Shown one piece after another: positions 1 through 64,000 of a DNA stretch of 64,000 bases (position 1 is the stretch's first letter; the number at the start of each line of letters is the position of its first letter). Both the position numbers and the translations under genes were made by a program. This DNA is from Mobula birostris (lineage: Eukaryota), in NCBI RefSeq assembly GCF_030028105.1, contig NC_092396.1, positions 19,365,820-19,429,819 of the forward strand, in the 5' to 3' direction. The notes under the pieces were generated by a model that worked only from the letters and a program-made list of their open reading frames with translations, searched no databases and was not told where the DNA came from.

Positions 1-2745
1 TACGTTCAGGAGCTGCCACAGCCCAGTGGAGCGCAGCTCAAAATAAGGACTCCAGAACTATATAACCTTGAAACCCTACATCCCCATTGATCGGTTATTT
101 TTGCGTGTGCTGCTTTCTTCAATCCAGAATGTTACAGAACAGAAATTGGTAGAAATCACACTTGTTTTAAATGTGGGAGAATGACCTATGCAAAGTACCT
201 GTACTGGTGCTAAAGTTCGTGAGGATCAGGTTTAATTTGCCTTTAATTTGGAAACTAGAGAGCTTTTGTCTATTACACAAACAACATTACAAATTGGACC
301 CTCATCACCAAGGGAATTACTGAGCCAGGGCATTGTGGTTCTGTGCCCCAAGAACTTGTCGGCTATGAATCAATGCTTTGTAGAATTATACTGGTGTGAT
401 TCTGCATCCTGAAAAACTGGAAATCCTGAGACTACCCAAAGGTATGTAACCACTGACACTGCCACACCTAGGTACAAGTCAGCTCTGTCAGATCTGGCTT
501 CAGCCAAGGGATTGCCACAGCATCCTGTGGTAAAGGATTTTTCAAACCTGAAAGTGTGATTGTTTTGGATGTCTGACATTGACTTAGGCCTCAACATTCT
601 TGGGAATCCCAATTTACTCCATCTTCTTAAAACAAGTTGCCATTCTTCTCATCGGGCAAAATTGTTTGTGGACCAGGAAGAGCGGTCGAGTGACCATGGC
701 TGCAGACCCTGAGGTACTAGGACTTGACATTTGCTACTGTCATTTGGTCTGTGGGGCCAGTAGTAAGTCCTAGTGCCCAGTGCCAGGTCCAGATCTGCAG
801 AATCCAACAAGTGCTGTCAAATACTCATCCAGTGCAGGCCTCAGGACCCACTTGATGCAAGGCCTGGGGCCCACCCGATGGTGGGCATGGATCGGGAGCC
901 CAGTTGCAGCTGGGACTGGAGATTTGTCGGGGCCTAAGACTCGGACCCAGGAAAGGTAATACTCAAAGATCAGAAGCTCACAGGGCATGGCAGAGCCCAG
1001 TCTTTCTGGAGCTACTTATGTGAGAACCCCTTAGAACTCAAACCCTGTGAGATAATCCCTGCACCCTGTAAAACAATATCCCACGGCACTGTAGATGTGA
1101 GATTCCGTAAACAGTACAGGATTCCATCTGTTCTGGTTATTCCATTTGAAACCGTGCCCTATATGGGCCAAATGACTCTACTGGGTGGATTTATATAGCT
1201 TCATCCATACAGCAATGATGCAGGACTTCCTCAGGGCAGTACATTTTATCTGCCTCTGTTCTCTGTTCTTTAGCACCATTCCCCGGGTTCTGATTTCCAG
1301 AAAGAAGTAGCCCCTTGTATGAGAAAATGCAATACAAATTCCATATCATATATCTACTTTTATTTTTGGCATGTATCTTCCATACACCGCAGAGTTCCGA
1401 CACAATGTGAAAGTATTGATCATTTTGAGAAGAAGAGAAATCAGACTTCACTGCATGTGAGGCAAAGCAGAATCCAGGCAAGGTAACACAGAGGTGTAAT
1501 CTGATTATCAAGGTGTCACAAACATCCTTGGTAGCACAGTGCAGACCAGGATTTGAAGCCCATTTTCCAGCAACCACATATCTTGCAATTGAACTACTGT
1601 TGAGCCAAAAAAAAGATAGCAAGGTATTTCACTTGAATTTTATCAGACAATTGCAGGTACTGGATAAATTATTTGATCAAACCAAGAGAAACTTGGCTAA
1701 AGGGGTAGAATTTTAAGCATTGATTTAAAGAAGGGTATCCTCTCTGAGAACATGTGAAATTTTTTGAGAAGATGACAAGGAGGTTGCTGAAGGTATTGCA
1801 TTTAATGTAGTACATATGGATTTTAGCAGGGTGCTGTACATGGCAAATTAAGAAGATCCCTGTAGGATCCAAGGAAAAATGATATGTTGGGTTAAAAGTA
1901 GAAAATTCTGTTTTCTCAGTGAGACTCTTCTCCATTTAGTTATGTGGCATTATGGAACAAAACGAAGCACGTACTGTATGAACACTGTGGAAAATCAGCA
2001 GCAGTAGAAACATCTGTAATTTCATGTTTCAGCATATCGCTCACCCTACCATTGCTATCAAGGCGGTGGATCAATTGTGTTTCAATAGGGGCCTGCCCAG
2101 CTCACTATCAGCCATACACAAAAATGAGGCTGAACCTGCAACACAGCACTAAACAGCACCAGAGCACACACTAGATGAAGCTAAGTAGATAAAGCCCGCA
2201 ACCGATAGATAGGATAATGGCTGAATCTTCAGTTCGTCCATATCTTGTCATCAGATGTTCTGGAAAATTAAACAACTAATAAGAGAAGCTGCATACAGAG
2301 GTGGTGCATACTAATCTTGTCCAGTGTGGGAGCCTTTCCTTGGCAGTCAGTACACTTACTAGTGCCAAGTACCCATTATCGACATCCTTGGGATCACCGT
2401 TGACCAGAACCTCAACTTTACCTGCCACCGAAATATTCTGGCTGCAAGATTGGATCCAACGCTGGGTATCCTGAAGTGATCAGCTCACTCTCTGACACTG
2501 CAGAGTTACAGGTAGGTAGGGCGGAGTGAGGCAATTGAAGCATTTGTCACTCTCAATTATAGATACGTCACCATATTTATTATTGTATAAAAAAACTAGC
2601 ATGATTTTAAGGAAAACAACACAATATTTCGAAATAAAGGAAGACAACCATCAACTTCTTCTGACTCGCATTTATCACGCCAACAACAATTAGATGACCT
2701 CATCCTTGTTTCTTTTCAGTTTGTGGAAGCCTGCTGTGTATAAAG

Positions 2746-3369
2746 TTAGATTATGAAGACACGCAGTCCTCTTTTATTGTCATTTAGTAAAGCATGCATT
2801 AAGAAATGATACAATATTTCCTCCGGTGTGATATCACAAAACACAGGACAGACCAAGACTGAAAAAACTAACAAAACCACATAATTATAACATATAGTTA
2901 CAACAGTGCAACAATACCATAACTTGATGAAGAAGTCCATCAGCACAGTAAAAAGTTCAAAGTTTCTCAAATGTCCCACATCTCACGCAGACAGGAGAAG
3001 GAAGAAAAACTCTTCCTGCCATGCCGACCACAGTCCGACTCTGAGTCATCCAAAAACTTCGAGCCTCCTATCAGCTCTCTGACACCGAGTACTGAGTGCC
3101 ATCTCTGTCCGAACGATTCGACCTTAATCTCGGTCGCCAACAGCAGGCAAAGCTGGGGATTTTGAGGCCTTCCCTCGGGAAGATTTCCAACTGCGCAATA
3201 ATAACAGCAGCGAACTGGCGTTTCAGAAATTTCTCCAGATGTTCCTCTGTGCTTTCACGTCCGTCTCCATCAAATCAGAATTGTCCACGGCCCCTACTTA
3301 ACGGATACGATATCATTTTTCACCCTAGGGCTGTGCACATGCGGCACGCTGCTCTCTCCCCTCCCGCCT
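2746..3369 (-). mobile_element. About 0.65-kb non-autonomous retroelement (same family as 29341-30060 and 58726-59410)
   Basis: Shares the 3' block tcaaattatggtattg...gtgatatcac...atgacaataaa.gaggact...ataatctaa with the other two copies. Confidence 0.75.
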
Positions 3370-3514
3370 GATGCTACATCTTCTACGCTGCAACTGTAAG
3401 TCCTTTATAAGATTATACAAGGTAGCGAAAACTGCTATATAAATGCAAAACGTCTTTCTGCCACACTGTAAACCTAAACAATAAGGGATCAGGTGAACAA
3501 GGGGCTCATGCAAT

Positions 3515-4446
3515 CTAATTTGCTTCATTCTGCTTCTTTGTGTAATCCTGAATGCAGGATTGGAAATAGACCATGGTGTTCTTCTGTGGCATAAACAAAA
3601 TGATGTAGCATTTTGGAATAAAATATCCCAGAGCAATACTAAAGGCACTAGTGACAGTTAGGAAAGTCTGTATGAACGAGGTGTACCTCTCCTGATTGGG
3701 GGTGACCATTGATGTCATGAACAGGATGTAATATACAAAGCAGATCATCATACTGAAGGCGATGAACTTAGCCTCATTGTAGTTTTTTGGTAGGTCTCTT
3801 CCCATGTAAGCAAAAAGGAAACATGCTACAGTGAGAAAAACAGTGTAAAGAAAACTGAAAGAGAAGACAACGATATTACCAGTGTTGCAGTCTAGGACAA
3901 TTGATTCCTCGATGATGTGGCCATGAGGACTGGGTGGGTCTGTGATTAGCCACACGGCAGAAATGATGATTTGGATGAGAGTGCTTAAGAAGATGAATAT
4001 GTACTGCCCATTATACTTAACCCAATACTCATGGGCCTTAGGTAGCTTGGCGGCCAGCTTGAACATGCAGACAATTTGGAAAGACCTGACTAAGATACAG
4101 GACAGGCAGATGGTGAAGCTCACCCTGAAGAATGGCTGCCTTATTTGGCAGAAAACTTTGCTTGGTTTACCAATGTAGAAAAACACACAGGAAAAGCTAC
4201 AAATCATTGATATAAGCATGAGAAAACACATTCTACCACCAGCAGACCTAACAACTGGAGTATTGTAATTCAGTATAAAGATGACCGCTATGACAATAGT
4301 CAATAAAAGCCCACCGTTTGTCAAAACTAATAGGAATATCGAGAAGGCGCTTTGCCATTCCAGATACTTCAGATCCCATTCCAGGCAGCGATGGCTCTTT
4401 GGAGGTGACCATTGGTGCCAGGAACAATCCACACAACAGTAGGGAT
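3515..4446 (-). CDS. TAS1R1-like: Gene A exon 6 (end of CRD, 7TM domain, C-tail)
   Basis: Acceptor ttttttgcag|AT; DPYCCVDC..QWSP..TPVVRSAGG..CQIRQP..PKNYNEAKFI..PKCYIIL; TAG at 3517-3515. Confidence 0.95.
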
Positions 4447-7265
4447 CTGCAAAAAAAAAGGTAAATGTGATTAAACCACGAGGAGAGCAAGAATGGTAAA
4501 TTAAAGAAACTGGACTGTGCCAACTGGATATGACAAAGAACTTATGATGAATAGTGTGTTAATTAAGTTGTGTTATTAATGGTGGGGAATGCAGGAGCTT
4601 CCTTTTCAGTCCCTAGTTACCAATAACTGTCTTACCTAGGGCAGGTACTTCATGAGTAGATACAAAGCTCCCTTTATATCACTCCATCATACACTGGCAA
4701 GTACAATATTGGTTAGTTATAAATTAAAGCTCTTCTTCCGCTAAGCAATCCTATTGCAGGGACAACCCACTCTAAATACCAAGCAACTTCTATACTTTCT
4801 CAGTATACACTCCTAAGGGAGGTCCGACAGAGGTTAAAAATAGAGGAAATATCTACTATATTTTTTTTTATCAAAGACTCCTGAAGTTGATATAGCATGG
4901 ATTAGATATGAAATCTCTCTCTCTACACTATCCCATGATAACTCCGAGGATTAGCATAGGTTAGATACAGGATAAAGTTCCATCTACCCTTTGTGCACAT
5001 CCAGGATACAGATACCATAAGTTATCTGGGCACAGGAGTACATTCAGCCAGAGACTCATTCCACCGAGATGCAACACAGAGCGTCATAGGAAATCATTCC
5101 TGCCTGTGGCCATCAAACTTTACAACTCCTCCCTTGGAGGGTCAGACACCCTGAGCCAATAGGCTGGTCCTGGACTTATTTCCTGGCATAATTTACATAT
5201 TACTATTTAACTATTTATGGTTTTATTACTATTTATTATTTATGGTGCAACTGTAACAAAAACCAATTTCCCCAGGGATCAATAAAGTATGACTATGACT
5301 ATGACTAAGTCAGCACCAAGAAAGAGGAGCAGGAGACCCATATGAGGCTTGATCCTGCTGTACCATTTCAGAAGACCATGGCTGAACTCTAATTTGCCAT
5401 GGAACATATTCAGATCCCTTAGGACCAGGAATTTCAATGGGTTAAAATAAAACATTCTTCTGGTCCTGCCCTATATGGCTGATCTCTAATCTTGGAGTTA
5501 TGTCCCTTAGTTCTAAACTCCCCAACCTTCATAGGATCTACACTACATCTCAAACTCCATTAGCATGTGAGATCTCTTTTCATCTAAACTCAGAGAACCT
5601 AATTTATTGAATTCTATCACAGGAATCAGTCTAGGGAGCCTTCGTTTGACAATCTCTAGAAGATTGTCACTAGGTGACAAGATATGGGGTGGAAATTGGA
5701 TAGTACTAGAATATGTACACTGAGATTGCAGAACATAATTGAGAGAGATGCTGTAATCATCTGAAGCTAACTCAAGCCGGTTTTTTTTCTTAAATAAGAG
5801 ATAAGAGTGGAATTTGGGAGGTTGGAGGAAGCCATGGTAGAGTGTGGACAAGAACAGGAATTCTGGTTTTATGATGATCTGCCACAATCATAGATGAGAT
5901 GGAGACAAGGAGAAATATCTTCTACATGTATGGGTCCAAGATGCTTTTAGGTTCAAATTGAAATAGAATTGAAAGGGAATCAAAACACTATGTAGATCCA
6001 TTAAATAGAAATTCCTTTACTTCAATAATGTTGATTCTGACTAATGATTTTGTGCATTACCAACTGCTCCATTCATAGTATTGACTAGTGGTTAATTTGT
6101 TAATTATTCCCTAGTTAGCCCCATCCTTTCTGGAACAGTAGAACTATATTCGTTAATTTTCATTCGAAACAGATCACATAGAATTTGAGGAATTCTGAAG
6201 AATTAATTCAAGGTACCTTTGCATTCATCTTCATGCGCAGGGTATTATTTTTCCAGATTTTTTTGTTAATGTTAATTTCTTCAAATTCATCACTCTCATT
6301 ACTTTAGAGATTAGATGAAAAGAGATCCTGAATTTCCCACACTTTCATGTACGTATATAATACTTAGTATACCTTAATATACTTAAAACACTTAATATAC
6401 TTTTACTGTTTCCATGTTCCTCATTAAATGTTCTTTTGTTCCTGCTCTCTGAGGGGTCCAGGTTTATCTGTGGTATTTTCTTTCTTTTTAGGTTTCTGGC
6501 TAGCTTGTTATTGTGTTCCGTTTTCTTTCATTTTCAAAATGCTCCCACTTCTAACCAATCTTTTATTAACATTGTTCATCCCTTTCTTTAAATGGAATAC
6601 ATTAATGACATTTCATTAATATGACAATAATAATGGGTAATATAATAATGATAATAATTAGTAATATCTATACAACTGCTATCATCCCAAAGACACTACA
6701 CAATAGCATTAAACAATTAGGCCTGTTCACGGTGTTCACAAATGTTCAGAGTGTCCTGAACCAGCCAACCAGAACACGATATCTAATCAATAACCACTTG
6801 GACCCTAGAGGAGTGTATAAACCAGCATTCTGAGGGGACAACATCTTCATCTGCGCACTGATGAAGGCTTCTCGATTGGAGCCGAAATGTTTGCAAACAT
6901 TTTGCCAAGTTCAGAGAGCAACCAGACTTCCACAACTAGGGCTCCCCTGCAATATCTACGTAAATCTTCAGAAAGCCACAATACTAAACAACACCAGAAC
7001 AATAAATGAACTCTTCTCAGGCTTCCTGCCAGGTACAGTTATCGACTATAACCGACATTTTGATGACAAATTCTGCCATCTTCTTCAGGGACAGTGCCTG
7101 GGCATGTCTAGTCCAGAGGTACTTAGACAGGCCCAGGCAACTTCCCTGAAGAAGATGGCGGAGTTTGTCACCAAAACATCGGTTACAATCAGGAGGTGAT
7201 GAGGGGTCTCGGCCCAAGCATCTTGTCCATAGGTGCTCCCTGGCCTGCTGAGTCACTCCAGCATG

Positions 7266-7299
<34 letters not shown>

Positions 7300-10200
7300 A
7301 TATATTGCTTAAATTATGCACAATGCAAGTTCCCTTCCACAGTCTGCAGACTTGAGAAAGAGTCCACTTGCAGTTCTAGAATACTAAGAGTGAGATGCAA
7401 CAGTGGTTGGGAGAAGTTTACATGCTAAGCTGTGATTGCTCTGTCATCAGATAAGTATGTAGGTCTTCAGTGAAGGTGGTCTCTATACTTGGTGTTCTCC
7501 GTGGCTGCCCACAAAAGATTTGAAAATTCAGTCAGTCCTGTGCTAGATCTCATATTTGCATATGTTCCTGGCCAACAAGATGGTTTGCAGACTTCCAATC
7601 GAGAGCGTGCTTGTATTTTTGGGGACTTAATAAGCCTCATGTCCACTGATAAACAATGGAACATAAACCATAATGTAGGCTTCGCAATTACAAATGGATT
7701 AACTTTAACTTTCAGCTCATATAACGAAGCTGAAAGGGTGGCAATCTCTGGATTGTTGCCTGTGCCATGCACCATTGAGGGTAAGAGTAGAATAATTTGG
7801 CAGAAGAATGCGTGGCTGCAGGGTTTTAGGTTTCTGGGTCATTGTGATCTTTTCTGGGGAAGGTACAAAAAGGATGGGTTACACCTGAATCTGAGCCGGA
7901 ACCAATATCCTTGCAGGTAGGTTTGCTAGGTCTGTTGGGGAGGGTTTAAACTAATGTGGTAGGGGGATGGGAACCGGAGTGCTCGGGCTGAGGGTGGGGC
8001 GGTTGGTGTACAAGTAGATGCAGTGTGTAGCGAGACTGTGACAATAGACAGGCGGATGATAGGGCAAAATTGCAGTCAGTGGAATGAGGTGAAATGTAAC
8101 ATGGGGGCAAAATCAAGAAGGTTGATGAATACAGGACTAAAGGCGTTACGTTCGAATGCACTTAGCATACGGAATAAGGTAGATGGTTTTGTAGCACAGT
8201 TAGAGGTTGGCTGGTATGATGTTACGGGCACTTCTGAGTCGCGGCTGAAAGGAGATCATAGTTGGGAGCTTAATATCCAAGGATACACACTGTGTCGAAA
8301 GGACAGGCAGGTAGACAGAGGGAGTGGGATAACTGTTGGTAAAAAAAAATGAACTCAAATCCTTAGAAAGAGGTGACATATCGTCAGAAGATGTAGAGTC
8401 CTTGGGGATAGAGTTAAGAAACTGCAAGGGTGAAATGATCCTGATGGGAGTTATATATAAAGAGTAAAGTGTATATAAAGAGTAAAAGAGAGGTGAGAGT
8501 GGATATTGGACTGCTGGAAAATTACACTGGAGAGGTAGTATTTTGTGTCCATCTACACTGTGGAAGAAACTAGCAGTATGCCACAATTTTCAGAGTGTCA
8601 GGGGGCAGAAGTGAGTGCAGTTGCTATCGCTAAGGAGAAGGTGCCTGGGAATCTGAAAGGTCTGAAGGTAAGTAAACCACCGGGATTAGATGGACTACAC
8701 TCCAGGGTTCTGAAAGAGGTAGCTGAAGAGATTGTGGAGGGATCAGTAATGATCTTTCAAGAATCATTAGATTCTGGAATGGTCCTGGAGGAGTGGAAAA
8801 TTGCACCTGCAGCACCAGTGGGCCCAACACCTTTGACCACTGCTACACTACCATCAAGAATGTCTCCACTCTTTAAAAGGGGAGGGAGGTGGAAGAAAGG
8901 AAATTATAGGCTAGTTAGTTTGTCTTCAATGGTTGGGAAGATGTTGCAGTCCATTATTAAGGACAAGGTTTCAGGGTACTTGGAGGCACATAATGAAGTA
9001 GGCCAAAGTCAGTATGTTTTCCTCAAGGGAAAATCTTGCATGACAAGTCAGCTGGAATTCATTAAGGAACTAACAAGCAGAATAGACTAAAGAGAGTCAG
9101 GAGATATTGTGTACTTGGATTTTCAGAAGGCCTTTGAAAAGATGCTGCACATGAGGCTGCTTAACAAGAGAAGAGTCCATGGTATTTCAGAAGGGGTACT
9201 AGCATTGATAGAAGATTGCCTGACTGGCAGGAGGCAAAGGGTGGGAATAAAGGGGGCCTCTTCTGATTGGTTGCCAGTGATGAGTGGTGTCCCACAGGGA
9301 TCAGTGTTCAGACCAGTTCTTTTCACATTATATCATATTTCAATGATTTTGACAATGGAATTCATGGCTTTGTGACCAAGTTTGTAGCTGATACGATGAT
9401 AGGTAGTGAGGCAGATAGTGTTGAGGAAGCAGCTGTTATGATTCGTAACTCCAAAGCATAAAACTAATTGAAACCAAACATGGAACCAGGGTGTACATGT
9501 TAGTTTCGTTTTTACTTTAAGCAAGGTGTGCACATATGATGTGGTGGCACGATGAAGTATGCTATTCAGGTACATTTCCATATACAGTAACTTGTAATGA
9601 ATTATTTAAATGAAAAAGAATGTTTAATCAAATAATATATTTACAAGATTACTCAAATATTAAATACACAACACTCCTCCCTGCTTAGCTATAAACTCCA
9701 ACTCAATATAGAATGCAGGTGAGAATTGTGGTTGTGAAACAATCTCAGTTTCTGGGCCTTCTCCATGGTGGTTGTAGGAGTTGACTCTGGGACTGCAAAA
9801 GGTGGTTCTGACAGCTCTGAGCACCTTTCTTCTCTAACAATTGACTCCACTCTCCTCATAGTTTGATGTGTCGTCTCCAGAAGACATCAGGCACAACTTC
9901 CACTGTGTAGGAGAGTGGCCCAGTTGCCCACTTTTGGTCACCCCTGTGGTCCCTCACTGGGACTGCTTGTCCAGGAGTGGAACATCAGACCTCTCTGTTT
10001 GAAGAGCCCTCAATTTGACTCAGCTGTTTATCCTGCGATTGGGTTTGAGGAGATCCAAGCATGAACGCTAGGGGACGACCCGGGAACAGCATAGCTGGTG
10101 AGTAGTTGGTTGTGGAGTGTGTTGCATTGCAGTGTGCAAGGAGGAAATTGGTGAGCTTCTGATTCAGTGTCAGTGAATTGTGTTCTGATGACAAACCTTT

Positions 10201-13200
10201 CCGCCAAGCCATTTGCAGCTGCATGCTATGGTGCAGATGTAATAATGTATGTCTTATCCCATTCATTTTGAGGAATGACTGAAACGTTTTGGCAACAAAC
10301 TGTGGTCCATTGTCACAGACTAAGTTTTCTGGAACACCTGTCCTTGAGAAGAGGATTCTCAACACCTTAACTAAGTGTCAGGCTGTAGTGCAGGTCGTTG
10401 GGAACGCTTCTGGCCTCTTTGTAGCTGCATCCACTTCTACCAAGAAATTTGTTCCCATGAATGGTCTGGCAAAATCCACATCAATCCTCTGCCAGGGCAT
10501 TGCAGGCCATTCCCTGGGATGGAGAGGCGCCTGCTCTTGGCATCTTCTGGATGTGTTGGCATCCTGAACCGTGCATGGCAAGCTGCCTGGTCTGCTGGTC
10601 TCTCCTAGGTCACCAGACAAAGCTTTGAGCCAACGCTTTCATTTTCATCACACCGAGATCACCAGCATGTAGAACACTTCAACTCTCCACTTGGATAGTA
10701 CAACAGTACTCAATCCTCACGTAAGGCAAACCCCATCCAGGGCGAGTTCATCCCAGTGCCGGTAAAAATGAGTGGCCATATAGACCTGAGGTAGCGTGGG
10801 CTCTTTTCTAGCTTTCCTTTAGATTATCTCTGTCATAAAAGGGAGACTTTTGATTTGTATTAGGTTAAAAACATCAAAAGGAATGTCCTCTTTTGTAAAT
10901 TTTTCAGTTGTTTCCTTTTCCAAGGGCAAGTGGGACAATTCATCAGCATTTCCATGATTAGTTGAATTTGATCTTGTTCTCCAAGAAGCAGGAGCCCGTC
11001 CCTGCATTTGTGCTGCTGCTGTCAGTGGCAAGATATATTGACAAGATTGCTCAAATATTAAATACACAGCATTCCTTCTCTAGACTGAAAATGGACACTG
11101 TTGGTTGATGGTCAGTAATGAGGTTAATCTGTCTCCCATACTATTTGAAATGTTTTACACCCCAAACCAGACTCAAGGCCTCTCTGTCAACCTGTGTGCA
11201 ATTTTTCTTTGCAGCAGTAAGGGCACGTGATGCAAGGGCTGATTGTTCACTTCTATCATTCGTGGCATGTGATGTGACTGCACCTATACCACAAGGCGAG
11301 GCATCACAGGCAAGCTTCACCGGACGATGTGGATCATAATGTGTGAGTATAGTCTGAGTCACCATTTCTTTTACCTTCTGGAAAGCAACCTCACACTGAT
11401 TTGACAATTGTCATTTCTTCCCGATCTCAAGTAATGAGTTCAAGGGGTGGAGCACAGTAGCCAGGTTGGGAAGGAACCTGTTATATAGTAATTGACAAAC
11501 CATACAAAGGACAACATAAAAAGACAGCACTGGGCAAACCTGCGGCAACTGGACCATAGCTTTCTTCCAGAATGAAGATGCAGATACTACTCCAAAAATA
11601 AGCCTATTATAGTGATAATGTCTTGTATGAGTGTTTATGATAAAAAGTACTTTTGACCCTTCTTCCATCTCCATCTCTAGATAGGTCTCAGAGAAGTCCA
11701 CTTTTCATAAGTTTTCCCCCAAGAAAGGTCTGCAAAGATATCCTCTATCCTGGCAGAGGGTATTGATCTACTTTCAGTACAGGGTTGATGGTGACCTTAA
11801 AATTCCAGATCCTGATGGACACATTCTTTTTGGCTACTGGGACACTGGCATTGCCCATTGGCTCCACTCAATCTTAGAAAGAATTCTTTCAGCCTCCATG
11901 CAATCTAACTCACTGGCTATTTTATCTTGGTTAGTATAAGGAACCGGATGGGCTTTGTTAAACTTGGGTTTGGCATTTTTATTTAACACTATTTTACTCC
12001 CGATATGTTTGAGTTTTCCAGTGTCATCCTTGAACACTGCTGAGGTATCGTCCGATAGCTTTCTTACATCACTTTAGGTTGACTCAATCGCAGGGGACGT
12101 GGCTGGATCTTGTCACTACTGTTAAGTTTTGTAACTCCAAAACATAAAACTAATTGAAAGGAAACATGGTGCTGGGAATTTGTGACTCAGTTTTGTTTTT
12201 ACTTTCACTGAGGCATGTGCATATGCCGTGGTGGTGTGATGACGTATGCCATTCACATACTTTTACATATAACCCACAATGAAATATTTAAATGAATAAG
12301 AAAGGTTAATCAAACAACATATTTACAATATTACTCAGATATTACTGAAATATTAAATACACCAGTGCAGCCAGTCTACAGAAGGACTTAGACAAATTGG
12401 GAGAATGGGCAAAGAAGTGGCAGGTGGAATATAGTGCAGGTAAGTGTATGGTAAGGCACTTTGGTAGAAGGAATAAAGGCATAGACTGTTTTCTAGATGG
12501 GGAGAAATTTCAAAAATCGGAAGTTCAAAGCAACTTGGGAGTCTCAGGCAGGATTCCCTAAAGGATTCGCTAAGCTTCTCTGCTCCATCTGTCAGAAAAA
12601 GCTGGACCTCCCTGTGGCCGCCCATTCAGTTCCACTTTTCCTTTCCCATTCGACATGTCAGCCCATGGCTTCTTGTACTGCCGCGATGAGGCCTCACTCA
12701 GGTTGGAGGAGATACACCTGGTATTCCATCTGCGTAGCCTCCAACCTGATGGCATGAACATCGATTTCTCAATCTTCCAGTGATTGCCCCCACGTTCATC
12801 ATTCCCCATTCCTGTTTCTCACTCTATCTTATCTCCTTACTTGCTCATCACCTCCCTCTCCCTTCCCCCTTCCCTTTCTTCCATTGTCTTCTAACCTTTC
12901 CTGTCTTTTTCCGCTTCCTCCAGCCCTTTATCTCTTTTACCAATCAACTTCCCAGCTCTTAACTTCACCCTTCCCAGTTTCACCTATCACCTATCAGCTA
13001 CCACCTTGTACTTCTTCCTCCCTCTCCCCACCTGCTTACTCTGACTTCTCCCTTCCCAGTCCTGATGAAGGGTCTCGGCCTGAAATGTCAACAGTTCACT
13101 CTTGTCCATAGATGCCGCCTGGCCTGCTGAATTCCTCCAGCATTTTGTGTGTGTTGCTTTGGATCTCCAGCATCTGCAGATTTTCTCCTGTTTGGGTTTC

Positions 13201-16200
13201 CCTAAAGGAGAACCTGCAGGTTAAGTTGATGGTGCCAAAGACAAATACAATGTTAGCATTCATTTTGAGAGGACTAGAATATAAAAGCAAGGATGTAATA
13301 CTGGGCTTTCTAAGGCATTGGTCAGACCAGACTTGGTGTATTGTGAGCAGGTTTCAGGCTCCTTATCTAAGAAAAGCTGTGATAGCATTGAAGAGGGTCA
13401 AGGAATGAAAGGGTTAATGTATGAGGAACGTTTGACGGCTCTGGGCCTGTACTCACTGGAGCTTAGAAGAATGATAAAAGGCCTAGATAGTGTGGATGTG
13501 GGGAGGATGTTTCCTCTAGTGGGGGAGTGTAGGACAAGAGTGCACAGCCTCAGAATAGAGGAATGTCCATTTAGAACGGAGATGAAATTTCTTTAGCCAG
13601 AGGGCAGTGAATCTGAGGAATTCATTGCCACAGGTGACTCTGGAGGTCAAGTCATTACGTACATTTAAAGCAGGGGTTGATAGGTCTTGCTTAGTCAGGA
13701 CATCAAAGGTTATGGAGAAAAGGCAGGAGAATGGGATTGAGAGATAACTGCCAAAGCAGATCGATCGACTGAATGGCCTAATTCTGCTCCTATGTCTTAT
13801 GGTCTCACCCAGTTTCAGAATGTGAAGGAATCTCCTGCCAAACAGTTCTAAAATGCATTTCTCTCAGATTGCATTCCTGAGATATTTTTGTAATAATTTT
13901 TGCAAGTTATGGTGATGAATTGTTTTGACCTCAATTTAATATCTAACATCTCCCCTTGCTCCCTCTCCTCATATGCTGAGTTTATTGACTCCAGGCTTCT
14001 TCGGTTGACCGGTCCAATAACATAAGAGTGGAAAAGCAGTATATTTTTAACATATTTTCTTGTTAGATGTTTGGAACTGCAGATAATGTGATACAGCAAA
14101 ATCCAATGAGGTCAAGAAAAAGAAATAAAAAACAATCTGAGGGATATTGGGTGCTTACTTACCACTTTGGTTTAGGTATGTTCCAGAGGGACAATCTTCA
14201 CAGCTGAAGCAGCAAGGAAAAACCCCTCTTGGGACTTTCTTCTGCCCTAGTTCACAGTTTGCTGAACAATTAGAAAACGGGACCTGTTGGATAAAGAACA
14301 CAAGATCTCGTTATAAGCTCTGCAAGGGGACCTAGTTAATATCCTTAGGGATGAATTATATTGTGGGGTGTGGTGGGATGGGATGGGAAAGACGGATTAG
14401 CTGCTATGTTTGATCATTGTAACTCAGCAGAACAACTGTTTGGAAAATAAAGCAAAAACTTTGCATTTTTTTGTGGAATTGCCATGTACCTCCACAAAAC
14501 AATTCAGAAATTCACTCGCAATAGATTTCTCCCCACAGCTTCTTGTTTTAGTGTCACGGTATTGTTTGCTGAGAGCTGTGAATCCCCTGGCATTCCCTCA
14601 CACCAACAACACACATCAAAGTTGCTGGTGAACGCAGCAGGCCAGGCAGCATCTCTAGGAAGAGGTACAGTCGACGTTTTGGGTCGAGACCCTTCTTCAG
14701 GACTAACTGAAGGAAGAGCTAGAAAGAGATTTGAAAGTGGGAGGGGGAGGGGGAGATCCAAAATGATAGGAGAAGATAGGAGGGGGAGGGATGGAGAAGA
14801 CAGGTCCAAAATGATAGGAGAAGACAGGTCCCTCATACCATTAGTTTTCATTATCCAATCTAAAAATAACTGGGAACTCTGAGCTACTTCCCACTGAAAA
14901 TATGAAAGAGTTGTTGCCTAGAAATTGAATGGCAATGATTTAGATGCATTTAGGTGTCATGCACGGTGGGCAAATAAAGCATTGTTGGGCGCTCACATCG
15001 CAAAATTCAAAAATGTGTTTTGCCCAAGTCTTCATGTGTTACTGATTTGACTTTATTCATGGAACAATTTTTCAGATGACTCCAGATGCAGATTGCAATT
15101 AGATTTGTAAGGGATAGAGGCTTGTGAAGCGGCTGAGGCTGGCGAATGATAGGAGAACAATCAGAAGGGCAGGAGTCAGCTCGGACTTCGGGTGAAGAGT
15201 GAAAGAAGAGAAAAGTCGCATTTAAGTGCTGAGGATAGATAGATTAGATGAGGAAGGGACAGAGCAAAAGTCAGTGTGCGAGGCTGGGGTGAAGAGAGGA
15301 AATGGTAGGACATGGGGTGAAGTTAAGTCAGCCAGTAGTGTAGTAGCATCCGCACTGGGCTTCGAGGCAAGTGGTCCTGGGTTCGAATCTGGCCAGCACC
15401 TTGCACACTTTCCATCTGTGCTAGGTTGAGCGTCGGGCTGGCAACTCGGTCTCATAAAAAAACAAATGCTAAAGAAGCGGCAAGGTTTCCACCCATTGCG
15501 CCACAAGGCGTGGAGAGGACTATCATGGGGTGAAGTTAAGCTGTGTAGGGTGGCACGTTACTCCAGCGAAACACTTAACAGAAGATCAGGATTCAATTCC
15601 CACTGTTGTCTGTAAAGAGCTTGTGTGTTCTCCCCATGACTGTGTGGGTTTCTTCCGGGTGCTCCAGTTTCCTCCCATATTCCAAAGCTGTTCGGGATTA
15701 GTAAGTTGTGGGCATGCTATGTTGGCACTGGAAGCATAGCAACACTTGTGAGCTGTTCCCAGCACACCCTTGGACTGTGTTGGGTCATTAATGGAAACAA
15801 CACATTTCATAGTGTGCCTCAAGGTATATGTGACATATAAAGCTGATCTTTTATCTTGTGATGTGAGACGCGACCAGCAATGGCTGTGGTTGGGCTGCCA
15901 AGTTGGACCATTGTATTGGTAAGAATATTACTCAAAATGGACCAAGCTGAGTTGTGTTCCCAGCATCAGACTCCCCAGCCTAGGTTTTGTTCAGATAGGT
16001 CTCTATAAACAATGACAAAAAAGGCTATACAATTTGCCCACCGTGCACTACCCCTAAATGTATCTATATGGTTGTATCTAAATGTAGCTAAATATATCTA
16101 AAAGGATATATCTCAATGTACCTAAATGATATCTAAGTGTATCTAAATGGGTGCCATTCAATTTCTAGACCACAACTTTTTTATATTCTTGGTGGGAAGT

Positions 16201-19200
16201 AGCTCAGACAGGTAGTCACTTTTTAGACTGGGTAATAAAAACTATTCAGGCCTACTTCTGTATGATTTATATATTTGGATTTCTGAATACCAATTGATTC
16301 ATTGTAATGGAAAATCAATCCTGGAAATCTGAAACAAAAATCACTAAACACTGGAAACATTCAGCTGATCCTGGCAGCATTTGTAGAAAGAGAAATAAAA
16401 ATGTTCCCTCTGTTCTATTCATCTTTCCTCTACCTTTCAGCAGCTTAAAACTAATTTTTTTGCTTGTTTTCCCAGTTCTGTTGAAGGGCTGTCAGCCTGA
16501 AATGTTAACTTCCTTTCTCTTTCAAAGATGTTGCTTGCTTGCCGACTGTTTCCAGCATTTTCTGTTTTTCATATTGTAGTTCCTGCTTCTCTGTTCTTTA
16601 AATGGACTGTGTTTTCTGATAAATTGATCTTTGCTACACAATAAATAATTTTCTGTGAGTCATACACCCTAGGGTTTGATATAGTGTACTAAAACCTTCA
16701 GGATTGCTTACTGGCGAGGCAATGCTTTCAAAGTCTTATCACTTGTTATATGGGAAAGTACAGCAGCACATTTTCAAAGAGCAATGCTGGAAAACCTTTG
16801 GGAGGTACATGATCTGATCATCTGTTATAATGCTTTTGGCTAAAGGATGTAGTAACTCCATTGCACTTCTCTCAAAGGCACCCAAAGACTCACCAGAGAG
16901 GGCAGACAGCTCCTCACCTTAAGATCTTATTCTAAAGGTAATATCTCCAACCGTCTAGAATTCCCTCAGTGTAATACCATGTTGTAAGTCTGAATTATAT
17001 ACTCAATTTCTTGAACGTTAGCTGGAATCCCTACTGACTCAGAGGTAATAATGCTACTTAAGAGCCAACGTTAATGCCTGGATTCGTGCATCTTATTAAT
17101 ATACAAGTGCAAGCCTTTTTGACAAGCAAAAGAATGAATTTTTAACTGAATTCTCACCAAGTTATCTTCCCAATTCCAGTGGATCAAGGATGGATCGATG
17201 CTGATCTTTCTAGCAGATGGTATGTATGAACCAACAGACTTAAAGCGGACTCCAGCTCTCGTCCATTCCCATGAAACAATGTCATAGCCAGTTGGTGGGT
17301 CTCCATTCTCATCAAAGTAGAGAGTGTAATCTTGAAGCTTAAATTTCACTGTCTTCAATCTGCTGAGCAACTGACAGACAAGTTTTAAACTGACTGAATG
17401 CAAGTAGATGACATCAAAATTGGACTTGGGAAGTTTAACCAAGATGATTGAAATGGCGGAGTGGACTTGATGGGCTGAATGGCCTCATTCTGCTCCTATG
17501 TCTTATGATTGATATTGTTTGTAATTATGCTCTCTTCATTACTAGAACTGTAAACGTCATCTCTTTTTGGTTCATATTATTTATTTCTTCTTGCCCAGTT
17601 TTACTTACCCAGTACCTGGTATTGTTTTCTGTCTTGGTTTCTTTCTTGGGTTCTTTCTCTTTATGCTAAATTAGTTGCTGAAGGCTAAGGATTTGGAAGT
17701 TAAGTTTATTCGTTAGGATAAGGTTTTCAGGATAGATTAAGGCAATATCTGAGGTTTGGTGATTTCTTTTTAAAAGCAGGATCTTACCTACCACTGGGAC
17801 AATTTTTAATCCAGTTGGCTACCTCATGCTGGATTCCACATAATCACATTTTCAGGACTAGCCTACCATGCAGGGACTGATCGAAGGCTTGGCCAAAGTA
17901 CCACTCGTGACATGGAATTTATAGCTGAGGCTGTTCCCATACACCAGCTTCCTTTGTCCCTCTGTGTAATGAGAGTTCCTGTTTTGGTGGATGCTTCTGA
18001 AGAAGATTGGGTGTATTGTTTCAGTGTATTTTGCAGGTGGTACCTATCATAGCCAGAGAGAATAATTTGCAGGTGGTACCTATCATAGCCAGAGAGAACA
18101 AATTAACTATTCAGGGTGTTGGATGGGGTATAAATATAAATGCTATTGACTGGAGGCAGGGAAAGATCGTCAAAATGAGATACAAACCTAATGGACTCAT
18201 CCTTAACAATCTACCTACTGTCAATACATGACTGTTTTGCTAGACGGGACACTGCCCAACTCCCATCCATATTTATGATACTCCAATGTCTTTCTTTGGT
18301 TTTTTTTGGTGCGTGCCTGCGTGCGTGTGAGTCTGTGCGTGTGCGTCTGCGAGTCCGTGCGTGCGTCCGTGATGGTGTCTTTTTCATGGCTTTTACAAGG
18401 CGCGGAGCGAGAGAGAGAGACTGTGTGGGTGCCACTCCTCACACAGACATTTTCGCAGTATTTTCCCTTTATTTTACAAGGTCGAGTTGCGATCTCGACA
18501 CTCAACCCAGCACGGATGGAAAGCGTACTCGGGAGCAGACCCGACTAGTCTCGAACCTGAGAACCTCCGCTCTCTGGTCCGGCGCCGATGTCGTTGCACC
18601 ACCAGCCGGCCCCTCCAATGTCTTTCTAAAACAGACAGATTCATGACAGACCTGGGAGATCAGAACTGAGTGCCAACAAGGCACAATGGACTATGAGCAA
18701 AGGAACTGTGTTTCATCACAGCCTGGTAGGTCCTTTATTCTCCAATTCCATCAGACCAAGAGAGCAACCCTGCTTTAATAAAAAGTGTGAAAGAGCATTG
18801 CAGGATTAACATTGGTAAAACAGTGAAGCTACAACATATGACTCGACACATGCTATATAGTGACAGCAGCATGATATAGACTGACCCGCATACTCAGAAA
18901 TAAAGGGCTAGAGGCTCCAAAGACCTGCCAGATCCAGGCATGACTGGTGAATGAAAAGAACACACAGAAATAAGAACAGGCACAGGCCTCATGACCTCCA
19001 CCTCATCAAAGTTACTCCTCCATTCAATACAGTCATGGCTGATTGAAGCTAGTCCTCAACTCCATTTCTGTGCCAAACCCCTGTAATCCTCAATACCCTG
19101 ACCTTTCAGAAATGAATCTACCTCCGCTTTAAACACTCCGAATAAGCTATCCTCTACGACTCTCTGGCTAGGAAATTCCAGAGATTCACTGCCATCGGCA

Positions 19201-22200
19201 AGAAAAATCATAGCCCTCTCTTAAAGAAACATTAAAATACTAGCTTCATTCTCTCGAGGTCCAACGCCTACCTTATTTCTCTAAAGGTCCCAAACCTACT
19301 CTTTTCACTTTCTTTGGATTTTTATATCCATAGCAACACATTGATATTACGCACAGGTTTTCACACAAAATCAATTTTCTCCCTCCTTCTGAGTTTTCTT
19401 TTGCTCCTGGATTCTTCAAATTTCCCAGACCTCTGACCTACCACCAGCCCTCACCACTCAATTTAACCTTATTCTTAACTTCCTTTGTTAACCACAGATT
19501 GTGCCTCTTTCTGACAGGGATAAATTCCTGCATAGTGTTACAGACCAGCCATTTGAATGCCTATGACTGTTCATCTCCTGACCCATTTTCTCACATATTT
19601 TCCTAGTGCACCTTAAACAATTCTGCCTTCATGCGATTATAATTCCCCATAGTTAAGTTGAAGAAGATCCCCCCAAAAAACTTTCAATGTGCAACCAAGA
19701 GGCTGTGGATTCCTGAATCTGGAGGAGCTGGGGGAACACAGCAACTCTCTGACTGCTGAGTTCCCCCAGCATCTTGTTTGTTGTTTCAATTTCTATCATA
19801 TTGTAGTCACTATTTCCTAAGCGATCGTTAACCGCAAGATCTCTTATAAATCCTTCCTAATTACTAATGACCAGTCCCAAATAACCTGTTTTTGGATAGG
19901 TTCCATAACATATTGTTCAAAGAAAGGATCCCAGAATTACTCCACAAAAATGGTTTTTCTACAAAAACCTTGCAGGTTTGGTTCATCCAATCTAATAAGT
20001 AGATTAAAATTTCCCACGACAATTGCAGATCCTTTCAAACATATCTGAGGTATTTCTCCATTTGTGCTACACCAGGTCAAGAGGTCATATTTTGGGGGGC
20101 CTATAGACTTCTCCCAACCTTGTCTTCTTTCCTTTGCTATTTAAGATTTTAGTTCATACTCATATGCTTCGTCTATGCTTTCGACTGCTTTAATTTGCAA
20201 CTGCTGCATCGTTCAAATAAAGGCAGAAGCTTTGAATTTTTTTACAGTGTTTGCTAATTCTGTGCCTCTACTTTTGATAACTTTTTCTGCCCCAGCTTTG
20301 CCTGTCCCCCTCACTATCCTATTCTTTTGATTTCCTCTAGATTTAGTAAACATCCTGCTCTTGGAAACCTGCCACCTCCTGTTTCGTTTGAAGCCGTCTC
20401 TACAACACAGCTGATGCAAATTGCCAGGATACCTGTCCCAGCAGAATTCAGGTGAAGCCCACTCTAACAGAGCAGCTCTCCCCTTCCCCAGTATTTGTGT
20501 CTGTGCCCCATAAATCAGAAACTATTTCCACCACACCGTGCTTTGAACAGTTCAGCTACCTCTCTAATCCCATTTACCCTTTGCCAATTTACACATGCTT
20601 CAGGTAATATTCCAAAGATTTATCACCCTCGTGGTTTTGCTTTTCAATTTTGCCCCAAGGTCTTCATTATTGCTGAGCAGGAACTTCCTTCCTTGACCTA
20701 CCTATGAGGTTAGTCCTATGTGAACCACGGTAACTAGATCCCCACCATATCCCACACCATGTTCTTCTCCAGACCTGAACAGATATCATTAATCCTAGCA
20801 TCAGCCAGGCATATAGCCTTTGGGACCCTCTGTCTTTGCAGCAGAGAACAATGTCTGTTTACCAATGCCATTTTCTATGACCATTATTCTCTTTTATTCT
20901 CCCATTTTAACAGCTCCCCGTAGCTTGGCGCCCTGAACTATTTTCACTTCCTCTCTACGGCCCCAACACTTGTCCAGACAGGGAGTGTGGACCTTGTATC
21001 TATAGGACAAAAGTAAGGGCTGAGTTTTCACTGGAACTACCCTTGGGATCCTTTTGCCTCTTTCTTCTGCAGTCACACTGTTCTGTCCCTGACCATTCAC
21101 CAGTATAGAGGTAATTAATCTAAGTGGTGTCATTCCCCCTCCCTGTGTCAAAGTGCCTGGAGCTTGGACTCCAGCTCATCAACCCTAAGCTGAAGGTCCT
21201 CAAACGGCCAACACTTGCTGTAGATATGGTCACTGTTTCATTGTTTACCAAAATAGAGCCTATTAGGTCATATATGTTGCGACTGCAATGGATTGCTTGC
21301 CCTGCCACCTGTTTTATTAATTCCTTGAAACACTGGACCAATCAGAATAAGCAAACTGAAAATAAAAGATAAATACCCACTAGTCACCCACGTGGAGGCT
21401 CCCAGTAGGTGACTACTTGTCTGGGAGCACCTAGCTACAGTACTTAAAATTTGCACACCACAATTAACTTTGTCTCCAGCCAAGATATCTCAGCAACAGC
21501 CACAATACTGGCATCACTGTATCAGCTGAGTGATGGAAACCATTATCTACACTTCCATCAACTGGCACATTTCTCAACAATAACTTGATCGCTAATGCAT
21601 AGCTTGGATTCCACCAGCTCTGGACTTCAGTGCGTCCTTGGTCTAAACAAGGACAGAGGTGCAGAACTCCAGTTTATTCAGATCCAGCTTTCCGCCCCTT
21701 CGAGCTGCGCCACCCAGCATCCCCTGGTTTAATCTTAGCCTGATCATGGGACAATTTACAGTGACCAATTAACCTACCAACTGGTATGTCTTTGGTTTGT
21801 GGGAGGAAACCAGAGCACCCGGAGGAAACCCATGTGGGTATGGAGAGAACGAACAAACTTTTAACAGGCAGTGGTCGGAACTGAACCCAGGTCACCAGTG
21901 CAGTAAAACATTGTGCTAACTACTCTACTGAGCCATTCCCTTCAGTTCACCCTTCATTTCAAATCAGTGTGGCATCAAGGAACTGAGTAGCGATCATGTC
22001 GATGGGAATTAAGGGGAAGACCTTTCTACTGGCGAATCATTTGTCATTTCCTGGCACAGAGGACTGCTGTAGTGGTTGCTCCAGAGCACTGCTGAGGATT
22101 CCCTCAGGACAGCGTTCAGTTCCAAATGACCTTTCATTGCTCCAGTGAAAGAATACGCTCTATTATGACAGAAGTGGGTCATTTGCTGATGATTGTATGA

Positions 22201-25200
22201 TTTTCTTTTCCACACCCAACTCCTCAGATAATGTAATAATTAGCAATGCTGTGCAATACGAATGAGAGGCTTGGGTTCCCATGTGTCAAATAACACGCCT
22301 GCCACCAAAGTGCCTGATAACAGACATTTCCTCCATGTGAATGCCTAAAGCTCTCCCACTGAGAGTTAACAGTATTGAATTCACCACTGACCAGAGTTCT
22401 AAATGGAACAGAACTGTGACTACAAGCGCGTTAGAAACAGGGCATTCTGTCTGTCCGTATGATTCTTCTCCTGATACCCTGAAGCCTTTCCGCCATTTAG
22501 GAGGCACAAGTCAAGAGTGTGATGGAATGCTCTGTACTTGCTTGGAAGGGGGCAGGTCCAATAATATTCAGAAAGTTTAGTATCATTCAGGACAAAGCAG
22601 AGCACTTGAATAACACCAAACTTACCAACTTAAACATTCACCCTCTCCACGATCAATAAACCTGGCTTTGATTTATATCAATAAAAAATGTGAGATTGAG
22701 TGGAATAAAGAATAATAGTGATCGAGTACAGAATGAGAAATTGAGATTGAAGGATATGACAAGATTGGGCTGAATAATATAATGGGCAAATGACATTGAA
22801 GGAGAAAGAAAATAGGTGCGACTTAGGGAAGATTAAGAAGATTGAGAGCTAAATTAAGAAAATGGACAGTATTGAAGAGTGCGACGAGTAGTCAGGTTTC
22901 GTAGATAGAGTAAAGATATGTCAAATTTCTAAGAGCTTTGACCAAACTCTTGCTCTGTAGAGAGCATTCTGATTAGTTGCAACACAGCCCGGAATGGAGT
23001 CTGCAATGTACAAGATCACAAGAGGCTGCAGAAGGTTGTCTACTCAGTAGCTTCATTCCAAGAACAGTGCTCAGTGCTCCCCAACATCAAGGAAATCCTT
23101 TCTGAGGCACAATCATTAAGGAACCTTATCATATGGAACATGCCCTCTTTTCATTACTATTGCCGTGGATAAGGTACAGGATTCTGAAGACCCACACTCA
23201 GTGATTCAGGAATAGCTTCTTTATTGCCATCATTAGATTTCTGAATGGCCCACAAACCCATGAACACTACCCCCTTGCGACACACACAAAATGCTGGAGG
23301 AACCCAGCAGGCCAGGCAGCATCTATGGAAAAAAGTGCAGTCGACGTTTTGGGCCGAGACCCTTCGGCAGGACTGGAGAAAAAAAGGCTGCCTACCTTGA
23401 TGAAGTTTAAATCTTCCTTTCGATGGGAGTTCAGTGAGCCCCTCTCTCACTGCTCCCCCTCTGTGATCCCCGCTGCTCTCTCTTTCCATAGATGCTGCCT
23501 GGCCTACTGAGTTCCTCCAGCATTTTGTGTGTGTGTGTGTGTGTGTTGCTTGGATTCCCAGCATCTGCCGATTTTCTCTTGTTTGTGATTTGAACACTAC
23601 CTCCTCATTCCTTTTTTGTAACTGTTTATTTAATTTATATTTTATAGTAATTTTAATTCTTTGCACTATGCTGCAGAAACAGAATTCACATCATATAAGA
23701 CAATGTTAACAAACTTGTTTCTGGTGTTGAAACAGATAGTGTTGGAAATTTAGGACGAGGAGTAAGAGGAGGAGATAAAATGGAGAGATATGATGTGAGG
23801 TTAAATTGAGGGATGAGGTTGAGGGAACACTGAGTGTGGATGGGATCGAGGCCTCCATTGGTCAGGTCAACCATGGATGCTGCATCCTATCTCAGTACGC
23901 AAGCCAGGGCAGTACAATAAGGAGAGCAAGCTGTTGCCCATGCAGCAGGCTACCCCTATCCCTGCAGTTGATGGTTCGAAAGGAATGGCAGAAACCAATA
24001 CAAATTGGCACCAGTGGCTTCACAGGGGTTGCAGTCATGTTGAACTCAACATTGGACTGTCTTCAGGACTCCAGCTTTGGAATTTTCCTTGCGTTTACTC
24101 GTGACGTCTTCATCACGAGTGGGTGTAGCCGCAAGGCCACGAAGGTTTGAGGCCAACGTTTTTCTCCTCATAGATGAGCTGCCAACCCCTAAGCAATTGG
24201 TTTTAAGGTGCCAGGGTCCTGCCTTTGCCCTTCTCCTGTCAGTAGAAATGTTAAGGCTAAGCCACCATTTCAAGGCCAGGAGCTGGTCTTGGGTTGTCAG
24301 AAGCTACTCAAGACACACACCAATGGGAGCATTTAATAGGCTTGTAGGAGCTTATCCCCACAATCCCCTCGCTATTCCCCTCCTCCAGACCAACTTTAAG
24401 GAACTGTGGATGGGATGGATGTGTTAAAACTAGGACAGGTTTGTTGCATTTAACAAACTTTTCATGCTTCTAACAATTTCTGAGCTCTCATACCACTATG
24501 TAAGTGAGGACCACACCTTACCTGCCATGGGAGGACACTTTGTGTTTTATCAGAGCGTGTTGTGTTACACTGGAGCAGACTATGCAAACCATAGGCGACA
24601 GCATATACAGCTGAGTATACATTGTATGAGATTCTCTTCTCCACATTGTACGATGAAGAGTTTAAGTACTTAGCCCACTGCCAATGACACTCGCTACATC
24701 CTTGATCACAAGTGCTTCTGGAGCTGACACACTCTCCCATCTCCAGGTCTGGCATGATCCATGAATTAATGTCGTTCCGAGATTTGTCTAGGAACTCCTT
24801 AAAGTGGGTCATTTTCCCTTCCTTAACTGCAATGCCTATAACAGTCCCAATAGTCTCAATATTTGGTATGTTTGCTATCTCCTCCGATAATGAAATAGAT
24901 TCACTTATGATCCATACTTTGGGAGTAAGTTTTCGAGCCACGACAATACTGAAAAACACATGTGCTATTGAGGGATTGGAAAAGAGGATAGTAACATTAA
25001 CCGTGGTACTGATATTGTTGATGGTTTGGGTGATGATCTCGGGTGAAGTGGTGATGATACCCTGATATGCAATGCAGATCCCCATTGCTGAGGCCATCTC
25101 CACCACTTTGCTGACTGCTTTGTGCCCATATTCATTATCACTACCAATGACAGCAACCCAGTTCCAGCGGAATTCCTGGATCAGCAAAGTCATGGCTTCT

Positions 25201-28200
25201 GCTTGATTCTTGTCACTTGGAATGGTCCGCAAAAATGATGGGAAACGTATTTTATCACTCAGAATCTCACCAGATGCCAGGTAACTAATCTGCAGAAGCA
25301 AAGGGGAATACCTGTATTAATGCAGCTTTTCACCACCAACGAAGCCTTCACTGTGTCAGTTTATCTTGCTCCAAGCAGAAACAGAGAAGGCACATAAATC
25401 TGTTTAATAAACAGCAACGACCACAAACACCAGAGGTTCTGCAGATGCTGGAAATCCAGAGCAACACACACACTGAGAGTGGTAATCGTAAAGGAGGGGG
25501 GTTTGCTGTGCTGGTTAAAAACAGATGGTGCAATCCTGGTCATATTACGATCGAGGAACGTGTTTGTAGCCCGGATATTGAACTTTTTGCTGTTGGACTC
25601 CGGCCATATTATTTGCCAAGGGAAATCTCACATGCAATTGTGGTTGTTGTGTACATCACTCCCTCTACCAACACGACGTTGGCGTGTAACATCATTTACA
25701 CCGTTGGGCACAGGACTACATTCAGCCAGAGACTCATTCCACCGCGATGCAGCGCTGAGCGTCATGGGAAGTCATTCCTGCCTGTGGCCATCAAACTTTA
25801 CAACTCCTCCCTTGGAGGGTCGGACACCCTGGGCCAATGGGCTGGTCCTGGACTTATTTCCGTCTGGCATAGTTTACATATTATTATTTGATTGTTTGTG
25901 GTTTTGTATCGCTATGTTTCTACTCTGTTCTTGGTAGGTGCAACTGTAACAAAACCTAATTTCCCCCGGGATCAATAAAGTATGTCTATCTATCTATCTA
26001 TCTAAAATGCTGGAGGATCTCAGCAGGTCAGGCAGCACCTATGGAAAAGAGTAAACAGTCGACATCTCAGTCCTGATGAAGGGTCTCGGCCTGAAACAAC
26101 AACTGTTCACTCTTTTCCATAGGTGCTGCCTGACCTATGGAGTTGCTCCAGCATTTTGAGTGTGTTGCTCTGGATTTCCAGCATCCACAGACTTTCTTGT
26201 GTTTGATATTTCAGAACTCAGCAGGTCAGGGAGCATCAATTTGAGAGGAGAAAACAGTCGTTGTTTCAGGTCGAGACCCTTCATCAGGACCAAATGGCTG
26301 ACCCAGGCAATCTTCTTTGGCTGCTGCTTAAGTTTTACACAATCTGGTTTACAGCAATAAGGCAACAAATGCTAAAGAGGATTGCCTAGCTCAGCCAAAG
26401 GCAGAAGCCACAATATGAGTAGAGAAGGTATGAAATTTGTAATGAGGGTTGAAGACAATATCTTCAGTTTTATGAATACTGGAAGGATTTACAAATTGTT
26501 CAAGATTGGATGTCAATAGAGTACTTTGACAGCATAGAGGAAGTGGTGAAATTGTAAGAGGTGGTACAGACTAGAAACTGAGTGTAACGTAGCAGAATGT
26601 ATTGTACAGTACATTTCAGACCTGCCAGCAGATGTCATTGCGAACATAGAACATAGAACAGTACAGTACATTACAGGCCCTTTGGCCCACAATGTTGTGC
26701 CGACCCTCAAACCCTGCTTCCCATATAACCCCCCCCCCACCTTAAATTCCTCTGAAGGGGCAGTGTGTTTCATTTCTGGCCTGAGCTGTATTTGCTGATC
26801 TTGGCCTAGGTGGTGGGCAGAGGAAAGTCAATAACGTCTTGACCTAATGTCCTCCCCTTCAAAAGGACCACAACCTTGTCATTGGGTTTGGAGGCTTGTG
26901 TGCCTTAATGACCCAGAGAGCTACGTTGGTTGGAGTCAAGGCTTTACGCTTTGGCTCTTGGTAGGGTCATCAATGTCAAAAGGTCAAAGGGTAGAGGCCA
27001 AACTATGAATGAGCCACTGGTCCTCCAGGTTTGGGGGTTCAACTCTGGGCTAACAACCCTAAATGGTAAAACAAAGCTGTTATGGAAACAGCAATGAAGA
27101 AACTCCTTTGTGATGGTATCCCTTAGTCTCCGCCAGGACTTGCGTGACTGACAGCAGGGAAAACCAAGGGGAAGCTACTGGCATGATGAAGGAATCCCTG
27201 AACACCACCAGAGATGGAGAGTCTTCGTTGTTGCCTTAAATGCCTGTCGCGTAACAGGCCGTGAATATCTAATGGTTTCCAAGAATGCTCATGGTCCTCA
27301 AATGCAGTTGCGTAAAATGCTCCAACAAATACCTAATTTCTTTAACATAACTAATGGATGCTTCTGTGACAACAAAGAGGGCTTAGACATCTTCAGGAAG
27401 GAAGGGTCTTGACCCATTGGGAAAAACTTCACCATAAATGGTTCAGAGGGCAAACTAAAGCAGGAACTTTAAATGAGGAAATGATTATACCGTTCATCTA
27501 ACCTTTATGGTAATATTGGGGCTGAGAACTTCGACTACTGCAGTTCAAATATTAACAAACATCATGCTCAAACTCACCTGAGGAATGAGGAAGAAACCTA
27601 ACACTCTAGCAATGATAATAGCTGTATCTGTCGATGGGGGTCCAATAACAGCAATCACCCTGGGCTGATAGGATGTATAATTGTTTAATAACTCCACTTC
27701 TGTTCCTTCTTTGGCCAACAGGAATCTGAACATGGCTTGGATGTCCACAACCTCAAGGCAACTGTCAGCAACATCAAAGCCCAGAGTAACGCCTGGCAAC
27801 AGTTCAGTTGAGTTATTAATTTCCTCAATGGCAAATCTCATCGCTTGGAAAAAGACAAATATCTCTGCCAAGAAAGCAGACCTAAAAGGACATGATTCAT
27901 TTCAGTTAAACTGTCATTGATAAGAAACAGAGAACTGAGAACAGACCCTTTGACCCACAATATCTGTGCCAACCATGCCAATTTAACTAATCGTATCCTA
28001 TGGTTTGGCCCCATATGCCACCTAGGCACTAAGGGTTCAGACGACGATCCTATGGTTTACACGTAGTACTGTCCAGGACTGAGCTATAGCTGGCATTATT
28101 CCATTGTCATAGTCCAATAAATTCAAGGGAATTGGCAACAAGTTGCATTTTTCAAACCAACAAATTCCACAGTGAGTTGTCCAACTACACATCATCTATA

Positions 28201-30494
28201 TATCGCCATTCCTTGACTATGTGCCCGTCTAAAAGCCTCTTAAATGTTATTACTGCACCTGCTTCCATGACCTCCCTGGCAGATGCTGGGTACCTAGTGG
28301 TCCCTGTGTAAAGAAACCTGCCTCCTAAATCTCCTTTGATCTTTCCCCCCTCTTAAAATAGGCCTCTAGTATTTGACTTCTCCAACTTGGGAGAAAGGAT
28401 CTGACTATCTACCCTATCTGTGCCCCTCGTTCTTTCATATATCTCTATTCGGTCACCACTTCAGCACCTGATACTCCAGAGAAAACAGTCCAAATTTGCC
28501 CAGTCTCTCTTTATATCTAATTGCTATCTGGTTCCTGGGAAATAATTTCCACAAGTGTCAGCCATTTGGTCAAGTACTGGGACATGAAAATTGCACGGCC
28601 CTAGTCTGTTCAACTATTGATCGTAAACAAAAATGATGTTCTTGGCTAATGTGGGCAACTGTTCTCTACCAATGTGTCTGACAAACATAGTCATGAGGGG
28701 AGAAAAACACTCAGTGTTGAAGGGTTTTGGGAACCAAAGGCCCAAAGTCACCTGCTTTTCATAAATACACAGCATTCACTACATGTCTCAAGTTATCAAG
28801 CAGACATTTTCCTGAGTTGCTAGAACAATGAATATCTCTATAAAAAATTTGACCCAGTTTTAACCTGAGATGCAAACCTCTAGCAGCTGGATAGTAATGT
28901 TACAACAGTCATTACGATTGAATGGCAAGGATCCAAGGGTATGTTCAGCTGCACAAAACAACATCATTCAGGTGGACTGCAGCTGTTGTTATCACTAATC
29001 TAAGCAAACTCAGTGTTGTGAGCCTGTTACCTGCCTGGCTAATGTTCAACTCTGAAAAAATCTGCCCGGCGATGTCGAAACATCACGAAACTCCAGACTG
29101 TGATCAGAATGTTCTGTCTCCTGCTGGGGTCTTCAGCTCTGCCATGAGAAACCGATACTAAGTTCAGGTAGAGTGAAGGAGACTCCGCAGATGTCAAACC
29201 AAAGGGTGAAATAAAGGCGCATGTGGCCTGAAGTGTCATTGCTACTAGAGTCAGCAACAGTTGGACAACTCATGGTGGAATTTGTGGGTTTGAAACGTGC
29301 AACTTGTTGCCAATTCCCATTAATTTATCAAGACTCCTGGGAGGGGGGAGAAGATGGCGGTGTGACGACAGCGTGCGGGGCCACTTCGGTGATGAATAAC
29401 TGTTATCTGTCAAGTAGGGGACTGTGCACTGTATCTGTCAAGTAGGGGACTGTGCACAATCCTGATTTGATGGAGACAGATGTGAGAGCACAGCGGAACA
29501 TCTGGAAAACTTCTGAAATGTCTGCTTTGCTACCGCTGCTACTGTGTGGTAACCAGAATCTCTGGAGCTGAAGGCCTCGAAATCCTCGGCTTTGCGTGTT
29601 TCAGCGGCTGGGGAGAGGTCGAAAGCGCTCGGCAGAGGATGGCGCTCGGGTGGCTGTATTGGAGAGGCTGTTCGGAAGCTCGGAGTTTTCGGACGGATGG
29701 ATTCAGGGTCAGCTGTGGTCGGCTGCTTCCAAGGTATCGGCAAGTTGACGGTGCCTGAAGGTTTATGGCGGGGAGTTTCTCCCTTTTGCCGCCTGCTATC
29801 GGGGACTCGGGAGTCGATCGACTCGGGGACTTTTGAGACTTTATTTACCGTGCCCATGGTTTGTCCTTCATCAAATTATGGTATTGTTTTGCACTGCTGT
29901 AACTATATGTTATAATTATGTGGTTCTGTCAGTGTTAGTCTTTGGTTTGTCCTGTTTTCTGTGATATCACTCCGGAGAAACATTGTATCATTTCTTAATA
30001 CATGTATGCATTTCTAAATGACAATAAAAGAGGACTAAGTGTTCTCATAATTTAATCTAAAAGACTATGACAATGGAATAGTCCGAGCGAAAACTCAGTC
30101 CTGGATAGTATACTACATGTAAACCGTCCAACTTTTCCAACTAGAATGCAATCATTCGTAGATCATATGTATAAAAATCTACCCACACCCCCACTTGGAT
30201 TATAACTAAGTCTCTAACTTGCTTGATTTCATTCATGACAAGGCAGTTATAGTATCTTTCCAAGGATTAGTTCCACATTAGGATATAAATTTATCCAGCT
30301 GTTACTTACTTCCCACAGCTGGGCACAACTGGCTCCGATCGATCCACATCTTTAAGTGGGAGTGTGTGAATTGGAAACAGGCCCCCAATCACATATTCTC
30401 CCGGTGCGGTTAATATCCTTGTGCATTCTTCTGGGGCGACACTGACGGGCCCCTGTGTTGTGGAGTAAACAAGCAGGGTAAGAAGGAGGTACAT
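3515..30494 (-). CDS. TAS1R1-like: Gene A: taste receptor type 1 (class C GPCR), T1R1/T1R2-type; six exons 30494-30310, 27881-27578, 25289-24522, 17370-17158, 14283-14163, 4446-3515; 2523 nt = 840 aa + stop
   Basis: All five introns are GT-AG with TAS1R phases 2,0,0,0,1 and the joined frame is open. Motifs: GEYVIGGLFPIH, AMRFAIEEINNS, ISYLAS..LSDKIRFPSFLRTIPSD, nine-Cys domain, 7TM with DLPKNYNEAK and C-tail PKCYIIL..FQSCIQDYT (T1R1/T1R2-like). The exact orthologue needs a phylogeny. Confidence 0.93.
4630..5030. repeat. Degenerate minisatellite, period about 65 bp
   Basis: Recurrent units resembling agcatggg-ttagatacag-taaagctccctctacact; about 6 decayed copies. Confidence 0.5.
5028..5306 (+). 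mobile_element. 3' end of a Rex1/Babar- or L2-type LINE
   Basis: Encodes STFSQRLIPPRCNTERHRKSFLPVAIKLYNS; AATAAA followed by a (TATGAC)n tail; matches 25706-26003. Confidence 0.7.
6770..7195. mobile_element. Penelope-like fragments with hammerhead-type motifs, including an inverted-repeat hairpin at 7040-7190
   Basis: CTGATGA/CTGAAGA-stem-(G/A)AAA motifs at 6855-6894(+), 7048-7091(-) and 7143-7186(+). Confidence 0.55.
7266..7292. repeat. (TG)n microsatellite at the end of a Penelope-like fragment
   Basis: Direct reading of the sequence. Confidence 0.9.
9434..12366 (-). mobile_element. Gypsy/Ty3 LTR retrotransposon, internally deleted, two LTRs of about 240 bp (9434-9673, 12120-12366)
   Basis: Similar LTRs; TSD GCAGC at 9429-9433 and 12367-12371; purine tract next to the 3' LTR; decayed RT, RNase H (LACDASPCGIGAV) and integrase (PWQRIDVDFA, DNGPQF) in Gypsy order. 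Confidence 0.88.
12566..13197 (+). mobile_element. Penelope-like element 3' fragment (GIY-YIG C-terminus plus terminal repeat)
   Basis: DLPVAAH...LRLEEIHLVFHLRSLQPDGMNIDF; flanking duplication TTCCCTAAAGGA at 12554-12565 and 13198-13209. Confidence 0.75.
14163..14283 (-). CDS. TAS1R1-like: Gene A exon 5 (cysteine-rich domain; absent from the ORF track)
   Basis: Acceptor ccaacag|GTC; VPFSNCSANCELGQKKVPRGVFPCCFSCEDCPSGTYLNQS; phase-1 donor G|GTAAGT; 121 nt, the same size as gene B exon 5. Confidence 0.93.
14605..14830 (-). mobile_element. Penelope-like terminal repeat fragment
   Basis: Shares the gcaggccaggcagcatct...cagtcgacgtttt.gg.cgagacccttc..caggact block with other copies. Confidence 0.7.
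15327..15520 (+). mobile_element. tRNA-derived SINE
   Basis: A-box-like TAGTGTAGTAG and B-box GGTTCGAATCT; core ttccatc.gtgct.ggttgag.gtcg shared with 18296-18612. Confidence 0.7.
15547..15855 (+). mobile_element. V-SINE (HE1-like)
   Basis: tRNA-like head plus V-domain ttctccccatgactgtgtgggtttcttccgggtgctccagtttcctccca. Confidence 0.7.
16053..16149. repeat. Degenerate 10-bp tandem repeat (CTAAATGTAT)n
   Basis: About 9 imperfect units. Confidence 0.6.
17158..17370 (-). CDS. TAS1R1-like: Gene A exon 4
   Basis: Acceptor tgtctgtcag|TTG; LLSRLKTVKF...YFDENGDPPTGYDIVSW...IHW; donor TTG|GTGAGA; 213 nt. Confidence 0.92.
18030..18098. repeat. 36-bp tandem duplication
   Basis: tttgcaggtggtacctatcatagccagagagaa at 18030 and 18066. 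Confidence 0.9.
18296..18612 (-). mobile_element. Young tRNA-derived SINE with a 15-bp TSD
   Basis: B-box GGTTCGAGACT, (CGCA)n plus A-rich tail, TSD CTCCAATGTCTTTCT at 18281-18295 and 18613-18627. Confidence 0.85.
21673..21925 (-). mobile_element. V-SINE (HE1-like)
   Basis: Reverse-strand V-domain (gtgggaggaaaccagagcacccggaggaaacccatgtgg on plus) and B-box. Confidence 0.75.
22950..23720 (+). mobile_element. L2/Rex-type LINE 3' remnant interrupted by an inverted Penelope-like pair (23279-23590)
   Basis: RYRILKTHTQ*FRNSF-like remnant; duplicated TGAACACTACC at 23261 and 23591. Confidence 0.6.
24522..25289 (-). CDS. TAS1R1-like: Gene A exon 3
   Basis: Acceptor cttctgcag|ATT; ISYLAS...FRWNWVAVIGSDNEYG...VYSAVYAVAYGLHSLLQC...LPWQ; donor CAG|GTAAGG; 768 nt. 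Confidence 0.94.
25474..26003 (+). mobile_element. Internally deleted Rex1/Babar-type LINE inserted in a Penelope-like fragment (25425-26290)
   Basis: Endonuclease piece KGGGFAVLVKNRWC...RPYYLPRE...VVYI joined to the RT C-terminus KSFLPVAIKLYN and a (TATC)n tail. Confidence 0.7.
26850..27262 (+). mobile_element. Probable RTE-derived non-autonomous element
   Basis: RTE-like 5' leader (ctggtcctccaggtttgggggtt...gggctaacaaccct) and RTE-like 3' end (RWRVFVVALNA); recognised from memory only. Confidence 0.4.
27578..27881 (-). CDS. TAS1R1-like: Gene A exon 2
   Basis: Acceptor tccttttag|G; FQAMRFAIEEINNSTELLPGVTLGF...VIGPPSTD...FLIPQ; donor CAG|GTGAGT; 304 nt. Confidence 0.93.
28054..30125. mobile_element. 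Putative DNA-transposon relic bounded by about 60-bp imperfect inverted repeats (28054-28114 and 30063-30125)
   Basis: ggtttacacgtagtactgtccaggactgag...tattccattgtcatagtc versus its reverse complement; contains nested retroelements. Confidence 0.55.
29341..30060 (+). mobile_element. About 0.7-kb non-autonomous retroelement
   Basis: 5' GGAGAAGATGGCGG, 3' AATAAA and aatctaa tail; homologous to 2746-3369 and 58726-59410. Confidence 0.75.
30310..30494 (-). CDS. TAS1R1-like: Gene A exon 1 (signal peptide, start of Venus flytrap domain)
   Basis: ATG at 30494; MYLLLTLLVY...APGEYVIGGLFPIH...VPSCG; phase-2 donor AA|GTAAGT. Confidence 0.9.
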
Positions 30495-30613
30495 TTTTTT
30501 CTGCAGGGAATACGAGAGAGAGAAAGTGCTCTCCACACATGGAGGAAGCTGATGCTTGCCATTTCCACTTTTAAAGAATACTGCACGATGGGTGGCGAGA
30601 GAGACAGACGATT

Positions 30614-30621
30614 GTTTGCAT
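30614..30621 (-). promoter_or_regulatory. Octamer-like ATGCAAAC upstream of gene A
   Basis: 7/8 match in sense orientation, 120 bp upstream of the ATG at 30494; a second near-match GTGCAAAT lies at 30761-30768. Confidence 0.35.
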
Positions 30622-30811
30622 GGATTTGCCTAGCACTCGCTGTTTGCTTAAGTTGGGTGCAATGCAGATGCATTCCCGCCTCATCATTAACATCCCCATC
30701 ACCGACCTTTAGCTGGCCCCATGCATACTCAGGATTGCTGTATTCATGCGGAGTGTTCAGGTGCAAATTAAAATCACGCCCCCACCAGGCATCCCACTCC
30801 ACCGACCTCCC

Positions 30812-31112
30812 ATAAGACCATAACACATAGGAGCAGAATTAAGCCATTTTGGCCCATCGAGTCTGCTCCGCCATTTCATCATGGCTGATCCTTTTCCCTC
30901 CCAACCCCATTTTCCTGCCTCCTCCCTGTAACATTTCATGTCCTGACTGTTCAAGAACCTATCAATCTCCCCCTTAAATATACCCAATGACCTGGCCTCC
31001 ACAGCCACCTGTGGCAATGAACTCCACAGATTTACCACCCTCTGGCTAAGTAAATTCTTCCTCATCTCCGTCCTAAATAATCATCCTTCTATTCTGATGC
31101 TGTGCCCCTGGT
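30812..31112 (-). mobile_element. CR1 LINE 3' fragment
   Basis: SQRVVNLWSSLPQ..VEA and the CR1 tail ataagaccataa on plus. Confidence 0.8.
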
Positions 31113-33454
31113 CATGAGTATTACAGAAATTTTATTTAAAATATAGTATTAATAAAGGAATGAGGAGGGTCTGGGCACAAAGGTACATTTAAAAGTGTTT
31201 TGTACATCCCTTTCTCCTGTAAGTTACAGGCTTGAGTGATGGACGGACCAATGAGGACAAAGAATTCCCTGGAACAGTTGATTCAACCCATAGCCTTCTA
31301 ACTTGTCTACCGAAACCAGACTCAATTAATTTAGCTTCCAGTACCTAAAGCACCAAGGATGGCTGGCCACCTCATTTCTCTTTTCTTGGCCACTACAATC
31401 CCAGCTAAAGTCATGAAGTGGTGATATATTGGGAATGACAGAGGTCTATAGGAGAAATGACATTGTGCCAAAAGCCACAGATGTTCCATAGTTACAATCA
31501 AATCTAATCTTCCCCTCACCTCACACCCACCACCTGGTAGTCAAAACAATGAGCAGGCGGCCTGATTGCTTAAAATCCACCCAACTCAATTTCTGAATCC
31601 TACCGAAAATCAACAAGACTACACAGGTCTGCTCATACAACACATACCTGATACATTCTGCCGTGAGATGCTTTGGAATTCTGCACAGAAGACGGCTTTT
31701 TCCAACATTCCAAGCAGATGACCCCTCCAATCTGGAGCAAATCCTTCTAGTAGAAGGCTAAAAGGAGAAGCCAAACTGGACTGTAAAGCACGTAGATGAT
31801 ACAAATCATCATGTTAAACTGCAGAAAGTCAACCAGTCAGACTGAAAACTACTGCCAATGGATCCTATTAAGTACGGGACAATTAACAAGACAGACCATC
31901 CTCCACCGGTTTCTAAGTCGAAGCACATTGTTCCCCAGAAAGTCAAAGTTCAAAGTATATTTATTATCGAGGTATGTACATTATATGCAACCTTGAGATT
32001 TGTCTCCTTACAGGCAGCCACAAAACAAAGAAACCCAATAGAACTCATTTTAAAAAATGTCAAATACCCAAAACATACCAAATCGTGTAAACAATAAAAG
32101 TAAGCTAATAATGTTCAGAACAGAAGCTCACAAAAGTGAGTCCGCAGCCATGAAGCCAGTCATCACTGCAGCCGATGCAGGAGCCCACTTGTTGCAGGCC
32201 GCAGCCTCAGCTCAGCCCAGAGACGAGCAAACCTGACAGAGCAGCGACCCCCTCACCTCCGGCCCCAACACCCTGACCTCGATCTGGCTCGGCACTTGAG
32301 TCAGCCAACCCTCGGGTCGTTCCTCACTCTTGGACCTGGGCCGTGTTGCTTTGATAGTCTCTTGGGTTCAGGCCCCACCACCTTGATGCTGTCCCTCCTC
32401 AGTTCTGCCGCGTCGAATTGGCTCTAGGTCTGCTCCAGCAATAGCCAAAGATCGACTCCCTTTCCATTGCTAAAACGGCAACATTAGCAGCTAGCTGTAA
32501 TAATAGATTATCTTCTCCATTTCCAGAATATGCCTGCAGTCATAGATTAAGTGTGAAGGTCTTTTTAACATATCCCAGGGCACACTTAGACCCACAATTT
32601 TGAGTCCCCTTTGCTCGTTCTATATCAGGATTATGTTACCATTCTATCTTCTGAAGCAACAAACCCACGGCTGATGTGAAACCACTGTACTCATTCAGCT
32701 GTTAACCCAAGAACTGAACTAATGCACTTCAGCTCAGGCCAATGTTAAAAGCGACTATGCTTTGCCTTCGACATCCCCCTCCCCTTCAAATGTCCGAGCT
32801 GACAAGAATGGGTATGGTATAGATTTAGCAAAATGATAGTTAGGTATGCTGAGTAACACACACACACACACACAAATGTTGGAGAAGCACAGCAATCCTG
32901 ATGAAGGGTCTCACCTGAAACGCTGACTGTTAATTCCCCTCCTTAGATGCTGCCTGACCTGCGGAGTTCCCCTGGCGTTTTTTTGTGTGTTAATTTGGAT
33001 TTCCAGCATTTGCAGACTTGCTTGTGTATATGGCTAAATATGTTTTTCTGATACTTCCGTAGTTTCATGGCAATCACGACAAGTAGTAAACACCTTCACA
33101 AAAACTAAACTTACATTTTTTTTTAAATGTACCCACCAAGTGGATTTTAAATTCATGTCTCTAGGCTTATAGATTCTACTCCTGTACCTTAAATAGTCTA
33201 TCTCCAAAGCCCTCAATTAGACCAGATCATCATTCTAAAGAAGACATTTGCAGGACAATAATAAAAGCCATGAGCAGGCCAAATTGTCAATAAGCATGAA
33301 CGTATCTTTGGACAGGTACCAGACGTGTAGTCCTCCTGATAACCCATTGTCTTTGACCTGTGAATCAGCAGTGAATGAGTGAAACCAACCAAAGCTTGAA
33401 CGTCAGCCTCTGATAAGAGTTTGTAGCCATGATGGACTGAATAGTTGTTGGGAA

Positions 33455-36400
33455 ATGTATGATAAAGCATTTTGGTAAAAGGAACAATAGTGCAGACTAT
33501 TATCTAAATGGGGAGAAAATTCAAACATCAGAGGTGCAGAGGGACTTAGGAGTCCTTGTGCAAGACTCCCAGAAGGTTAATTCACAGGTTGAGTCTGTGG
33601 TAGAGAAGGCAAAAGCAATGCTGGCGTTTATTTCAAAGGGAATAGAATTTAAAAGCAAAGAGATAATGCTGAGGTTTTGTAAGACACTAGTCAGGCTGCA
33701 CTTGGAGTATTGTCAACAGTTTGGGGCCCCGTATCTCAGAAAGGATGTGCTGTCATTGGAGAGAGTCCAGAGAAGGTTCATGAGGATGATTCGGGGAATG
33801 AAGGGGTTAACACGTGAGGAGCATTTGGCAGCTTTAGGAATTTAGAAGAATGCAGGGGGGGGATCTCATTGAAACCTACTGAATTTTGAAAGGACTAGAT
33901 AAGGTGGATGCGGAGAGAATGTTTCCTATGGTGGGAGTATCCAGAACCAGAGGAAACGGCCTCAAAATTGAAGGGTGGCGTTTTAGAATGGGGGTGAAGA
34001 GGAATTTTTTTTTTAGCCAGAGTAGTGAATCTGTGGAATGCTGTGCTGCAGACTGCGGTGGAGGCCAAGTCCGTGGGTATATTTAAAGCTGAAGTTAATA
34101 GTTTCCTGATTGGTCAGGGCATCAAGGGATATGGTGAGAAGGCAGGTTTTAATTCTCGGCCCAAAACGTCGACTGTACCTCTTCCTAGAGATGCTGCCTG
34201 GCCTGCTGCGTTCACCAGCAACTTTGATGTGTGTTGCTTGAATTTCCAGCATCTGCAGAATTCCTCGTGTTCATGAACAAAGCAAATGAGTTTAATGCAA
34301 GAAGCATCATGAATGAAGCAGATAAGCTGAGAGCATGGATCAGTACTTAGAGATATGATGCTGTGGCCATTATAGAGACTTGGGTGGTGCAGGGGCAGGA
34401 ATGGTTACTCAGAGTGCCAGACTTTAGATGTTTCAGAAAGGACAGGGAGGGAGGCAAAAGAGGTGGGGGCATGGCACTGCTGATCAGAGATAGTGTCATG
34501 GCTGCAGAAAAGGAGGAACTTATGGAGGGATTGTCTACTGAGTCTCTATGGGTGGAAGTTAGGAACAGGAAGTGGTTAACAACTCTACTGGGTGTTTTTT
34601 ATAGACCATCCAATAGTAACAGGGACATCAAGGAACAGATAGGGAGACAGATTCTGGAAGGGTGTAATGATAACAGGGTTGTCGTGCTGGGAGATTTTAA
34701 TTTCCCGAATATTGATTGGCATGTTCCTAGACCAAGGGGTTTAGATAGGGTGGAGTTTATTAGGTGTGTTCAGGAAGGTTTCTTGACACAATATATAGAT
34801 AAGCCTACAAGAGGAGAGGCTGTACTTGACCTGGTATTGGGAAGTGAACCTGGTCAGGTGTCAGGTCTCTTCTCAGTGGGAGAGCATTTTAGAGATAGTG
34901 ATCACAACTCTATCTCCTTTGCCATAGCACTGGAGAGGGTTAGGAACAGACAAGTTAGGAAAGCATTTAATTGAAGTAAGGGGAAATATGAAGCCATCAG
35001 GCAGGAAATTGGAAATATAAATTGGGAACAGATGTTCTCAGGGAAATGTAAGGCAGAAATGTGGCAAATATTCAGGGGATATTTGAGTGGCGTTCTGCAT
35101 AGGTACGTTCCAACAAAACAGGGAAAGGATGGTAGGTATAGGAACCGTGGTGTACAAAGGCTGTTGAAAATCTAGTCAAGAAAAAAAGAAAAGCTTACAA
35201 AAGGTTCAAAAAACTAGGTAATGATAGAGATCTAGAAGATTATAAGGTTAGCAGGAAGGAGCTTAAGAATTAAATTAGGAGAGCCAGAAGGGGCCATGAG
35301 AAGGCCTTAGTGAACAGGATTAAGGAAAACCCCGAGGCATTCTACAAGTATATGAAGAGCAAGAGGATAAGACGTAAGAGTATAGGACCAATCGTGTGAC
35401 AGTGGAAAAGTGTGTATGGAACTGGAGGAAATAGCAGAGGTGCTTACTGAATACTTTGCTTCAGTGTTCACTACAGAAAAAGATCTTAGCGATTGTAGGG
35501 ATGACTTACAGAGGACTGAAAAGCTTGAGCATATAGACATTAAGAAAGAGAATGTGCTGGACCTTTTGGAAAGCATCAAGTTGAATAAGTCTCCAGGACC
35601 GGATGAGATGTATCCCAGGCTACTGTGGGAGGCGAGAGAGGAGATTGTTGAGCCTCTGGCATTGATCTTTGCATCATCAATGAGGATGGGAGAGGTTCCG
35701 GAGGGTTGGAGGGTTGCCGATGTTGTTCCCTTATTCAAGAAAGGGAGTAGAGATAGCCCAGGAAATTATAGACCAGTGAGTCTTACTTCAGTGGTTGGTT
35801 AGTTGATGGAAAAGATCCTGAGAGGCAGGATTTATGAACATTTGGAGAGGCATAATATGATTAGAACATAGAACATAGAACAGTACAGCACAGTACAGGC
35901 CCTTTGGCCCACAATGTTGTGCCGACCCTTAAACCGTGCCTCCCATATAACCCCCCACCTTAAATTCCTCCATATACCTGTCCAGTAGTCTCTTAATTAG
36001 GATTAGTCAGCGTGGCTTTGTCAAAGGCAGGTTGTGCCTTACGAGCCTGATTGAATTTTTTGAGGACATGACTGAACACATTGATGAAGTTAGAGCTGTA
36101 GATGTAGTGTATATGGATTTCAACAAGGTATTTGATAAAGTACCCCATGCAAGGCTTATTGAGAAAGTAAGGAGGCATGGGATCCAAGGGGACCTTGCTT
36201 TGTGTATCCAGAATTGGCTTGCCCACAGAAGGCAAAGTGTGGTTGTAGACGGGTCATATTCTGCATGGAGGTCGGTGACCAATGGTGTGCCTCAGGGATC
36301 TGTTCTGGGACCCCTACTTCTATAAATGACCTGGATGAGGAAGGGGAGGTAAATTTGCTGATGACACAAAGGTTGGGGGTGTTGTGGATAGTGAGGAGGG

Positions 36401-37368
36401 CTGTCAAGAGGTTACAGTGGGACATTGATAGGATGCAAAACTGGGCTGAGAAGTGGGAGATGGAGTTCAACCCAGATAAGTGTGAGGTGCTTCATTTTGG
36501 TAGGTCAAATATGATGGCAGAATATAGTATTAATGGTAAGACTCTTGACAGTGTGGAGCATCAGAGGGATCTTGGGGTCCGAGTCCATAGGACACTCAAA
36601 GCTGCTGCGGAGGTTGGCTCCATGGTTAAGATGGCATATGGAGCATTGGCCCTCATCAATTGTGGGATTGAGTTTAGGAGCCGAGAGGTAATATTGCAGC
36701 TATATATGACCCTGGTCAGACCCCACTTAGAGTACTGTGCTCATTTCTGGTCACCTCACTACAGGAAGGATGTGGAAACTATAGAAAGGGTGCAAAGGAG
36801 ATTTACAAGGACGTTGCCTGGATTGGGGAGCACACCTTATGAGAATAGGTTGAGTGAATCCGGCCTTTTCTCCTTGAAGCATCGGAGGATGAGGGGTGAC
36901 CTGATAGAGGTGTATAAGATGATGAGAGGCATTGATTGTGTGGATAGTCAGAGGCTTTTTCCCAAGGCTAAAATGGCTAACATGAGAGGGCACAGTTTTA
37001 AAGTGCTTGGAAGTAGGTACAGAGATGTCGGGGGTAAGTTTTTTATGCAGAGGGTTGTGAATGCGTGGAATAGGCTGCCGGCAACAGTGGTGGAGGCAGA
37101 TACGATAGGGTTTTTTAAGAGACTCCTGGATAGGTACATGGAGCTTAGAAAAATAGAGGGCTATGGGTAACCCTAGGTAATTTCTAAAGAAAGTGCATGT
37201 TTGGCACAGCATTGTGGGCCGAAGGGCCTGTTTTGTGCTGTAGGTTTTCTATGTTTCGATGATTCTATGTCTCTGGGATTGAGTGGGATCTGGGATCAGG
37301 CATGATGAAATGGCGGAGCAGACTCGATGGGCTGAATGGCCTAATTCAGCTCTTGTGTCTTATGGTCT
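33455..37368 (+). mobile_element. Nested CR1 LINEs between the two genes: 3' fragment (33455-34147 plus 37275-37368) interrupted by a Penelope fragment and a second CR1 ORF2 (about 34275-37260)
   Basis: Endonuclease (ETW, GGG, YRP, GDFN, LDLV, SDH), RT (PGPD, NYRPVSLT, YMDFNKVFD, GVPQGSVLGP, VRPHLEYC); multiple stops and frameshifts. Confidence 0.88.
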
Positions 37369-38035
37369 CCTCAAGGTTCTATGATTTCTGTTCATGCACT
37401 ATGTTTGTCCTGTACCTGCCATCTTTTACTATTTTTTGCTTCCATTCCCGGTTCCTCAGTGTGTCCATCACATGCCTATGAGTTATCATCAAGAAGTCCT
37501 CAGACCTAACTCACTAACTCTCTGAGGTGATTGGAGTCAATGTAAGATAGCCTATTTTTTGACAAAGTTAAGGTAGCATTTCAATGGCAAGAAGCTGGTC
37601 TTCAAGCTTTGCTTTGCTTTCACTCATTTGCTCCTGATTCACAGGTCCACGTTAATGGGTCTACATGTCTGGTGCTTGTCCAAGGATACATTTATGCTTA
37701 CTGAAGGGTTGATTTTTAACCTGTTTATCAAACATATATTTGCCTGACTCATTGAGGGAAACTTTCAAATCTCACTTTAGGAAAATGATAAGATGGACAA
37801 GTAGATAAAATGGATTTGGTGATTAGGTTGAGGGATTAAATGTTAAGGTGATAGTTGGGATCTGCGGGTTTAATCTTTGCCAAAGGGACCATTTTGACTG
37901 TTTGCTCCTATATTTGTATCAAGCACAAGACTTTGAAACTAGGTTCATACAAAACACTGACCTTGAATTACTTTTAACCAGAAATATCATCCCATGGCTA
38001 GCTCACTTTCAAATGTCATTCAGCATGTGTAAGAA

Positions 38036-38043
38036 ATGCAAAT
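38036..38043 (+). promoter_or_regulatory. Perfect octamer ATGCAAAT (POU-factor site) upstream of gene B
   Basis: Exact motif 108-135 bp upstream of the candidate ATGs, in sequence I do not recognise as repeat. Confidence 0.6.
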
Positions 38044-38150
38044 ATCCTCAAATAAGCTAACCTAGTTATTTGATTACAAAGAAAACAGATTAAAATGTTC
38101 ACAAATAAATCAGTAGAGTTTTTAGTTGCACAACAGTAAAAATCCTGTTA

Positions 38151-38374
38151 ATGCAGAGACAATTATTGTGGATTGAAATGATGAGCTACATTGTGCAATT
38201 GGTTTTCTATTTATCGCTGGGCATGGCTTCTGTAACTGAAGCAACAGGACTTCGGGGAATCAATGCACAGTACATGCAGCCCGGAGACTACATCATTGGA
38301 GCTCTGTTCCCTTTCCATGAGTTCGGTACTGGTCTAGCTCATCGATTGAAGCCTGAGAGGGTGACTTGTGACAG
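38151..38374 (+). CDS. TAS1R3-like: Gene B exon 1 (alternative ATG at 38178/38181)
   Basis: Hydrophobic signal peptide, PGDYIIGALFPFH, VTCD; phase-2 donor AG|GTAAGG. Confidence 0.88.
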
Positions 38375-38929
38375 GTAAGGGATTGGAACCTTTAAATTCT
38401 CTGAAGATGCTGATACCCGCTGAGGTGAAGGTCCGTATGTACTCTGAAGGTGCTTTCCAGGAACAGTCCTCCTCACTGTTCTAACCATGCCCAAAGCTAT
38501 TGTTTCCCTGGTCTTGCTGACACTCAAAGTGGCTAGACATGTGTGATTTCTTTTCCTTTCAAACACTCCTCCTATTCCCTTTCCAAATCCAATTTGAATC
38601 TACCTCCACTACTGCCCCCGTGGCTTTGCATTCTGGTCCCTAACCACTCACTACATTAAAAATGGGCTTCTTTTTATATCAGATTTGGTTTCTTTAACAA
38701 CCCCATTTGTTCTCTGATTGGTATCATGGTGTAATGGTTATGTTTCTGGACTAGCAGCCAGAGGTCTGGACCTTTCATCCAGAAGAATTGATCCCAACAT
38801 GGCACCCAAGACATTTAAATTAAAATTATTTAATAAATCTGGAATTTCTTAAAAGCCAATCTTGGTTACAGTAACCATGAAAGTAACGGATTCTCCTATA
38901 AACCAATTAGGTTTACTAATGCAACACTG

Positions 38930-39400
38930 ACAAAATGCTGGAGGACCTCTGCAAGTCAGGCAGCATCTATGGAGGGGAATTAACAATCAACAGTTTGGGC
39001 CAAGACCCTTCATTGGGACTGGAAAGGAAGGGGGCAGAATAAAAGGTGGAGGGAGAGGAACGATTACGAGCTGGCAGATAATAGGTGAGATCAGATGAGG
39101 GGGAAGGTGGGTGAGTGGGGGACAAAGTAAGAAGCTGGGAAGTGATAGGTGGAAGAGGGAAAGGGTTGAAGAAGGTGGCAGCTAATAGGAGGGGAGAATG
39201 GATCGTGAAAGAAGGATTGGAGATCAGGAGGCAGAGGGAGGTGATGGGCAGGTGAGGAGAAGAGGAGGGCTGAGATGGGGAAACCAGAAAGGGGAGTGGA
39301 AAGAAAGAGAGAAAAGTTTTTAAAAAATCAATGTTCATGCTATCAGCTTGGAGGATACACAAATGAAATATGGAGTGTCGCACCTCCAACTTGAGTATGG
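38930..39400 (-). mobile_element. Penelope-like 3' fragment in gene B intron 1
   Basis: HSIFHLCILQADSMNIDF remnant plus terminal repeat. Confidence 0.7.
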
Positions 39401-39916
39401 CATTTACTCATACCTGTCCTTACCTGGCCTGGCCTACATGTGGCTCCAGACCTATCAATGAGGTTGACGCCTAGCGACTTGCTCAATTCAGGGATGGATA
39501 AGGATGTGGGATAAATACTGGCATTGGCTGCGATGTCCACATCCCGTGAATAAATAAAAGTCGTCTAGTCCTTGATCTTCCTGTCACGACCTGCAGATGA
39601 AATGCAGAACGCCATCAAATATTCAGAAGCAGCAAGTCAACAAAACCCAACAATTTTAATCAATAATCACTATTAGTTGCCCCATCAATGTCCCTGTGGA
39701 GACCCATGAAGCATAACTGTTGAGTGAGGTCACCTCACTCAACAGGAGAGCTGGCTCAGGAGCTACTCCTTCCACCTGGCCAAGTGGCTACCATGCTGTG
39801 TGAATCATAATTCTAATGGATCCTTTCAATTCTGTTTTGCTTCCCCCTCCTTCCCACTGCCAAGGTTTTCGGGGCTGTTACCCACATAGCACTAATCTTT
39901 GTTTTCTCTGTTTAAG

Positions 39917-40217
39917 CTTTTACCCACATGGTTACGGAATGTTTCTGGCAATGACATTTGCGATCGACGAAATAAATAACTCCACCTCACTTTTGCCGGG
40001 AATACGCCTGGGTTATGAAGTCCACGACGATTGTTTTGAGACTTTGGCCTCCATCCTGCCGAGCCTCCTCTTCTTGTCTAACAGCAAGGGGAATGGGGTT
40101 GACGTGCTCTGCAACTACTCAGAGTACAGGAGCCAGGTGGTTGCCCTGCTGGGACCATGGACATCGGAACAGGCAATTACCATAGCCAAATTGTTCGGGT
40201 TGTTTTTGTTTCCACAG
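39917..40217 (+). CDS. TAS1R3-like: Gene B exon 2
   Basis: Acceptor tctctgtttaag|C; FYPHGYGMFLAMTFAIDEINNSTSLLPGIRLGY...LFPQ; donor CAG|GTAAGT; 301 nt. Confidence 0.92.
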
Positions 40218-41380
40218 GTAAGTCCTTCGTGGTTTTCTATTTGCCACAGTTGGAGCCAAAACAAGCAGCGGTGAACTGGCACTCAATTTTATATTCTGCT
40301 GGAATCTGTGGAAAAGGAAGCAGGCCCTGTCTAAAATCTGCTGCCGAACTATGATCACAGGTCTTGCACTGTCACCAAGCTGAATTTCTATCACTCAGTT
40401 CCTCGCTAATGAGCTCGGTCCCAGGAATTTGCGTCAATTTCTGTTCAGGCAATTGATTTCAACCGGCAGTCAAGCTTCAGTTAGCTTCAGCTTACAAGAA
40501 TGATCACATGATCCCCACCCACACACGCAGGGTGGAGGGCAGGGAAGTCAGCCGGGTTTTCAACCCCCGATCTCTGCCAAATGCCCTGTCCTGACTGAAA
40601 GCCGGTATGATCTAATGACAGGGAAATTGGCAGCAACATCTTTGGCTTCAGTCAATAAAAGTTCTGAATGGAAGTGTGGACTCTCAGGGCATACACAGGA
40701 TCTATGATAACAGTGGTCGCCAGGAAGTCTTCAGTTTTCCCCAAGGATCCAGGGACAGACACATTGTGCAAGGTTTGCTCAGTGCCCACACAATGACATT
40801 TGAACAGAGAGCAGAGGTAGTCAAGAGGAAAAGGGTTTGCCCCTCATGCCTCAGTTCCATTATGAATAAATCTCAGAAATCACAGAGCAAAATCACAAAC
40901 TTAAATTTAACCATTCTAGTTTCCTTATATTCTGAGGAACTAAATGTTCCTTGGGAACAAGGGCTAGGAAGTCGCTCCCTAGTACCTCATACCAAGCTTC
41001 ACAGATGCATGAATTACTGGAGAAAGTATGCAGCCACATTGGTTTAGGCGTCAGCAGTCTGTAGAGAACCGTACAAGTAGATAGTCAAGTATCAGACCAA
41101 TTAGTCACTAAACTATGCTTTGTTCTTCCACGTTGAAAGTTCAGATATTGGGCCAAGCCTGAAAGTACAAAGTAAACAAAAAAACAAAATTAAAACTGAG
41201 GAAGTTGTAAATTCTCCAGATTACAAACGGAGGCCAATAAGGAATGATACAACAATCTTGACTTCGAAAGCAGAGACAGGACAACTGTGCAAAATGGTGT
41301 ATTTATTGGAAACGGGAGATTGGCATTTGGGTAAGATTTAATGTGTGAAGATACAATTATGGATTCTCTTCCTTTCTTAG

Positions 41381-42177
41381 ATTAGTTATGGAGCCTCCAG
41401 TGCCAAACTAAGCAACAAGAAGATCTTTCCGTCATTCCTGAGGGTAATGCCAAGTGACAATAACCAAGCAATAGCCATTGTTTCTATTATCAAGAAGTTC
41501 AAATGGAACTGGATTGCTGGCATTGGGAGTGATGATGAATATGGGCGACAGGGGATAGAACTGGTCCAGAGGTATGCTTCACTCCAAGGTATCTGTGTAG
41601 GTTACATTGAGATAATCCCCATCCATCTCAGCCTGCCCAGTACCAAGCAAAAAATCTCAGAGATCGTCAACCATATCAGCCAAGTGAACGTTAACATTAT
41701 CATCCTCTTCTCCAGTGAAGGACCTGTTCAGGAACTGCTGAAAGAGGTGATTCAGAGAAATATCACCAGGAAGGTCTGGATTGCAAGTGAAGCTTGGGTT
41801 AAATCGGATATTGTTATTCACATACCAGGTATTGAGCGCATTGGCACAGTGATTGGTACAGTGGCAGCATGCCAGGTTTTGAGGATTACATTCTAAACCA
41901 TCTCACCAACATCAGGAATTCAAAGGGACAGCGATGTGATGCAGAGTACTGTGGTAACCATACCTTTCCTTTTTGGCCGTACCCTACCTCACAGCAGCTC
42001 CTCAGCGGCGTTCAACACCTGTCACCTGAAAACCTGTCCGTTGTGTTGGACCAGCCGGTAAGACGGGACACATTCAGTGTGTACATGGCTGTGTATAGTA
42101 TTGCACACGCACTACATACCCTACTAAAGTGCCACACTGGGAGATGTGAAACCGCAGCAGCATGGTACAACTGGCAG
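41381..42177 (+). CDS. TAS1R3-like: Gene B exon 3 (frameshifted)
   Basis: Acceptor cctttcttag|ATT. ISYGASSAKLSNKKIFPSFLRVMPSD...IGTVIG reads in one frame and MPGFEDY...VYMAVYSIAHALHTLLKC...NWQ in another. Donor CAG|GTATGA. Confidence 0.9.
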
Positions 42178-42318
42178 GTATGAAAAAGTTTCAATGTTTA
42201 TGCCCAGAGTCAAAAGTTGCATGCAGAGCTAATTTATGTTTCTGGATTGTGCACCATCTGACCATAAGCTCCAACTACTAGATTCCTGTGACCAGGTCTA
42301 TGATCTTAGGAGTTATTA

Positions 42319-42605
42319 AGGGGCGGCATGGTAGTGCACTAGTTAGCACAACGCTTTGTGTTACATGCGACCCGGGTTCAATTCCCGCTGCTGCCTGCCA
42401 GGAGTTTGTACATTCTCCCCGTGACCACGTGGGTTTGCTCCGGTGCTCTGGCTAAATCCTACAGACCAAAGACGTACCATTAATTGGTCATTGTAAATTG
42501 TCCTATGATTAGATTGGGATTAAACTGGGGGGGGGGGGTTGCTGGGCAGCATGGCTCAAAGGGGCAGAAGGGTCGATTCCACACTGTATCTCAATAAATA
42601 AAAAA
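42319..42605 (+). mobile_element. V-SINE (HE1-like)
   Basis: A box, B box GGTTCAATTCC, V-domain, aataaataaaaaa tail. Confidence 0.75.
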
Positions 42606-42840
42606 TCAGTGGTGATCATCCCTTTGATCTTCTTCTGTGGTGGAAATAATTAATCTCTGGCACCAGACTGCCATGTCCCTCTTGAGCTCTAGATAAGTGA
42701 CAAACGTTGTCTGATTCTGTGCACTGAACTTAGTCCTGGGCTCAGTGGAAAAGAGTTGAAGATGTCCATGATGCATGAGAGCTCGTAGGGAGAGATGGCT
42801 GACTCCATCAGAGCAGGACAGCTGGTGAGGTGGACACTTA

Positions 42841-43160
42841 AGCCTGATTTATACTTCTGAGTCAACGTGTCGCCGCAAACCCTACGCAAAGCTGACGTGG
42901 AACCCTACGCGAGAGCCTGCGTTGCTGCAAAGCGCACCTCTCCCAAAATGTAACCGCGCATCACAGCAACGCAGAACGCAACTGCTGTGATTGGTCCGCT
43001 TGGTAGCATCGCCTTCCCTCCTACGCTGCAATAGCTTCCCATTGAGCAACTGAAGGGCAGGGAAGGAACTCTGGCTGCAATGCTTTCCATAAAGCTTTAC
43101 AGACCTCCGAGATTATGGAGGACACATTTTGCTTTTATGAAAAAAGACGCTTGCGTCCCG
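42841..43160. mobile_element. Probable one-ended PIF/Harbinger-like MITE fragment
   Basis: TTA|AGCCTGATTTATACTTCTG terminus and CpG-rich body; second TIR not found. Confidence 0.35.
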
Positions 43161-44321
43161 CTCCAAGTTTAAGAATCATAAATCTCACAGCTCACTTATT
43201 TGTCACTGATGCTGGGATCCACAGGAATACAGTAAAGAGAAGTTTACGGACTACCAGTAAAACATTTGCTAGAAGAATACTTCCAGAATGCCCCCGAATG
43301 AAAAGGTCAAAACTACCTCTGCCACGTATAGATGCTCAAAGGGAGGATGCTTTCTGTTGAGAATGTGAAAAATAACCACCAAATGCATTTATTTTCCCGA
43401 GAATTAATGAGCTGCTGCTTGTCTTCAATAGATCTGGCAGGAAAGAGAAATGCAGGAGCATTGTCAAAAGACTTAATGAGAAAGGTCAAAGAGTGAAAAC
43501 ACAGCTGGGTGCCCATTTCTACTTAAATCTCACTTTAAGCTCTGTCACGTTCACGAGGTGGGAATTAGGCCCTAAGTACCTTTCAATCTCTTCCTGCTGC
43601 TCTTAAACTACTTAATGTCCTGAGGCACATTCCTTGCTGTGCTAAAACTGGAATTTTCCAGCCGTACCAGTGAATCTCCGGAACTCCCAATATGGCAGGC
43701 AGGAAATGCGTGCAGAATTCTGGCTTGAAGTGATACTCCTATCGCCTAATCTGTGGGCAGCACAAGCAAAGCAGCTGCCCACAGATAACATGATAAGAGG
43801 TGCCTTGCGTCACTGAAGTGTGCCTTCTTACAATGATTGGATTAATACTGTATGTTGTTGGATCCTGGTGATTTTGTGATCCAGGCGTTCTTCAGAAGTC
43901 AAGAATGAGGCATAACACATGGTGGTTATGGGCGTTTATTACATGTAATAAGAACAAAGAACAGAACAAAGAAAAAATACAAAGAAAAAAGGAGTCTAGG
44001 TGGCCTTATTCTAAAACCTAACTCAAACTATAAAGATAACAAAACATTTCATAATAGCAAATCACCTATTAAAGAAGCAGATTTCAAGTGATGTGACACT
44101 TGCTGCAGAGAAACTGAGCAGCTTTTAGAAAAATACAATATCAGCTATACTACTATCAATGAAAAGTTCACTGAAAAATTTAACATATGTGAGTTCTATA
44201 TAAAAATACAAGAAAGCATAGGAAAGGTTAAACTTTGAGAGAAATAACGGTTTTATGCTCTAATCCAACAAGGCCAACAATCCTTAACGTCATCTAACCT
44301 TGACTGAATTTCCTTTGACAG

Positions 44322-44525
44322 CTGCTGGAAGTGTTAAAACAAGTTAACTTCACGGTCAACGGAGTTGTCATTTCTTTCGATGCTGAAGGAAACTCGCAGC
44401 AAGGTTACGACATCATTACCTGGACGCAGCGTGCAGGACAACTCCAGCTATCAGTGATTGGCGGCTACAAAGATCACTTGACAATCGATGCTTCTCCAAT
44501 TCAGTGGAAGACAGACAATAATGAG
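44322..44525 (+). CDS. TAS1R3-like: Gene B exon 4
   Basis: Acceptor tcctttgacag|CTG; LLEVLKQVNF...FDAEGNSQQGYDIITW...IQWKTDNNE; donor GAG|GTGAAT; 204 nt. Confidence 0.92.
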
Positions 44526-44907
44526 GTGAATTATGATGACATTTATACTAAATGATATCCATTCACCCTTCTGTATAGTCCCACGGCAGCCTGGGCCCTA
44601 TGCTTTGAAATTACTTCCTTAAATCTCTCCTTTTTATCTTAAAGACCCTCCTTAATACAAAGTTATTAGTCATCTGTACTAACGACTCTTTTTAGGTTCA
44701 GTGTTAATTTTTTGTTTAATTATGTTGCTGCAAATACACTAGAATGTTTTACTGTTGTTATTAAATTATTACATAAATGCAAGCAATTATCCGTCATACA
44801 CTGGTCATTACTCTTGATCCCCAATTTTTGTTCCCCTAAGTGCACCATGTGATTCACCAGTCACTGCCTGATCTGGCTGAGTGACAATTGAAGCCTGCTC
44901 TCCTAAT

Positions 44908-45105
44908 CAAGAGAAAATCTGCAGATGCTGGAAATCCGAGTAACACACACAAAATGCTGGAGGAACTCAGCAGGCCAGGCAGCATCGATGGAAAGGAGTA
45001 CAGTCGATGTTTCGCAAGGGTCTCAGCCCGAAACGTCGACTGTACTCTTTTCCATCGATGCTGTCTGGCCTCCTGAGTTCCTCCAGCATTCCGTGTGTGT
45101 TGCTC
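44908..45105. mobile_element. Inverted (palindromic) pair of Penelope-like terminal repeats
   Basis: acacacacaaaatgctggaggaactcag...ctgagttcctccagcattccgtgtgtgt. Confidence 0.75.
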
Positions 45106-46455
45106 CTCTTCTTCCCAGCCAATTCTTCCCACTACATTGGACCTTTATCCATCTTGCTTGAATGTTTCTCCTCTGTCACTTCCACTCTCATCTCCAACAA
45201 CAGATATGAAGGATTCATGAAATTCTTTGCTATTAAGATTGGGACATTGAAATACTCCTTCTCCTCTTCCCCCCGGGCTTTGTCTTGTCCAAGCCCTGAA
45301 CACAATTTTTTTAAAAAATCGCCTCCATAACCTTCTTTGTCGATAGTCTAAAGGCACTTAAACATAGTCTAAGTCAGAGGATTGTGTGAGCGTGAAACAG
45401 GCTGCTGGCTCAAATTCAAGTGAAGTTTGGATAGGTACATGTATAGTAGGGGTATGGAGGACTATGGACCAGGTCAATGGAGGTAGTTTAAATGGCTCAG
45501 CATGGACTAGGTGGGCCAAAGGGCCTGTTTCTGTGCTGTATTTTCTAAGACTCTATTCCGCGAACCATTCTAAAATGCTTCTCCATTTAAAAAATGTTAC
45601 CTATTGGAAGTTATTGTTGCATTAGTTATATTTATTTTCCAAGTAACAGGCTGCTTTCTGGCTCCAGCAGGAGCTTGTTATCCGCAACATAATTATTACT
45701 CCGACAGCAGTGATCGGGGACATCATCTTATACTGACGCACAAGTGTTTATGATACCCACAGCCCATACCACAAATTATTTGTGTGATAACCCAGATCTT
45801 CGAGCCAGGAGTCAACAGCTTCTTGCTTCAAGTTTTATTTCGATTTCTTCAATTCTGAAATGTGAATGGTGAATTATTTTCAACTTGGAATTTAAACATT
45901 TGCATCAATTAAGACCCCAGTCAATAACTTATACTTGGGAATTTGTACACCACTAGAACAGCCCAGTTAGAATCTAAGTACAGATTTTACAGACTGGAAT
46001 TTTACCAAAGTGTTCAGGGTTTCCTATAGAATACAGACATATCAAAATGTAGATATTAATCAGGGTAGACTTCAGGGACCAACTGGCCTACTCTTGCTCC
46101 TATCACTTTATATCAAAGTGCTGATTACATGCAGATATCCAATCCAGAATTTTGGAAGGTTTCCACAGGGTTGTTTGACACTGGATTCAGATCCTGCATT
46201 CTAACTCCAGGATCTAAGACCCACTTCAGCTTCTGAGTTAATTTCAGCAATCCTTTTAACCATTGATTGGTTCTTGGACCCAAACTGTCCAATCAGTGAA
46301 GCAGGTTCATTACTGATGTCACTTGAACAGGTGACAGAGCCATTTGCTATTGGTCCTCAGTTCCCCGTCCACTGAGAACCACAGGAGCAATCTCTTGCTC
46401 ACTAGTGCCAGTGCAACACCGCAAGCAATTCACAGGTATGTCACTGCATTCACAG

Positions 46456-46576
46456 GTACCTCTGTCCCACTGTTCCAAGAGCTGTGGCCTGGGCCAAAAG
46501 AAACTTATCATCAGTCTTTACTCCTGCTGCTTTGAATGTGAAGATTGCCCAAGTGGAACCTTCCAGAACTCAACTG
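46456..46576 (+). CDS. TAS1R3-like: Gene B exon 5 (cysteine-rich domain)
   Basis: Acceptor cattcacag|GTA; VPLSHCSKSCGLGQKK..SCCFECEDCPSGTFQNST; donor G|GTGAGC; 121 nt. Confidence 0.92.
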
Positions 46577-47104
46577 GTGAGCCTGAATAGTTCTATTTCA
46601 AAATGTATCGGACCGTATTAGAATAGAGGAATTAGAACAGATTGTTCTCTGAAACATCTTACTGACAGCAACTAATTTATATTTGTAGGTATAGAGTGCA
46701 AATATAGAATTAAAAAGAGAGTTATAGGGCTGTATCCAGTTGAGAAGGTTTGGACAGATATTAATAAAGGTTCAAATTCTAGACATATAACATGACTGAC
46801 ATCTGAGAGTGAATTGCAGCTGTAATATAATTTAGGGCTTTTGAACCTGGTTAATGGAGTAAGAATTACCAAGAGTGAGTTACAATCTGGAATCCAATCA
46901 AGGAGTTCAAAGATTCATATGCAAGGTAAAACATTCCTGGCAGTAAAGTTTAGGCTAGAATATAACTCAAGTTCTTTACAAGTGGAATAGCACATAACCG
47001 GTTTTGGTTTAATTAACAGAATATCTGGATTATGCACTAGAATTTCAGGTGGTTTCATGTTACAGAAAATGGGAGTAATTTAAGGAAGGGAAGGAAATTA
47101 AGGA

Positions 47105-47675
47105 AGGTGAGGCCTCATTTGGAGTATTTTGAGCAGTTTAGGGATCCTAATCAAAGGAAGGATGTGTTGACGTTTGAGAGGGCTCAAAGAAGATTCACAA
47201 AAATGATTCTGGGATTGAAGGGCTTGAGATATGAGGAGTGTTTGATGCCCCTGGGCCTCTATTCACTGGAATTCAGAAGAATGAGGGGTGACCTCTGTGA
47301 AACCTATCGACTGTTGAAAGATCTCGACAGAGTGGATGTGGAGAAGATGTTTTCTATGGTAGGGAAGTCTAAGATCAGAAAGCACAGCCTCAGAATAGAG
47401 GGGCATCCTTTTAGAACAGAGATGAGGAGGTATTTTTTTAGCCAGAGAATGGTGAGTCTGTGGAATTCATTGTTACTGGCAGCTGTGAAGGCAAGTCATT
47501 AGGTGGATTTAAAGCAGAGGTTGATGGATTCTTGGTTGGTCAGACCATGAAGGGATACAGGGAGAAGGCAGGAGACTGGGGCCGAGAGAGAAAATGGACC
47601 AGCCATAACGAAATGCAGGAGCAGGCTTCAATAGCCAAATGGCCTGATTCTGCTCCTATATCTTATGGTCTTATC
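47105..47675 (+). mobile_element. CR1 LINE 3' fragment in gene B intron 5
   Basis: RPHLEY...LGLYSLEFRRMRGDL...FFSQR and the CR1 tail. Confidence 0.85.
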
Positions 47676-47887
47676 AGCTAAAAGGCTCAGGTGATTTGAA
47701 TATAGAATGATAGACTCCCAGGCTAGAGTCTAATTAAGTATAGCAATTTATAAACGGACAAAGTGGAATGTGCTTAAGGTTGAAATATCATTTGTTGTAA
47801 TATGTGCGGAACTATGTCATTCATATATAGTACTTAATAAGCATTATCAGATGGTTTGCATGTGACAATTTAATTTTGCTGTTCCAG

Positions 47888-48816
47888 ATGGTTTTTTCTG
47901 TTATCATTGCCAACCAGATGAATGGTCTCTGCCAAAAAGCTCTTCCTGCTTCAAGAGAACTCTTCAGTACCTGTCTGTGTCCTCACCTGTTGGTGTGACT
48001 CTGCTCCTGTTTATGGTGCTTGAGCTCATGCTAATATTGGCTGTCACAGTCATCTTCCTGGTGAATTCTGGTGCCCCGATTGTGGAAGGTACCGGTGGGA
48101 AAATGAACATAGTCATCCTAATCTCACTGGCTCTCTTATGCTGCAGCTCATTGCTTTTCCTTGGAGAACCTACTGAACTCACCTGCAAGTTACGCCAGCC
48201 AGTGACTACTCTTAGCCTTACCATCTGCACATCAGTTCTGCTTATCAATTCAGTACAGATCCTGCTCACCACGGAGCTAACCAGTTTAAGCAAGCCTTTC
48301 CTCTGCAAATACCAATGCTCTGGAAGGTACTTTATCCTCTGTGCCAGCCTTGGGGGGCAAGGAGCCCTTTGTTACCTGTGGCTGAAGACACATGGTGACT
48401 TTCTGATGATGACCACAGGCGATTCTGAAGGTGCCCTTTCCCTCTTCTGCAAGAGTGATTCAGAGCTGGTGTTCTGGCTGATGTTGGGATATAGTGGCCT
48501 CCAGGCGCTGGCCTGCTTCATGTGTACCTTTCTGATCCAAACACCGGCTCGAACCTACAATCTAGCCTGGGAGATTAGTGTTGCCATGATCTTCTTTATC
48601 TCTGTCTGGATTTGCTTTATCCCAACCTACACAGCTGTAAAAAAGAACTACGCACCTGCTGTACAGATCAGTGCTATGCTCCTCAGTTCCATGGCAATAC
48701 TTGGTGCCTATTTTATCCCCAAATGTTTTGTGCTTTGGTTTAAGTCACAGTACAATACCAGAGATTACTTCCAAGTTTATAATCTTAAAATTTCAGTAAA
48801 GGAGGAGCATCAATGA
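47888..48816 (+). CDS. TAS1R3-like: Gene B exon 6 (7TM domain)
   Basis: Acceptor gctgttccag|AT; DGFFCYHCQPDEWS..C..CKLRQP..WICFIPTY..YFIPKCF; TGA at 48814-48816; open frame. Confidence 0.93.
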
Positions 48817-49054
48817 TATAAAGTGTCTGAATCTGCTTAAGAGATAGTTCAGATAGTTAGAGGAAGGAATTCACATAGATGGAAAATCACGGATAGAGAG
48901 CAGGTCTTGTGTAGGTGGGGAGAGGGAGGGAAATGGATTGTGAAAAGCATTTGGCTAGAGGGACGGGGTCAATTGGGGAAGGACATGGATTAATGAACAG
49001 GTATAACAAGGAAAATGGCACATCAGAACGAATTCATGATCTCACTGATCATTT

Positions 49055-51300
49055 CTCATTTGGGTGCCCTGGTCCTCATTCTTAGCTGCATTCTATCTGT
49101 GTCTCTGGTCTTAGGCTCTCCCACCATAGGAAACATCCTCTCCACATCCACTCTATCAAGGCCTTTCATCATTTTATATGTCTCAATGAGGTCACCCCTC
49201 ATTCTTCTGAGTTTAGTGAGTACAGGCCCAGAGCCATCAAACACTCTTCACATGACAAGCCATTCAATCCTGGAATCATTTTCATGAACCTCCTTTGCAC
49301 CCTCTGCAGATTCAGCACATCTTTTCTAAGATAAAGGGCCCAAACCTGCCCACAATACTTCAAGTAAGGCCTCACCAGTGCTTTATAAAGTTTCAACATT
49401 ACATCCTTGCATTTATATTCTAGTCCTCTTGAACTAAATGCAAACATTTTAGTTGCCTTCCTCACCACAGACTCAACCTTCAGGGAATCCTGCATAAGGA
49501 CTCCCAGATCCCTTTGCACCTCAGAAAATAATTAACCCTTTCATTTCTTCTACCAAGATGCATGGCTGTACACTTTCAACTCTGTATTCCATCTGTCATT
49601 TCTTTGCCCATTCTCCTAATCTGTCTAAGTCCTTCTGTAGCTTCTCTGCTTCCTCAAAACTACCTGCCCCTCCACCTATCTTCATATCATCTGCAAACTT
49701 TGCAACAAAGCCATCAATTCCATCATCCAAATTATTGACCTATAGCATAAAAATAATCAGTCCCAACACAGACTCCTGTGGAACACCACTAGTCACCGGC
49801 AGCCAGTCAGAAAAGGCTCCCTTTAGTTTCACTCTTTGCCTCCTGCCAATCAGCCTCTGCTTTATCCATGCTAGAATCTTGCCTGTAGTACCATTTTTTT
49901 ACCAGCAGAGTAATGCCACCCCCTCTGCCTTTCTGCCTATCCCTTCAATACGATGTGTATCCTTGGCCATTATGCTCCCAGCTATAATCTTTCAGCCATG
50001 AATCAGTGATGGCCATAACATCATACCTGCCAATCTGGAATTGTGCTGCAAGTTCACTGACTTTATTCTGTATACTGTACACATTCAGATACACCTTCAG
50101 TCCTGTATTGACCCTTTTCAAATTTGTCGCACCATGCTCAACCTTTTGATTCCCAACTTTGTCTGTGGTCTTATCAACATCTGCCTCCACAACCTCTCCA
50201 CTAACTGTTCTGTCTCTCTGTTTCCCATACCCCTGCAGTTCTAGCTTACATCTCACCGTGCTGCATTAACAAACCTTCCTTCTAGGGTATTAGTCCCATC
50301 CAGTTCAGGGGCAAACCGTCCCTTCAGTACATGCATGTCCCACCTTCCCTGGAAGAGAGCCCAATGATCCAAAACTCTTATGCCCTCCCTCCTACACCAA
50401 CTCCTCAGCCACATATTAAACTGTATAATCTTCCTAGTTCTAGCCTCACTAGCACGTGACTTGGCTAGTAATCCTGAGATCACAACCCTGGAGCCTCACT
50501 AGCACGTGGCACAGGTAGCAATCCTGAGATCACAACCCTGGAGGTCCTGCCCTTTAACTTAGCACCTAACTCACTCAACTCCCTATGAAGAACCTCACCA
50601 TTCATCCTACCCATGTCATTGGTACCTACATGGACCACGACTTCTGGCTGCTCACCCTCCCACTTAAGAATGTTGTGTACTTGATCTGAGATATCCCGGA
50701 CCTTGGCAGACCAGAGGCATCACACCATCTGGGAATCTTATTCTCGCCCACAGAACCTTCTCTCCATTCCTCTAACTAATGAATCCCTGATCACCACAGC
50801 ATGCCTCTTCTTCCCCCTTCCCTTCTGAGTCACAGAGACAGACTCAGTGCCAGAGACCCAACCGCTGTGACTTTCCTTTGTTAGGCCTTCCATCCTGACA
50901 GTATCCAAAGTGATATCCCTGTTGTTGAGGGGGATGGACACAGGGGTACTCTGCACTGACCCCTTAACTCCTTTCCCCTTCCTGACTATCACCCAGTTTC
51001 CAGTATCCTGCACTTTGGGTTTAACTATGTGTTATCTACCATCCCTTCAGCCTCCTGAATGATCTGGAGCTCATCCAGTTCCAGGTCCATCTCCTTAATG
51101 TGGTTTGTTAGAAGCTGCAGCTGGATGCACCTCTCGCAGTTGTAGTGGTCAGGGATACTGGAGGTCTCCCTGCCTCCCCACATCCTGCAAGAGGAGCATT
51201 GTATTATCCTGCCTGGCATCTCTACTATCCTAGCTGAGCAGATATAAAGAAGAGAAGGGGAAAAAATTAGCCTTTTTCCCTCTACTTTCTCTGAGTGAAG
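49055..51300 (-). mobile_element. Decayed, internally deleted CR1 LINE (ORF1 zinc finger/esterase plus RT pieces)
   Basis: CSSCRMW..CERC zinc finger, VVIRDSLVRG, ISGLL esterase, RT pieces; 50-bp tandem duplication at 50442-50541. Confidence 0.8.
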
Positions 51301-51762
51301 CCTCAAAGAGCTAAAGTCTTAAGATCACCACTCTATGCCCACTCAGATGATGGCCGCTGCGCTTGCCCCTGCCTGCCTTTAATTTGCTCTTACTAAGCAA
51401 TTCCAAACACTGATTGGCTGCTGGTCAAAGCTCTATTACACTGCTGCCAAATGCTGCTGCCTTTTATCCTCGGCAAGTGGACCTGTTTGAAGTCCCCTTC
51501 TCTCCAAACTTCCGATGTCCAATTGGTGGCTGGTCAAGGCTATAAAGCAAAAGCCCTCTCCTTGTTTTTACATTGACTCTGACTTCCCTTGACAGTCACT
51601 GTTGTGTTATCCTGCCTTTAGAATACTGCTTCTTCTTTGGGATGTTTCAATCTGGCATTTTCCACAATTTTCCCTGAAACTCCAGCCTTTGCTGCTCTGC
51701 CGTCATCCCTGCTAGTGTCCCTTCCAGTTAACTTTGGCCAGTTGCTCTCTCATGCCTCTGTA

Positions 51763-52248
51763 CGAGGGGTGATTGATAAGTTCATGGCCCAAGGTAGAAG
51801 GAGTCAGTTTTAGAAAACCTAGCACATTTATTTTTCCTACATTTACACACTTAATCCAGCGGTCGTGGAGCATACGGATCCCTTCTTTGTAGAAGTTGGC
51901 ATCTTGGACCTCCAGAAGTGGTCCACAGCAGGGATGATTAATAAGTTTGTGGCCTAAGGTAGAAGGAGATGAGTTATTAACTTCAAGCTTTCTGCATTTG
52001 CACTCAAAGAGTTGAACTGTATGTGCATGTAACGAGAGCTGTATAACTCATCTCCTTCTACCTTAGGTCACGAACTTATCAATCACCCCTGCTGTGGACC
52101 ACTTCTACAAAGAAGGGATCCGTATGCTCCACGACCGCTGGACTAAGTGTGTACATGTAGGAGGGGACTACATTGAAAAATAAATGTGCTAGATTTTCTA
52201 AAATTGACTCCTTCTACCATAGGCCACGAACTTATCAATCACCCCTCG
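51763..52248. mobile_element. Mariner-like MITE with long TIRs and TA TSD
   Basis: TA|CGAGGGGTGATTGATAAGTTC...GAACTTATCAATCACCCCTCG|TA; nearly fully palindromic. Confidence 0.9.
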
Positions 52249-52755
52249 TAATTTCCTTTACTCCACTGTGATACTGATTTATTTGACGTTAGCTTCTCTC
52301 ACTCAAATTGCAGGGTGAATTCTATCATAGTATGATCACTGTCTCCTAGGGGTTTCCTTTACTGAGCCATGACTCAGTGATGTCCACAGTGTCCTACCTG
52401 TCAATCTCTAACTGCGCTACAAAGTTATCTAACTTATTCTGTACACCGCGTGCATTCAAGTGTAACAGTTTTGTTCCTGTATCCATCACCCTTTTTGATT
52501 TTGTCCCCCTTTTACCCTGCAACTCATCCCACTGCCTGCAATTTTACCCTATCATCTGACTGTCCTTCCTGACAGTCTCACAACACTCTGCCTCTGCTTG
52601 TGAACCATCTGCCCCACCTCCAGCCCTATCATTCAGTTTTCCATTCCCCCGCCAAATTAGTTTAAACCCTTCTCAGCTGCTCCAGCAAATCTGCCCACAG
52701 GAATATTGCTCCCCCTTGGGTTCATGTGTAACCTGTCCCTTTTGTACAGGTCATA

Positions 52756-55339
52756 CAGTGGTGCTAGAAAGTTTGTGAACCCTGTAGATTTTTCTCTATT
52801 TCTGCATAAATATGACCTAAAATATGATCAGATCTTCACATGATCTTCACTAGATAAAGAGAACGTAATTAAATAAATAACCCCAAAACATTATACTTGT
52901 TCATTAATTTATTGAGAAAAATTATCCCATATTATATGTAAGAAACACACACAAAATGCTGGAGGAACTCAGCAGGCCAGGCAGCATCTATGGAAAAGAG
53001 TACAGTTGACAGTTCAGGCTGAGACCCTTCATCAGGACTGGAGAAAAAGGATGAGGAGTCAGGATTAGAAGGTGGGGGAGAGGTGGAAGAGAAACAAGGT
53101 GATAGGTGAAACCGGGAGGAGGGGAAGGGTGAAGTAGAGAGCTGGGAAGTTGATTGGTGAAAGAGGGCAGGAGAAGGGCAATCTGATAGGAGAGGACAGA
53201 AGACCGTGCAAGAAAGAAAAGTGGGGAGGATCACCAGATGGAGGTGATGGGCAGGCAAGGAGATAGGTGAGAGAGGGAAAAGGGGATGAGGAGTGGTGTA
53301 ATTACCGGAAGTTCGAGAAATTGATGTTCATGCCAAAATGTTGGAGGCTAACCAGACAGAACATAAGGTGTTGCTCATCCCACCTGAGTGTGGCCTCATC
53401 GTGGCAGTAGAGGAGACCATGGACTGACGTATGGGAATGGGAAGTGCAATTAAAGTGGGTGGCCACTGGGAGATCCCACTTTTTCTGGCAGACAGCGTGT
53501 AGGTGCTTGGCAAAGCAATCTCCTAGTCTACAGATATACAGGAGGCCGCACTGGGAGCATGGGCTACAGTAGTTGACCCCAATAGACTCGCAGGTGAAGT
53601 GTCACCTCACCTGGAAGAATGGTTCAGGGCCCTGAATGGCAGTGAGGGAGGAGGTGTAGGGGCAAGTGTAGCACTTGTTCTGCTTGCAAGGATAAGTGCC
53701 GGGGGGGGAGATCAGTGGGGATGGATGAATGGACAAGGGAGTCATGTAGGGAGCAATCCCTGCAGAAAGTGGGGGGGGAGGGAAGGGAAAGATGTACTGG
53801 GTGGTGGGATCCTATTGGAGATGGCAGACGTTACGGAGAATTATGTGCTGGAAGCGGAGGCTGGTGGGGTAGTAGGTGAGGACAAGAGGAACCCTATCCC
53901 TGGTGGGGTAGTGGGAGGATGGGATGAGGGCAGATATGAGGTTCAAAGTATGTGAACCTTGGGGTTATACCTTCTACAAAAGCTATTTGGAGTCAGGTAT
54001 CCCAATCAATGAGATGAGATTGGAGTTGTGGGTTGTAGAGGTGCCCTGCCCTATAAAAAAGACATACAAGGTTAGGTTACTGTCAAAGCCTGCTTTTCTC
54101 AAGAAAGATCTGTTTATGTACACCATGCCACAATCAAAACAACTTTCAGAGGATCTTAGTAGGACTATAGAGATGCATGAAGCTGAAAAAGGCTACAAAA
54201 CCATTTCTAAACACCTGAGTGATAATCAGTTCCACAATAAGAGTAATTGTTTACAAATGGAGGAAATTCAATACCTTTGCTGCTCTCCCTAGGAGAGGGC
54301 ATCTTGCAAAAATCACACCAAGAGCACAATGCTGAAGGAGGTGAAAAAGAACCCAAGGTTAACAGCAAAAGACCTGCAGAAATCTCTAGAACTTGCTAAG
54401 GTCTCTGTTCATGTGTCCACTGTAAGAAAGACACTGAACAAGAATGGTGTTCATGGAAGGAAACCACGGAGGAAACCACTGCTGTCAAAAAAAAAAATTG
54501 CTGCATAACTCAAGTTTGCAAAAGAACCACTTGAATGTTCTACAACACTTCTGGGACAATGTTCTGTGGACAGATGAGACAAAAGTTGAACTTTTTAGCA
54601 GAAATGCACATTGCTATGTCTGAAGGAAAACACACACCAACACCAAAACCTCATCCCAACTGTGAAGCATGGTGGAAGGAGCATCATGGCTTGGGGCTGC
54701 TTTGCTGCCTCAGGACAGCTTGCAATCATTGAGAAAACAATGAATTCAAAATTGTATCAAGACATTTTACAGGAGAATGTCAGGGTTGCAGTTCATCACT
54801 TGAAGCTTAATAGAAATTGGATAATGCCACAAAGCAATGATCCAAAAGACAAGAGTAAATCAACAACAGAATGGTTTAAAAAAGAAAATTCGTGTTTTTG
54901 GAATGGCTGAGTCAAAGTATTAATCCTATAGAAATGTTGTGGAGGGACCCGAAGCAAGCAGTTCATGCAAGGAAACCCACCACCATCCCAGAGTTCATGA
55001 AGTTTTGTAAGGAAGAATGGCCTAAAATTTCTCCAAGCCGATGTGCAGGACTAATCAACAGTTACCAGAAAATGTTTGGTTGAAGTTATTGCTGTTCGCG
55101 GAAGTCACACCAGTTACTGAGAGCAAAACTTCACATACTTTTTCCAATAAATACATGTAATATTGGATCATTTTTCTCAATAAACAAATGAACAAGTATA
55201 ATGTTTTTGTGTTATTTATTTAATTGGCTTCTTTTTATCGAGTTTTAGGGCTTAAGTGACGATCTGATCACATTGTAGGTCATATTTATGCAGAAATAGA
55301 GAAAATTCTAAAGGGTCCACAAACTTTCTAGCACCACTG
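52756..55339 (+). mobile_element. Tc1-family DNA transposon with decayed transposase (about 54125-55120)
   Basis: TA|CAGTGGTGCTAGAAAGTTTGTG...CACAAACTTTCTAGCACCACTG|TA, long TIRs; MPQSKQLSEDL, WTDETK, PTVKHGGRSIMAWGCF, NPIEMLW; several frameshifts. Confidence 0.92.
52941..53935 (-). mobile_element. Penelope-like element fragment nested in the Tc1
   Basis: Reverse-strand GIY-YIG remnants plus terminal repeat with a hammerhead-like motif at 53003-53040. Confidence 0.75.
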
Positions 55340-56714
55340 TAGTTTCCCCAGAAAAGATCTTAGTGATCCAGAAATCTGAAACTTGCCACCCCCCCGCCCC
55401 CGCACCAGCTCCTCAGCCACACATTCATTTGCCAAATCATCCTATACATACACTCACTGCTGCATGATAGAGGTAGCAATCTGGAGATTACTATCCCAGA
55501 GGCCTTGTTTCTCAACATTCTACCTAGCTCCCTAAATTCTCTCTTCAGGACCTTCTCCCTTTTTCCTATCTATGTCTTTGGTGCTATTACGTATCAAAGC
55601 TTCTGGCTACTCACCCTCCCGTTTTAGAATGCCACGGACCTGATCTGAGACATCCTACCCTGGCACCTGGGAGGCTACATACCATCCACGTGAATCTATC
55701 ACATCCACAGAATCTCATGTCTAGTCCTCTACCTGCAGAATGCCCTGTCACTACTGCAATTGCCTTCTCCCCTCTTCTTTTCTGAGCCACAGCACCAGAC
55801 ACCCAGTCACTGCAGCTCCCCCTGGTAGGACATCCCATTCAACAGTATCCGAAGAAGTATACTTATACCGAGGAGAACAGCCACAGGTGTACTCTACAAC
55901 TGGCTGCCCATTTCCTTTCCCTCTCCTGACAGTCATCCAAGGTACCTGCTTCCTGCAATGTTGGGGTGACTACCTCCCTGCAGCTCCCATCTATCACCTC
56001 CTCAGTTTCCCATATGAGCCAAAGGTCATCAAGCTGCAGCTCCAGTTCCTCGACATGTTCTCTGAGGAACCTGGTGCAGATGTGGTTATCCAGGAAGCTG
56101 GAGGTCTGCCAGAATTCCTACAACTCTCACAAAGAACGCAATACTGTCCCTGGAGCCATCACCACTGCTCTAACTATGTACTAACAAAGAACGAAGAAGA
56201 AACTTACCACATATGTACCTTGCCCAAGCCTGATGAGCCAAAGCCTCCCCACCCTAACACTGGACCCCTCACACAATGTCTACTCTGCTTTCCCCTGCCT
56301 TTTTCTTTTTTTGCCCTTGCCAATGAACCACTATTTGACAGGGCCACCGGAAAATGCCGAACGTCCCCAAATGCTCCTTTTTAAATCTGACTCCTGACCT
56401 GTGAGTTGCTTCCTTTCTCGTTCCCAACTTGATTGGGCCGCCAGAAAAATGGCAGAAGCCTGCAAATGCTCCTTTTTAAAATTTCACTCATGGGCCCGTG
56501 TGTTGCCTCCTCTCTTGCTCGCGATTCGACTGGGCTGCTGAAATATGACAGCAGAAAAATCTGAAATTGAAAGACTGTGAAGGAATCAACTTTATCCACC
56601 CAAACTTTGGGCCAGAGGATTAAATCACTTCTCTTAACCAGTTATTTTCCAAGACCCTCCTATATCTAATTATTACTTAGCTATCTTGTTCTTGGTAGGC
56701 ACTTTAGATCACTG

Positions 56715-56972
56715 TATGCCAGGACAAATAGGTACAAGGACAGTTTCTTTCCGTATGCCATCAGTCTTATGAACACCTGAATTTTAGTCTATTACAAACC
56801 AAGTCCACCTGTAAGTACACAGGTATACCTCATTGTATATAGTTCACGATTATTTGCACTATTCTTTTATTTGCTCTTTGATTCTGTACAGCAAGAGCTC
56901 AGGGAAACCGGCATCAAATTCCCTGTATGTGTCCACATATTTGGCGATAATAAAGGATTCTGATTCTGATTT
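56715..56972 (+). mobile_element. L2/Rex-type LINE 3' end
   Basis: ARTNRYKDSFFPYAISLMN; AATAAA and (GATTCT)n tail. Confidence 0.6.
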
Positions 56973-57239
56973 TAATAGCACTTTCTGCGTGCTTTGTATC
57001 AATAGATATCAATACTCACCATTTTGTTGCAAACTCCCATGTGAATATCTGAATGATTCCCTTCATTTTGAGGATCTGTTTTACAATGGAAGTAACTGCC
57101 AAATATGATTACAACATTTTGTTTGAACTAGCTATAATGTTCACTTGGGGAAATATTTAAATAACTTTACAAATGTAAACTTCTAGCTCAAAATAAAGTG
57201 AATTATTCTAAGCATTCAATAAATGATTTATTCTTTAAA

Positions 57240-57698
57240 TATGCTGGGGTGCTGGGGCAATGGCATCAACACTGGTGATCCCAACATGCTCAATAAACTG
57301 ATTAGAAAGGCTGGCTCTGTCACAGGGGTCAAACTGGACACCCTGGAGGCTGTGGTAGAACAAAGGACCCCACGGAAAATCCTGGCAATTCTGGACAACT
57401 TTTCTCACCATCCGCATGCCACCTTGGCTGAACACAGGAGCACTTTTAGTAATAGACTAAGACAACTACGCTGCTCCAAAGAGCGCTATATGAGGTCATT
57501 CTTACCCTCGGCCATTAGGCTCTATAATGAGTCAACCTAGAGCTGGGGAAGTGAAGATCCTCTCCTGTTAAGACTGTCTGAGGTAACTGATTTTTTTTCT
57601 TTCTTACTTTTCTTCTAATATTTGTACATCTGTGCACTTGTAATGCTACTGAGACACTGTGATTTCCTTTGGGATCAATGAATTATCTATCTATCTAT
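57240..57698 (+). mobile_element. Rex1/Babar-type LINE 3' fragment
   Basis: LNKLIRKAGSVTG...STFSNRLRQLRCSKERYMRSFLPSAIRLYN; (TATC)n tail. Confidence 0.7.
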
Positions 57699-58725
57699 TG
57701 CTCAGTTTACTTTGATTTTTGAGCGAAGATTTTTTGTTTATTTATTATAAGATACAATTAATGTTGTGATTCATGCTCCTTTGCTTTTCTGCTATGTGGG
57801 CTCCCACTGCTGGAGTTCTCAGACATTCTGCTCATGTACAGATATATGTCTGAGCCTGGATAATACATTAATAGTGTTAAAGTCTTGCGAGTCTTCACTC
57901 TGTCTAAGATAGATTGCTTCTGCCCAGAGGTTAGTATCGGAGGTTTCTGAAAGATCTTAAGTTCAAAGAGACGAAATAGCATATTTATTTTAACTGCTTA
58001 CTAATCTGGGTTTCGGAATTGGGCAAGGTTAAAATTGACCCCAGTCTTTTCTGTGCTATGAACTCAAACCTGCAGAGAGAAGACATTTAAATTAATGCTC
58101 AGCTAAGATCAAGTACGCTGCATTCTCATGAGAAACCAGCTGTTAGTGCTTAGGCATGAGGTATGTGCTGAGAGCTCTGTTGCTTCCTGCTGTTTCCTCA
58201 AGCTGTGAACTGGTGTTAATTACTGACGTAGTGGTGGGTTCTCGGTTGCTGATTGGGGACCAGTCGAACACCTTCATCCCGCAACAGTGGCTTTCCTGTC
58301 AAAGCAGCTGAATGAGGTTTTTGGAGGCCTTTGAGGGGAAAAGGGAGTGAAACACCACAGTTATATCTGACAGCAGAGGCTTTGTGACATGTAGGGACCA
58401 GACTGCAATGGTGTACACGTACACTGCTCGCGTTCTGATTGAGGGTTTCCCGATCTTCCTTGGCAAATATGCTGAATCAGCAAAATCAACATCTTTGAGA
58501 TTCCTTTCAGAATCTTGGACCGAAAAGTTGACGAGGATCAAAAGGAGGAGACATTTTCAGATCCATCAAACAACGCATAAGGTAGTACTTCAAGTGGATG
58601 TAAAGGAAACCATCATCAGCCACACTCCAGTTTCACAAATAGAAGAACCTGTGGCTACCTGATGTACACTAGACAACCCAGAGGATACAACACCTCCAAC
58701 CAACCTGGACACACTGCACTAAATG

Positions 58726-59410
58726 TGGAGGAGGAGGAGAAGATGGCAGTGCGATGCAGCTTGCGCGGCCACTCCGGTGAATGATATCTGTAATCTGTCA
58801 AGTAGGGTGCCATGCACAATCCTGATTTGATGGAGACAGTTGTGAGAGAACAGAGGAACATCTGGAGAAATTTCTGAAATGCCTTTTTCGCTGCCACTGT
58901 TACTGTGTGATCCAGAATCTCTGGAGGGGAAGGCCCCGAGTCCTCGGCTTTGCTTGTTGCTCGGCAGCTGGGACAGGGTCGAAGCACTCAGCAGAAATGG
59001 TGCTCGGTGCTCGGTGTCGAAGGGCTGGTCGGAGGCTCGAAGTTTTCGGACAGACTCAGAGTCGGTTATGGTCGGGTGCTTCCAATACATCAACAGTTGT
59101 TGGTGCCTGGAGGTTTATTGCAGGGAGAGTTTCTCCCTTCTGCCGCCTGCTATCAGGACTATCAGGAGTCGATTGGAACTTTGAGACTTTTTTTTTACCG
59201 TTCCCATGGTCTGTTCTTCATCAAATTATGGTATTGCTTTGCACTGCTGTAACTATATGTTATAATTATGTGGTCTTGTCAGTGTTAGTCTTTGGTTTGT
59301 CCTTTTTTTTGTGATATCACTCTGGAGGAACATTGTATCATTTCTTAATGCATGCATGCATTCCTAAATGACAATAAACGAGGACTGAGTGTCCTCATAA
59401 TTTAATCCAA
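58726..59410 (+). mobile_element. About 0.7-kb non-autonomous retroelement
   Basis: Homologous end to end with 29341-30060. Confidence 0.75.
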
Positions 59411-59511
59411 AATGACAATTCAAAGGCCATCAGGCTAGAGAACATGTGTTGCAGCCTGTTTGGGGGAGGTGGACCTCCTCCAAATGCCCCTTCAACCACG
59501 TGCAAGCATCT

Positions 59512-61900
59512 GGCAGTGTGTCGAGGAACCAACTAGAGAGCAGGCTATTCTAGACTGGGTATTGAGCAATGAGGAAGGGTTAATTAGCAATCTTGTTGTG
59601 AGAGGCCCCTTGGGTAAGAGTGACCATAATATGATGGAATTCTTCATTAAGATGGAGAGTGACATAGTTAATTCAGAAACAAAGGTTCTGAACTTATAGA
59701 AGGGTAACTTTGAAGGTATGAAACGTGAATTAGCTAAGATAGACTGGCAAATGACACTTAAAGGGTTGATGGTGGATATGCAATGGCAAGCATTTAAAGA
59801 TCACATGGATGAACTACAACAATTGTTCATCCCAGTTTGGCAAAAGAATAAATCAAGGAAGGTAGTGCACCGTGGCTGACAATGGAAATTAGGGATAGTA
59901 TCAATTCCAAAGAAGAAGCATACAAATTAGCCAGAAAAAGTAGCTCACCTGAGGACTGGGAGAAATTCAGAGTTCAGCAGAGGAGGACAAAAGGCTTATT
60001 TAGGAAGGGGAAAAAGGATTATGAGAGAAAACTGGCAGGGAACATAAAAACTGACTGTAAAAGCTTTTATAGATATGTAAAAAGGAAAAGATTGGTTAAG
60101 ACAAATGTAGGTCCTCTACAGACAGAAACAGGTGAATTGATTATGGGGAGCAAGGACATGGCAGACCAATTGAATAATTACTTTGGTTCTGTCTTCACTA
60201 AGGAGGACATAAATAATCTTCCAGAAATAGTAGGGGACAGAGGGTCCAGTGAGATGGAGGAACTGAGGGAAATACATGTTAGTAGGGAAGTGGTGTTAGG
60301 TAAATTGAAGGGATTAAAGGCAGATAAATCCCCAGGGCCAGATGGTCTGCATCCCAGAGTGCTTAAGGAAGTAGCCCAAGAAATAGTGGATGCATTAGTG
60401 ATAATTTTTCAAAACTCTTTAGATTCTGGACTAGTTCCTGAGGATTGGGGGGTAGCTAATGTAACCCCACTTTTTAAAAAAGGAGGGAGAGAGAAACCTG
60501 GGAATTATAGACCGGTTAGCCTAACATTGGTGGTGGGGAAACTGCTAGAGTCAGTTATCAAAGATGTGATAACAGCACATTTGGAAAACGGTGAAATCAT
60601 CGGACAAAGTCAGCATGGATTTGTGAAAGGAAAATCATGTCTGACGAATCTCATAGAATTTTTTGAGGATGTAACTAGTAGAGTGGATAGGGGAGAACCA
60701 GTGGATGTGGTATATTTGGATTTTCAAAAGACTTTTGACAAGGTCCCACACGGGAGATTAGTGTGCAAACTTAAAGCACACGGTATTGGGGGTAAGGTAT
60801 TGATGTGGATAGAGATTTGGTTGGCAGACAGGAAGCAAAGAGTGGGAATAAACGGGACCTTTTCAGAATGGCAGGCAGTGACTAGTGGGGTACCGCAAGG
60901 CTCAGTGCTGGGACCCCAGTTGTCTACAATATATATTAATGACTTGGATGAGGGAATTAAATGCAGCATCTCCAAGTTTGCGGATGACACGAAGCTGGGC
61001 GGCAGTGTTAACTGTGAGGAGGATGCTAAGAGGATGCAGGGTGACTTGGATAGGTTAGGTGAGTGGGCAAATTCATGGCAGATGCAATTTAATGTGGATA
61101 AATGTGAAGTTATCCACTTTGGTGGCAAAAACAGGAAAAAAGATTATTATCTGAATGGTGGCCGATTAGGAAAAGGGGAGGTGCAACGAGACCTGGGTGT
61201 CATTATACACCAGTCATTGAAAGTGGGCATGCGGGTACAGCAGGCGGTGAAAAAGGCGAATGGTATGCTGGCATTTATAACAAGCGGATTCGAGTACAGG
61301 AGCAGGGAGGTACTACTGCAGTTGTACAAGCCTTGGTGAGACCACACCTGGAGTATTGTGTGCAGTTTTGGTCCCCTAATCTGAGGAAAGACATCCTTGC
61401 CATAGAGGGAGTACAAAGAAGGTTCACCAGATTGATTCCTGGGATGGCAGGACTTTCATATGATGAAAGACTGGATGAACTAGGCTTATACTCGTTGGAA
61501 TTTAGAAGATTGAGGGGGGATCTGATTGAAACGTATAAAATCCTAAAAGGATTGGACAGGCTAGATGCAGGAAGATTGTTCCCGATTTTGGAGAAGTCCA
61601 GAACGAGGGGTCACAGTTTGAGGATAAAGGAGAAGCCTTTTAGGACCGAGATTAGGAAAAACTTCTTCACACAGAGAGTGGTGAATCTGTGGAATTCTCT
61701 GCCACAGGAAACAGTTGAGGCCAGTTCATTGGCTATATTTAAGAGGGAGTTAGATATGGCCCTTGTGGCTAAAGGGATCAGGGGGTATGGAGGGAAGGCT
61801 GGTACAAGGTTGGATGATCAGCCGTGATCATACTGAATGGCGGTGCAGGCTCGAAGGGCCGAATGGCCTACTCCTGCACCTAGTTTCTATGTTTCTATGT
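59512..61900 (+). mobile_element. 5'-truncated CR1 LINE with near-intact RT (ORFs 59882-61339 and 61333-61827)
   Basis: PGPDGLHP, NYRPVSLT, YLDFQKTFD, GVPQGSVLGP, YINDLD, KFADDTK; -1 frameshift near 61330; tail ttctatgtttctatg. Confidence 0.93.
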
Positions 61901-63009
61901 GTCCTCTGCTAGGGACAGTCTCCCAAAAGATGTAGCTGCAGTGAATTGTCCAGCCCCAGCCGTCAGTCCCCGGCTCGGAGAAAGCAAAGTTTCGCAGAGG
62001 AGAAGTGCAGCTGACAAAGGTGGAAATTAATTTTAAAGAAGTCTCTGAAAGGTAGCGTGGCAGCTCATGACGTGGGAGAAGAAGCAACAAAGAAGCACGG
62101 ACAGCTGTTCTCTGCCTGATGGCAAAGCAACAAAGACATCAGCACAACCAGCAAGAATGGGGAATGATGAAGATGGAAAAGGCATGCAGGCTACGAATCT
62201 CGTGAGGGGAGCAAATGGTGGCCCTCATCTCTGGAAAGCTCCGCACAATGTGACTTCTTTGCACCCCCGCTCAGTGAATGTTGAAGAACCTCGAGGTTCG
62301 ATCTGCAGCAGTCCGAGAACACAGGAGCAGCAATCTTGAAGAGAAGAATGGTAAGAAGGTGGCAGATCAGGTCAAGGACTGAGCAAGCGTTCCACTCAAG
62401 CGATTGATTTGATCAGGATTGCCAGTCCTCTAAAGCTGGGGATCTGCTGCAGGGAGACAGCTTTACCATCAGTTAGGTCAAAGAAGTAGCTGGTGACAGT
62501 CTCCTTATGGCAGATGCTGTTTTATGCCCTAGCTCTGAAGAATAAAGGGCTGGTCACCCTACAGGAGCTCCCACTACTGCTCGTAACATCCCAGCTATGG
62601 TTCTGGGTGATGACTTCAGTTGTATCCAGTGGAGCGGACAGATTTACCAGGCACATCCAAACCCCTGATTGAAGCAGTGAAATCTTCAGCACCCAGCAGA
62701 TGGAACATTGAAGACGGGAGCAGATGGGTCAGGCCAGTCCTGGGTGGACATCCTGCTAGTGCCCCAAAGCCCATGGTCAGACCTACCAACAGCACACTGT
62801 CATTATTTTTGTCCACCACCTCCAGGAAGACCAAAAGACTATCAGGGAACATGGAAGATGAAGCTGAAATGGGCTACCCCAGAAATTTTACATTTTAAAG
62901 TGATTTGAAGGACTGGAGAACCGTCTTGCACTAACTCACTGGCCCATGAAACTATTGCAGAGTAGGTCAGCCCCACCGTTACATCTAAATCTAAAACTTC
63001 CTGGTGGGC

Positions 63010-63693
63010 CTAGCTCAGGCCTTCCTTCATCATTTTCAGGAAGACTTGGTTGTCCATCCCTGGATTATCCAACCCGGAATACTCCTCATACGATCGATAT
63101 TTACATTCTGCATAATCCATGACTGTCTCAACAGCTCCTTGAATCACTGCCATTTTCGTTCCCCAGTTACTCTCACCTCCCCCCAGTCGCTGCCTCACTT
63201 CCCCTTTAAAAGAGCGATAATCTTTCTTCATTGCTGGCTTTCCCAGTAGTTGCCCAAGCACCATCCTGCACCCCCAGGCCATCCTGTCTCCCCAGTCTTC
63301 GGGCAGTTTGCTTTTTCCAACACATGTATATATATCTCTAGGGTGTATCCGGTGAATTTCAACCATTTCATCGAGCTTGCACCAGAATTCTGAATTCCCA
63401 CATGCAACTTTAAGGGCAACTCTGACACAATGCTCCGTCTGTTCCTTGGGGGTGAAGGGTTTATAAGTGGTTGTAATCAGAGTCACGGGCTGGCTTGGAT
63501 CATCAGGATTCGCGGCCTGACGTTGCCTGATCTCAGTAGCTGCCCCCCTGACAGATATATCTGGGTAAAACCTCTCCCTGAAATATCTCCACACTACACA
63601 AAATATAAATGACGGATACCAGTTAAACAGCACATACTTAAAACCGCAGAGTATGTATTCCGCAATTTGCCACTTTTGAGCACCCGAACTCAT
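63010..63693 (-). mobile_element. Retroviral/LTR-element gag-like ORF fragment (227 aa)
   Basis: QGAVETVMDY fits the capsid major homology region pattern Q-x3-E-x4-Y; no pol seen downstream. Confidence 0.5.
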
Positions 63694-64000
63694 GATCCCT
63701 TTGCATCACACTCGTAAAACATGCATGTGAAACGAGTATACAGGCCCCCACACTGGCGTCCCGAACCGCCTGCAACTGGTGGCCTCATCTCGCCAAACTA
63801 ACGCAGTTTTGTCTTTTACATAAACACACATACACGCGCATATCACTTTTATATCTACCAGTTCATCTCTCCGTGTTCGTGATACCTCGTGTTCCCATGT
63901 ACCACCGACCCGAACAGATCCAAGTGTGAGTGCTAATTTTTTTTAATTCTCACCCATTTAGACTGCTAAGATCACTGGCCACACGATGAGTCACGAAGGG

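Follow-up and report, generated by a model that had tools for sequence, protein, structure and literature searches.

The 64,000-nucleotide stretch of Mobula birostris DNA that we analyzed (the window) very probably represents the left two-thirds of the ancestral cartilaginous-fish TAS1R cluster of a manta-type ray, in which TAS1R3C has recently been lost. The cluster itself has already been published, and the recent TAS1R3C loss may be the new part. In functional terms, the T1R6.1 + T1R3C pair of red stingray and white shark is responsive to sucrose, proline and alanine (preprint 10.64898/2026.08.28.746343). In elephant fish, T1R6-2 and T1R4 together make up an amino-acid receptor; as T1R3C of the same species gave no response with any of three T1R6, the T1R6.1-T1R3C function is not universal. 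It is possibly new that a manta-type ray recently lost a subunit of the only receptor of sharks and rays with a demonstrated sucrose response, and that a close relative independently carries another null change. The two genes of the window, with positions counted from its first letter, are as follows.

3515–30494, minus strand: gene A, TAS1R6-1, intact, 840 aa, ATG at 30494; six exons at 30494-30310, 27881-27578, 25289-24522, 17370-17158, 14283-14163 and 4446-3515
38178–48816, plus strand: gene B, TAS1R3C, ATG at 38178, frameshift in exon 3; six exons at 38178-38374, 39917-40217, 41381-42177, 44322-44525, 46456-46576 and 47888-48816

Members of the TAS1R (T1R) family are class C GPCRs with a ligand-binding domain, a nine-cysteine domain and a seven-helix domain, encoded by six exons. 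Six exons were found in gene A, in gene B and in the neighboring TAS1R4, and Pfam ANF_receptor, NCD3G and 7tm_3 were all found on P0011, the named model of gene A. In both gene models all five introns are GT-AG, and gene A contains no internal stops. The first-pass annotation had described divergently transcribed T1R1/2-type and T1R3/4-type genes with ATGs about 7.7 kb apart, and the full gene models bear this out, with 7,683 bp between the diverging ATGs. The subunit types were likewise recovered on solved chains, where the sawshark orthologue of gene A scored best on T1R2 (609 bits vs 505 on T1R3) and that of gene B on T1R3 (570 bits vs 417 on T1R2). Best scores on structures failed to separate T1R3C from T1R4 (570 and 587 bits, both on T1R3), and this distinction was settled by a tree and by published labels. 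In the tree (56 proteins, 840 columns, a quick search without bootstrap), gene A falls on the T1R1/2 side, in a six-row clade with elephant fish and shark T1R6-1 (SH-aLRT 100). Gene B is sister to bird, marsupial, frog, coelacanth and cichlid T1R3 (SH-aLRT 100), in a cartilaginous-fish clade that is sister to T1R3A + T1R3B and lies apart from T1R4 (SH-aLRT 99 and 100), as is proper for TAS1R3C. As for labels, P0019, the elephant fish orthologue of gene A, has the same first residues as "Callorhinchus T1R6-1", and P0008, an orthologue of gene B, has the same start as "Callorhinchus T1R3", as the name is written there (PMC10781636 Supplementary Data 1). The red stingray orthologue of gene A and the Mobula protein fall into one 90% cluster, and gene B has a copy number of 1 in the genome. 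That gene B might be TAS1R4, as its octamer had suggested, was ruled out, because it is a third gene that clusters with labelled T1R4 and carries the pair of Oct-like sites.

At 797 nt, exon 3 of gene B is out of frame. Its lesion comprises two features.

41857–41862, plus strand: place in exon 3 of gene B where 10 nt are deleted, with a copy of a 5-nt direct repeat on either side
41894–41896, plus strand: premature stop of gene B, codon 338 in the shifted frame

The frame of a functional subunit runs uninterrupted through the membrane domain, while that of gene B stops at codon 338, before the cysteine-rich domain and all seven transmembrane helices. The orthologue proteins contain the residues that are deleted in this ray. 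As a small deletion thus knocks out TAS1R3C, this ray has probably lost the receptor. The first-pass annotation had proposed the two genes as a heterodimer, which was a good guess, since the pair responds in red stingray and white shark, but gene B is frameshifted in this genome; the frame loss had gone unremarked there, as had the third T1R gene past the right end of the window.

One might suppose that the frameshift stems from misassembly or is confined to one animal as a private allele, and that the T1R6.1-T1R3C receptor still works in the species. Only one individual is represented, gene A is intact, and gene B is otherwise sound, with an end branch of 0.0045 in the tree and canonical splice sites throughout. 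Nonetheless, we regard this as very unlikely. Runs X5, X9 and X10, from all three other organisms compared, contain the 10 nt, and run X4 lacks them: its independently assembled 2,979-nt contig (depth 23.5, no other letters) bears the identical deletion, and no alternative path is listed. It should be considered that the X4 evidence is one run, which may be the source sample of the assembly, and that contigs drop rare variants; the run thus argues against an assembly slip and does not thereby support fixation in the species. A clean loss of 10 nt between 5-nt repeats also seems unlike a homopolymer-type error. Finally, a relative has a different null lesion: X5 carries a CGA-to-TGA change at 41546, separate from the deletion, and the Mobula hypostoma model P0001 omits 29 residues at this same codon and finishes in another frame. 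Among the exonic rows listed for exon 3, X5 shows at least 2 synonymous and at least 5 other differences, and X9 at least 16 and at least 13, counts that leave out two rows and are too small for a selection test on gene B.

Returning to a genuine loss, the deletion would have arisen recently by slippage between the 5-nt repeats. The gene B transcript would then be degraded or yield a membrane-less fragment, so that this ray would lack the T1R6.1-T1R3C receptor and keep T1R4-based pairs alone. Such pairs are possible, with TAS1R4 intact here and TAS1R6-2 on another contig. Gene A showed no excess of changes that would indicate relaxed selection (16 of 306 conserved columns changed, whereas the models of two stingrays had 15 and 16); counts of "private" changes are not comparable between the ray and these two stingrays, because the latter are close relatives of each other. 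Gene A does have a cysteine change at residue 409. An intact gene A without excess changes is unexpected for a long-orphaned subunit, and its product may pair with T1R4. This ray would be a natural knockout for the role of T1R6.1-T1R3C in sharks and rays, and it would also bear on whether T1R6-1 switches partner to T1R4 and on diet as a driver of losses.

With regard to diet, devil rays and the whale shark are filter feeders, while the zebra shark, skate and bamboo shark are not. A convergent loss of TAS1R3C through filter feeding in devil rays and the whale shark would agree with the two separate lesions in close relatives and with the whale shark T1R3 (TAS1R3C) being labelled a pseudogene (PMC10781636), yet we consider it unlikely. 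The basking shark model P0373, which has no internal gap against sawshark, makes filter feeding less plausible as a sufficient cause. Signs of loss also appear without filter feeding: the TAS1R3C models of zebra shark and one skate have large gaps, although such gaps carry little weight in automatic models, and in bamboo shark T1R6-1 is labelled a pseudogene and T1R3 is not listed (PMC10781636 Supplementary Data 1). Given the zebra shark and bamboo shark signs, the whale-shark loss may be carpet-shark-wide.

The third gene, TAS1R4 (C32:19444971-19453561, 839 aa, stop-free, six exons), lies past the right end of the window, 30 kb beyond gene B, and groups in the tree with T1R4 as labelled in PMC10781636 Supplementary Data 1. 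A Dishevelled C-terminal domain (Dsh_C) follows 6 kb past TAS1R4. Three TAS1R genes thus stand within 85 kb beside a DVL gene, in the order ERRFI1 ... TAS1R6-1 (minus), TAS1R3C (plus), TAS1R4 (plus), DVL (minus), which matches, at the level of the DVL family, the side-by-side arrangement next to DVL1 of the ancestral cluster. Such a cluster beside DVL1/MXRA8 has been described in elephant fish, coelacanth, lungfish, axolotl and anole, and was proposed as ancestral for jawed vertebrates (Nishihara et al., 2023, PMC10781636). The locus is therefore not "self-contained", as had been claimed, since TAS1R4 is 30 kb on and the partner of TAS1R4, TAS1R6-2, is on a separate contig, C35. As cluster and pairing are both already in print, the headline of the first-pass annotation is largely known or unproven.

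The 7,683-bp spacer and the regions directly upstream of both genes contain the following features.

30495–30809, minus strand: upstream region of gene A, single-copy
30614–30621, minus strand: Oct-like site of gene A, differing from the octamer at one position and lying 127 nt ahead of the ATG
30810–31116, no strand: repeat fragment, up to 19 matches in a 310-kb sample
31117–31888, no strand: low-copy stretch, 84% copy on contig C12
31939–32376, no strand: repeat
32890–33034, no strand: short high-copy repeat, up to 45 matches in the 310-kb sample
33102–33411, minus strand: left arm of an inverted duplication, which in its core, 33287-33411, matches the right arm at 75% identity
33450–37369, plus strand: 3.9-kb block made up of short repeats and decayed pieces of non-LTR retrotransposons, with Exo_endo_phos at 34351-34971 and RVT_1 at 35951-36322
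37370–38177, plus strand: upstream region of gene B, single-copy except for the inverted arm; G+C 37%
37590–37857, plus strand: right arm of the inverted duplication, pairing with the left arm
38036–38043, plus strand: exact octamer (Oct/POU) of gene B, 142 nt before the ATG

As had been noted earlier, more than half of the spacer is repeats: at least 61% by BLASTN matches in the 310-kb sample of this genome, and about 72% once two further stretches with copies elsewhere are counted. Two of the four spacer ORFs tested match Pfam endonuclease or reverse-transcriptase models, and the other two match nothing. The flanks singled out earlier, 30495-30809 and 37370-38177, are indeed single-copy, the latter with the exception of the inverted arm. 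The inverted duplication has two copies (alignment score 136, vs 46 for the best of 100 shuffles) and could be regulatory. In the proximal 600-nt upstream regions of gene A, gene B and TAS1R4, nine of ten pairwise alignments gave no alignable common sequence above shuffles, and the tenth is the inverted arm itself. Exact octamers were found at -142 of gene B and -114 of TAS1R4, where about 0.016 are expected per 200 nt (21 sites in 264 kb). A splice-acceptor-like stretch ends 6 nt short of the gene A ATG, and gene A may therefore have a further 5' exon, if the stretch is indeed an acceptor.

Bidirectional promoters have start sites less than 1 kb apart, often in a CpG island. By CpG observed/expected (0.49 before gene A, 0.11 before gene B, 0.29 overall), the spacer contains no CpG island. 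Shared or bidirectional regulation, as first suggested, is not supported: the remainder of the spacer free of repeats still measures about 2 kb, the 3.9-kb block lies between the proximal regions, and the repeat share is ordinary for the neighborhood (61% vs 21-64% in four other nearby non-coding stretches). A separate proximal Oct site per gene, possibly for Pou2f3, would be the simplest route to co-expression, rather than one bidirectional promoter. The octamer before TAS1R3C would widen the proposed Oct/Pou2f3 control past TAS1R4.

Where both genes are intact, the head-to-head layout might still be kept because a spacer element, for which the inverted one could serve, co-activates both subunits in one cell. 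The neighbors do pair in stingray and white shark, both may have been lost jointly in bamboo shark, and each gene is faced by one inverted arm, with inner ends about 260 nt apart if the retrotransposon block is removed. In elephant fish and red stingray, the orthologues of gene A, gene B and TAS1R4 also share a scaffold and carry RefSeq numbers in direct succession. Judging from these consecutive accessions, from which alone the order was inferred, the gene A-gene B adjacency is old. However, the spacer is as rich in repeats as the last intron of gene A (64%), the block separates the arms, an island is lacking, and the upstream regions have no common sequence beyond shuffle level. Moreover, linkage is not needed, because the proven partner of T1R4 is unlinked here and human TAS1R genes are 5-12 Mb apart (PMC10781636). 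In axolotl, the sole outgroup read for strands, the head-to-head pair consists of TAS1R4 and TAS1R3A1, the latter a pseudogene according to the source paper; both belong to the T1R3/4 class, and none of the 9 TAS1R genes form a divergent pair of opposite classes. Co-activation is thus quite unlikely in our view. Of the ancestral arrangement suggested by the first-pass annotation, the adjacency stands; the orientation differs in axolotl, and stray exons of automatic gene models in relatives gave one weak, uninformative strand match. The head-to-head layout is probably the remnant of a local duplication and inversion. A far-reaching version, to which we give hardly any credence, would have TAS1R6-1/TAS1R3C as a co-regulated divergent unit since the chimaera-elasmobranch split, run by a formerly palindromic element (the inverted arms) and one Oct site per gene. 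It would encode the oldest known sugar-responsive vertebrate taste receptor, disabled more than once by devil rays through separate mutations, after retrotransposons had split the element.

In the literature searched, which leaves most subscription papers outside, we found no paper with both Mobula and taste receptor and no earlier statement on the orientation or on this loss, either of which figures and preprint supplements may show. The words "head-to-head", "bidirectional" and "orientation" are absent from the text of PMC10781636, whose Fig. 3a and Extended Data Fig. 7 depict the strands, and "synteny" and "manta" from the main text of preprint 10.64898/2026.08.28.746343. Compared with the published cluster (PMC10781636), the locus is alike in its adjoining six-exon TAS1R genes, DVL neighbor, Oct-like motifs before TAS1R4 and TAS1R3C, TAS1R4 and TAS1R6 repertoire; unlike here, none of the four cartilaginous fishes was a ray, and an octamer before TAS1R3C was not reported. 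The receptor of the preprint consists of the same two genes, by name and by tree, whereas T1R3C is frameshifted in this ray. As in the whale shark (PMC10781636) and in the T1R losses of carnivorous and marine mammals (PMC10869828), a T1R3-type subunit is gone while other T1Rs are kept, although the ray event is separate and recent, and the partner TAS1R6-1 is still intact. With bidirectional head-to-head promoters, finally, the locus shares two functionally linked, divergent genes, but here 7.7 kb lie between the ATGs, about 2 kb of it without repeats, and CpG-poor.

Two T1R genes lie divergently in the window, with GT-AG boundaries in all 10 of their introns and a spacer of 7,683 bp between their ATGs. 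Their structures, in window positions, are as follows:

Gene A, TAS1R6-1: ATG 30494 to stop 3515, minus strand, six exons, 840 residues with no internal stop
Gene B, TAS1R3C: 38178-48816, plus strand, six exons, divergent from gene A

A public protein named for Mobula birostris matches gene A's last exon at 100% identity. The first-pass annotation had described a divergent T1R pair with a spacer more than half of which is transposon, and it was right on both counts: besides the gene models, BLASTN against a 310-kb sample from elsewhere in the same genome covered 61% of the spacer. Whole-genome searches added a short repeat end and a 772-nt stretch (31117-31888) with one 84% copy on another contig (C12:1491432-1492210), so that the repeat share rises to about 72% and some 2 kb remain. 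Two of the four spacer ORFs scanned matched endonuclease or reverse-transcriptase models, while no model matched the other two. A pyrimidine tract and AG stand directly 5' of the gene A ATG (30501-30525, minus strand). The Hypanus and Hemitrygon models reach upstream of this ATG position, which makes an untranslated first exon of gene A possible.

Gene identities were examined in a tree of 56 hand-picked proteins (IQ-TREE quick search, LG+G4, SH-aLRT support only). Both genes fell within cartilaginous-fish clades. That of gene A is on the T1R1/2 side; that of gene B is sister, with support of 100, to the T1R3 of bird, marsupial, frog, caecilian, coelacanth and cichlid. In each clade, the elephant fish protein shares its first residues with a sequence from Supplementary Data 1 of PMC10781636, labelled T1R6-1 in the first case and T1R3 in the second. 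Gene A is therefore TAS1R6-1 and gene B is TAS1R3C.

The same annotation regarded the locus as self-contained, which was not borne out. When the genome was searched with gene B's last exon, a further T1R appeared past the right end of the window (on C32, the contig bearing it), and a fourth lies on C35, similar to the sequence labelled whale shark T1R6-2:

TAS1R4: C32:19444971-19453561, plus strand, intact, six exons, 839 residues, no stop
TAS1R6-2: C35:2992968-3011632, plus strand, six exons, matched stretches without a stop

TAS1R4 is found 30 kb after gene B and 15 kb past the window's right end; it clusters with gecko, caecilian and newt proteins in the tree, and its elephant fish orthologue starts like the sequence labelled T1R4 in PMC10781636. 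On the minus strand, 6 kb beyond TAS1R4, is a Dishevelled C-terminal domain; on the other side, an ERRFI1/Mig-6 exon is located 29 kb to the left of the window. PMC10781636 reports a T1R cluster next to DVL1 in elephant fish, coelacanth, lungfish, axolotl and anole, suggesting that it is ancestral; the present locus of gene A, gene B and TAS1R4 is the cluster already described there. In elephant fish and red stingray, the RefSeq numbers of the three orthologues are consecutive and belong to a single scaffold, suggesting the same order, though such numbers are silent on strand. TAS1R6-3 was not found among the best genome matches listed. The partner of elephant fish T1R4 is reported to be T1R6-2 (PMC10781636), and with TAS1R6-2 on C35 and TAS1R4 on C32, this pair is thus unlinked in the present genome.

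Several other features were observed around TAS1R4. Public TAS1R4 models of two Mobula species use stray first exons within the window (62067-62294, 62278-62349) rather than the ATG found here. Between gene B and TAS1R4 lie a retrotransposon with long open frames of 495 and 239 aa (59852-61827, plus strand), a 231-aa frame (63010-63705, minus strand) that may be gag-like, and the remains of a TAS1R3C last exon (C32:19439521-19439715, plus strand). These decayed remains are 65% identical to the M. hypostoma model, contain one stop and read as the trace of an older duplication; an exact octamer lies some 150 nt past them.

Gene B itself is broken. Its exon 3, of 797 nt, shifts the frame and brings in a stop as codon 338 (41894-41896), ahead of both the cysteine-rich domain and the membrane domain. 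This exon was compared in four of the 24 listed runs. In the run possibly from the source sample, one contig of 2,979 nt at a depth of 23.5 did not differ from the window, while 10 extra bases after 41857 were present in all three runs from other related organisms; for this ray, the comparison covers one individual, through assembled contigs of one of its runs. A 5-nt repeat occurs on both sides of the missing bases, consistent with slippage between its copies. One of the other organisms (run X5) has its own change at 41546, giving a stop codon, at which the Mobula hypostoma model of gene B skips 29 residues before finishing in another frame. No second copy of gene B was found in the genome search. 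Judged by its reading frame, the TAS1R3C partner is dead in this genome, and as its end branch is very short (0.0045), the loss would be recent. In devil rays, TAS1R3C loss appears to have been both recent and repeated.

For the extent of this loss, ten orthologue models of gene B were aligned to sawshark; these are automatic models and should be considered as weak evidence. Internal gaps of at least 5 residues were absent from five (red stingray, smooth-hound, catshark, white shark and basking shark), whereas three (M. hypostoma, zebra shark and skate) had internal deletions of 21-123 residues; Hypanus showed two insertions and elephant fish small deletions. PMC10781636 labels whale shark T1R3 and bamboo shark T1R6-1 as pseudogenes and does not list a bamboo shark T1R3. 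This carpet-shark pattern and the basking shark model weigh against filter feeding as the only cause of TAS1R3C loss. Gene A shows no surplus of changes where columns are conserved: 16 of 306 such columns are altered in it, and 15 and 16 in two stingrays. Its residue 409 (exon 3, 24555-24557 region) is serine, where five outgroup orthologues and the two stingrays have cysteine. In M. hypostoma, the TAS1R4 model (P0132) runs out of frame for part of exon 3 and has a gap of 35 residues in its membrane domain, while a TAS1R6-1 protein appears neither among the gene A matches listed nor in the cluster of P0011, the public gene A protein; the whole T1R cluster may be decaying in this species.

That genes A and B encode paired subunits was a good guess. 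In elephant fish, T1R3C is reported to give no response with any T1R6 (PMC10781636), but a 2026 preprint (10.64898/2026.08.28.746343) describes clear sucrose, proline and alanine responses for T1R6.1 with T1R3C of red stingray and white shark, the same two genes as A and B.

Shared or bidirectional regulation, also proposed at first, remains unproven, and comparisons of repeats, CpG, alignments and motifs gave no sign of a shared promoter. The spacer is CpG-poor, its repeat share (61%) is close to that of the last intron of gene A (64%; three other stretches, 21-41%), and a 3.9-kb repeat block separates the proximal regions, which, like that of TAS1R4, do not align with one another above shuffle level. 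Each of the three genes has Oct-like sites of its own:

-142 of gene B: exact octamer
-114 of TAS1R4: exact octamer
-177 of TAS1R4: Oct-like variant
-127 of gene A: Oct-like variant

Exact octamers number 21 in 264 kb, or about 0.016 per 200 nt, so chance would hardly account for the two proximal matches; the looser variant upstream of gene A is a weaker case. Co-activation of the pair by a shared spacer element is nonetheless kept alive by a non-coding element of which the spacer contains two copies in inverted orientation (33102-33411 and 37590-37857), one on each side of the retrotransposon block. Its core is 75% identical between the copies, with a score of 136 where 100 shuffles reached no more than 46; its inner ends would lie about 260 nt apart once the block is removed, and a search skipping very common words found no further copy in the genome. 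This element may be regulatory, derive from the end of an old transposon or be left over from a local inversion.

The arrangement is thus real, the cluster and the pairing are known and shared regulation is unproven; what merits following up is the recent, apparently repeated loss of TAS1R3C among devil rays, along with the inverted element, as yet unexplained. A literature search on head-to-head TAS1R layouts in sharks yielded one paper, on taste-bud development, and another on Mobula and taste receptors yielded none; the available text of PMC10781636 does not use "head-to-head", "bidirectional" or "orientation", though its figures draw gene direction. As to ancestry, strands outside this genome were compared for the nine axolotl TAS1R genes, in which the single divergent pair is TAS1R3A1 and TAS1R4, both of one class (PMC10781636). 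In Supplementary Table S2 of that paper, axolotl TAS1R4 and TAS1R7 have identical exon-1 coordinates, either through an error in the table or because the two share a first exon. An Oct motif is reported there for TAS1R4, with Pou2f3 suggested. Parallel Oct sites would co-express the subunits with or without linkage, as must hold for mammals, whose TAS1R genes are 5-12 Mb apart (PMC10781636).

Follow-up and report, generated by a model that had tools for sequence, protein, structure and literature searches.

A 10-bp deletion in exon 3 of the taste receptor gene TAS1R3C is probably a real germline event that recently made this gene null in the lineage of the giant manta ray, Mobula birostris. 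The deletion itself is confirmed in the sequence of one assembly and one haplotype. A loss at the level of the lineage is favored by the context of the lesion (no homopolymer and no N), by the seven codons that eight of nine orthologues have at the site, by the placement of the gene in a clade with SH-aLRT support of 100, and by the function of the orthologous receptor pair in Hemitrygon and Carcharodon; predicted T1R3C and T1R4 models of the congener M. hypostoma, with apparent separate lesions, point the same way. Counting against it are the dependence on one assembly and one haplotype, the single lesion with no long relaxation, and the absence of the deletion from M. hypostoma.

Two head-to-head taste receptor genes

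The window, by which we mean the whole 64-kb stretch of DNA analyzed, contains two six-exon class C GPCR genes, gene A on the reverse strand (30494 to 3515, with an open frame of 840 aa) and gene B on the forward strand (38178-48816). All introns of both genes are GT-AG, and six exons are the rule for T1R genes (PMC10781636, accessible part). The Pfam domains ANF_receptor, NCD3G, and 7tm_3 (Venus-flytrap, nine-cysteine, and 7TM, respectively) were found in this order on the exons; in gene B the three-domain order is preserved in the remnant, not in its 337-aa product. A protein named M. birostris matches exon 6 of gene A with 100% identity, which fits this cartilaginous fish as the source of the window, and the rest of that T1R6-1 protein model agrees with gene A except at the start and in one extra predicted exon.

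By its phylogenetic placement, gene A is TAS1R6-1 and gene B is TAS1R3C. The tree was a quick search on 50 rows with SH-aLRT support only and no bootstrap, its anchors being paired by eye with entries in the available supplement of PMC10781636. Gene A falls within an eight-row clade with elephant-fish T1R6-1 (SH-aLRT 100), apart from T1R6-2 and T1R6-3; this clade includes P0065, the start of which agrees with the C. milii T1R6-1 of the same supplement. Gene B falls within a 10-row clade with elephant-fish T1R3C (SH-aLRT 100) that is sister to bony-vertebrate T1R3A/B, and P0010 agrees by eye with the C. milii T1R3 entry (PMC10781636, accessible part).

An Oct-type octamer lies less than 300 bp upstream of gene B, a motif described for TAS1R4 (PMC10781636, accessible part), and prompted us to consider gene B as TAS1R4. 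The tree outweighs the motif and, together with the published sequences, rules this assignment out: T1R4 forms a separate 11-row clade (SH-aLRT 100) that includes elephant-fish T1R4 and leaves gene B outside, and exon 3 of gene B is ~42% identical to Hypanus T1R4 versus ~73% to sawshark T1R3C. The octamer may be an ancestral element common to T1R3 and T1R4, or a chance occurrence (~2%).

The start codons of the two genes are 7.7 kb apart in their head-to-head arrangement (window 3515-48816), and this placement makes common regulation of TAS1R6-1 and TAS1R3C possible. Degraded LINE pieces at 33441-37250, with an endonuclease domain at 34351-34974, occupy about half of the interval between the start codons and stop ~0.9 kb before TAS1R3C. 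Four further stretches, at 59852-61339 (+), 9985-10377 (-), 54599-54910 (+), and 63010-63705 (-), include a 495-aa reverse-transcriptase frame, an integrase fragment, and a 231-aa frame without a Pfam match; we take another, also without a Pfam match, to be transposase-like.

Table 1 Features of TAS1R3C (gene B) and TAS1R6-1 (gene A) in the window
Feature	Position	Strand	Basis
TAS1R3C exon 1, ATG at 38178	38178..38374	+	tblastn with P0003
TAS1R3C exon 2	39917..40217	+	tblastn
TAS1R3C exon 3, 797 nt, Venus-flytrap domain, holds the lesion	41381..42177	+	ANF_receptor matches flanking the break
TAS1R3C exon 4	44322..44525	+	tblastn
TAS1R3C exon 5, cysteine-rich domain	46456..46576	+	NCD3G 43.3 bits, cut-off 38.9
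TAS1R3C exon 6, 7TM domain, open to normal stop	47888..48816	+	7tm_3 159.5 bits
10-nt deletion site, TAS1R3C exon 3	41858..41868	+	11 nt versus seven codons in orthologues (P0008, P0001-P0006, P0010)
Premature TAA, product 337 aa	41894..41896	+	Reading frame
Oct-type octamer, ends 135 nt before TAS1R3C start codon	38036..38043	+	Chance of such placement ~0.02
TAS1R6-1 exon 1, head-to-head with gene B	30310..30494	-	Gene model
TAS1R6-1 exon 2, Y97F at 27776-27778	27578..27881	-	Alignment
TAS1R6-1 exon 3	24522..25289	-	Pfam
TAS1R6-1 C409S	24552..24554	-	Ser versus Cys in 213/213 aligned named T1Rs
TAS1R6-1 exon 4	17158..17370	-	Gene model
TAS1R6-1 exon 5	14163..14283	-	Gene model
TAS1R6-1 exon 6, 7TM, R554W at 4376-4378	3515..4446	-	Pfam; M. 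birostris protein match

The deletion in exon 3

The length of exon 3 of TAS1R3C is 2 mod 3, and 11 nt separate the codons for IG from those for MPGF, after which the shifted frame closes at a TAA. A first-pass annotation of this DNA had reported the same exon length, gap, and stop, all of which we reproduced, and had considered the remaining exons and splice sites sound; indeed each of the five introns has GT-AG boundaries and a consistent phase, and beyond the lesion the frame stays open as far as the normal stop at 48814-48816. This is the single lesion in 2,549 nt, an inactivating coding lesion of the kind expected in a unitary pseudogene. The predicted product comprises 327 native and 10 out-of-frame residues and ends upstream of the cysteine-rich and 7TM domains, close to the ~340 aa without a membrane domain anticipated earlier.

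The size of 10 bp was originally estimated against the paralogue, gene A. Orthologues agree with it, since seven residues occupy the site in eight of the nine T1R3C-clade proteins compared, the ninth, from zebra shark, being itself disrupted at the same site. M. hypostoma and Hypanus both read TVINSGS here, the former retaining all seven residues in the sister-species alignment that had been proposed as a check; the loss is therefore 10 nt and not 1 or 4, and orthologue length rules out a 1-nt indel. The longest homopolymer within 20 nt of the lesion is 4, in line with the earlier claim that the site is not in a homopolymer, and the window has no N. An AGTG-type microhomology, as first suggested, is compatible with the observed 11 nt, but its length ranges from 0 to 6 nt across the codings of the seven residues that would yield them, and this mechanism is possible rather than demonstrated. 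The deletion may have arisen by slippage or microhomology-mediated repair amid short ACAGTG repeats.

Stops more than 50-55 nt ahead of an exon junction generally expose a transcript to nonsense-mediated decay (NMD). The premature stop lies 281 nt upstream of the next junction and 606 nt upstream of the last, and the gene B transcript is likely an NMD target, as proposed in the first-pass annotation. The transcript would thus probably be removed, and whatever was still translated would amount to part of the ligand-binding domain, without a membrane anchor.

Age of the lesion, the congener, and the partner gene

The two genes are equally distant from the Hypanus stingray orthologue models (706/771 identical residues for gene B and 707/769 for gene A). 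Across 561 columns of gene B invariant in three sharks, 13 changes are found only in Mobula versus 15 only in Hypanus (p=0.85); a conservation-weighted test against 215 named T1Rs gives p=0.22, and none of 51 near-invariant columns is broken. The amino-acid tests thus give no sign of long-standing relaxation on the Mobula branch. The end branch of gene B measures 0.0047 in the quick tree. Outside model-artefact zones, 16 amino acids differ between gene B and M. hypostoma, 10 of them derived in M. hypostoma, four in the lineage of the window, and two unpolarized. Lack of acceleration would be expected for a very recent loss, and these comparisons suggest that the loss of TAS1R3C is recent or that the allele is not fixed, which bears out the recent date proposed in the first-pass annotation from the single lesion. 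Relaxation tests had been called for in both genes; our amino-acid comparison covers that point in part, with no significant excess in gene B or in gene A (17 versus 13 changes, p=0.58). The T1R3C model of M. hypostoma (P0008) has all seven residues at the site, which excludes a deletion common to both Mobula species and places it after their split.

Lesions in M. hypostoma were read from predicted proteins, among which we gave strong weight to shifted-frame peptides only. Gaps in predicted proteins were downgraded as proof of a lesion because models also err where none is known: P0057 contains an additional exon even though gene A itself is free of lesions, and the membrane-region gap of the M. 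hypostoma T1R4 model (P0190) recurs in P0325. P0008 ends in a shifted frame reproduced by a 10-nt deletion at the window equivalent of 48756-48762, the only length between 1 and 19 nt to do so, and this change by itself touches only the last 18 residues. The same model skips 87 nt of exon 3 from an Arg CGA codon on (window 41546-41548) and replaces the end of the exon by a cryptic piece that lies in intron 3 at ~43434; a C-to-T change at the CGA codon would create a stop and, at the same time, a GT donor. It also carries F451L, C684W, and, in the first membrane helix, I590K, the last being one of the 10 M. hypostoma-derived changes. In the exon 3 region of P0190, 14 of 14 residues equal the +1 frame of Hypanus, against a maximum of nine in 746 control windows. 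On these models, M. hypostoma has apparent lesions of its own in T1R3C and an apparent frameshift in T1R4.

The T1R3C models of the Rhinoraja skate (P0002) and the Stegostoma zebra shark (P0009) are without much of the membrane domain. These gaps may be further losses or model artefacts. A shifted-frame test in zebra shark (4/4) scored no higher than its control (maximum 4). A search for another T1R3/4-type gene, one of the checks proposed initially, could be answered in part: beyond genes A and B the 64-kb window holds no further T1R fragment, and no M. birostris T1R3C was among the protein matches listed, although the T1R6-1 of this species is annotated; this absence is weak evidence, since one search also missed P0001, P0004, and P0008. 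Neither a Mobula T1R6-2 nor a basking-shark T1R3C was among the matches listed, which is not evidence of their absence.

Gene A was described in the first-pass annotation as an intact partner. Its reading frame is indeed open, but C409S, Y97F, and R554W fall at strongly conserved sites: Phe at residue 97 replaces a Tyr present in 210/212 aligned named T1Rs, and Trp at residue 554 occurs in 0/214. Departures at 0 to 2 of the 51 near-invariant columns are also seen in intact shark T1Rs, and the corresponding cysteine pair of the calcium-sensing receptor tolerates mutation. We regard possible decay of gene A as a lead, not a result.

Consequences, alternatives, and known taste losses

The partnership of the two genes, proposed from the window, is supported by the T1R6.1-T1R3C heterodimers of red stingray and white shark, which give clear responses to sucrose and also respond to proline and alanine (bioRxiv 10.64898/2026.08.28.746343, accessible part). 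These pairs are orthologous to that of the manta, in which, by contrast, T1R3C is truncated and T1R6-1 has C409S. With TAS1R3C null or truncated, the T1R6-1/T1R3C receptor could not form, and the deletion thus predicts its loss in the manta; T1R6-1 would be left without its known partner and may have begun drifting. A probable release of selection on the receptor in Mobula would have allowed separate lesions in the two species. To call T1R3C the common T1R subunit, as in the first-pass annotation, is too strong: it is one of two T1R3-like subunits of cartilaginous fishes, and since T1R4 is the second, the disappearance of T1R taste as a whole does not follow from this lesion alone. That Mobula is losing T1R taste entirely, species by species, with T1R3C broken twice independently, T1R4 frameshifted in M. 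hypostoma, and an orphaned T1R6-1 starting to decay, is a tentative extension that we consider doubtful. If true, a devil ray with neither shared subunit left could form no T1R heterodimer, and the genus would parallel the whale losses among fishes at an early stage.

A real but segregating or heterozygous null allele, most mantas keeping a working T1R3C, would agree with the single lesion, the very short end branch, the mere four of 16 differences derived in the lineage of the window, and the lack of a relaxation signal in gene B. We think it unlikely, as the broken appearance of the T1R3C and T1R4 models of the congener and the missing invariant cysteine of the partner are better accounted for by a genus-wide release of selection. 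An assembly error in an intact gene is far less probable. The remainder of gene B is fully conserved and the case rests on an assembly rather than on reads, but a clean 10-nt loss outside homopolymers is not a usual long-read consensus error, and its position amid short direct repeats is typical of real deletions. Least credible of all is cryptic splicing around the lesion that would preserve receptor function. As many as 134 GT..AG pairs within exon 3 would bring the sequence back into frame, the best of them with near real-site scores (donor 7/9, acceptor 11/15 pyrimidines), but this pair deletes 248 nt of the ligand-binding core, a loss of 86 codons compared with the intact gene, the shortest pair has weak sites and still deletes 71 nt (27 codons) of it, and skipping of exon 3, while in frame, loses most of the domain.

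The preferred reading of a recent lineage loss leaves room for a further possibility, concerning the consequence of the lesion and not the lesion itself, to which we give appreciable weight though we do not favor it: T1R3C is dead with little effect on taste, T1R6-1 working with T1R4 or T1R6-2/T1R4 covering amino acids, and the loss reflects neutral birth-and-death turnover that has nothing to do with filter feeding. When elephant-fish T1R6-1, -2, and -3 were assayed with T1R3C and T1R4, T1R6-2/T1R4 was the sole responsive pair (PMC10781636, accessible part), which suits such turnover, as does the open frame of gene A. The accessible part of the same source enters whale shark TAS1R6-1 as a gene beside a TAS1R3C pseudogene. 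The broken zebra shark model shares the short in-frame gaps of the whale shark entry, so that decay would predate whale-shark filter feeding, and the missing T1R3 entry of bamboo shark is likewise in keeping with turnover. Against this, T1R6-1/T1R4 gave no response in elephant fish, and bamboo shark, for which T1R3 has no entry, has a T1R6-1 pseudogene, as expected of an obligate pair (both PMC10781636, accessible part). T1R4 also appears frameshifted in the predicted M. hypostoma model.

Mantas and whale sharks are filter feeders, and zebra and bamboo sharks are bottom feeders. The link to diet raised in the first-pass annotation is not shown, T1R3C being broken in zebra shark and without an entry for bamboo shark. 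Loss of T1R3C is thus not confined to a single setting, and a causal role of filter feeding in Mobula is hypothetical.

Loss of taste genes is a familiar kind of event, and the manta TAS1R3C case looks recent and unreported, although automated annotation may already flag the locus as a pseudogene. Literature searches, several of them broad, gave no paper on T1R loss in Mobula among the top matches listed. The name Mobula does not appear in the species table of PMC10781636, in the searchable part of the supplements of PMC10869828, or in the main text of bioRxiv 10.64898/2026.08.28.746343, the supplements of which may hold ray T1R repertoires and other white-shark pairings; a term search of PMC12497559 and PMC11979771 returned nothing on Mobula or T1R.

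The affected pair has only newly been shown to be a shark and ray receptor for sugar and amino acids, which allows a specific sensory deficit to be predicted for mantas from the lesion, and the manta locus is a natural test of the dependence of T1R6-1 on T1R3C. The published whale shark TAS1R3C pseudogene (PMC10781636, accessible part) is an inactivation of the same gene in a cartilaginous fish, and the gene can therefore be lost. The whale shark, however, belongs to another order and has another lesion and an older decay common to zebra shark, whereas the manta gene carries a single lesion and, apart from it, equals that of the stingray in conservation. Sweet and umami receptor genes have likewise been disabled in other marine animals: T1R loss is described in whales, with swallowing prey whole named as a likely cause (PMC4079202, accessible part), and in pinnipeds and penguins (PMC10869828, accessible part). 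If the lesions of the congener hold, Mobula would provide losses that are recent and arose independently, with intact stingray relatives as a reference, and in that case a cleaner test than the old whale losses of the idea that bulk swallowing releases taste genes. The whale, pinniped, and penguin losses are old, clade-wide, and affect all T1Rs, in contrast to the one recent lesion of the manta and the different lesions of its congener.
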